Shown here one piece after another: positions 1 to 64,000 of a DNA stretch of 64,000 bases. The notes below the pieces were generated by a model, which did no database searches, had not been told where the DNA came from, and saw only the letters and a list, made by a program, of their open reading frames with translations. Position 1 is the stretch's first letter, and the number at the start of each line of letters is the position of its first letter. The position numbers and the translations under genes are program-made. Location of the stretch: assembly GCA_020137815.1 (NCBI GenBank), contig CM035352.1, positions 4,340,001-4,404,000 of the forward strand. The letters run 5' to 3'. The DNA is from Hormiphora californensis (Eukaryota; Animalia; Ctenophora).

Positions 1-1191
1 CCCACTGTCTTTGCGTGACCTATGATTTTGAGTGATGAGTGGGTTCCATTCAAATGCTCATAACTCATCGAAAAATTGGTCAAAACGGCTCAACCAAAAA
101 CAGTGTTGTAGAGAATTGTCAGGCGAACATTTGGGTACAAGATTGATGTTCCAAGTCTTACCAACCGTCAGATATATCGTCTTAAAGTCAAAAATACGTG
201 TTCATGAAATCCGACCGGGGTTCACGTTTTGAAAAATTCACAAATGCAAAGTTGCTCGGATCACATTGCATCCCTCATAAGAGTTGTAGGAAATTGTCTG
301 GCGGTCATTTTGGTACCCGAGTTTTTGTCCTAGCTCAATGTTTAGAGTGTCTTATGACTGTCAGAACTGGAATTTTCACAAAAGTGGTCTCAGGTATCGC
401 ATTACATTTTGCCCTGTTATGAAGCTCATTGCTGCTTGAATAACATCTTAGTGCATGATAGGGTTGAGATAGACCACTTGCGTATCCTACACATTAACAG
501 GGGCCTTGCCAAATCGTCATAACAACCCTGTCAAGTGTCTAGATGAAATTGAGACGATATGTGCTGATTATCATGGGATTACACACGACACCGAGCCACC
601 TAATTAGGCGTTGTGAGCCGATACCAACTAAGACTCAGCGTAGACAAATCCTTATGTTCCTACAGTCATAACGCAACTAAAACGTAGAGCTATGGATAAA
701 ATCATGGTATCAAAATGAACCTTAGACGATTCCAATGAAGCCCTTATAAATTTCAAACCATTTTACCCATTTGTTGATGACACGTGATCCCCTCAAAAAT
801 GTTGGTTGAATTTCGTCTTTAGACAGTCATAAGACAGTCTAAACATTAAGCTAGGACAAAAACCCGGGTACCAAAGTGACCGCCAGACAGTTTCCTACAA
901 CTCTTATGAGGGATGCAATGTGATCCGAGCAACTTTGCATATGTGAATTTTTCAAAACGTGAACCCCGGTCGGATTTCATGAACACGTATTTTTGACTTT
1001 AAGACGATATATCTGACGGTTGGTAAAACTTGGAACATCAATCTTGTACCCAAATGTTCGCCTGACAATTCTCTACAACACTGTTTTTGGTTGAGCCGTT
1101 TTGACCAATTTTTCGATGAGTTATGAGCATTTGAATGGAACCCACTCATCACCCAAAATCACAGGTCACGCAAAGACAGTGGGACACCCTG
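1..1191. mobile_element. Non-autonomous Tc1/mariner-like foldback element with ~365-bp terminal inverted repeats (left tip cut by the window edge)
   Basis: 1-~365 is the near-perfect reverse complement of ~820-1183, and both give the same 66-aa spurious ORF. The right end reads ...GGGACACCCTG|TA, a CAGGGTGTCCC terminus followed by TA. Confidence 0.8.
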
Positions 1192-2466
1192 TAGTAACTT
1201 GGTCTGTAGATCGTGTGTTTGGGACAGTCACCCTAATATGGGGTACAAAACTCAGTGACTGCTTGCAGAGTTATAGTAGTTGTACAAAGATACCAAAGAG
1301 TGCTTTATTTGGTAGTTTAGTGGTGTGTATAATTAGTAGTTATTTGAGTTGTATATCTGTAGTTGTATTGGTACGTGACGCGGGCCTGTTGTGACATCAT
1401 ATCGTGTGTACAAAATGATGTAATGGGGGCGTGTGACGTTATTGCAGTGATCTATATATTGTTGTACAGAACAAAACAGGAAGCTTTTAGAAGTGAGAGG
1501 GATTGAAAACATTAACAATAGTACTACGACTCGTAGCGATACTTTTTGTATGAGAATCTATGAGATATTCAACTATATTTGCTGGCAAAGTTATTAACAG
1601 TTGAGTGATTTATTCAAACACGGTAAATTTTAATTCGTCCATGATCTAATATTCCATGCTGAAGTTGAACTGGAGCCAGCTGCGGGCTGCCGCGGTAAGC
1701 TGCAATCATCAGCCAGTCCTGTGACCAAAAGCGCACCGCCCACACACGACCGCGCGCAGAAAGTGAGTGCTTACAAGTAACTCACTTTGACATTTGGAAA
1801 TCTGCGCGCATTCCAGATACCACTGTAACATAGAATGTCAGGTGTGTCAGTGCCATATTTCCAATGAACGCAGCTGTAGAGTCACATGGGCAATTCAGTG
1901 TGACGTCAATTGAAGCACCTATATTGTAGTGAGAGATAGACCACAATTGCGGGTTAACCCCAATTACATATGCAGTCTATATAATACTTGTGCAATACTT
2001 ACGCAATGCATTTGCCTACTTGTGCAATAGTGAATACTGCTGCAGCAGTAGGAGTACTATCATGATTATTCATCATGCTAAATGTGTAATATATTGTGTG
2101 TTCAAGTATTAATTCATAATTGTACTAGAACTAGAACTAGAACACACCTTCCACAATGAGAAAAGAGAGGCCATATAACAATGGAATGTCACTTGTTACA
2201 AGTGACATTCCATTGTCTACATTTACACTTTACAGGAGTAAACACTAAACAGACAAGAGCTGTAAAGAACTGACAGATATGAACAATCAAATTTTAACGA
2301 ACATTGACCTACAAATAACAGACAGGAACCAAGTATCATGACCAACAAAGTAAAAGACAGACTTTCAGGTACATGATACGAACAGATAAAATAGTAGTTG
2401 GACTAGTTGGAATAGTTAGATTGGCTAATATTAGTAAACTATATTCCAGATGGAACATTACATTAC

Positions 2467-2575
2467 CAGGAACCGACCGAATCGGGAAATACTGGTCCCT
2501 GATTGGCTGATAACCAGTCACATGACCTAAATAACGAGTTCTGATTGGTTGTTTACTTGTGTCGGTCGGTTCCTG
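2467..2575. mobile_element. 109-bp MITE (CAGGAACCGACCGA termini)
   Basis: TIR CAGGAACCGACCGA...TCGGTCGGTTCCTG, flanked by the direct repeat AACATTACATTAC (2454-2466, 2576-2588). Confidence 0.8.
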
Positions 2576-2909
2576 AACATTACATTACCAGCTGCATCAA
2601 GAGCTGAAAGACATTACCACAGTTTGGCAACCGGCCAGTATAATTCACAACGAGGAGATGACAGCTTCAAGATAAACAGGTTTTCATTTTTTGTGGAAAT
2701 ATATATGGCATAAATATGTAACACATCACAATTCAATATTATTTTTACACTACAACTGAAACACAAAACCAATTCGCAATTACTAAAATCCTTCAAATAT
2801 TCTGAGCTCACATTGTCTCTCTCAATTTTAAATAAATTACACAATCTTACAATTCACAGTTCTCTCTCTTTAAAGTCTCTGTCACTTCAAACAATGTCTG
2901 AACTCTCCT

Positions 2910-5900
2910 TCACCTCTCAGCCTCATTTTCTGCCGCTACAAACTCTGGAAAGCTGGTCTGAGACCCTGAGTTCCGGAGGGTAGGACTTGCTAAATACCGG
3001 ATTGGTTCGTATTTGTACATTTTGTACTTCTCCTCAGGATCTACCCAACCTCCAAACGCTGCCTCAAGTTCCCGGGCCACTGCAATCGTTAACCGATCCT
3101 GGTTCACTCCTCCAATAATCTAAATATGAGAGGTGTGTGTGTTTGGCTTGAAACATATACTACACTGTAGACAAGGAGTGTAGATCTCAATACTAAAAAA
3201 GGAGCGAGGGTCCTTGGATATATGCATGATAGAATGAGACAATCTCCCTATACCCTAGAAGCTAGGGTCTCACCTCTAGGTCAAGTAACTAATAACTAAG
3301 TTTACAAACCTGGATACCGAGAGGTAATCCATTTTTATCAAGTCCAAGGGGAACCTGGGTCACAGGAACGCCAATAATGTTCCAAATAGCGGTGTAGGCA
3401 AAATTAAAGCCGGTAAAACAGGGCATGTGGTGCCTGAAAAGGAAGGTTTGAGTGAAAAGTTCAACAAAGATGTTAATCAATTAGTAGTATGATTTGAAGA
3501 ATTGTTATTAGTTTATTAATTTCATAAATTTATTTTCTTACTTAGGAGCGGTCATGGGATGTGAAGGGTAGATTAGAACTGTATTTTTATCCAACAATTC
3601 GTGGATCTGTTCTCTCAATTCCTTTCCCAGCGCTAGAAGTTGGTCCAAACTTGCCTTGGCCATCGGTATACCTTCCAGTAGTCCTGACGAAGGGAGGGGA
3701 TTAATTGATTTCAAACTAAACTGAAGAAGGGAGGGGATTAATTTATTTCAAACTAAACTGAAGAAGGGAAGGGATTATTTGAATTTAATCTAAATAAGTA
3801 AAGCTAAACAGTGTGCTGTGTGTTTGGTAAACAGTAAACACAAAGGTCACAGCTAGATAGATCCCACGTCACTCCTAGTTATGAAAACTACACAATTATA
3901 TGCAACTAGTTTACTAATTAATTAATTACCTGTTATGACGACGTATGCAGTATGATCTGATTTCCCTATCAGCTTCTTTAGTGCCTCGAGATACATGTTT
4001 TTACAGGGTAAATCATAAGGAGAGCTGTCGGCATTTTCCTTGGTTGCGCTTAACCACTGGTTAAACTTGGGCATACCTAATTGAAATGTTAAATAATTAG
4101 TTAACTAGTGATTATTGTGAGCGGACAGCCGGACAACTTTTAAAGGTTTTTTAAAATGTAAATTAACTTAGCAAAACAAACTGTATTATTCACATTCTTT
4201 ATTTCTGATCTATAACATAAAGGTGCCATGACACCCACATGACACCCACATGTCACCCACATGACACCCACATGACACCCACATGTCACCCACATGACAC
4301 CCACATGACACCATGACACTTACCATTGTTGTTAATGTGAGCCATCCAAATGGGAAGGGAGTATCTCAATAGTAGAATCTCTTTGTGCTCTACCTGATAA
4401 ATATGTAGGTTGTTGGTAGATGGAATAGTGGTTGTGTTAGTTTGGTTTAAATTTCCTTATTCCTATGGAGCGAGTTGTGTTTGGGTCTCAACAATACCTC
4501 CTAGGATGAGCTCCCGCCTCCCGGGTATGAGACCATTCTTACACAACTCGAAAGTGATATATTTGCGTGTTTTACATGTAGGATCACACATCGCTAACAC
4601 ATGAACTGAAGTGGAACATGACACGACACAAGTGTTCCAACTTTTCGAAAATCATGCCGTTCGTCAATGAACAACAAAACATCAGGGGAACTTTTAACTG
4701 ATATAATGTCTTGGACATTTCATCAAAATCATAATCCTGGTTGCCTACCGTTGCGCCACAGTTCGATTCCAGATAGTTAACGACCCGGCGCTGGGCAAGT
4801 TTCAGTTCGCGGTCTACGGGCGATGTAAAAACACTCCACCCATCAAACTGTGACCAACCGTCATCTTCAACTGATATGTAGCGAACTTTTGAGATCTGTG
4901 TAGGAAAAGAAAGGGTCAATTCGACCTCGGTATGGAATAGTTTTGTGTTACTACATGCACCAAGCGAATATAAACAATACAATAATGGTTGTGAAAATGA
5001 ATTGGTAGATTCTAAATAAAATCTCTAAACTTGTCATATTTTGTGATAAAACACCGGAATACAAGCCCATATATCATGCTCATATATTTGCCACCTAATT
5101 ATGTCTTATTTGGGATCCTGCAACCCACTCTACATAACCATTGTGTACATAATATATCGAGCTCTGAGCAGTCAGTATAGCTCTAACCAATTCTTTGATT
5201 ACGAAATAACCCATCTTAAGAGGGAGGGGTAACTTCGTAAGCAAACTAATTCTATAATAGTACAGTAGGGTTTGTACAAAGTTACCCCTCCTCGCACAGA
5301 GCAGTCTGCGAGTGTCTCGTGAATACAATTTGACACTCGGCCAATATCTATTGTCAATGGTTATATTGTCGATAGGTATTTGTTGGTACATTACACTTCC
5401 ACAGACAGTCATGTGGCATTTTTAACAAAAGGTGCGGCTTCAAACACGTGCTACACAGCAGTTATGTGAGGGTTGGACAAAGGCCAGCATTGCACGCCAG
5501 CTTTCTCTTTCGATACAACCTTTGTATCTCTCTCTATCTCTCCTTCTCCTTCTTTCCTCCTGGTATCACGAGTTTTACTACGTTATATTACGGACTAAAT
5601 GAATTCTAATGTACGCTCTTAGCCAACCTCGTGATGGGGTAATGACGCAGGTGCTGGCACATAAAACTACATAGTTTAAATTCTTCCTCCGAATAACATC
5701 GTTGAGTAAGAATGACTACTGACTAGTATTAAGTAACTCCACTTCCCCGAATAAAACCCCGCCCCTTTTCCCTAACTAGACTGACAATTAAATCCTCCGT
5801 TTCAGTGACTCCCCTCCCTAGACTGACATTGTAGGTGACATAATATGTGAGGCCGCGAAGCGTACGAGATGTTACTGTCAGTGCTTGACTAGTAATATGT

Positions 5901-8900
5901 ACAATGTACATTTATATGTATACTACATATTTTAGTTATATAATGGACATAATGTACTCACATCCACACTGAACGGTGTTGAGAAATCAACAGGTCCGTT
6001 TTTGAAGGCCATAGCCTGGAGCATGGGTTCCAGATCTGCGGCATATCTGCAAATTGGTCCTAGCCCCAGATACATATCCTCCATCCCGGTGTCACCCGGA
6101 AACTGGCCTGAAATTGTGTATTTAGCAAAATGAAATCAGAATTGGGGGGGGGGGGGGGGTCAACACTCATTAACACGCCCTAACCCTTAATTTTTCCCCT
6201 CCAAATATAAGTGATGGGGATGGCACCACCACCCCTGCTTGCTTTCCTCTCTGCTTCGAGTTCCGCCCACCTCCCCCACACATCCCCTCCCCGCCCGCGA
6301 CCCCCCCCCCGCGCCCCGGGGGCGAGAGGGGTTCCCCCCTCTCGCTCTCCCCCTGGGGTCTCGCCCTTCTCTCTCTCCTCTCCTTCTTCTCGCTCCCCGG
6401 CTGGTCTCTCTCTCTCTCTCCTCTCTCCTCTATTTCTGCTTACTCTATCTATAACATGTACTCTTTCATCTCTTACAACTTAATCCTCTTTCTGCGTCTC
6501 GATACTATTTCTCGTCGCGCGTCATTCTCTCCCTCGGCTCTCTCTAGTCTCTTTCTCCATCCTTGTATCTCCTATCTGGCCTTTCAAGCTCAAATAAGTA
6601 CAATCTTTATAGTTTGGCGTTCGGCTGCTGTAGTACATAGGTGCCTCTGGGTTTACTTCGCTGCGTTCCTTGGCTTTCTTTGCTGTGGTTTTGCCTCGGC
6701 CTGGCCTCGTGCATCTAAACAATTAATGCCGTTTTTAACTGGCATCTAATCAATAATGTGTTTCCTTTCGGGGCCCCCCTCTCTCTTTTCTTCCCTCTTC
6801 CTTTCCGTATCGTCTCCGTTCCCCCTCGTCTTTGCTCCGGGCTCGGGAGCACGAGCGTCCGATCCGGCTCTTCACAAACAGCGAACGGCGGAGGCGAGAG
6901 GAGCAGATCGAGAGAGAGAGGCGTAGAGAGCAGGCAGGATGACGAGAGGAGCGAGACTCGCGAGGGAGCGCGCGTGGAGCGAGAGAGAGCGCAGCGAGAG
7001 TAGCGGGCGGAGCGCATCTCCGACTGGTCCTTTCGTCTCGCGAAGCACTCTGCGTCTGCGATGCTGCAAGTGAAGCGTTCAGAGTCGCGTCGTCTCGCTC
7101 GCGGCTCGGCTCTCCGACGGTGCCTAGTTACTCTGATCTCTCTCTCTTCTCTCTTCCTCCAATCTCTAACAAGGGGCAAAAAAAGAAATCAACCACTCAT
7201 ATCAAAAAACATTACTGTGTGCGTGATGTTACAGTCATGCAGAATGACAACAAGCAGGGTATTAAAGCTCTCTAGGTATGTAATGATTCCATCGGTTTGT
7301 TTGTGTGACATTTCTAAGAAATGCTAGAGATATGCGAGAATTACTCGAGAGACGAAGGGGAGTAAAATGGTTGAAAAGATGGAGAGGAGGCTCAAAGCAA
7401 GCCGAAAAGGTTCATACTTGTGTTATTTACACTGTACAGGGTGGTCCAGAATGAATTATACTTTTCGAATTAGGAGGGATTGAAGGGTTGGAGCTAGAAT
7501 CATAATTTACTTACTAGCGCGGCCCTTATAATTAGAATCACCAAACTTTGACTTGCCTTGTTCAGCCCTGTCTTACCGATCACAAATGTAAAGGAGGGTA
7601 AGAATCACCAAACTTCGACTAACCTTTGTTGGATACCAGGAGAGGAGATGGCTTGTGCCCAAAAACACCGTTAAAGAAGGCTGGCATACGGATGCTGCCC
7701 CCAATATCACTTCCAATACCCATTGGGCTACAAGCTGAGGATACAGCTGCTGCCTGGAGAAAAGGGAAACATCACACCACACACACATTATCATACCACA
7801 CAACATACAAGTGTGATGAGTATTTGATTCACGGGTGCGGGGATATGGGATTTAGCCACAAATTCCTCATTAAAACTATCATATTGTTTTCTAATAAACA
7901 GAATAGTACATATTTTGTACTAACCTCTCCGCCAGAACTTCCCCCAACAATACATCTGAGGTCGTAAGGGTTGCAGGTGAAACCATACACGGGATTGTGA
8001 GATTCCCACCACATGGCAAGCTCACTGCAAGAAAGGGGGTCGTCAGTTGAGTGATTAGAATATGTGATTAAATTGATCGAAGAGCTTATAACAGAACTTA
8101 TCGTGTTCATACTTCACAAGAACATCACCTTTCACCTTTTAGATATGCTTTCAATCAATAGTATGTAACATCACATCACCTTGTGTTAGTTAGGCCGATG
8201 ATAATTGCACCAGCAGATCTCATTCCCTTAACAACATCCGCGTCCTCCTTACAAACATGACCAATACGTCTCTTTAGCCCAGCAGTCGCTGTCAGTCCCT
8301 AGAATTGGGAAAGGGATGGAAGTGTGGGAGGTAGATAAAGAGAGCAGGGAGGTAGATGAGTGTGCAATGTGCATGTGGCAGAGAGATTGGGAGTGAGAGA
8401 ATTGAGAAGAAGTGAAAAGAAATGAGTACAGCGCATGTTGAATGATGCAATATTTTAGTACAGCCCACCTGACTTTTCAATACACCTGATTGCTATAAAA
8501 TACACTGTAAGGTGTACAAGGTGGGCCACGGATTGTTGGTAAGGGTTAGCGAGTTGTCTCGTCAAAACGGTGATAGTTGTGAAAATAAAAATTATGGAAG
8601 CACTCTGGATCAATTTCTTGGTAACTTTTTCCATAATTTTTTGTCAAAAATTCGAAAATTCATTTTTCATTCCTTCATTCATTTCTCGTTCATTTATGAT
8701 GTGAGCATCCTAATTTTCCATCATGGTGCTATTTTTCTTTGGCTTGAATTTATCTTTCCAATGAACACCATAAAAATGAAATTGAAGCACCAGGTCACGT
8801 TGCAGTTGAGAAAATGCTCATGCATGATTTTGGCTCTTCCTGCGACTTTCAATGAGCTGTATCACGGCTCCCTTTTGTTCAATCTTTTTCAAAATTTGGG

Positions 8901-11900
8901 TGAACATTGGATAAACAAAGATCTTTGCTCACAAGAAAAATCAAGGTCAAAACTCAAAGTTCATTTTTCATTTTTGGTAGTTCATTCCACTCATTCAGGA
9001 ACTAACATCCCTAAAGTCATGAAAAGTTTTGGGTTTTGTTTGGCCTATGCTCTGCAATGCCAGAGAGGTGTAGTAGCGTGTTTCCGGGCTAGTTTTTGGG
9101 TGTCCATGTGATCATGATGATACCTGACACCTTATTTGGGCCATAATTAAGAGATTTTCTCAAGTTGAAGTATGTGACTTGGGTTTTCTGTGATTGATAT
9201 CGTGAAACAATGTTATGGGATCCCATAGCACCCCTAAAATGATGATTAATTCAACAAAATGAGTTGATTTATGATCGAAATTGTTCGTTTAGTTGAGTTT
9301 GTCTTCGGTTTAAATCTTTTCAATAATAAATCAACTCATTTTGTTGAATTAATCATCATTTTAGGGGTGCTATGGGATCCCATAACATTGTTTCACGATA
9401 TCAATCACAGAAAACCCAAGTCACATGCTTCAACTTGAGAAAATCTCTTAATTATGGCCCAAATAAGGTGTCAGGTATCATCATGATCACATGGACACCC
9501 AAAAACTAGCCCGGAAACACGCTACTACACCTCTCTGGCATTGCAGAGCATAGGCCAAACAAAACCTAAAACTTTTCATGTCTTTAGGGATGTTAGTTCC
9601 TGAATGAGTGGAATGAACTACCAAAATTAAAAATGAACTTTGAGTTTTGACCTTGATTTTTCTTGTGAGCAAAGATCTTTGTTTATCCAATGTTCACCCA
9701 AATTTTGAAAAAGATTGAACAAAAGGGAGCCGTGATACAGCTCATTGAAAGTCGCAGGAAGAGCCAAAATCATGCATGAGCATTTTCTCAACTGCAACGT
9801 GGCCTGGTGCTTCAATTTCATTTTTATGGTGTTCATTGGAAAGATAAATTCAAGCCAAAGAAAAATAGCACCATGATGGAAAATTAGGATGCTCACATCA
9901 TAAATGAACGAGAAATGAATGAAGGAATGAAAAATGAATTTTCGAATTTTTGACAAAAAATTATGGAAAAAGTTACCAAGAAATTGATCCAGAGTGCTCC
10001 CATGATTTTTATTCTCGCAACTATCACCGTTTTGACGGGACAACTCGCTAACCCTTACCAACAATCCGTGGCCCACCTTGTACAATGTACATTGTACAGT
10101 AGTCACTGTACAGTGTAAAAGATATACATTGTACAATGATCAGCTGATGATCTATTTGTTTTGAATAGTGAAACGATTATTCTCGATTGACATTGTACTA
10201 GATTTAGTCCAAAAACCAATTAAATAAATTAGTTTGGATGCCCGGGCCCATGTGGTGTCACGGGGGTAAAACCTTTAGGCTACTGTCATAAATAATGGCA
10301 TATCTCGTTTATTTTTCAATACACATCTCTCGTTTTTCTTTTCTCTTTCTCTCCATCCCTCTATCTCTTTCTCCCTCTTTTCCTCTTTCTCCCACTCTCC
10401 ACCTCCATATTTCCCTCTTTCTCTTTTTTTCTCTCTTTTATTTATATTTCTCTTACTATCTCTCCGTCTTTCTCGATATATCTCACTCTTTATATATAAA
10501 GAGTGAGATATATCACAATTTGTTTTTCTTTATCTCTCTCGATATTCATCATTTATGACAGTAGCCTAAAGGTTTTACCCCCGTGACACCAAATGGGCCC
10601 GGGCATCCAAACTAATTTATTTAATTGGTTTTTGGACTAAATTTCTGTTCTTTTTGGTGTAATAAATCGACTATTTTGAGTCGGAATATACCCAAGAAAA
10701 CGTTTTAGGGTCAGCCGAAGTGGAAATTTTAAAGGGTATGCATAAAATCATGAATTTGAGCATAAATATGCAAATAACGGCTAAACGGTGCGAGATACGA
10801 ATTTTTGTCCGGGGGACGACCCCCCCCACAAATCGACTATTTTGAGTCGGAATATACCCAAGAAAACGTTCTAGGGTCAGCCGAAGTGGAAATTTTAAAG
10901 AATATGCATAAATTTGAGCATAAATATGCAAATAACGGCTAAACGGTGCGAGATACGAATTTTTGTCCGGGGGACGACCCCCCATAAATCGACTATTTTG
11001 AGTCGGAAAATACCCAAGAAAACGTTCTAGGGTCAGCCGAAGTGGACATTTTAACGGTTATGCATAAAATCATGAATTTGAGCATAAATATGCAAATAAT
11101 GGCTAAACGGTGCGAGATACGAATTTTTGTCTGGGGGACGACCCCCCATAAATCGACTATTTTGAGTCGGAATATACCCATGAAAAAGTTTTAGGACGAG
11201 CCGAAGTGGAGATATAACGCAATTAAGTTATTAAAATGAATAATTAATGAATAATTAATGAATAATTAATGAACTATGGCGATTTCGAAGTTTTCACATA
11301 GCCTATACCACGCCAAATAATGCAAGGAACCAATGTTCCAAACGGCAAGTCTCTACTATTTCTGGTTTAGGAGAACACTCAATCTCCTCCCCTCCCCTCC
11401 CGTCCCCTCCCTTACATTTTTGCATTTTGGGACCCCTCTGGCAAATTCTTACCTTACATCCGATCATTCTGAAATTTTGTATGCCTCTTCTCCTATATGA
11501 GGGCCCTTAGAGTACAAAATTTCATCCCTCTAATTCATCTGGAACATACATTTTTAAAGCATCAAAAACCCCGAAATTTGCAATGGTATATAGTAGCACT
11601 GGCAGGTTAACGCGCTTGTGTGTAGAAGTGTTGCGTGTGCTCTCTCTTTTATTTTTTGAGTTAGAGGGTATTTCTAAGGTGGGGGCTCTGCCCCCACACC
11701 CCCGTTTAAGGTGGGGGCTGCGCCCCCACACCCCCCTTTTGGGCCCGGGGCACTTGCCAGTGCTATGATATACTGTAGGATTTTATTATGCCTATAAGTT
11801 GTACCTGAAAACTTATAGCACGAGACCGAAGGTCGAGTGTTATAAGTACAACAATAATGATCCGAGACCACAGGTCGAGGCAGATTCTTGTACTTTAGTG

Positions 11901-13346
11901 CACGAGCCTGCGAGTGCCACTAAGTCTAACTACCTCACGAGCCTGCGAGTGATGTAGTTTTACTTTTTGACCGAGCCTGCGAGGTCTAAAAGTGTAAGAA
12001 TCTGGGACATTATTGTTGACGTCAGGTACAACGAAAATAGGCATAATAAAATTGCATTGTAAAATTTTTAAAACAAGAGTGAGAGACAGTTTAGGGCGTA
12101 ACAATAGAACGAATTCATGATAAGGTAGCAGGCAGAGATAAGATAACGCCTGAGATATATAGGTAAAGAGAGTGAGAGATTAGCGAGAGTGAGAGAGAGA
12201 TAAAGAATGTGTGATTCTGGGAGTTCGTGACTGTTATCTTGATCTCGGTGTTGCAACGGCTTGAGAGTGTGACATAAAGAAAGAGAGAGAGAGGGAGTTC
12301 GTAAATGCTTATCTTTCTAACGGTTTTTAAGTGTGACAGAAACAGTGGAGTAAGGACTTCTAAGTGCAGCAGTGTTATAAGTTTTCATGTATCACTGGGG
12401 GGTGTTATAAGTGAAAACTTATAACACTGGGGGGTGTTATAAGTGAAAACTTATAACACTGGGGGGTGTTATAAGTTGTACAAGAAGTGCTACCTAAAGA
12501 ATTATATTATATCTCAAAATTTTACAATGTACATTGTACTAGATAATAAAATACCTTGCAGAATATGATCTCCTTGCAGGTCATGGGAACCCCCAGATAA
12601 GGCATATTCTCCACGGTATATCGAGGATCTTGATTGAAACCATCTGATCTCATTAACTCATCAATACGATTTGCCTCGTCTAGGGCCTTAGCAAATGCAG
12701 TCTGAACAACTGCGTTAACCAAAGGATTCACCTGAAAAGCGTGGTGATAAAAGATATATTGGCAAAGTAGCAATCTTCCGGAGAACATATAAATGTTGAG
12801 GCCTAAGAGTGTCCGTGTTTCCGCTAGGTTTGTATGAGTTACACACCCAGTGCCCTAACGTGATGTGTAGCACATTATTATTATTGAATCTGAACACAAA
12901 TGAAAATCATAATTAACAATATATAGTTATAGCACACATACCTCTACTATCCTATCAATATAAAGCTCCACTAGTTCTGTGCTGGTAACCTCCCGTTTTC
13001 GAATCAGTTTGGCCAAATCGATGCCTGGCATCTTAAGGTAGACTGACCGGATGGGCGGGAATGATTTAATGGGTCGTTTAGGTGCAAACCATCCCACCAT
13101 CCATTGTAGGGACCAGTAAACGAATCCTATGAATAAGGTTAATAATTGATATATTTCAACAAACAAATATGAATTTCAAAACTGCACGGACGAGTGAACA
13201 GTCTTCGGAATGCGGGGCACGTACTCACCTCTGAGTATTTTGTTGATGAAGATGACATACATGATACTCCAAACTATTATCTGTCGGAACCAGCTCATAG
13301 GAAGGTTGACCTTCCTTCTCGGTAATACCTCTGTCTTTTCCGCCAT
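2910..13346 (-). CDS. FAAH2: Fatty-acid amide hydrolase 2-like amidase (amidase-signature family), 13 exons, ~604 aa
   Basis: Exons 13346-13229, 13126-12942, 12731-12555, 8298-8180, 8024-7925, 7753-7624, 6107-5962, 4895-4749, 4393-4324, 4076-3930, 3683-3542, 3433-3310, 3119-2910. All are GT-AG and phase-consistent (1815 nt). Motifs: PYLGVPMTCKE (catalytic Lys), GAIIIGLTNTSELAMWWES, GGSSGGE, GSDIGGSIRMPAFFNGVFGHKPS (Ser nucleophile), YTAIWN..GVPVTQVPLGLDKNGLPLGIQ, plus a hydrophobic N-terminal anchor. Confidence 0.93.
4226..4320. repeat. Short minisatellite (CATGACACCCA-type unit) in an amidase intron
   Basis: About 8 tandem copies of catgacaccca/catgtcaccca. Confidence 0.85.
8517..10080. mobile_element. 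1.56-kb foldback (Tc1/mariner-type termini) with ~755-bp arms, in amidase intron 3
   Basis: TA|CAAGGTGGGCC...GGCCCACCTTG|TA. Arms are 8517-~9272 and ~9326-10080 with a ~50-bp spacer, and differ by a few substitutions. Confidence 0.9.
10202..10642. mobile_element. Inverted-repeat element (~90-bp arms) around a CT-rich spacer
   Basis: ATTTAGTCCAAAAACC...TGTCATAAAT (10202-10293) is mirrored at 10551-10642. Confidence 0.75.
10664..11211. repeat. ~160-bp tandem repeat (about 3.4 units), probably internal to a DNA element
   Basis: AAATCGACTATTTTGAGTCGGAA recurs at ~10664, 10830, 10986 and 11150. Confidence 0.85.
11770..12520. mobile_element. Hairpin-rich non-autonomous element (Crypton-like non-autonomous style, tentative)
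   Basis: Hairpins TATAGCACGAGACCGAAGGTCGAGTGTTATA and CGAGCCTGCGAG x3; IR ATTTTATTATGCCTAT/ATAGGCATAATAAAAT; tandem TTATAACACTGGGGGGTGTTATAA units. The family assignment is inference. Confidence 0.4.
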
Positions 13347-14123
13347 TTTGTGTGCTAAAAGTCTTGCATTCAAGTTATAGTTTCTTTATTCTCATCATGA
13401 TCAAAAACGCCACACGGACAGATAAAACAAAAAATAAATCAAAATGACATGGGGTGGTCGCATAGCTTTCAGTTGGGTATGATATCCCCTCTTTCTTCTA
13501 TCCTCCTGCGCTGTCTCTCTCAGTCTCATGTTATCGCGCGCGCTACGTTTAGTTCCCAAAAAGAGAGGGTGCACCGTACCCAAAGCTTTCAGTTGTTTAG
13601 TTCAAACCCGTGCGGCCTGCGGGGCACGGGGAACCGGGAAACAGGGTCGAGCAAGACATTAAGGCAAGCTATTAGCTGATAACTTGCCAGCTACTACGGG
13701 TCGGCCAATTGCCAGAGGGGTCGGCCAAACAACAGAGCGGGAGTGTAGAGTGTAAGACCGCTCCAGAATAAACAATTCTGCTTTTCTCAGTGCAGTCGGA
13801 TACCGATTCTCGATTTACGGACAAAAATTTTTCCCCAAACATCCAGGTAAAATTGAATCTGACTGAATTTTCTTAAAAGAATGAGCCGGGGAGTCATCAG
13901 TAGGGGACAGGGAGCTCGGAATACTAAAATGCGAAAATTTAAAATGGAAATTCAAAATTGGAAGAAAAAAAGTTTCAAAACGCTTTTTTTGGATTTCGGG
14001 AGATTTTAAAGAATCCAACAGCGCGCGGCTTAAAAAGCAGCGCTTTTATCATTTATGTCCGGGCGTTCCATATTGCGCGTGTTTTGGCGTTATAAAAACC
14101 CGGTCCAGATTTTATTTGACGAA

Positions 14124-14736
14124 ATAAGGAACCATAATAAAGTTCAAGAGCGCACCCCATCCAAGAGCGTAAAGTCGGATTTTTTGAAACTGTCACCCCC
14201 CCTGGGTATTTTCAAATTTTGTAAATGACCATAAATCCGGTTCCTGACGAGATAGAGACTTGAAATTTGGAGGTTACGAAAATCTTGCTAAGTTCTTCCG
14301 AACCTCCAAATGTCAAGTCTCTATCTTATCAGGAACCGGAGATATGGCAAATTTTGTTATTTCAGGGGGGTGACAGTTTCACAAAATCCGACATTACCAC
14401 CTCCAAAAGACACCACTCCAAGAGCGCACCACATCAAAGAGAGCTCCCCATCCAGAAGATACCGCGCGCAGGGGACACCACGCGCAGAAGAGACCGCACG
14501 CGCAAATACAACGCCGCGCTGGTCTCTTCTGCGTGTGGTGTCCCCTGCGCGTGGTATCTTCTGGATGGGGAGCTCTCTTTGATGTGGTGCGCTCTTGAAG
14601 TGGTGTCTTCTGGAGGTGGTGCGCTCTTGGATGTGGTCTCTTTTGGGTATGGTGCGCTCTCAGGTGTGGTCTCTCTTCGATAGGGTGCGCTCTTGGGTGC
14701 TCTTGGAGGCTCTTGAACTTTATTATGGTTCCTTAT
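14124..14736. mobile_element. MITE with 28-bp TIRs and nested internal palindromes, between the divergent FAAH2 and MAP7-like genes
   Basis: ATAAGGAACCATAATAAAGTTCAAGAGC (14124-14151) is mirrored at 14709-14736. Internal IR pairs are ~14173-14275/14300-14393 and ~14415-14495/14520-14600. Confidence 0.75.
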
Positions 14737-15397
14737 CACGTGATCGGCGGAAAACGTGGGGCAAAGTTAAAATCTGGGTGCCTTCCATTGCTAACAATTC
14801 ATCGATTTTGGCGGTCCAGACGAGTTAGGGTCGGGTTAGGGTTTTGTTTGAGGTTATCGGTTAGTGCTATCGATTCTCTACCAGATACCGTTTAGTTTAC
14901 TCAAATCAGCCATGTGGTTGCGTGGCTATAGCCGTTTGAAAAAAGTCGGTCTTGAAAATATAAGTGTACTCTTTTTGCTAGCGCACACCTGTAAACAGGC
15001 TGCAAGGCACCTAGATAATAATCGCGCCCGACAAAGATCTGCTTGTTGAAAAGCACTGCCGAGGGAAAGTAGATTCATTTAGGCCACCTCACTGTTTTCA
15101 CGCGGAAGCCCTGCTGAGTGCGTTGTATGACTTGGAATTGTACATACTAAAACTTTTTTGTAATCTTGTAATCTATCCCGCACTGAGCTCAACTGAGGAG
15201 TCTGTAGCATATGACTAGATTGCGTACATCCCCGTAACTAACCAGAGAGGCCTGTTTAAGCGATTTTGCCCAATCTTGATTTCATAGGGGTCCCTGAAAC
15301 AGTTCAGTCACACGCACACGGGTTTGGGGCGAACAGTTGCTGGTCAATTTGCATTTAACTTGAAAAACATAACCCCTCCCTCCATGTGAGATGTAGG

Positions 15398-23630
<8,233 letters not shown>

Positions 23631-23799
23631 CAAACTAATGATAAACAGACAAACTGACAAATTGTGCGGCAGCCAACGAACATTTGAAAGACAAACAACG
23701 ACAATGACATACATCTTCTTCTGCTGGTGACACATGTGGGCGTGTTTCAGGAGATCGCGAAAGCGGATGCGAACGAGTTTACAATTGAAGCGACCTTCA

Positions 23800-23903
23800 C
23801 CGGAAGAGTCACACTTGTCGAATGTGTTGTAACCCGGAAGAGTCACACTTGTCGAATGTGTTGTAACCCGGAAGAGTCACACTTGTCCAATGTGTTGTAA
23901 CCC
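23800..23903 (+). repeat. 34-bp tandem repeat x3 just 3' of the MAP7-like gene
   Basis: CGGAAGAGTCACACTTGTCGAATGTGTTGTAACC at 23801, 23835 and 23869. Confidence 0.9.
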
Positions 23904-24716
23904 GGGAAGGATGTTGTTTGGAAGAGATGTAGGGAAGAGTTTGTGTGGCTATATAAGTGTGTGCTATAACGCGTGTTTTTTGTTATATCAATGTCGCTTG
24001 TTGTTGCCTTCCAAACTGTTACCATGGTTACCATGGTTACACAGAGAAAGGAACTCACTATAGTTTTTGTTTATGCAGCTTTCTGTTATATGCTTGTGAG
24101 AGAAGGAGTGACAGGAGAAAATGTGAATATATCTACTTGAAAAGTGAGAACAGAGTTTTATTTTCTTATAGGCGTAATAATTTTTGGTGTTTTTTTCCAA
24201 ACTTAGAGTGAGAGCGTGAGCTTGTAAAGGCGGTCCTAAACCTCTTTTTTATACGAAGTTTTTAGTGCCTTTATTTTTACACGGCCATATCTCGGCTTTA
24301 GAAAATCTAGAATATAGGAATGTTTGCCACTGATATTGTGTAAAAACTAGTCTTCTTCTCGGGGTAATTTATGAAAGGGGGTACCATGTGTTTTTTGTGC
24401 ACTCAGATATTTTGAGAAAGTGCTTCAGTGTATTTGTTTTATCAATGTTTGCTCAGACCTACAAAATGATTTCTTCTTTTGACTTTGATCACGATATCCA
24501 CCCACCCATTATATCCACCGCACCTTCGTTATTCCCTCGAGTCCCCCTCCCCTGCCCTAGTCGCTGTTTCTTGTATAGCTGATAGCAGTACTCTACTAGT
24601 ACTCATTCAGATTGGGCGCTGCAGCACAAGACAGCTATTACCCCAACATTTTTTTTGAGTCACGTGAATCGTAGAATTTTCCCAGTTTGTTTTAACATTT
24701 CCTGTTATTGACAGAT

Positions 24717-27156
24717 ATGGCTCCTGAATCGAAGTACATGGGGACCATCAAAGGACTCAACTCCAATGCACCTCCGTATGTTCTCATAACACCTAGAATC
24801 AGCTCTGTCTGGTACTTACGTTGAGTAAAGGGGTGGGGGCAATCTGGTACAACTACAAGTACATGTACCATGATCTCCCAACTCAACAAGTTAATTACAA
24901 TTAATTCCTGACTCACTTTTTAACATTTCTTCCCTCAGTCTAACCCCAGTTTCCCTCATTCAAGCCTAACCCCAGTTTCCCCTCCTCCCAGCGGGTGCAG
25001 TTTATCCTATGCTGAGATAGAGAAACTATCGGACTGCCTCCAGGATGGAACTGTTTTTGGTATTCTGTCCGAGCTAAAAGAGATCCAGGATATTATGCTG
25101 AATAATCTTCACAAGGAACGGACTAACATGGTCGCTAATTACAGCGTGAGTTGATTCCTCAGACCAGGAGGATCAGACGGCGCGAAATCGGTTCAATATC
25201 GCCAAATTGGCCGCGAAGCGTAGCGGTATCATCCGTAAGAGGCCTCCGGAGGGGGCTCGAAATTTCGCGTGCGAACACAGAGGGGTTGGGCACGTCTCGC
25301 CCCTCATGTTCGCACGACCAAATAGAGGGGCGTTTTATAGTCGCTCTTCACCTTAGAGACGCCGAGAGCAGATGGATAACGAACAGAGGGAAGAGTATGA
25401 TATGATGATAGGGGACATAAACTTTCAACCGGCAGAGGAAGAGGTGAGTGGTGGTAACTGGTACTGGGGTGTGTGAAACGGGTGTGTGGGGGTGGCATAA
25501 TCCATATTAGTAGGGTCGGTTGTGGGAAGTTGGGTCTGGAATTTTAAATTTGACTTGCTGATATGATTAGGGACTCTATAAAAAGTCCAAAGTACCATCC
25601 AACAGTTCTCTACCACCCCCGGTTCACTAATTAGTCGTAATTATGTGATTTGTGACGTTATCGCCAATTAGCACTAATAATACCAGTTCCTGGTCACTTA
25701 GAGCTTAGATTTTAATACCAGCTGATAGAGGATCACTAGATTAGTGGGCATTCAAAATTTTAGGTCGATCGGAGTTATGGTTGAGGAGTTATATCCGTTT
25801 TTCCGTTTGGCTGGCGGTTGGCTGGCACCACGTGGGATTACGGGTTTAGGTCGTCGTAGGAGGTCGTCATTGGTCGCGTTCGATCGGGCTCGATGAGGTG
25901 ATCAAAACCTAGTGGGGCCAGACCTTGGCCCCACCCCGTTCTTGGGTTATTAGGCTTTTTCGGTTTCCCGCCAAAATATTTTCCCGCCAAAACCGAAAAA
26001 GCCTAATAACCCAAGAACGGGGTGGGGCCAAGGTCTGGCCCCACTAGGTTTTGATCACCTCATCGAGCCCGATCGAACGCGACCAATGACGACCTCCCAC
26101 GACGACCTAAACCCGTAATCCCACGTGGTGCCAGCCAACCGCCAGCCAAACGGAAAAACGGTTATAACTCCGCGACCATAACTCCGATCGACCTAAAATT
26201 CTGAATGCCCACTAATCTAGTGATCCTCTATCAGCTGGTATCAAAATCTAAGCTCTAAGTGACCAGGAACTGGTATTATTAGTGCTAATTGGCGATAACG
26301 TCACAAATCACATAATTACGACTAATTAGTGAACCGGGGGTGGTAGAGAACTGTTGGATGGTACTTTGGACTTTTTATAGAGTCCCTAATCATATCAGCA
26401 AGTCAAATTTAAAATTCCAGACCCAACTTCCCACAACCGACCCTACTATATGTTCTGTAAAACACAAGTTGATGATAATGTTTGATTATTCTCATTCTGT
26501 TCTATTTTTTTTCTATACTTCCAGTTTTATGACAATAATTATACTCTAGAGGATGATTCGGAGTTTTAACGACAAAAAGAAGGCCCTGGAAACAGAAGAA
26601 TCTGATGCACTTCATAAGTATGATTTGAAAATCCTTCAGCAGCTGGACAAACAGGTAGGCTGATGTTTCTATTATTATCAAAGATGATAATTGTCTCACT
26701 CGGCCCTCAGAAAGAAAGTATGCATTTTGCTGATATGATAATTACTTTTTTATCCCATTCCTATTAGTCTTCTGGTGGATTTTGATCGATTTATCAGTTA
26801 TCTGTCTGGGGAGTGGGGGCATTAGCGCCAGTCCGCGCTAGTCTCACTAGTGCATAAAATGTCTAAATCGTAGTCGCCAGCCCTAAGATACAAAATTTAT
26901 AGGAGCCGATATTGGCTGTTCTAGACAAGAACTAGACGAGAAATGTTGGGAATGTTGGAGGGGTGCTCCCTTTCTCTCTGTTGGGTTCTCCAAATCTCTC
27001 CTTACATAACCACCTTTCTCTCAGGTTGATGACCAGCAAAACTATTTGAATGCAGCTCAAATACCTGGAATGAAGAGGACAACTGATTCTGCTGAATTGA
27101 AGCGTCAAATGTTCATTTTGACAGTCATTGACACTCTTCAAAGTACCCAAACGTGA
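24717..27156 (+). CDS. DGCR6: DGCR6 / gonadal (gdl) family protein, 5 exons, ~178 aa
   Basis: Exons 24717-24775, 24992-25145, 25357-25443, 26550-26654, 27025-27156 (537 nt, phase-consistent). LSYAEIEKLSDCLQDGTVFGILSELKEIQ and YDLKILQQLDKQVDDQQNYLNAAQIPGMKRTTDSAELKRQM match the DGCR6 blocks LSY...LLDGTVFEIV..L.EIQ and DQKIVLELDRKVADQQSTL..AGV.GF.VTTNP.EL..QM. Confidence 0.9.
25510..26446. mobile_element. ~940-bp near-perfect palindromic foldback element in DGCR6 intron 3
   Basis: TA|GTAGGGTCGGTTGTGGG...CCCACAACCGACCCTAC|TA. Arms are ~460 bp, centre ~25965-25995. Confidence 0.9.
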
Positions 27157-27481
27157 TGAACTGGTTAGAAACTTTGTTATCAGATTTATATGGGTGGGAA
27201 CTATCCAGGGCGGCTAGATTTCTGACAAACCGTGCTATCACATGTATCTTCTTATTTTAGATGCAATGAAATTTTGTTGAAGAAGTAAAAATGCAGCTGT
27301 GCTGAGTATATTTAATTTCATTTTTACCACCCCAAAAATCGCTCTATGGTACTTTTTATCCCATAATCGGAAAAAGAAGATTCCCCACAATTAATAATTG
27401 AATTACAATCTCTATAAGAAAGCAGAGGACCTCTAACTCTCATTCGAGACTTCGATAAAAACACACATGATCAATAAAAAC

Positions 27482-28041
27482 TTAGTTCGCTACGGGGGAG
27501 CAAATTTTAGTGACACTCTTAGAAGGAGGCGCTGTGACGTGTGATGTGGTTTGTAAATTGGGCACTGTAGTAATAATATCGCTCAGCTCCACATTCTGCT
27601 CTTCTTCTGTGATATCGTGCCCACCTCCAACAATTCGTTTCGTTGTGTACGTCCAGCCTCTGTGGAGCTCTTGAAAGTTGATTAGAGACCCCTGGATGTG
27701 TGAAGATAGAGACTATTAAATGTCCGCATGGTAGCTAGCTAATTAATAACAAAATTTTATGGAAAATTACAGGAGGCACTAAGTCCCTACTACGGCTCCT
27801 CTATCACAGAATACAGCTATTGTGAACACTATTTGTTCCTTACCAGTGAATGTCTGGAAATTCGCTGTATGTCGATGAGTTTCTCAACCGTAAGGACACG
27901 TTTCAGTCTTTCAAATCTCTTGTTGCAGAAGCATGCTTCCTTTAGGTTTACATTCAACAGCCATAGAAACGTGAGGAAGATAACTAAAAACAACACTGTG
28001 GAAACACAAATGAATGGGTCGTAACCAGCAACCGCACCCAT
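27482..28041 (-). CDS. Unrecognised small single-pass membrane protein, 2 exons, ~135 aa
   Basis: Exon 28041-27844 (MGAVAGYDPFICVSTVLFLVIFLTFLWLLNV...RHSL, donor GTAAGG) splices in phase 0 to 27691-27482 (GSLINFQELHRGW...CSPVAN*). There is an in-frame stop just upstream of the ATG and one hydrophobic helix. No homology recognised. Confidence 0.55.
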
Positions 28042-30451
28042 TATGCTTTATTTTCATCTTGAGAGAATTTCCTGGATCTTCTGAGATTACTCCTTCATCA
28101 ATTTTTGTTTCGGTAAACCTACCAAACCTACCTAGACCTTTTCCCCATAAATTTAACCACCTGAACCATTTTCTTTAATACTCACTTCCAATTCCCACTT
28201 CCTAGCTCAGACCTTAGTCTCTCTTAACCGACAAAAGAAGGCCGCACAACGAGTGAACCGCATGGCTCTAGATTCTATTAACGGGTGTTTTATCTAAAAG
28301 TTCATTTCTTAGTGGACCGCTTTCTCCCTTTTCCCAACCATAAATGTTCTCTCTTCGGCCCTATCACATCCTCCCTTCTTTGAAGTCTTGAAGACACTCC
28401 CACTCATACCCTATGCAGCAGTACTGCAGCAGCAGCAACGCGGGGATGTGTTAATTTGTGTAATGAACTTTTTGACAGTATTCCCAAATTGCCGGACCAT
28501 TAAAAAACCCGGCACAAGGAAAACTTATCTGAAGCGTTAATTTGTGTTATTTGTTATCGGCTCTTTCTCTCTCCGGTGGCTCCCTCTGTCTCACGTGTCT
28601 GCTGTTGTCGAGTAGACGCGGGCACCCCTACCTCTCTAGACACACCTGACCAATGATAATGGAGATAATGTCCCCTCCCCCGGGCCATTTCACATGTCCA
28701 GTGTCTGTTAAAGGAGTTAAAGCAAGACGGTGAGGAACCGTCGCGTGTTGACTCCCTGTACAAAGCATTTTAGGTTCAATTGCGTTACGCGAGACACTGT
28801 CAAGTAACTCAAGCTTTAGGCTACAATAGACATTCACATACCCTGATATAATATCGATGTTGCACAAAACACTTTGGACTTAATGTCTCACAAGTCATTA
28901 TAAGCGTGACGCGTATATATCTTTTAGGCTAACCCATCCTAACCCATCTGTCAGGCCAATGCTCTGACAGAGACCCATTGTAATTACATGTGACTCTCCT
29001 ACATTAGACTGTAACACACAAATTTTCATCAATTTGTCGAAACTCACAATCCCAATATCAGTGATATCTGCAGCTATATGAGAAGTATATGAGAATAGTC
29101 TAGATCTTGGAGTGATATATCTTGACAGTTACCCGGTCATTGTGCCTTTTTTATCTCTCTATACGAGCTCTTACTTTCAGTCCTGCTCCTACCGCTCCTT
29201 CTGCTAGCGTTGCACCTGACAGATTAGCCCCGGGAGAGGTAGAAAGGTCACCGCTAGACCATCTTCTCTCCCTTGCTGTCCGCCCTTTCAAGTCGTCCAC
29301 TCCTCCATTCTGTGTTTGCTCACGTCTAGATCCTATCACTCCCTGAATTGTTCCTAGAATCAGACTCTCTGTCACTTCACATATATCTGACTCTCTTTCT
29401 CTCTGTGTCTTTACAACAGTTTGCCGTGAATTTCTGGTGAACCGGTGTTGCTAGCCGACAGTGGTAGTATCAGAAATAAATGCGCTGTGACAGATTGTTG
29501 TGGGAGAGTTAGTGCGGGTTTAACAAAGAGTCGTGAGGGGCGGAGAGTGATCGAGAATGGGGCAGAGAGTTATCGAGAATGGGGCAGAGATTGAGTCTGC
29601 AGTTATTTTCAAAGGCTACGACTGTCTTGCCTTTATTAGGTATAGGATTTTATAGTCTCAATTCTTCATGGATTCTAGCTAGGATTTGTGACGTGTTTGC
29701 AGCAGGTGGAAACAGGGCGGTGACTGTTATTATCGCACCTCTTTGTTAGATATCTCAACACTTCCGCCCTGATCCTCCGCTGTGACGATCTGTTACATCC
29801 ACCACTTCACACCTCCCCCATCTTTAAATCAAACAATTTACCGCAACGTTAATTTTTAACTTCTTTCCTGCTTCCAAAAGGGGGCCAAATAAGGATTGCT
29901 TTTAGGTTTATGAACTATTGGTTTTGGTATTTCAAACTTTTGGAAATTCTAACGATAATTTTGGACAGTTTGGGGGGGGAAAAAAATATTTTAAAGTGAG
30001 TGAGCAAAGAGGAGGGAAAGGGGGAACCCGGGGAGGGGAGGGGAGGAAAGAGGAGGAAGATGCGGTAAGGGAAAGGGGGAGTGGGAAGAGGGGGAAAGTC
30101 CCAAAAAAAAGGGGAAGGGGGCCCAGAATTTTTTGGGAGGATGGGTCTAGGTTTTAGGAAAAAAAAAGAGTAGGTTGGGGATATTATACCACGAAGGATA
30201 TAGAGAAAGTTTTGAGTTCCTTTTTCAACTTTACTTTCCTTTATTTTAAAATGGGTTCCCTTTGCTTTCCCTTTTTGCAGTTAGGCTCAAAATTTTTTAA
30301 AAACAATGACCTTTTCCTCATTTTTTGGTAGACCTATACCCCTAATCCTTACATGGGGTAAAATTGTAAAAACACACGTTACAGAAATCTTGTTCCTGAC
30401 ACTATCTTGAGTCTGGCCGGGTTCGAGAATGAACACAATTATTTTTAAGAG

Positions 30452-30457
<6 letters not shown>

Positions 30458-30541
<84 letters not shown>
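30458..30541. repeat. (GA)n microsatellite
   Basis: Pure GA run. A (CT)n run also lies at 32209-32275. Confidence 0.95.
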
Positions 30542-30543
<2 letters not shown>

Positions 30544-32206
30544 TTATCTTCTGTTATCAAACACAGTCCCCCTTCTAACTGTTTTATCTACCTCTCCCTG
30601 CACTGTCGTCGAAGGATATATTTATGGTATTTCAGCAATTATCTCCCCAAAGTGTCCAGCCAGGGGGGGGGGGGCAGCCCCTCCCAGCTCCCTGTCTCCT
30701 GTTATACTCATGTCTGTCTCACAAAGTCTCGCAAAGTCTCTGTCTTTCTTGTCTCACAGTTCTCTGTATTTTGTTCTTCGTGTTTTAGCTCCCAATTTTA
30801 TTTTCCACTCAATATTTTATTAGTTTTTCTCCGTACCCTTGACTTTGCTGAACTCCTGTGCTTATTTAAGAACATCACGCAACACTCAAAGTGAAATAGC
30901 TATTTCAGGGGACAACCCATCTTTCTTTCTCCTCTCATTCTCCTCCTATATCTCTGTCACTCTGTCCCATTTCCCCCTCTCTCTCCCCCTCTATCTCTCT
31001 CTCTCACTCTCCTCTCTCCCTCTCATTTTGTGTGTGAGGTCCATTAGCTAGAACATTTAAATCCTGAAATTGAGTGATACCTACTAAATATCGATCTTGT
31101 TGAGTGAGGGGTGGTCCCCTGCTAAGCATGCAACTTATCCTGTACCCCCAGCTCTTTTGTTAAAGGATCACAAACAAAAGTAATTCATTATAGATTCCTT
31201 ATTCAAACTCAATTCTAATAAGTTATTTTGCCGACCAGTATAATATACCAGAACTACACGGCTCTACTATGTGTTTATGTTATAGTTCCCCTTGCAACAA
31301 CATCTGCACTTTTGCAGTAACATCGGCAGAAATGCGGAGAGAGAGAGTTGTCCGGGAGGTATAAGTACCATCTGTCGGCAAATCCGTTTGTGCATTTTTA
31401 GCCCTCCGACACCGACACGTCTCACATTTTTAGCCCCCGACACTTTATCAACCGTGGCGTGTTGATTCAATGCACGCCGTGTCCTATTTAGGGCTGTGTT
31501 GGTGAGTGTGTCACGGCCTATTTGTCCGCAGTTCTAGAACTTTCTGTTGTGATTTTCCCTCAAAATAGTGCACGTGCAGATTAGGTGCACTGTTTCTATG
31601 TGAGGTGATGATCTCACTCTGCTTGCCGGCTAATTGGACGGGTAAACATATAGAGATGTGAGCTGCTATTGTCTTATTGGTTGTGTCCATCACACTGCAC
31701 CTCTTCTTCTCTCCAACAATCACCCTACTTCCTTTTGAGTTGCTTGACACTGTGCCCGTGCTCCGATAAAAAGAAAGTATGAACAATTCAAACTTCCTTG
31801 TACTTTTCCGATCACAGAAGTACTTCTTTTGTCGTTGTGCTAGCTTCGTTCTCGATCTCTCTGTCTCCTAATGAGAAATGTGTACTTGGGGTGGATTATG
31901 CATAGAGTGACTCTGACGGAGAGAAAATATATTTCTCTTGAATGATAGATTATAGCTGTAGAAAGAGAGTGCAGTAGGCGTGAAGGAATGAGAGAGAGGA
32001 GAAAGGAGTGGAAGAGAGAAGTGAGAACTAGAGAGAGAGAAATGGAGAAAAAAAAGAAACGGAGAGAGGAAATAGCGATATTGAGAGAGGGAGAGAGAGT
32101 ACACACGGAGAAGCGCGCTTGCATTTCCGGGGGCCCTTTGAGAGTTACCGCTAAGCACGCGTTGCACCATGTTTAGTTGTATACATTTGTATTTTCTCTG
32201 TTTCGG

Positions 32207-32277
<71 letters not shown>

Positions 32278-32657
32278 CTCGGCTCACCGGTGTATAAAAG
32301 GCTCACCTGTGTATACTCTCTGTACGTGTATGAGCTTTTCATACGCGTATGAGCCTGAAGGCTCATATGCGTATAGAATTTGGCTCACCTGTGTACAAAA
32401 GGCTCATATGTGTATGGAACACTCTCTCGCCCTCCTCTCTATCTGTACATGTTTGAGCCTCAAGGCTCATATCTGTATCACTTCTAAGTAGCTGTGCTCA
32501 TACGTGTATAAATTGCTCATCTGGGTATAACAAGAGAGTTGATGCAGAGAGTTGATACAAAGGTTACTTTCTGTACGCGTATGAGCTTTTCATTACGTAA
32601 TTGAGCTTTTCACTTAAAAGGCCATACAACTTTGATTGAAGATAGACAAGATACCTT

Positions 32658-32697
32658 CCGCTGATGAAGATTACCCAAGTGTAATTGAAAGCTACGG
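32658..32697 (+). ncRNA. Minimal type-I hammerhead ribozyme motif (Penelope-like element pseudo-LTR type)
   Basis: CCG-CUGAUGA-A-GAUUAC ccaagu GUAAUU-GAAA-GC-UA-CGG. Stem I is CCG/CGG, stem II is GAUUAC/GUAAUU, and the palindromic AGCU forms a minimal stem III. Confidence 0.6.
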
Positions 32698-33117
32698 TTA
32701 ATTTTATTTCCAGTACCAACATATCTAGTGTTTACCTTGTTTAATACCTTGTAATGACTGACCACCCCAGACCCATGCGTTAGCGTCTGTCGTCTGATAA
32801 ATAATTATATGCTTCTTCTTTTGAATAATTATATGCTGCACCTTTATACAATATATTTAAATAAATATATGCTTCTTCTTTTGAATCTTATCTTGAGTCT
32901 TCTGTTTTTTCTCCTCAGATTGCTTAAACTTCTTCATTAATTTCTCTCGCAACTCTTTTTCCCGAACTTTACTCGCTTCTGCACTTTTCGCCTGATCTTC
33001 TTGGATATTGACCTTTCCAACGCTACCAAAATTAAAACCAGTTATGTATCTCATTATTATACCAAAACTAATTAGTCGCCCGGAAAGGTTACCCTATTAT
33101 TTTAGCTGCCTTAATTA

Positions 33118-33235
33118 AGACGAAGCAATATTTACCCTGTCAGTTTCACATGATGAATGCCAAGGTGGCAATTAAGCTTAATTGCCACCTTGGCATTCAT
33201 CATGTGAAACTGACAGGGTAAATATTGCTTCGTCT
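33118..33235. repeat. 118-bp perfect spacerless palindrome with degenerate outer arms (~33058-33320)
   Basis: AGACGAAGCAAT...GCAATTAAG|CTTAATTGC...ATTGCTTCGTCT, centred at 33176/33177. Confidence 0.9.
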
Positions 33236-33361
33236 CAAAAGGGAATTCTACTAGTGGCCAAGGTAACTAAAATAATTGGGCAACCTTTTCGACCTGCCAA
33301 TTTTAATTAGATTTCGTATAATTTGCATCATTTTTGGAATTTTTGTCCATGAAAATAAGTA

Positions 33362-33533
33362 CAGTCGGACCCCGATTTACCGGGATTCTCGGGGGAAAGG
33401 GTTTTGCCCGATAAATCGGGGTGCCCGGTATATCGGGGTCAAATACCGTTAATTTCCTATATCGGGGGAATTTTATCCTCCCGGTAAATCGGGGTTCCGG
33501 TAAATCGGGGCCCGGTAAATCGGGGTCCGACTG
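33362..33533. mobile_element. pogo/Tigger-like MITE (CAGTCGGACCCCGATTTA termini, TA TSD)
   Basis: TA|CAGTCGGACCCCGATTTACCGG...CCGGTAAATCGGGGTCCGACTG|TA. Confidence 0.88.
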
Positions 33534-33899
33534 TATAACTGGTATCTATTTTTATCTCTTTGCTTCTATCTGCCCGGGCATGCCCCCTTTTATTATTTGT
33601 TTAATTAAAATTTGTGTGTCAAAATGTGTGTGTAATAGTGTAGAGACGGTGTCTGAAGTGACAAGGGCCCCTAATACCAAAAACCATCAAGAAAATAAAG
33701 CACCTATCATTTGACAACAGAGCACACACGTTGCCATTCTACAGCAGAGAACAAAACAAGCGCCCATTATTAAGCTCCCAAAATGAGGGCTGCCCTAAGG
33801 GACATAGCTATCAAGTTCCCGGGTGTGTGTTATAAAAAACAAGTTCCCGTTGTGCCGGGCCAGGGAACGAGATTTTTGAACCCTGTATGGTCTTTTTAG

Positions 33900-36287
33900 C
33901 ACCCTTGATAAAACATACATACAAAATGAACCGTAATTGATGTTGCAAATCAGATAGCTCATAGACGTATGAAATGCTCATCAGTGTACGAACAGAGAGT
34001 GCCGTATCTGGTGTTCTAACACATTAATTAGAGTACCTAAGAAACTAGCTCTTTGTTTCTGATGTCTTATTTGTGCCATTAACATAATAAGATCGGCAAA
34101 GGCAATTTCTGAACAGAAAAAAAATTCAAGGCAAAATTTAGGCAAGGGGTACCACTGACATAATTTAACAGCCAAAAATTATATATTGCAGTTTCTTTTT
34201 GAATCTAAGATATGACATTTGTAGCGTTAACACCAACTCGGAGTGAAAATGATAGAAGAAACATCCTATTGGATCTATGTAAAAATCTAATAAACGTTCC
34301 ACTCTCTATACATACACAAATGAGCCATAATGGATGTTGCAAATCAGATGGCTCATAGACGTATGAAATGCTCATCAGTGTACGAACAGAGAGTGCCGTA
34401 TCTGGTGTTCTAACACATTAATTAGAGTACCTAAGAAACTAGCTCTTTGTTTCTGATGTCTTATTTGTGCCATTAACATAATAAGATCGGCAAAAGCAAT
34501 TTCTGAACAGAAAAAAAAATTCAAGGCAAAATTTAGGCAAGGGGTACCACTGACATAATTTAACAGCCGAAAATTTTATATTGCAGTTTCTTTTTGAATC
34601 TAAGATATGACATTTGTAGCGTTAACACCAACTCGGATTGAATAGGATAGAATAAAAATCCTATTGGATCATTGTAAAAATCTAAAAAACGTTCCACTCT
34701 CTATACATACACAAATGAGCCATAATGGGTGTAGCAAATCAGATGGCTCATAGACGTATGAAATGCTCATCGGTGTACGAACAGAGATTGTTGTATCTGG
34801 TTTTCTAGGTCATTTTATCTGTCTCCTGACGCGTCTAGGAGTCTACCGGAGCCACTGCAGGCCTATGGGGCTATAATTATGGGCATACCCGGGACAGTTG
34901 GAGTGTTGGACGTTGGTAAGTTGTTTGTCCGTGTTATGGATCTATTGCAATGATGTTTTGAGCGTAGAACTTCACTCATAATAAAAAGCTACAGATAAAA
35001 AGGTGGTCGCTAAGACAGAACTCGTTACTGTCAAGAACAAGAACCAATGAAATCACTCTCGGCGAGTACTGACCCGAATACTAAAGCTTGCTTCACGATT
35101 ATAAAGGGATGGTGATTCGATCTCTCTACAAGCGCCACGACACGGATGATTTCCAGGGGTTGCCGAGATTTTTTAGCTCTAAAATTTGGTACAGTGGTTC
35201 TACACAATGTGTGAATGGGATTGGCAAAGTTTCCGACTTGAAGCTCAAAATTCATTTTTATGAAATGAACCTCGTTCATTCTCTCAATCATAGTTGTTAG
35301 TCATTGTTGTTACTCAACAACCCAATCAGGAGATCATTTGACTCCAGACTTTTAACTGACGTGTTTGGCAATTGATTATTTATTGAATGCGACCAAGAAC
35401 AGCCAAAACGAGCTACCATAAAGACACACGGTGAATGGTGATCTGATTTCGTCCTCGGCGAACCTGGGAAGTTATGACATAGTGTTGCACGGTTGCCGAC
35501 ATCGTATAGCTCTAAAATTTGGCTGAGTGATTCATAATGGTCATCAGCGACCTCGGATAAGTAGGCTAGTAACTCAACCTTGGGATGGACCCTGTTTCAA
35601 GTGAGATTATTAGTTCAATTGGGATCAGTTGTACTGCAAGTGCTCGGTGCCATAATTGAGTCCGGCAAAGTTTATTCCCCGTGGCGCGTACTTTGGGAGA
35701 TAGCCGGGTGATTTGACCGTAATCACTGGACCATCAGCCAAGAACGTACACGGCAACGTGACTGAGCTCTGTATGGTATTTTTAGCACACGTGATAAAAC
35801 GTACATACACAAATGAGCCATAATGGATGTTGCAAATCAGATGGCTCATAGACGTATGAAATGCTCATCAGTGTACGAACAGAGAGTGCCGTATCTGGTG
35901 TTCTAACACATTAATTAGAGTACCTAAGAAACTAGCTCTTTGTTTCTGATGTCTTATTTGTGCCATTAACATAATAAGATCGGCAAAAGCAATTTCTGAA
36001 CAGAAAAAAAATTCAAGGCAAAATTTGGGCAAGGGGTACCACTGACATAATTTAACAGCCAAAAATTATATATTGTAGTTTCTTTTTGAATCTAAGATAT
36101 GACATTTGTAGCGTTAACACCAACTAGGATTGAATAGGATAGGTTAAACATCCTTTTGGATCTACTTATAGTATGAAAAAAACATTCCATTCTCTATACA
36201 TACACAAATGAGCCATAATGGATCTTGCAAATCAGATGGCTCATAGACGTATGGAATGCTCATTGGTGTACGAACAGAGAGTGTCTC
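33900..36287 (-). repeat. Complex tandem repeat block (~385-bp A units plus a ~900-bp B unit), inverted relative to 54349-59557
   Basis: A units start at ~33925, 34310, 34700 (partial), 35800 and 36190 (partial); the B unit spans ~34800-35730. The same spurious ORFs (MAVKLCQW..., MLHDYKG...) occur on the opposite strand at 55-59 kb. Confidence 0.9.
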
Positions 36288-36544
36288 TGTGTGTGCTATC
36301 CTCTCTGGTGGAACTGTGCGAGGACCCTACAGTACACATTCTACTCTAATGCCCTTAATTTGTCTCTACTCCTATTCTAATATGAGTTATGTTTTTGTCC
36401 ATAGGCTGAAAATATACAGCTACAGGTACGGCGCGGTGCGGAAGTGATCTTGTTGCACCTCACTCCGGATTTTAGGCTTTATAAAGGTGTAAGTGGGGAC
36501 CTCTAGGGACACGTAAGTGAAGAATTTAGCTGGTTAACTAATTA

Positions 36545-36807
36545 GGGTCAGCACACACCAACGTTAAATTAAAATTTTGATTTTAACGCCGCACACACCA
36601 GCGGACGTTAAAATTTCTTTCCCCCATTCTAAAAGTAACGATCCTCATGCGCCAGTTTGACGGGGTGTTAAAATTTTAACACCAAGTCAAACTGGCACGT
36701 GAGATTGTTACTTTTAGAATGGGGAGAGAAGTTTTAACGGCCGCTGGTGTGTGCAGCGTTAAAATCAAAATTTTAATTTTAATTTTAACTTTGGTGTGTG
36801 CTGACCC
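36545..36807. mobile_element. PIF/Harbinger-like MITE
   Basis: TTA|GGGTCAGCACACACCAA...TTGGTGTGTGCTGACCC|TAA, palindromic throughout. A partial copy lies at ~45605-45780. Confidence 0.8.
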
Positions 36808-38019
36808 TAAATTTTATCGAATACCGCACTCGACTTCGGCACTCGCCTCCTGCTCGTGCCTACGTCACGATGCAGTATACAGATATGTATTATAATACAC
36901 TGCGTTTGTAACACTTATATTAGGAGCTGTCATGGTGCGAATTGCGAAATTTACTCTTATAAGTGAGTTGGTTAGTTACAATAGAAAGCATAACCAGGCG
37001 TCCTGGATTTAATGTCAACGCTGTTAATCTTTCTTTTATAGCATTTCAGTTTTAGAATAGAGAAAATAATGGGTTAGCAGATAAAATAAAAAAGTGTGTA
37101 CGTTTACATGTTGATATCTTGAATAACACATGTTCATTATGTGAAACAGCCAGTTAAATATCTCAGTTATCTCATTATACGCCCTCTTTTATAAAATTTA
37201 TAAATGTATAAAAAGCTAAAAACAACCCCTGATCACTAAAAGGGTGAATACACACTGTTTTAGATTTGTCATACTCGTAATAGCATGATATGTGAATACA
37301 TGCTGTATGATGACACTATAAAATACAAACAGCTATAAAAGTTAAGTGTGTTCATGTTGTGTTCCAGCACAACTGTCTAAAAACTGCAGTGTGCGCTGTG
37401 TTGTTGTTGGTTGGTCGTCAACATTTATTAACCTGCTCTGGGGCCGGTCGGAAAGTTGGATGTTGATGAACAAAAAAGTGTGCATACAATCTGCTGTTTT
37501 GAAGGGCTGTTTTCACGTTTTATATACCAGATGGATCACGTGCTCTAAGAGGCTGTTGTACTGCAGGCTGTCGTACTGCAGGTCAAGTGTTGTTCATCTG
37601 CGGTTTATCCATCTGGAAAAAGAAATGTGTTTGGGTCAGTACACACGTTATATTTAAAATTAAAATCTGAGAGCGGCCTGTGAACGTCTGATGTACGCAG
37701 CGCATTGGCACGTGCAACGTGAGCGCTGGCAGGCTGTTACATGTTGCAATGGGGGTGAATAAAATATAAAGTATAAAACATCACATCTCTCTCCCTCTCT
37801 CTCACTAACTATCACTCTAAATCGGATCATCTGATCTGATCTTCCTACCCCTATGTAACAGGGGGCAGCTGTAATTATGGTACGGGGTAGGATGTGATGT
37901 GATCCTTGGGGTGTGCCGTGGGGGTCCCCCACTGGGGGATCAATGAAATCCGATCCAGAGGTCATCCGCCTACCAATGGAATGTGGGTGATCCAAACGGG
38001 TGGATCTACATTTTATATA

Positions 38020-38158
38020 CAGTCGGACCCCGATTTAGGGACACCCTCGGCCTCGGGGGAAAGGCTCTTGTCCACTAAATCGGGGTCAAATAATGTTAAT
38101 TTCCTATATCGGGGGAAAAACATCATGTCCCTAAACATGCTAAATCGGGGTCCGACTG
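38020..38158. mobile_element. pogo/Tigger-like MITE (same family as 33362)
   Basis: TA|CAGTCGGACCCCGATTTAG...CTAAATCGGGGTCCGACTG|TA. Confidence 0.85.
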
Positions 38159-38211
38159 TAGTAAGATGTGAATCGGCGGCATGCATGGTACCATTGGTAT
38201 TACCAACTTAC

Positions 38212-41200
38212 CGCTTTCACTTTCGTACTGCAACAGATCTATTTCTTCATATTTTTTTTCCCGCATCTGGTCATAGGCTTTCAGGTAGTGGGACGCCACT
38301 TTCATGGCTTTACCAGCAGGGAATATGTGATAGCTGAAAATATTTCAGATTATCCATTGTAACACCCGTCGACCCCCCATCTGGCCTTTACACTGTTTTC
38401 AATATATCATACAAATTAATGTGGTTCTGCGGTGAACAATAGGATGTAGAACAATATGAATCATATACTAGTTTATAACTATCCTTGCATATTTATAAGA
38501 ATGAAGTCATTTAGCTCGGTATTCGATGTTAAAAGCTAGGTATAGGGGATACCACCCTCCCTCCTTCAGAGGTCGGTGGGCCATAAATTATTAGTTCAAA
38601 CTCTAAGTCTAATCAAAATACGTTTTCTCTGGTAGTATGGTAGTTAAGGTCGTGCACACTTTTTGGCGCCAACTTGCGCTAAAATATCGCCACTTGGCGC
38701 GACGTGGCGATATTTTAGCGCCGAAATTTGGCGACTGCATACAACCGCCAAATGGCGCCAAAAAGTGCACACGACCTTAACTACCATACTACCTTCTCTC
38801 TTGTACTGCGGTACTGTGGTGTGCCACATCTGCAAGGAGCTGCCGTCGGTTCCCGTTCTTGTCCAAAGGTATCGCGGGATGCGTGTCATATCCTGTAAAA
38901 GTAGTTGTTAGCACAGTTTAGTCATGGTTTTGTTATTGAAAATACACCTTTGCGAGCTCAATCTCGACTGCTACACAGATGTTGTTCGTGTGTGATATCA
39001 ATGTCACCAGGGATATGCAGTTGTACCTGTGACTATGCTTTTTCTGACATCATTGGGACAAAGTACATTATCCTTATGTTTTATTGCCAGATTCTTTGAC
39101 GCGTCGACAATGGTGTCGTTTGTGGTCGTAAACACCTGTTAAGCATGTGAGGTGTTAACATGAAATTACGGTAGCTTTGGGAGCTGTAATATTGCCATCA
39201 CAGAATAATTTTATTCGAACGGTGTGTATGTGGCTCTAGGTTAAAGTGTACCAAACGGTTCGAACGGTTCATATCATTTATCTCATTTATCCGCTCAAAT
39301 GTTATACAGTCGCACCCCGATTTAGGGGCCCCCGATTTAGTGGCACCCCGATTTATAACTTTTTTGCAAAATTTTACAGTACGATTGTCAATGCTTTGAT
39401 CGGTGCTCCCCATAAATTTTGAGAGAAAAAGTTATTTTGAAATTTTGATACTTCCTCACACGCCCGATTCGGCATGGTATCACGTATCGGTTCGTTTCGA
39501 ATCCGCTAATTAGACAGGACATCCAGTAAGCTGCACCGATTCGAAACACACATCGGCCGGGCTGGTATAACTTAGAAAAATTTTCAAATTTTTTTGAAAA
39601 AAAAAACTATTTTATATTTTTCTATTTCTTATCAGAAATGATGATGTCATCAATACATGAATATTGCAGATAACAGTTAGAGGTGTCTTTAGTCTTAATA
39701 ATATAGCATTTTGGGCATAAAATAGGTTTTTATGGGCCAAATATGGCTCACCCCGATTTAGTGGACAAGACCCTTTACCCCGAGGGTGTCCCTAAATCGG
39801 GGTCCAACTGTAGTTAAATTTCACACAATTATAATTAATCAAGGTTTTATTATTTTGATAACAGAGATTAATATCATCTAGGACAATTGAGACCACTAGA
39901 GTAAAATGGGGCTATTTAGTTCACAAAACCATATTTAATACACGGGATAATTTGAAAAGGATCAATATCCTCCTTCCTTGAGTCGTTTGACACTGAACAA
40001 TTCAACTCCTTCAAATGTGCCCAAGATTCGCAAATTGGTTTAGAAATGGCTGAGTTATGGTAAAAATGTGAAGAACCGCTTACCCCAGTTACAAAGATAA
40101 AAATCCTTACTGACAGCAGTTTTAAAGCGAAAATTTGAAACTGCATTAGCAGGTCCATGCTGGAGACTAAATTGGCGTGACACACGTATTTCTACTGTCA
40201 AAAATGTTTTGCACTTTACCAAATGGCCGCAGTTTATCCAAGTTTATTCGAACATGCTTCTCGAACTTACATACTCCGTTGGATTGTCATTCTCCGTTAT
40301 TCGGATGTAGTGAAGTAATGCCCGGTGAACGAAGACATTAGCACAAACATATTTCGAACCAAATTTCTTCCAATTTTTGTGCTTTCCTCTTCGGCCACCC
40401 ACGTTTCTTTTGTTTGGTTCTGTAAATAAACTATAGTTATCTTTACTGTAGTTAATAGGTCCTATGAACTACTATTATAGTCATCTCTATAATTTGAGAT
40501 GATTGACATCATATCACAATTATATTCTCGTTATTGGTGTGTAAAAAATTAAAAAAATTAAAAATTAAAAATATACTGCCAATTACCTTTCACTGACTTC
40601 GTCTTATACATAAAAATCCGTCCTTTTGTCCCGCAGTTTTTTTTGTAGGGGTTCGTCACGTCCTCTTTTTTCAGACTGGTGACCTCACTGCGATATACAT
40701 TTAATCATTAATTAGATGTGTTTAACTTATCAAACTAAAACTATTAGAAATAACGGCATGGTGGTTTAGTGGCTACTACACTCACATCTCTTAGTAGGTT
40801 TGATCCGTAAACCGTCTAGTCTGCCAAGGTATAATTGGTAGCAGCTCTAATTAATTAAGAGATAGAAATGTAGCGCCATGGCTTGATTTTATCTTATTAT
40901 CTAAAAATAAGGCGACCCAAGATAACTTACCCGAAAATTAACTTAAATTTACCCTTCTAAGTTAGTTTTAAGTTGCCTTATTTTTAGATGCAGTCGGACG
41001 CCGATTTACCGTGATGAAAAGCTTCCCCGATATAGGAAATTATAGTTTGGAAAGATACAGAAAACTTTTCTTCTTTATTACAATGGTGGGCATAAAATAA
41101 ACAGCCGCCCTAGACTAGCATAGTTCCAGATATCGTAGAGCTCTGAAATTTTACATTTGAAAGACAATTCTTTGACTTCTGAATCGAAAAAACCATTCTT

Positions 41201-44200
41201 TGTGGAATGAATGACAATGTTCATTTCGATATCTGGAACTATGCTAGTCTAGGGCGTCGTCCTACACTGACTGTACACTACACTGACTGTACACGCGAGG
41301 CCGCTTCGCGGCCTCGCGTAGCTGCACCGGGCCTTCGGCCTGGTGCGGAGAGGAGGGTCACATATATGAGACAACTAGGGCGGCTGTTTATTTTATGCCC
41401 ACCATTTATCGATTTTCAGGAATTTAAATTTTTTTCTCGAAAATATGTATGACGAGATGACGAGATGTAAATATATGCGTGGCTCAGCAGTAGAACCCGC
41501 TATGATATTGTAATATCAAAAAATCTGAAAAAAAGTCTTCAAAATTCGAAAAATAAGAAAGAAGAAACGTTTTCCCCAAGCATCCTGTTTAATCGGGGTC
41601 CTGTATATATTACAGTCGCCTACCTCTTAGCAAGGGCGAATTAGCCAAAATAACCTCAAATTAGTGGCAAAATTTGTAACAAGCTTATTCCTTCACTAAG
41701 TGACCCTAATGTGTCCCCCAAATCACCAAAAAAGATCCAGCCGATCGGAGTTGCTGAAGACCCTTATTTCCGGGTAGGCGTGGCACCTGTATTTTCAGCC
41801 TGAGGCCAAAACCATGAGTAACCTTAACATAGGAGTAGAGATAAAATCGAGGGCACTAGCAATGTATAGCTAGGGGAAATGTATAGCAATGTGAAGCTAG
41901 GGGAAATGTATAGCAATGTATAGCTAGGGGAAATGTATAACAATGTATAGCTAGGGGAAATGTATAGCAATGTATAGCTAGGGGAAATGTATAGCAATGT
42001 ATAGCTAGGGGAAATGTATAGCAATGTATAGCTAGGGGAAATGTATAACAATGTATAACTAGGGGAAATGTATAGCAATATATAACTAGGGGAAATGTAT
42101 AGCAATGTATAACTAGGGGAAATGTATAGCAATGTATAACTAGGGGAAATGTATAACAATGTATAGCTAGGGGAAATGTATAGCAATGTATAGCTAGGGG
42201 AAATGTATAGCAATGTATAACTAGGGGAAATGTATAGCAATGTATAACTAGGGGAAATGTATAGCAATGTATAGCTAGGGGAAATGTATAGCAATGTATA
42301 GCTAGGGGAAATGTATAGCAATGTATAGCTAGGGGAAATGTATAGCAATGTATAGCTAGGGGAAATGTATAGCAATGTATAGCTAGGGGAAATGTATAGC
42401 AATGTATAACTAGGGGAAATGTATAACAATGTATAACTAGGGGAAATGTATAGCAATGTATAACTAGGGGAAATGTATAGCAATGTATAGCTAGGGGAAA
42501 TGTATAGCAATGTATAACTAGGGGAAATGTATAACAATGTATAACTAGGGGAAATGTATAGCAATGTATAACTAGGGGAAATGTATAGCAATGTATAGCT
42601 AGGGGAAATGTATAGCAATATATAACTAGGGGAAATGTATAGCAATGTATAACTAGGGGAAATGTATAACAATGTATAGCTAGGGGAAATGTATAGCAAT
42701 ATATAACTAGGGGAAATGTATAGCAATGTATAACTAGGGGAAATGTATAGCAATGTATAGCTAGGGGAAATGTATAGCAATATATAACTAGGGGAAATGT
42801 ATAGCAATGTATAACTAGGGGAAATGTATAACAATGTATAGCTAGGGGAAATGTATAGCAATATATAACTAGGGGAAATGTATAGCAATGTGAAGCTAGG
42901 GGAAATGTATAGCAATGTATAGCTAGGGGAAATGTATAGCAATGTATAGCTAGGGGAAATGTATAGCAATGTATAACTAGGGGAAATGTATAGCAATGTA
43001 TAACTAGGGGAAATGTATAGCAATGTATAGCTAGGGGAAATGTATAGCAATGTATAGCTAGGGGAAATGTATAGCAATGTATAGCTAGGGGAAATGTATA
43101 GCAATGTATAGCTAGGGGAAATGTATAGCAATGTATAGCTAGGGGAAATGTATAGCAATGTATAACTAGGGGAAATGTATAACAATGTATAACTAGGGGA
43201 AATGTATAGCAATGTATAACTAGGGGAAATGTATAGCAATGTATAGCTAGGGGAAATGTATAGCAATGTATAACTAGGGGAAATGTATAACAATGTATAA
43301 CTAGGGGAAATGTATAGCAATGTATAACTAGGGGAAATGTATAGCAATGTATAGCTAGGGGAAATGTATAGCAATATATAACTAGGGGAAATGTATAGCA
43401 ATGTATAACTAGGGGAAATGTATAACAATGTATAGCTAGGGGAAATGTATAGCAATATATAACTAGGGGAAATGTATAGCAATGTGAAGCTAGGGGAAAT
43501 GTATAGCAATGTATAGCTAGGGGAAATGTATAGCAATGTATAACTAGGGGAAATGTATAGCAATGTATAGCTAGGGGAAATGTATAGCAATGTATAGCTA
43601 GGGGAAATGTATAGCAATGTATAACTAGGGGAAATGTATAACAATGTATAACTAGGGGAAATATATAGTGATCAGCGACCTCGTATTAGTGGGGAATTAT
43701 GTCTCTATCTCATTTGGTTTATAAGATAATTGGATAATTAGGTTTGCACATTTACCGTTTTTTTGGCTATATGATTATGACTATTACCACTTAGGAATTG
43801 GTTTGAGACATTTCAATGGTGCCATTTTGTTCAGAAAGAATTTTTAATATATGTAATAGACAATAGTTGTGCAAAAATTTAGTTAATTGTCCTAGTTTGA
43901 CCGCTAATAACGCCAGAACGGTAAGAGATAGGCCCTAAATTTTTCCACAACTCTTCTCAACAAAATGGCACCAACGAAAAGTATCTAAACCATTCCTAAG
44001 TGGCTCCTTAGGGTCACTTAGTGAAGGAATTAGCTTGTTACAAATTTTGCCACTAATTTCGGCTTTTTCTCCCTAATTTTCTGCTTGCTTTTTTAGAAAA
44101 TACCGCGATGATATGGATGAGACGTCACGTCGGGACGTAGTTTCACTTTTCAGTGGTCTGACAAATCTTAATCATAAATAGTCTTACCCAGCTCTAACGG

Positions 44201-47200
44201 GGCCAAGCAGTAAGAGGGCTGTGAGCAGTTTGTTTCGAATTCTGTTCTTATTCGTTTTTTCCTTGAATGCCCAGTCTGTTTCATACAGAAAACGTGCGAA
44301 TATTTCCATAGGTACCCGTTTAGCTTCGTCTTTTTCCATATTGTCATGGAAGACTTGCTGAAATGTAAGTTCGTTAGGTTAAATCGAATGTGTTGGGGCA
44401 AAGCGTATCAAAATAAGTTGAGGTGAGCGGTTTGAGCATTTAAATACCAATCGAATGTCTAAATATTTCAGTTTTCAATGTTGTTGGATTGATATATTCC
44501 TTACTATTTGGTCCTCCTGCCAACTTTTAGTTGTTCTTGTCTGTCGTTTCAGATTTGCGATTGTCACTTCCAAAGTGTGTACTTTTTCATCGCCTACAAT
44601 GATATTAGGATAACTCGAGCACACTTTGGTCACAATATGGCCACTTTAAGGGGGCAACATTCGTACTTACTCATTGGTAGCTTATTTGCACAGTGCTCAA
44701 GGAAATTCCTGAAGTAGGATCGATAATCAGATTTTCCCTTAGGTCCGACTTTCCCTTCTCCATTCGTTGATGGCATCCTGTCAATTGTCATGTCGACAAA
44801 AGTGGATAGCCCTGGGATGAATAAAAAACCTTGCCAGCTGAGGAAAGATTGTATAACGTGTCTTGCTTTTTTATATAGGAAGAGGTACTAGAATAAAATC
44901 AAACAATACATACTTACTCCATTTCCTGCAGGTCGTACCCTGCGAACTGCATCACATTGGGTAAAATTCTCCTTAGTGCTCTTATCTTCTTGGACACAGT
45001 GTTGTCCGATGTCAAGTTTGTCTGAAACAAGTAATTTTTCTCTGCTAACATTTGGTATTAGGGTAAGGACCAAACATTTCGTGGGGGGGAGGGGTATTCC
45101 TTTTCCAATAGTTAGTCTAAGAGGTTAGGAATACTTATTTGCTGAAACTATAGCTCACCTCGCCTAGGGATTCGAGTAGGACTTTAAGGTCTGGCGGAAA
45201 TTTGCTCAGCGGTAAAGTTGGTAAATACTTTGGTGTTGATATGTCATTGGCAGCCCTGAAAAAGTGTTGTTAATTCCGATAGCACCGTACACCAAACTTT
45301 TTCATTTTAAATCGTCTTTTTTGACTGTTTTTTGGTCATAACTCGTGATTGGATTGTCAGAACATCTTAAAACCGGTTTCAAGATGATCCAAGCACTCGG
45401 GTGTGTACCAATAGTGGTCCTGACTATATAATAACTCGCTATTATAGTACTGTAATAGCGAGGTCCTGTAATAGTGTAATAGTGAGCTATTACAGGAGTA
45501 CCCTCGTATCAGTAGGGTAAGCTGGGGTAAAAGTGGCCCATTTTTAACGTTTTAGGTTCTAAAATATGCAATTTATACAACAGGAAGAAAAAATACATAT
45601 ATACTTTAAAATTTTGACGGTCGCGTTGGATGATAAAATTTTAACATGCTGTCAGTGTCAAAATCGCGCGCGAGATTGTTACTTTTAGAATGGGGGAGAG
45701 AAATTTTAACGGCCGCTGGTGTGTGAGGGTTTAAAATCAAAATTTTAATTTTAATTTCAACTTTGGTGTGTGGTGACCCTTACCCCGCCCCGGGTCAATT
45801 TGCCCCAGCTTACCCTATATACATTGTCAGTCGTTCCACCGCTAATGAGATTTACCGAATCGTGAGCAATACCCCATATCGACTGATATTGTAAATGAAT
45901 CGCTAATGAGCTACACCGAATCGAACACTGTACAGTGTACAGTGTACACTGTACACCGACACGGAGTCTACTCCGGTCTCCGTATCGGTTCACACACCTG
46001 ATCTGTCTCTCTGATCAGCTATCTCTGTCTTTCTTGGGAGGAATAGGGAGCAACGGGTATTTGTACGGTCGGTTAAACTTGGAAGTGGTTTGAAGAGCAA
46101 AGAGAGTCAGTGTCAGGCTCTGATTCTCTCCTCTCTACTCTCTCCTCTAAAGTTCTATCAGGAGCCACATACACTGAACGGAAAGTCTCTGACTCTTTCA
46201 GCCGTGCTGCCTTACCCAGGATCGCCCTAACACTCCCTCTGCTCCTCTAAACCACTTTCACTGTACCCGTTCCTCCCTGTTCCTACCAAGATAGCTGAGA
46301 GACACAGAAAAAGAGACAGGGACAGATCATGACAGAGACAGACAGAAACAGAGACAGAGGGGACCGTTTCGGTGTGTGAACCGATACGGAGACCGGAGTA
46401 GACTCCGTGTCGGTGTACAGTGTACAATCCGTATCGGTTCATGATTCGGTTACCGGTGTAGCTCATAATTAGCGATACGTTTACAATATCAATGTCACGG
46501 GACTATAACGAGGGTGAGGGCAAGAGTCTCAGCTATTGCATGGTTCCCTTACATTTTATTCTAAATCTAAAATGACTGAGCAGCATGCTTGTTTATGGAC
46601 CTTGGCGTGTTTGCTCGTCTCGCGAGTACGCTCGCGACTAGCAAATACGACATGCAGAATACACCCTGATTACAGTACTGTAATAGCGTGTCAAGATTCC
46701 TCCGATCTGCCCCGTTAAATTGGGGGCCAGCTATTTTACCTCTCTTTTTCGGTAGCAGGACTTGGCGGAGATTGTTGAGTTTCAGAATTCTCGGCCTCAT
46801 CGTCAGTCTCTGGTCTGAAATATGTTTATATATATTATATAAGTTTATAACAATCAAAGAATTGAATATAAAGAAACAGGCCTTCCCTGAATTGGTCCAC
46901 CTAAAAAAGTTACATGCATTAAGTTGCATAGCAAGGAGTAAGAGCTAAGAATGTTGAATGAAAATAATTCGGTTCAATTGCCTTAGCGGGTCATCTTTTA
47001 TGAGCCATTTAATTGAAAAGAATAATACTTTTTGCCGTTAACTATTTTCTTTTTGATTTTGAAGCCCACTAAAATCGTAGAGAAATTAAGAGAGGATTAC
47101 CCCTATTAGGACACACGAACTGTAGGGCTGTTCAAAGAAAAAACTGTAATTACTCGAGGTACACACCAGTGTCCTTTCTTATCTCCATATGGTTACAGGT

Positions 47201-49099
47201 AAATACTGCCGTCTATAAAAAAATATTTATTTGATTGCGTTTACTCACTTTGAAGATAACATACGGTGTATCTCTTTGTCATCGAGTAGCAGCCCTTTCT
47301 TTTTACAAAACTCGGACAACAGATAAATCTGTTGTCCCGACGTTATTTTGTTTCTTATCCCGTGCACTATTTCAAAGTGCCTTCTTGCCTGTTAAAAATC
47401 TTGGTGAAACATTTCTCATGTGAACATGGAGGGGTTTGTGGGCAAAGCGGTTTAATTGGAGTGAGTGGGGTCCTTCTGCTGATTACCTTATTACCCACCT
47501 TATCACCCGCTACACATAAACTCGTTTTTGTTGATTATATAATTTTTAGTTAAAAACAATTCTTTATAGTCACTCCTAAATTTGTCAAGAAACCCGATAT
47601 TAACTTAGTACTGTGTTATTTTAAATGACTGAGACTGCTCTATCTCAAATTGTGTAAAAACTATGGCATCTTTCGACTTCAAATTTTGGGACACGATAAA
47701 ACATAATTTCTCATTTATTTTCCAGATTTTCAGAAAGTTTTCGTGTTCCTGAATGAACTTATTGCCATAAAACCTCTTCCAACTGTACACAGTCATATCT
47801 CTGGAGTCTAATGAGATAGAGAGTTCAGATTTTTAGGAGAGACAGATAAGACGATTTTGAATGTTTTGTCTGCTTTACGAGTTGATAACTTTTACCGTCT
47901 GTCCACGGAACGGTTTAAAGTGATGTAACACGCTCTAATTAGGCCAAATTTAGGTCATTTCACCCCTCAAAGATCACATGTCCAGCTGATTCTAGTGGGC
48001 TAATGAGGCCTCTTACACGAATTCGTCACGTGTTACTGCAAAGATACCGCTCTCCTTTTTCACCTTGACCAAGCAGACATGATCATGGTGTCTGGAAGTG
48101 GTAACAAGCTGTAGGGGGGGGGGTGACACGTAACACTTTGTAACACTTTGTAACATGTAACGTGCACAAAAAGTTTTCTGCACATGTTACATAGTGTTAC
48201 ATAGTGTTACATAGTGTTACAAAGTGTTACATAGTGTTACAAAGTGTTACATAGTGTTACAAAGTGTTACAAAGTGTTACATAGTGTTACATAGAATCAG
48301 CTGGACATGTGATCTTTGAGGGGTGAAATGACCTAAATTTGGCCTAATTAGAGCGTGTTACATCACTATAAACAGTTCCTGTGAACAGACGGTAAAAGTT
48401 ATCAACTCGTAAAGCAGACAAAACATTCAAAATCGTCTTATCTGTCTCTCCTAAAAATCTGAACTCTCTATTTCATTAGACTCCTGAGATATGACTGTGT
48501 AAAGTTGGAGGAAAATCTGGGAGAATAAATGAGAAATTATGTTTTATCGTGTCCCAAAATTTGAACTCGAAAGACGCCATAGTTTTTACACAGTTTAAGA
48601 TAGAGCAGTCTCAGTCATTTAAAATCACACAGTATATATGACAATGTACAATGATTATCTACACTAACATTTTTTTTCGTCCCTGAGGTGCCACACGATG
48701 GGCATATCCAATGTCCAGGTCCAGTTGTTCCTTGAAACACTGCCAAGTCCTCCCAAAATTTTACATACTTTTTTCTTTCATCAACTGGCTGAAAATAGGA
48801 GTTATTAAAAAAAGTATATATCAAACACCAAGTAAATTGCACCTCGCACTGGATGCGATGTTGGGATTTTTATTGGGATGGTTCCAAAATGTCCCGTCAC
48901 CAGCTCTGATCACAAATTACGATGCATCACCACACCCATAATATTATATCCAATAGTTATATACATACATATCTCTGATATAATGTCTTACCCAGGGGGC
49001 CAGCTTGCAACGTTGAAGGTGTCGCAGGTGCTGATTCGAAATTGTCTTGGAACAATATGGACAGTCAGCACTATCCCGTTTTCTTTTTCTTGATTTTGT
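38212..49099 (-). CDS. Spliced zinc-finger tyrosine recombinase (phage-integrase/XerC-type fold), at least 14 exons and 550 aa; 5' end and last exon unresolved
   Basis: Exons 49099-48992, 48788-48669, 47388-47249, 46814-46740, 45255-45159, 45021-44918, 44837-44671, 44593-44505, 44357-44188, 40687-40587, 40419-40271, 39135-39027, 38892-38793, 38333-38212. All are GT-AG and phase-consistent, with no stops (1651 nt). Motifs: CPYC-x9-HLQRC and CPSC...RRHFEIVH zinc fingers; RNKLLTALLLLGPVRAGEVTSLKKEDV (Arg I); HKNWKKFGSK (Lys); EYVFTT; CPNDVRKSIVT (HxxR-equivalent); LLADVAHHSTAVQERSY (His, Tyr nucleophile). The terminal exon is probably at 38005 (DPPVW...) or 37612 (DG*). Confidence 0.88.
38635..38789. 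mobile_element. 155-bp palindromic MITE inserted at a recombinase splice donor
   Basis: TA|GTATGGTAGTTAAGGTCGTG...CACGACCTTAACTACCATAC|TA. Confidence 0.8.
39307..39810. mobile_element. Longer pogo/Tigger-like MITE (CAGTC..CCCCGATTTA family) in a recombinase intron
   Basis: TA|CAGTCGCACCCCGATTTAGGG...CCCTAAATCGGGGTCCAACTG|TA. Confidence 0.8.
41083..41406. mobile_element. IR element nested in a degenerate pogo-like MITE (~40991-41603), carrying two GC-rich hairpins
   Basis: AATGGTGGGCATAAAATAAACAGCCGCCCTAG is mirrored at 41375-41406. Hairpins lie at 41293-41319 and 41324-41346. Confidence 0.7.
41630..44090. mobile_element. TIR element enclosing the 27-bp minisatellite
   Basis: AATTAGTGGCAAAATTTGTAACAAGCT..TTCCTTCACTAAGTGACCCTAA (~41659-41709) is mirrored at ~44007-44058. 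Confidence 0.65.
41857..43665. repeat. 27-bp minisatellite, about 67 copies (TAGCAATGTATAGCTAGGGGAAATGTA)
   Basis: Directly visible. The unit length is a multiple of 3, which produces the spurious LYISPSYTL ORF. Confidence 0.97.
45515..45815. mobile_element. MITE (GGGTAAGCTGGGG termini, TA TSD) with a nested Harbinger-like fragment
   Basis: TA|GGGTAAGCTGGGG...CCCCAGCTTACCC|TA. Confidence 0.75.
45880..46492. mobile_element. Inverted-repeat element (~115-bp imperfect arms) in a recombinase intron
   Basis: GTACACCGACACGGAGTCTACTCCGGTCTCCGTATCGGTTCACACAC is mirrored at ~46373-46420. Confidence 0.7.
47611..48632. mobile_element. ~1-kb foldback element with TA TSD and an internal 10-bp (GTGTTACATA) array
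   Basis: TA|CTGTGTTATTTTAAATGACTGAGACTG...CAGTCTCAGTCATTTAAAATCACACAG|TA. Arms are ~340-380 bp. Confidence 0.85.
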
Positions 49100-49120
49100 C
49101 TGCTATGGGGTAAAGTGTTA

Positions 49121-49534
49121 GACCGGGTCCAGACGAGTGGTAGGTAGCTACTATGGCAGGGTGCTATGGCAGGGTGCTATGGCAGATGGGTACTGTCCAG
49201 ACGAGTGGTAGCTAAGCTACCATAGTAAGCCATCTACCACTCGTTTGGACACCCTCTGACACAAATCAATCATCGGGGGTATCAAATTTCTCATGCCCCA
49301 TAGAAGTAAAGTTGCAATGGTAGGTTGTTAGAGGCTGTCCACTGGACAGTGTCCAGACGAGTGACACCCTACTCTTGCACCCTGCCATAGCAGGGTGTAA
49401 TAGCAGGGTGTAATAGGCCGAGGTGTAACACCCTGCAATGGTAGATATAAGTGTCCAGACGAGTGGTAGGTATGGTAGATATCTACTATAGCACCCTGCC
49501 ATAGTAGCTACCTACCACTCGTCTGGACCCGGCC
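49121..49534. mobile_element. Harbinger-like MITE (G(A/G)CCGGGTCCAGACGAGTGG termini)
   Basis: GACCGGGTCCAGACGAGTGGTAGGTAGCTACTATGGCAGGGTGCTAT is mirrored at ~49488-49534. Confidence 0.75.
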
Positions 49535-51300
49535 TAAAAAGAGTTGTGAAGGGGATAACTGACCGCTGAGAAGGTCGGATCACATACTTTCTCCGGTGAG
49601 ATGTGCTGACTGTCCATATTGTTACAAGGCAATTTCGAATCAGCACCTTTCTGATTTGCTATCTCTGGTATCTCACTATGGGGGGGGGGGGGTATTAGTA
49701 AAGAGTGATTAGATAGATATTTGGTAGTAATTAGACACAGCTATACCACCCTCTCGGTACTGTCAAGATGACAGTTACTTACCTGCACGTAGTAGGTATC
49801 TCTGTCGTAGGCCGAGGTGTAACACCCTGCAATGGTAGATATAAGTGTCCAGACGAGTGGTAGGTGTGGTAGATATCTACTATAGCACCCTGCCATAGTA
49901 GCTACCTACCACTCGTCTGGACCCGGCCTAAAAAGAGTTGTGAAGGGGATAACTGACCGCTGAGAAGGTCGGATCACATACTTTCTCCGGTGAGATGTGC
50001 TGACTGTCCATATTGTTACAAGGCAATTTCGAATCAGCACCTTTCTGATTTGCTATCTCTGGTATCTCACTATGGGGGGGGGGGGTATTAGTAAAGAGTG
50101 ATTAGATAGATATTTGGTAGTAATTAGACACAGCTATACCACCCTCTCGGTACTGTCAAGATGACAGTTACTTACCTGCAAGTAGTACTAGTAGGTATCT
50201 CTGTCGTAGGCCGAGGTGTAACACCCTGCAATGGTAGATATAAGTGTCCAGACGAGTGGTAGGTGTGGTAGATATCTACTATAGCACCCTGCCATAGTAG
50301 CTACCTACCACTCGTCTGGACCCGGCCTAAAAAGAGTTGTGAAGGGGATAACTGACCGCTGAGAAGGTCTGATCACATACTTTCTCCGGTGAGATGTGCT
50401 GACTGTCCATATTGTTACAAGGCAATTTCGAATCAGCACCTTTCTGATTTGCTATCTCTGGTATCTCACTATGGGGGGGGGGGGTATTAGTAAAGAGTGA
50501 TTAGATAGATATTTGGTAGTAATTAGACACAGCTATACCACCCTCTCGGTACTGTCAAGATGACAGTTACTTACCTGCACGTAGTAGGTATCTCTGTCGT
50601 AGGCCGAGGTGTAACACCCTGCAATGGTAGATATAAGTGTCCAGACGAGTGGTAGGTGTGGTAGATATCTACTATAGCACCCTGCCATAGTAGCTACCTA
50701 CCACTCGTCTGGACCCGGCCTAAAAAGAGTTGTGAAGGGGATAACTGACCGCTGAGAAGGTCGGATCACATACTTTCTCCGGTGAGATGTGCTGACTGTC
50801 CATATTGTTACAAGGCAATTTCGAATCAGCACCTTTCTGATTTGCTATCTCTGGTTTTTTATAGGGGTGGGGGGGGGATTGTAAAGGGAGGGATTAGATA
50901 GATATTTGGATAATAACCCATTTTATCCCCCTTGGTATGGAAAAGTTTACATTAAAATTTACTGACGGGGAAGAGGATTCGTTTTTACCGGGTTAAACAC
51001 CCTGCAAGGAGTATAGGTCCAGACAGTGGTGGTTGGAATTCTCTTTTAGACCCCCCATGTGCTCTACCATGGGTTTGGACCCCCCTAAAAAAATTAAGGG
51101 GTTTTAAACACCGCGGGAGAAGGGTCATACACTTTTCCCCGGGGGAAGTTATCCATATTGTACAAAAATTTTAACGCATTTTGTTTTGCATCTTGGGTAT
51201 CCATATGGGGGGGGGTATTGTGATTGATAGATAGAATTTGGTAAAATTGACCAGCAAACCCCCTTTTCGGTACTGCGGACGTACTTACCTGAAATAGGTG
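49414..51300. repeat. ~395-bp tandem array (nearly 4 clean units, then degenerate sequence)
   Basis: GGCCGAGGTGTAACACC at 49416, 49810, 50209 and 50602. Identity collapses abruptly after ~50853. Confidence 0.92.
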
Positions 51301-51539
51301 AATTTTTATAATATTTTTTGACCGAATTTTAAGTATTTCCCTTAGAAATGGGGAAAGAACCTGTTTTTAAAAAAAAATCAATACCTTATTTAATTGCGTC
51401 TAATTTTTAAGTTAAGCTCCCTTTTCTCTTTTCCCTCTTCAAACAAGCAAACTAGAAAAAGCAAGGGATAGGAACCAAAACCCCATTTTATGGTTTCGTT
51501 AATTTTATTGAAAGTACCTCATTGGGGGGATTTGGCATA

Positions 51540-53290
51540 GCAATTTATAGTTACCCTGCCCATTTGTACCAGTCAACTATTCATTCGCAGTTACCCTGCC
51601 TTTATGTACCACATCCCCATTATTTGCATTTTCCTGCCATACTTGACCGTAACATATTTTCATTCTGCAGTTATCCCCCATTTTTGACCAGCCCCCCTAT
51701 TTCGCTGAGTTCCCCTTTTATTTTGTTTTTATCAGTCCACCATTTTCATTCGCTTTTACCCCTAATTATTGTCCCCAGTCACACTAGTTCATTCTGCATT
51801 TATTCTGCGATAGGTATCATCATCCTAGCTCATTCTGCAGTTCTCCTGTCTAATTTTTCATTGTCCCAGTCACACCTTTCATTCCATTCCCCCGCCTTCA
51901 TTTCCAGTCACACCTTTCATTCTGCTTACCTGCTTCATTCTACACCCACACATATTTTCATTTTTAGTTTTCTGTCGATATGGTATCAGTCATCCTAGCT
52001 ATTCTGCGTTGTCCGTCTATTTTTCATTGTACCATCACCCTAGTTCTTCTGCTTTACCCGCATTATTGTACATCACACCTAGTTCATTTGCATTACCCTG
52101 CCTATCATTGTACCTGTCATATGTTCAATGCGTTACCCTGCCCATATTGTACCATCCACCATTTCTTCTGGTACCCGCCCTCAAAATTGAAACCAGTAAA
52201 AACCTAGTTCTTTCTGCAGTTCCCTGCCTATCATTGTCCATCCACCTATTTTCTTCCAGTTCCCCTCCCTATCATTGTCCATTTACACATTTCATTCTGC
52301 GTTACCCTGCCTTTTTGTACCAGTCACACCTATTTCTAGCATTTTTCCCCTGCCCATCATTGTACCACACCCTTTCATCTGCATTATTCTGTCGATCAGG
52401 GTTCAGTCATACCTAGTTCATTCTGCAGTTGTCCTGAAATTTTACCTTGTACCAGTCATACCTTTTTTGCATTCCCCCTGCCTTCATGTCCCATCCCCCT
52501 TTTTCTTCTGGTTCCCCCCTATCATTGTACCCCCACACATAGTTCTTCACGTTTCCCTGCCCATCTTTGTCCCGTCCCCCTGTTCATTCTGCATTTTCGG
52601 TCGATAGGTTCATCATACCTTTCAACTGCATTTGTCCTTCAAATTTTATTTTGTACCGTCACCTTTTTCATTCCGCATTTCCCCTGCCTATCATTGTCCG
52701 CCCCCCTAGCTCATGGTTCCCTGCCCATCTTGACCGTCACCCCTATTATTCGGCGTTATTCTGTGTTTGGTATCAGCCCCATTAGTTCATTCTGCATTTG
52801 CCCTTTTAAATTTTATCATTGTACCATCATCCCTATTTTCTGCATTCCCTCCCTATCTTCCGTCACACCTATTCTATGCGTTCCCCCTCCCATATGTCCG
52901 CCCACCTGTTCATTTGCATTACCCTGCCTACATTTAACAACAAGTTAAAATTCTCCATTCCCTCCCCATTGAACCATCCACCTATTTCATTCGCAGTTTT
53001 TCTGTCGCAGGGTTCAGTCATCCTTTTCTACGTTTGCCGTCTAATTTTATCATTTACCACTTATTTTCTTCTGATTATTTCTGTCGATCATGGTACCAGT
53101 CATACCTAGTTCATTCTGCAGTTGTCCTGTCTAATTTTATCATTGTACCAGTCATACCTAGTTCATTCTGCAGTTACCCTGCCTATCATTGTACCAGTCA
53201 CACCTAGTTCATTCTGCAGTTATCCTGCCTATCATTGTACCAGTCACACCTAGTTCATTCTGCAGTTATCCTGCCTATCATTGTATCAGT
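51540..53290. repeat. ~46-bp satellite (CCTAGTTCATTCTGCAGTTACCCTGCCTATCATTGTACCAGTCACA); clean at 53090-53290, noisy upstream
   Basis: CCTAG recurs at 53157, 53203 and 53249. Degenerate copies are recognisable back to ~51540. Confidence 0.8.
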
Positions 53291-54229
53291 CAATTAAATT
53301 TAATGTTTCAATCTAGCTTCTGTGAAGTGTGAAGTTTTAACTAGTGTGAAGTTTTAACTAGAAGTTCCTTTAGAAGGACCGCGGAAAGGGATGACGTTAT
53401 CGTAGATCAAATCTGATGACAGATTCGGAATCATCGTGAAAAAATACGTCTAGTCGCTTCTATACCAAAAAAATGATTTCAAAACCCAACACTCTGACAC
53501 CCTGATTATATGTTCTCGAATATTGGTATTTGAGGCGGATTTAAGTTGCATTTTAGTGAAGGGAAGAGCTAATATTGGACAAAAATGTAGCCATAATTTA
53601 GTAATGAGACCAGGCCAGGCCGGACAGGCAGTTCAGTGGTAACTAGGATGTCATGTGTGTTGGAAATGAGAACTAGATACAGATTTGAGTTGCATTTTAT
53701 TGAGGAAAATAGCCCTTTTTGGTATCTGAGACAAGCAAAAGTGACACGAAATGCCACGTAACGAACGAGTAAACGGTTGTTCAGACATCTTTAATCATGA
53801 ATCAAAGATAGAGCAAGTTGCTAGCGATCAGTGGCTGCGGATAGGATACTAGAGGCGTGGGGAAAACTAGGGTACTAGAGATCAGAGAACGAAACACAGG
53901 ATAAACCACTGTAAACGGTAAATTACATTGTTGTAACGCGAGAAACTTTCAACTTTTATATTATATATTTAATAAAATATATTCCATCTAAATATAGTTA
54001 AACAATGGTGTTGGTAATAAACAATCAGTACATAAAAACAGACATGCTCAAACACCACACTAAAACAAAAGGTCGGGGTAAAGAATGGGTTGTGTGAACA
54101 GGGGGTGAAGTGTGAATGTAAGACTTCCACAACGTCCCCGTTTCATATTTCGTTCACAGGTGACAACGATCACGTAAAATAACACACACACACACACCTT
54201 CCTGAGATCGTGCCTAAGTGATGTAGACG

Positions 54230-54349
54230 ATGACTACTCTCTGTTTATTGGACATTGGTGGTGATCTAAACTTCCCGGATATTGACTGGAGTTCCAATTC
54301 GGAGAGAGGAAAAGGTTCAGACTCTTGTTCCTTATTCTCGCTCATGGCT
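54230..54349 (+). mobile_element. Fragment of a LINE (CR1/L2-type) APE endonuclease
   Basis: Translation LDIGGDLNFPDIDWS matches the GD(L/F)NxPxIDW endonuclease motif. It is truncated by the repeat block. Confidence 0.7.
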
Positions 54350-57300
54350 GATTACGGTCAAATCACCCGGCTATCTCCCAAAGTATGGGGAGTAAACTTT
54401 GCCGGACTCAATTATGGCACCGAGCTCAATTGCAGTACAACTGATCCCAGTTGAACTGATAATCTCACTTTGCCAGAGACCTTGTCGGACTCAACTATGG
54501 CACCGGGCTCTTGCAGTGCAACTGATCCCAATTGAACTAATAAATCTCACTTGAAACAGGGTCCATCCCAAGGTTGAGTTACTAGCCTACTTATCCGAGG
54601 TCGCTGATGACCATTATGATTCACTCAGCCAAATTTTAGAGCTATACGATGTCGGCAACCGTGCAACACTAGGTCATAACTTCCCAGGTTCGCCGAGGAC
54701 GAAATCAGATCACCATTCACCGTGTGTCTTTATGGTAGCTCGTTTTGGCTGTTCTTGGTCGCATTCAATAAATAATCGATTGCCAAACACATCAGTTGAA
54801 AGACTGGAGTCAAATGATCTTCTGATTGAGAGAATGAACGAGGTTCATTCCAGTCATAAAAATGAATTTTGAGCCTTAAGTCGGAAACTTTGCCAATCCC
54901 ATTCATACATTGTGTAGAACCATTGTGTTGTCGAAGTTGTGACTACCGTGACCTATATATGAACCATTTTAGGGTAAAATGTGGTACAAATACGACAAAC
55001 TATATACAAAGACTAAAGTAGAATAGAAACTATTGTAATCCATAATAAACGCTACCACTAATATAACTCAAGGGAGACGGTCCTGTGACCGTTTCCTAAC
55101 CCTAACACATAATGTCCATGTTCATCACGCCTAGTCATAACTCGACACTGATCTAAACTCTCCTAAGTTCGTAGATCTCAGAAGTGAGCAGTCCCGATCC
55201 CGTCTTATCCTCTCTCCCCTCTCTCGCCACGTAGCCCTTGTGCTCGCCACGTCTGTAGGCATAACAACCCATGTTATGAGACGTCAATCCTCTTTCTCGT
55301 AATGCAGAATCCTTCCAGAGAATAATAGTAGAGAAAGCAGGCCAATTGATGTCAGGGAGGAGGATGAGTCATCGTAACCTTACCACTGCACCACTTATAT
55401 CGGGATACCGTATAAGAAAATAGAAAGGGGGTTAGAAGGGGGTTAGGATCATATAATCCCGATAACATCGGCGACCCCTGGAAATCATCCGTGTCGTGGC
55501 GCTTGTAGAGAGATCGAATCACCATCCCTTTATAATCGTGAAGCAACCTTTAGTATTCGGGTCAGTACTCGCCGAGTACTGGCCCGACAGTTATTTCATC
55601 GGTTCTTGTTCTTGACAGTAACGAGTTCTGTCTTAGCGACCACCTTTGTATCAGTAGCTTTTTATTAGGAGTGAAGTTCTGCGCTCAAAACATTATTGCA
55701 ATAGATCCATAAAACGGACAAACAACTTACCAACGTCCAACTGTCCCGGGTATGCCCATAATGGCCCCATAGGCCTGCAGTGGCTCCGGTAGACTCCTAG
55801 AGGCGTCAGGAGACAGATAAAATGACCTAGAACACCGGATACAACACTCTCTGTTCGTACACCGATGAGCATTTCATACGTCTATGAGCCATCTGATTTG
55901 CTACACCCATTATGGCTCATTTGTGTATGTATAGAGAGTGGAACGTTTTTTAGATTTTTACATAGATCCAATAGGATGTTTCTTCTATCATTTTCAATCC
56001 GAGTTGGTGTTAACGCTACAAATGTCATATCTTAGATTCAAAAAGAAACTGCAATATATAATTTTTGGCTGTTAAATTATGTCAGTGGTACCCCTTGCCT
56101 AAATTTTGCCTTGAATTTTTTTTCTGTTCAGAAATTGCTTTTGCCGATCTTATTATGTTAATGGCACAAATAAGACATCAGAAACAAAGAGCTAGTTTCT
56201 TAGGTACTCTAATTAATGTGTTAGAACACCAGATACGGCACTCTCTGTTCGTACACTGATGAGCATTTCATACGTCTATGAGCCATCTGATTTGCAACAT
56301 TCATTATGGCTCATTTGTGTATGTATAGAGAGTGGAACGTTTTTTAGATTTTTACATAGATCCAATAGGACGTTTCTTCTATCATTTTCAATCCGAGTTG
56401 GTGTTAACGCTACAAATGTCATATCTTAGATTCAAAAAGAAACTGCAATATATAATTTTTGGCTGTTAAATTATGTCAGTGGTACCCCTTGACTAAATTT
56501 TGCCTTGAATTTTTTTTCTGTTCAGAAATTGCTTTATTATTGGTTTATTACTTTATTATTGGTTATTATTATGGTAGCTCGTTTTGGCTGTTCTTGGTCG
56601 CATTCAATAAATAATCGATTGCCAAACACATCAGTTGAAAGTCTAGAGTCAAATGAGCTCCTGATTGAGAGAATGAACGAGGTTCATTTCATAAAAATGA
56701 ATTTTGAGCTTCAAGTCGGAAACTTTGCCAATCCCATTCACACATTGTGTAGAACCACTGTACCAAATTTTAGAGCTAAAAAATCTCGGCGACCCCTGGA
56801 AATCATCCGTGTCGTGGCACTTGTAGAGAGATCGAATCACCATCCCTTTATAATCGTGAAGCAAGCTTTAGTATTCGGGTCAGTACTCGCCGAGTACTGG
56901 CCCGAGAGTGATTTCATCGGTTCTTGTTCTTGACAGTAACGAGTTCTGTCTTAGCGACCACCTTTGTATCAGTAGCTTTTTATTAGGAGTGAAGTTCTAC
57001 GATCAAAACATCATTGCAATAGATCCATAAAACGGACAAACAACTTACCAACGTCCAACTGTCCCGGGTATGCCCATAATTATAGCCCCATAGGCCTGCA
57101 GTGGCTCCGGTAGACTCCTAGACGCGTCAGGAGACAGATAAAATGATCTAGAAAACCAGATACAACACTCTCTGTTCGTACACCGATGAGCATTTCATAC
57201 GTCTATGAGCCATCTGATTTGCTACACCCATTATGGCTCATTTGTGTATGTATAGAGAGTGGAACGTTTTTTAGATTTTTACATAGATCCAATAGGATGT

Positions 57301-59557
57301 TTCTTCTATCATTTTCAATCTGAGTTGGTGTTAACGCTACAAATGTCATATCTTATATTCAAAAAGAAACTGCAATGTATAATTTTTGGCTGTTAAATTA
57401 TGTCAGTGGTACCCCTTGCCTAAATTTTGCCATGAATTTTTTTTCTGTTCAGAAATTGCTTTTGCCGATCTTATTATGTTAATGGCACAAATAAGACATC
57501 AGAAACAAAGAGCTAGTTTCTTAGGTACTCTAATTAATGTGTTAGAACACCAGATACGGCACTCTCTGTTCGTACACTGATGAGCATTTCATACGTCTAT
57601 GAGCCATCTGATTTGCAACATTCATTATGGCTCATTTGTGTATGTATAGAGAGTGGAACGTTTTTTAGATTTTTACATAGATCCAATAGGATGTTTCTTC
57701 TATCATTTTCAATCTGAGTTGGTGTTAACGCTACAAATGTCATATCTTAGATTCAAAAAGAAACTGCAATATATAATTTTTGGCTGTTAAATTTTGCCTT
57801 GATTTTTTTTTCTGTTCAGAAATTGCTTTATTATTGGTTTATTACTTTATTATTGGTTATTATTATGGTAGCTCGTTTTGGCTGTTCTTGGTCGCATTCA
57901 ATAAATAATCGATTGCCAAACACATCAGTTGAAAGTCTAGAGTCAAATGAGCTCCTGATTGAGAGAATGAACGAGGTTCATTTCATAAAAATGAATTTTG
58001 AGCTTCAAGTCGGAAACTTTGCCAATCCCATTCACACATTGTGTAGAACCACTGTACCAAATTTTAGAGCTAAAAAATCTCGGCGACCCCTGGAAATCAT
58101 CCGTGTCGTGACGCTTGTAGAGAGATCGAATCACCATCCCTTTATAATCGTGAAGCAAGCTTTAGTATTCGGGTCAGTACTCGCCGAGTACTGGCCCGAG
58201 AATGATTTCATCGGTTCTTGTTCTTGACAGTAACGAGTTCTGTCTTAGCGACCACCTTTGTATCAGTAGCTTTTTATTAGGAGTGAAGTTCTACGATCAA
58301 AACATCATTGCAATAGATCCATAAAACGGACAAACAACTTACCAACGTCCAACTGTCCCGGGTATGCCCATAATTATAGCCCCATAGGCCTGCAGTGGCT
58401 CCGGTAGACTCCTAGACGCGTCAGGAGACAGATAAAATGACCTAGAACACCGGATACAACACTCTCTGTTCGTACACCGATGAGCATTTCATACGTCTAT
58501 GAGCCATCTGATTTGCTACACCCATTATGGCTCATTTGTGTATGTATAGAGAGTGGAACGTTTTTTAGATTTTTACATAGATCCAATAGGATGTTTCTTC
58601 TATCATTTTCAATCTGAGTTGGTGTAAACGCTACAAATGTCATATCTTAGATTCAAAAAGAAACTGCAATGTATAATTTTTGGCTGTTAAATTATGTCAG
58701 TGGTACCCCTTGCCTAAATTTTGCCTTGAATTTTTTTTCTGTTCAGAAATTGCTTTTGCCGATCTTATTATGTTAATGGCACAAATAAGACATCAGAAAC
58801 AAAGAGCTAGTTTCTTAGGTACTCTAATTAATGTGTTAGAACACCAGATACGGCACTCTCTGTTCGTACACTGATGAGCATTTCATACGTCTATGAGCCA
58901 TCTGATTTGCAACATCCATTATGGCTCATTTGTGTATGTATAGAGAGTGGAACGTTTTTTAGATTTTTACATAGATCCAATAGGATGTTTCTTCTATCAT
59001 TTTCAATCCTAGTTGGTGTTAACGCTACAAATGTCATATCTTAGATTCAAAAAGAAACTGCAATATATAATTTTTGGCTGTTAAATTATGTCAGTGGTAC
59101 CCCTTGCCTAAATTTTGCCTTGAATTTTTTTTTCTGTTCAGAAATTGCTTTATTATTGGTTTATTACTTTATTATTGGTTATTATTATGGTAGCTCGTTT
59201 TGGCTGTTCTTGGTCGCATTCAATAAATAATCGATTGCCAAACACATCAGTTGAAAGTCTGGAGTCAAATGATTTCCTGATTGAGAGAATGAGTGAGGTT
59301 CATTTCATAAAAATGAATTTTGAGCTTCACTTCGGAAACTTTGCCAATCCCATTCACACATTGTGTAGAACCACTGTACCAAATTTTAGAGCTAAAAGAT
59401 CTCGGCGACCCCTGGTCATCAGTTCTTGTTCTTGACAGTAACGAGTTCTGTCTTAGCGACCACCTTTGTATCAGTAGCTTTTTATTAGGAGTGAAGTTCT
59501 GCGCTCAAAACATCATTGCAATAGATCCATAAAACGGACAAACAACTTACCAACGTA
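54349..59557 (+). repeat. Higher-order tandem array (~1.3-kb period, B+A+partial A, about 3.5-4 units)
   Basis: Identical ORF fragments recur at 56065, 57386 and 58680. The block is the reverse complement of 33900-36287. Confidence 0.92.
54926..55467. mobile_element. Probable solo LTR (542 bp) inserted in the tandem array
   Basis: TGTTGTCG...CGATAACA termini (TG..CA with a short imperfect IR). It interrupts a B unit that is continuous in the other copies. Confidence 0.7.
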
Positions 59558-60025
59558 CAACATATGAAGGTCCAGAAGACTCATAGAAGGCCCGGGATAG
59601 CCATAGTGACACCGGTGCCTCCAGCGCCACTATGTGTCACTCTGGTCTAGAGGATCTATAAAGGTCCATAAAAGCACCAGATCGCCAATAGCGGCTCCTG
59701 CAATAAAAGCCTCACCGGCTGCTTGTAGTGGCATTACTGTAATGGAAATACAATACGCAGACGCATCGTTTCTGTAACGCGTGGGTGTAAAGCACACTTT
59801 TTTAACCATGTTAAAGGGCCTAAAAACCCAATTTTTACTTATTTATTTTGAACACTTTACACTCCATCGTAACATTGGAGTCCCAAAAAATATAGATACA
59901 CACCCCACGGGCCCCAGTTGAGCCAAGGGGAGCCCCTCAAGTTGGAATGGGGCTAAATTCTAGTTCTCGGTCGATATTCTCTTTCGAAGTAATTCGCTTT
60001 TTGCAAAATATATAATACTCTCTAA

Positions 60026-60283
60026 GGGGAAACTCTAACTGAATGGCATCCCATTAATGGGATCCCATCAGCAGTACAACTCTAACTGATAATGAACCAC
60101 AGTGATGGTTCTTTCTCTGTATTCTCTCTGTAGCAGTACATTGGGCATGCCCGGGCATTGATTGATTGGGCGCGCACACAGAGAGAATACAGAGAAAGAA
60201 CCATCACTGTGGTTCATTATCAGTTAGAGTTTTACTGCTGATGGGATCCCATTAATGGGATGCCATTCAGTTAGAGTTTCCCC
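60026..60283. mobile_element. PIF/Harbinger-type MITE with TAA TSD
   Basis: TAA|GGGGAAACTCTAACTG...CAGTTAGAGTTTCCCC|TAA, with ~105-bp arms. Confidence 0.88.
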
Positions 60284-60442
60284 TAATGATACACCTATGA
60301 GCCTTTTTGGTGCTCTCTGGCAACCTCTCTTATTATACACAAATGACCCTAAAATACACGTATGAGCCTCTGCATGTTTTGAAACGGGCTCATATGCGTA
60401 TGCCTTTTCCACCCAATTCCATACGCGTATGAGCCGAGGCGA

Positions 60443-61080
<638 letters not shown>

Positions 61081-62527
61081 CACTCTTTGTGGTTAGTGAA
61101 AACTTCGTGCCAGCACGCTTTTTACACTTGTTGTGATTTTGCTTGTTCTCCTTTATGCGGTTGCACATCTTCACTCTCTCTAGACTTACCTCTCTCTCCC
61201 TCTGTCTATCTTTCTCTCTCTCTGTCTATCTTTCTCGCTCTCTATAGCTTTCTCTCCGTCTATCCTTTTCTATGATTCGCTAAACCTTCCTTTTTTATCC
61301 TCTTTTCTCACACATAACACTTGAACTCGCATATTATGTTTCTGTCTTGTGTTTGTTCTGGAAAGACCTATACTTCCAAGAATAAACAGCTCCTACAATT
61401 TTATGTTTCAGCTTAACTTCATTTTCGAAAAAAGTAAAAAGTCTCACGGGCCCTTGCGTCTCAAATAGTTCCTTTTACGAACACTACTACTGGTCATGTT
61501 GGGTGGCCGCGTATTTCTATTTCTAGCACATAGTGGCCCACATAGTGTAGAGCTAATAAAGAGTTCGTTAATCGGTGATCAGTCTACTTATACACCATTC
61601 CTTCCCAGACACCCCACTCCCATGAGTTCCCACGACTAATTGGGTGTAAAGTGTACCTTGATTGGAGGTGTAAAGTGTCCCTATAATTGAAATGATATCT
61701 CTCTCATGTCCTTAGTTTCTGATCACATTTCCATCACCTCCCGTCTACACGTGACCATAGGGCGTCCAACTGTCTAACTCTACCTGGGGGATCTATTGTT
61801 TGGGGGAGCTCACTACTTCACCTTCCTACTATTGTTGTAGTAGATAGAGCTCCTTCTGCTTCATTTTCAATACTTTAGTCCTTTTGCTTTCTCATTGAGT
61901 ATCCTAAATTGATTCTACCTTGTAGCTCTAAGGAAGAGATTTTAGAATTGAGTTAGGCTGAATCTATACCCTATTACATGTTTTCTGTCAAGCATGCCCT
62001 AAATCTCTGTACAGGACTATTATCAAGTATGCCCTAAATCTCTGCTTTGAAGTGTTCCATTCATGAAATATATGTGATCGGAATGAATTAATTTAGTCTC
62101 ATAGCTCCTGATTACGGCTGTAAATAATTTATTTTCCGATCTACAGCAGAAGCTAGACACTGTTTTAGCTTCCCTGTTTCTTCCCCGTTCCTTTAGTTTT
62201 AGCGGACTTTTTGTTAGTTATTAGTGTGACAGAAGATACTGAAAATCTGAACTTTACAACTAGAAAACTTGGGCTTCAAAGAGAGTGGGTTTCGCTCAAA
62301 CAGACAATCCCCTACTTTATCCCTTCATGTCACCCCTTACTCAACAATACAAGGCTCTCTCTGCAGATCTGACTCTCTGTTTCTCTTTTCCTCTTCGCCC
62401 GAGCTTTTCTAGCTACTTTGTGTTGTGCCTTTACGGTTTCTCATTTATACCCATTTTCTTTCTGTCTCTCTTTTCCACCTTACTCTCTTCCTCTTTTCAC
62501 TCACATCGTCTCTCTCTTTCTCTCTCT

Positions 62528-62572
<45 letters not shown>

Positions 62573-63477
62573 CTCTCTCTCACTCACTGTCGCGCTAGTT
62601 CTCTTTGTGTGAGTGTGTGTAACTGGCGGAAGCGACTTACTGAGCTGTGTTGAGTGTGTGTCGGGCTAGCACCATACTCTCTCCGTTCTGCGCTTCAGTT
62701 GTTATTCAGTTGTGCACCACTATCTTCCTCTCTTGATTTCTCCAATCTCTCTCTAAACGCGGGGGCCAAACCCCCTTTCCTTCTACCCCCCCGGGCCCCC
62801 CCCAAAACCCCGGGCACGACGGTAAAGGGGTCAGGGAAATAAGGGCCCCTTGGGCGCCAATAGGAAAGAGGGAAACTTATCACGGGCTATTCATCAACAT
62901 TCTCCTGCAAAAGCTAGTTTTCGATTATCGGGAAGAAAGTTTTTTGGGAACCATTTATTGGGATGTATTTTCTCTTCTCATTTTCTTCTCGTCTCTCTCT
63001 CTCTCTCTCCTTTTCTCTCTCTCTATTCCTTTTCTCTCTCTCCTATTTACCCAAAATTGTTTTCTCCCACTCGTGCCACTTTGATCCATCTCTCAATATC
63101 TTTCTCGCTTCCTGGTTCGCGGCACAATCATCTGCGGATCAAGTTTAGTTTTACATTTACGTTAAAATATCGGGCTTATTCAATCACATTCTGCACTGTG
63201 CAAAAGTTCTAGTTTTTCCGATTAATGGAACTGAATATAGTTTTTGGGAAACGGAGTTTAGTTGGGGGATAGAATATTTTACAGATCATTCGTCAGAGTA
63301 GAGGGAGAGTGGTAGAAATATACAGAGAGAGAAAAAGATCGAGAAAAAAGATAGAGAAGTTAATATTGACTGTCTCGATAAGAACTCCTCCTCTCTTTCT
63401 CTCATCTGCCCTTCTAACTCTCTCTCCTTCTCTCGATCCTCTCTCATTTTCTCCTCTCTCTCCTCTCTCTCTCTCTC

Positions 63478-63592
<115 letters not shown>

Positions 63593-63682
63593 GCTCGCCT
63601 ATCTATTAAAGCATTCCTTGATCCCCCTGATCCCCGTGTGACAATAACAGTAGTGAGCAGATCGCTGTCACTCCCTGGTATA

Positions 63683-63781
63683 CAGTCGGACCCCGATTTA
63701 CCAGACCCCGATTTACCGGAACGTCGATTTATCAGACAAAATCCTTTCCCCCGAACATCCCGGTAAATCGGAGTCCGACTG
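63683..63781. mobile_element. pogo/Tigger-like MITE (same family as 33362)
   Basis: TA|CAGTCGGACCCCGATTTACC...GGTAAATCGGAGTCCGACTG|TA. Confidence 0.85.
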
Positions 63782-64000
63782 TATCTTGATCTTTGTGAAA
63801 TCAGTTGTGTCACTAGCTGTCTGGGGCGGGGTGATATCTCCCGTGATCTGGGCGAATTACCCGCAGTCTCTTCCTGTCAGTGTCAGTAGTGTTCTTATTT
63901 CATCTTTGATAATTTCATCTGTGGGATTCTGGGTTTATCATTTACCGCTTACCCTAGCATCATGGACGGTGAATTCTTGTCAGTGTCAGTTCTACAACAT

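Follow-up and report, generated by a model that had tools for sequence, protein, structure and literature searches.

The window, a stretch of 64,000 nucleotides from the ctenophore Hormiphora californensis, contained a minus-strand gene whose spliced product is predicted to be a zinc-finger tyrosine recombinase (YR) (Table 1). Fourteen short exons (75–170 nt) were in phase at GT-AG sites, as the first-pass annotation had proposed, and we added a 15th, terminal exon. Of 6 consensus positions, the donors matched 5.0 and random GT sites 3.3, and none of 20,000 random draws matched the observed donor or acceptor score. From the sequence of the splice sites we infer that the exons are joined as modelled. 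The stop-free frame of ~550 aa described earlier was open over all 553 codons, but its stop lies in exon 15, which had been missed. An AATAAA was found at 37429, past this stop. In a presumed RNA run, matches were limited to three short repeat pieces. A candidate exon near 48110 was dropped, being inside a MITE and disrupting the second finger.

Table 1 Features of the recombinase gene and its surroundings, in window positions
Feature	Position	Strand	Description
(CT)n tract, left flank	32209–32274	+	presumed target; adjoins left end
Left 14-bp terminal inverted repeat	32273–32286	+	first 3 bases merge into CT tract
Left terminal array	32282–32586	.	motif GCTCAYNNNNGTA, 11 copies, spacing often 19 bp
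Left subterminal composite repeat	33877–36284	.	395-bp units, each carrying the motif 3 times; 14 motif copies overall; also non-motif DNA
Exon 15, coding part	37612–37605	-	two codons, then TAA
Exon 14	38333–38212	-	Tyr512 (codon 38332–38330), predicted nucleophile
Palindromic MITE, intron 13	38631–38793	.	absent from organism B (contig joint 38625–38797)
Exon 13	38892–38793	-	His503
Exon 12	39135–39027	-	box II: Asn469 at His-II position, Arg472
Exon 11	40419–40271	-	catalytic domain
Exon 10	40687–40587	-	Glu359; candidate catalytic Lys391, uncertain
Inverted-repeat insertion, intron 9	41639–44078	.	holds 27-bp satellite, 41857–43668, 67 copies
Exon 9	44357–44188	-	box I, Arg356
Exon 8	44593–44505	-	predicted core-binding domain/linker (exons 5–8)
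Exon 7	44837–44671	-	as exon 8
Exon 6	45021–44918	-	as exon 8
Exon 5	45255–45159	-	as exon 8
Exon 4	46814–46740	-	linker, acidic and proline-rich
Exon 3	47388–47249	-	second half of finger, which spans the exon 2/3 junction
Exon 2	48788–48669	-	finger half; C-x2-C-x11-H-x4-H with exon 3
Exon 1 of the first-pass annotation	49102 (or 49099)–48992	-	C-x2-C-x10-H-x3-C finger with a basic patch; lacks an ATG
393-bp tandem repeat	49414–51088	-	in-frame two-exon module; degraded further unit reaches 51088
Module exon A, copies	50618–50575, 50225–50176, 49826–49783	-	in 393-bp repeat
Module exon B, copies	50468–50381, 50069–49982, 49675–49588	-	in 393-bp repeat
Right subterminal composite repeat	54349–59562	.	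three tandem 1.3-kb units, 18 motif copies
Right terminal array	60290–60434	.	4 motif copies
Right 14-bp terminal inverted repeat	60430–60445	-	60430–60443, plus 2 extra bases before CT
(CT)n tract, right flank	60446–60630	+	same strand as left tract

The gene start given earlier did not stand: the position is an acceptor and the frame runs on upstream, into a 393-bp tandem repeat, each unit of which lengthens the protein by ~44 aa. One module copy had a 6-nt insertion that preserved the frame. We dropped the reading of this repeat as a plain satellite, because both its splice sites and its phases agree with those of the gene. No ATG was located in the upstream region, which is repetitive and degenerate.

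The protein motifs quoted by the first-pass annotation were all found, in the order it gave, and profile comparisons supported its identification of a tyrosine recombinase. A profile of 57 bacterial YR catalytic domains scored 20.5 bits, with a maximum of 7.2 in 1000 shuffles and −1.5 for the reversed sequence. An hhalign comparison with 77 longer YRs (probability 89, E 2.6e-7, 297 columns) placed Arg356, Glu359, Arg472, His503 and Tyr512 at the aligned YR positions. Both profile comparisons reached ~20 bits, versus shuffle maxima of 7.2 and 9.5, and the match to the longer YRs covered residues 186–373. The signal came mostly from box I and the region upstream of it. Residues 401–553 alone scored 3.1 bits, reached by 30 of 2000 shuffles, and residues 441–553 alone −0.1 bits (269 of 2000); by itself the C-terminal part is not significant. 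The active site had been described as mostly intact. It retains the Arg, Glu, Arg, His and Tyr, but the His of HxxR is Asn469 (Ile in a second organism, here organism B) and the Lys is uncertain, Lys391 aligning with the catalytic Lys in one alignment, within a Lys-rich region. Cre with Asn at this position is described as moderately active, and with Ile as weakly active (accessible text of PMC2943603). The first finger gave an RNF220 Pfam match below the cut-off (E 2.6e-4), and the second only zinc-ribbon matches, all sub-threshold.

Searches for relatives used short single-exon queries and were hence weak. The 14 exons, run singly against Pfam as 24–57-aa pieces of little power, matched no YR family and none of DUF3504, GCR1_C or DUF3435. 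In PHROGs, zero of nine exons matched, and the ESM Atlas gave nothing at ≥0.9. A word-index search among longer proteins produced seven candidates for exon 9, one for exon 11 and 28 for the frame at 32860–33021, none of which scored. Exon 9 had no relatives among metagenome and viral contigs. Its two phmmer matches among 1.84 billion representatives (one a C-type lectin repeat, the other a HEAT repeat protein) were rejected as repeat-driven, and PDB sequence matches were at chance level only.

Organism B carries the gene with the same exon-intron layout, and Arg472, His503 and Tyr512 are unchanged there. Over 130 codons, dN/dS was 0.20 (18 synonymous and 15 replacement differences, binomial P 4e-5), which supports the purifying selection suggested earlier. 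A dN/dS below 1 across lineages does not discriminate between host genes and the enzymes of active transposons. The introns hold at least seven hairpin or satellite insertions, so that insertions did accumulate as previously reported, but the count of at least ten was not reached. In sequencing run X1, depth rose to thousands at repeats and MITEs versus 30–46 over exon-bearing contigs; at this depth, uncalibrated by a host gene, the gene looks low-copy. A second individual (run X5, from a different study) had the same MITE-laden structure, suggesting long residence, and the two individuals differed by two synonymous and no replacement changes among the matches listed. The contigs of organism B were ~1 kb and ended short of the flanks. 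One of them, carrying exon 9, had a depth of 91 where its neighbours had 9–13, faintly suggestive of several copies. The marine metagenome run X7 had no match to the locus.

The gene lies within a 28.2-kb unit (32273–60445) with a 14-bp inverted repeat at its ends, both abutting (CT)n. This setting had been overlooked in the first-pass annotation. The terminal 14-mer had exactly two exact copies, inverted and 28 kb apart (chance mean 0.17, allowing ≤2 mismatches), and when 44 microsatellite flanks were compared in all 946 pairings no non-simple match was longer. All 47 copies of the 13-bp motif were confined to the outermost 4.0 kb on one side and 4.6 kb on the other (0.67 expected by chance), with zero in the 19.5-kb middle of the unit and zero in the 35.8 kb outside it. 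The left subterminal repeat is the inverted counterpart of the right one, with 82–97% identity. If joined, the ends would form a perfect 30-bp palindrome in which an 8-bp spacer separates arms of 11 bp, the asymmetric extra bases of the right end giving exactly this spacer length. The geometry agrees with a textbook YR site, described as 11–13-bp arms and a 6–8-bp spacer (PMC3212892, accessible text). The direct repeat common to ends and target was only 3 bp (CTC), blurred by the microsatellite. A 19-base pattern from the right end had no viral matches; its eight metagenome matches were all GC-rich, lacked microsatellite and motif, and were put down to chance.

The recombinase was the sole gene recognised within the unit; the recognised host genes, an amidase and DGCR6, are both outside. 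The 38 frames scanned in the unit, from which small exons could escape, gave no transposase trace and one weak, unrelated match. No reverse transcriptase/RNase H, capsid, polymerase or packaging ATPase was recognised in them, the unit held no long frames, and Rfam gave zero matches. The first-pass annotation had recognised no reverse transcriptase, integrase or polB nearby; the scan gave a sub-threshold LINE-endonuclease-like trace near 54227–54451 (E 0.01).

The first-pass annotation had left two readings side by side, a domesticated recombinase and the mobilising gene of an undescribed large element. We favour the second, because the gene is enclosed in a delimited unit of 28 kb whose inverted termini lie in a microsatellite. 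The predicted recombinase probably mobilises this CT-flanked unit as a DNA transposon. Counting against this, no second copy, empty site or circle came to light, the gene looks low-copy and long resident, the YR signal is weighted to box I, His-II is lost and the catalytic Lys uncertain, the direct repeat has only 3 bp, and no start codon was located. In our best reading the unit would work like CryptonV or a Starship, and we file it in neither family. The core-binding and catalytic domains would bind the 11–14-bp terminal arms, and Tyr512 would cut and rejoin them through a phosphotyrosine. The excised circle would carry the two 11-bp arms around the 8-bp spacer at its junction, and would integrate into (CT)n via the CTC common to spacer and target. 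Arrays of the 13-bp motif might serve as arm-type sites to which the zinc fingers bind to assemble the complex; this finger binding is pure inference. By inserting into microsatellites and staying at low copy number, the lineage could have survived for long enough to acquire introns and MITEs, with the frame under selection.

Domestication is the main rival. In that case the element would be old and immobile, its YR kept for host use and its termini a shell or a substrate. Low gene depth in X1 would fit this, as would the same structure in two individuals without a listed replacement difference, the layout shared with organism B, which lacks the intron-13 MITE, and at least 15 exons at a dN/dS of 0.2. 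The exact termini and the 47 conserved motif copies, however, fit a lineage that is still transposing. The contigs of organism B are too short to reveal the same insertion site, its deep exon-9 contig hints weakly at several copies, and the broad protein searches, with their short single-exon queries, gave none of the relatives that might be expected for an old conserved host gene. On balance we regard domestication as unlikely.

Other owners of the termini can be proposed. DDE elements commonly have terminal inverted repeats and subterminal motif arrays, and a DDE-type transposon moved in trans might own both here, the YR gene being cargo or a bystander. Read differently, the right end belongs to a 16-bp inverted repeat containing one mismatch, of a kind that such a transposon might leave, and animal Cryptons are described without terminal repeats (PMC3212892, in the text available). 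But the scanned frames held no transposase trace, the only recognised gene is a recombinase, and the extra right-end bases make the 8-bp spacer exactly, leaving this explanation improbable. Less probable still, and only slightly credible, is a reading as the remnant of an endogenous DNA virus (nimavirus- or Polinton-like) with only its integrase left, or as a copy that died recently after tandem duplication had scrambled its 5′ end. Nimaviral YRs have C2H2 fingers, can be multi-exon and target microsatellites, according to the accessible text of PMC10871703, and the upstream region here is repetitive and degenerate, with no ATG found. Against this, no capsid, polymerase or other viral gene was recognised in the scanned frames, the viral contigs searched gave no relative, and the tandem module stays in frame, its 6-nt insertion included.

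Beyond the mobilisation of this unit, a broader proposal can be offered tentatively, at somewhat less than even confidence: a new line of giant DNA transposons in animals, counterparts of Starships, tens of kb long and with one heavily spliced zinc-finger YR, a palindromic-site circle, arrays read by the fingers and (CT)n-specific integration, hidden from ORF and homology annotation. If the unit is indeed mobilised by this YR, an early-branching animal would join fungi and crustacean viruses as a home of large YR-driven DNA transposons. The locus would also be a rare one in which the enzyme and its target can be read together with candidate attachment and accessory sites, making the long-postulated circular intermediate directly testable; for eukaryotic YR transposons such a circle is described as hypothesised and undemonstrated (PMC10104507, accessible text). 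A recombinase inserting ~28 kb into a simple repeat would also interest genome engineers. The case would further caution that intron-rich transposon enzymes under purifying selection can seem domesticated until their ends are located. The literature searched, with Repbase Reports and most subscription papers outside its scope, held no description of a ctenophore YR element.

Among known systems, DIRS/Ngaro elements have RT/RNase H and split or inverted terminal repeats, whereas no RT/RNase H was recognised here. Nimaviral YRs resemble this protein in combining C2H2, SAM-like and YR domains, with five of seven key residues located, some multi-exon genes and simple-repeat insertion (PMC10871703), but belong to crustacean viral genomes of hundreds of kb, while no viral genes were recognised here. 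The domesticated DUF3504 genes (ZMYM2-4, KCTD1, QRICH1, KIAA1958) are likewise intron-rich, zinc-finger-bearing animal YR derivatives; all are described as lacking the catalytic Tyr along with the second Arg, residues that the present gene retains, and it still lies between element-like ends (PMC3212892). The list of animal YRs given earlier was incomplete: besides nimaviral YRs, bracovirus int-1 and vlf-1 are retained in wasp genomes and required for circle excision (PMC8549517), and bird ATF7IP holds a Crypton YR that may be catalytic (PMC3212892). A resident YR with intact catalysis would therefore have precedents. Starships are also large elements with one YR, a terminal inverted repeat and a target-derived direct repeat (PMC10104507, PMC13465315), but are fungal, with a DUF3435 captain at the edge and cargo; here the host is an animal, the YR lies in the middle of the unit and cargo genes were not recognised. 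With Cryptons sensu lato the unit shares a YR as sole recognised enzyme, no recognised reverse transcriptase, short homology between ends and target and a proposed circle (PMC3212892), and intron gain occurs among them in Glomhoppers (PMC3212892, PMC13465315, PMC9977147). Cryptons are described as simple and without terminal inverted repeats (PMC3212892), whereas this unit has a 14-bp inverted repeat, and its gene includes a tandem exon module and encodes zinc fingers in the N-terminal part of the protein. Cryptons have a 4–6-bp target-matching direct repeat; the 3-bp CTC here is blurred by the microsatellite. CryptonV elements are cnidarian YR DNA transposons, some of them microsatellite-specific (Kapitonov and Jurka 2012, via PMC8869645 and PMC5753468). 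Compared by description only, the present unit likewise encodes a YR and is inserted in a microsatellite; set beside them, it has 28 kb, a 14-bp inverted repeat, motif arrays and at least 15 exons.

On the minus strand, the 14 exons of the zinc-finger tyrosine recombinase (YR) gene proposed in the first-pass annotation were recovered; they end at GT-AG sites and agree in phase throughout. An additional exon 15 at 37612 provides the stop codon, and under the predicted splicing the frame has 553 codons and zero internal stops. None of 20,000 draws made at random in this region reached the splice donor or acceptor scores. The exon joins are further supported by two motifs that are complete only across a junction, the second zinc finger and box I. 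Judged from the sequence, this cryptic gene model is real and well supported.

Exon 1 has no ATG. Upstream of it, a 393-bp tandem repeat forms a module of two exons in phases 0-2-0, one of 44 or 50 nt and one of 88 nt. Three units are complete, one of them carrying a 6-nt in-frame insertion, and join the exon at 49102 in frame; beyond them lies a further, degraded unit (77% identity). The start codon was not found in the modules or the degraded unit either. The region 50900–53300 is degenerate, with the 393-bp unit copied at 77% identity and then a decayed 46-bp repeat; it has the look of an assembly stretch that was poorly corrected, and the start codon may lie hidden there. In every upstream module exon, 46 nt repeat the finger-coding part of exon 1 in inverted orientation at 96% identity; both orientations would therefore be translated from one strand, and the mRNA could fold as a hairpin. 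The 44-nt core of these copies is flanked by its own 7-bp inverted repeat.

In exon-wise family scans no single exon matched a YR family, and we therefore built profiles from bacterial YR loci. Against 57 bacterial catalytic domains the spliced product scored 20.5 bits, where the best of 1000 shuffles reached 7.2; against 77 longer YR sequences it scored 20.0 bits, with a best shuffle of 9.5. With the latter profile, residues 186–373 aligned across the core-binding domain and on into box I. Global hhalign to the 77 longer YRs (probability 89, E 2.6e-7) agreed with the YR identity proposed earlier. It set Arg356, Glu359, Asn469, Arg472, His503 and Tyr512 on XerD-type active-site positions. Among these, the His-II position is Asn469 here and Ile in organism B, a second organism with the gene. 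The C-terminal residues 401–553 alone scored weakly (reached by 30 of 2000 shuffles), so the assignment of boxes II and III rests on motif order and spacing. In Cre, as outlined in PMC2943603, all but five substitutions at His-II still support recombination in vivo, which is moderate with Asn and weak with Ile. By this analogy, catalysis remains plausible despite the Asn.

The organism B contigs, from runs X8 and X11 of one sample, had the same exons and introns as the window gene, without the intron-13 MITE. Counting the differences listed, dN/dS was 0.23 over 89 codons from exons 13 and 14 and part of exon 12. Adding exon 8 and the end of exon 7, for 130 codons in all, gave 0.20 (P 4e-5), in line with the purifying selection suggested before, with synonymous sites as the yardstick. 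Counts were confined to stretches where the differences seemed completely listed, and those in exons 7–8 may be lower bounds. Arg472, His503 and Tyr512 were unchanged among the differences listed. Exons were more divergent than introns (21/272 vs 17/426 sites, Fisher p 0.04). The selection estimate depends on the synonymous yardstick, since by the intron rate the replacement changes would look near neutral. Synonymous divergence (0.16–0.34) was far above intron divergence (0.04) at 38212–39080 and 44505–44705.

Another individual of the same species as the window shared the MITE junctions, with two synonymous and zero replacement changes among the differences listed. One of its contigs (run X5) passes from intron 12 (38933) into the 27-bp satellite, a possible polymorphic intronic insertion. 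Uncalibrated depth over unique gene parts was low (30–46 in read run X1). One exon-9 contig of organism B (44214–44238, run X8) had a depth of 91, compared with 9–13 in neighbouring gene contigs, possibly reflecting several copies of the catalytic exon.

The gene lies within a 28.2-kb unit. A 14-bp sequence at its left end recurs inverted at its right end, with no other exact copies in the 64 kb, and was the longest non-simple match among 946 pairs of microsatellite flanks. Each 14-bp end adjoins a (CT)n tract. The two tracts share a strand, as the halves of a single split tract would. The right end carries two extra bases. Joined over the common CTC, the ends give a perfect 30-bp palindrome in which 11-bp arms enclose an 8-bp spacer, the geometry that PMC3212892 presents as standard for YR sites. 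Self-comparison of the window revealed composite repeats on both sides, inverted relative to each other, and tracing these outward led to the two 14-bp ends. The motif GCTCAYNNNNGTA had 47 copies in the window (0.67 expected), 25 in the left 4.0 kb and 22 in the right 4.6 kb of the unit, and zero elsewhere. They are usually spaced 19 bp in tandem or 38 bp back to back. Many stem from tandem duplication of a 395-bp unit, leaving 21 distinct versions. At 63590–63601, outside the unit, a (CT)n tract precedes 9 bases that match the right terminus, a match that may mark the end of a related element or be due to chance.

To the left of the unit, the host genes recognised are an amidase and DGCR6. 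Near the unit's left end, a charged, coiled-coil-like open stretch of ~54 aa had neither family nor relative in a family scan and protein search; it may be the terminal exon of a second gene. The window also contains large near-perfect palindromic (foldback) insertions, 89–98% self-complementary.

Features in and around the YR unit (window coordinates)
Feature	Position	Strand	Remark
Foldback insertion	1–1183		
Amidase gene	4584–13175	minus	Pfam E 5e-8; outside unit
Foldback insertion	8501–10096		
Charged low-complexity gene	15530–23630	plus	outside unit; possibly MAP7-like
DGCR6	24993–27153	plus	outside unit
Foldback insertion	25503–26452		
Unit	32273–60445		
14-bp end, left	32273–32286		
Open stretch	32860–33021	minus	
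Foldback insertion	33115–33238		
Composite repeats	33877–36284		
YR exons 1–14	38212–49102	minus	
Finger-coding part, exon 1	49026–49071		
46-nt copy	49603–49648		inverted
46-nt copy	49997–50042		inverted
46-nt copy	50396–50441		inverted
46-nt copy	50789–50834		inverted
Composite repeats	54349–59562		inverted
Foldback insertion	60025–60284		
14-bp end, right	60430–60443		inverted

The frame, the residues, the ends, the target repeat and the motif arrays were read directly in the sequence. The YR gene most likely encodes the enzyme of a 28-kb element that sits in a microsatellite and had so far gone unnoticed, and we consider it probable that it mobilises the unit. Going by known family chemistry, the YR would bind the terminal arms, Tyr-linked strand exchange would take place at the ends, and the unit would leave as a circle and integrate via short homology with the target. 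Such excision and integration have been proposed for Cryptons, with support in the case of CryptonF and Starships (PMC9977147, PMC10104507, PMC13465315). More speculatively, the 13-bp motif might serve the zinc fingers as an arm-type site.

Domestication of the YR inside an old element shell, the other option raised in the first-pass annotation, appears unlikely. A scan of 38 frames and a both-strand exon scan recognised no other gene inside the unit. That the YR is cargo of a DDE element seems distinctly improbable, and a viral remnant or dead copy would be more surprising still.

In the literature searched, with Repbase Reports and most subscription journals outside its coverage, no description of a ctenophore YR element was found. 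Given its mixed likenesses, we assign the element to no known family. It works like Cryptons in the wide sense, but has terminal inverted repeats, which described Cryptons lack; the closest likeness in target is to CryptonV, compared by description only. Starships are similar in scale and ends, whereas no cargo gene was recognised in the unit and no captain sits at its edge. Nimaviral YRs, as characterised in PMC10871703, have a similar domain layout, introns and repeat targeting, but no viral gene was recognised in the unit. In contrast to DUF3504 genes, the YR keeps both Tyr and Arg-II.
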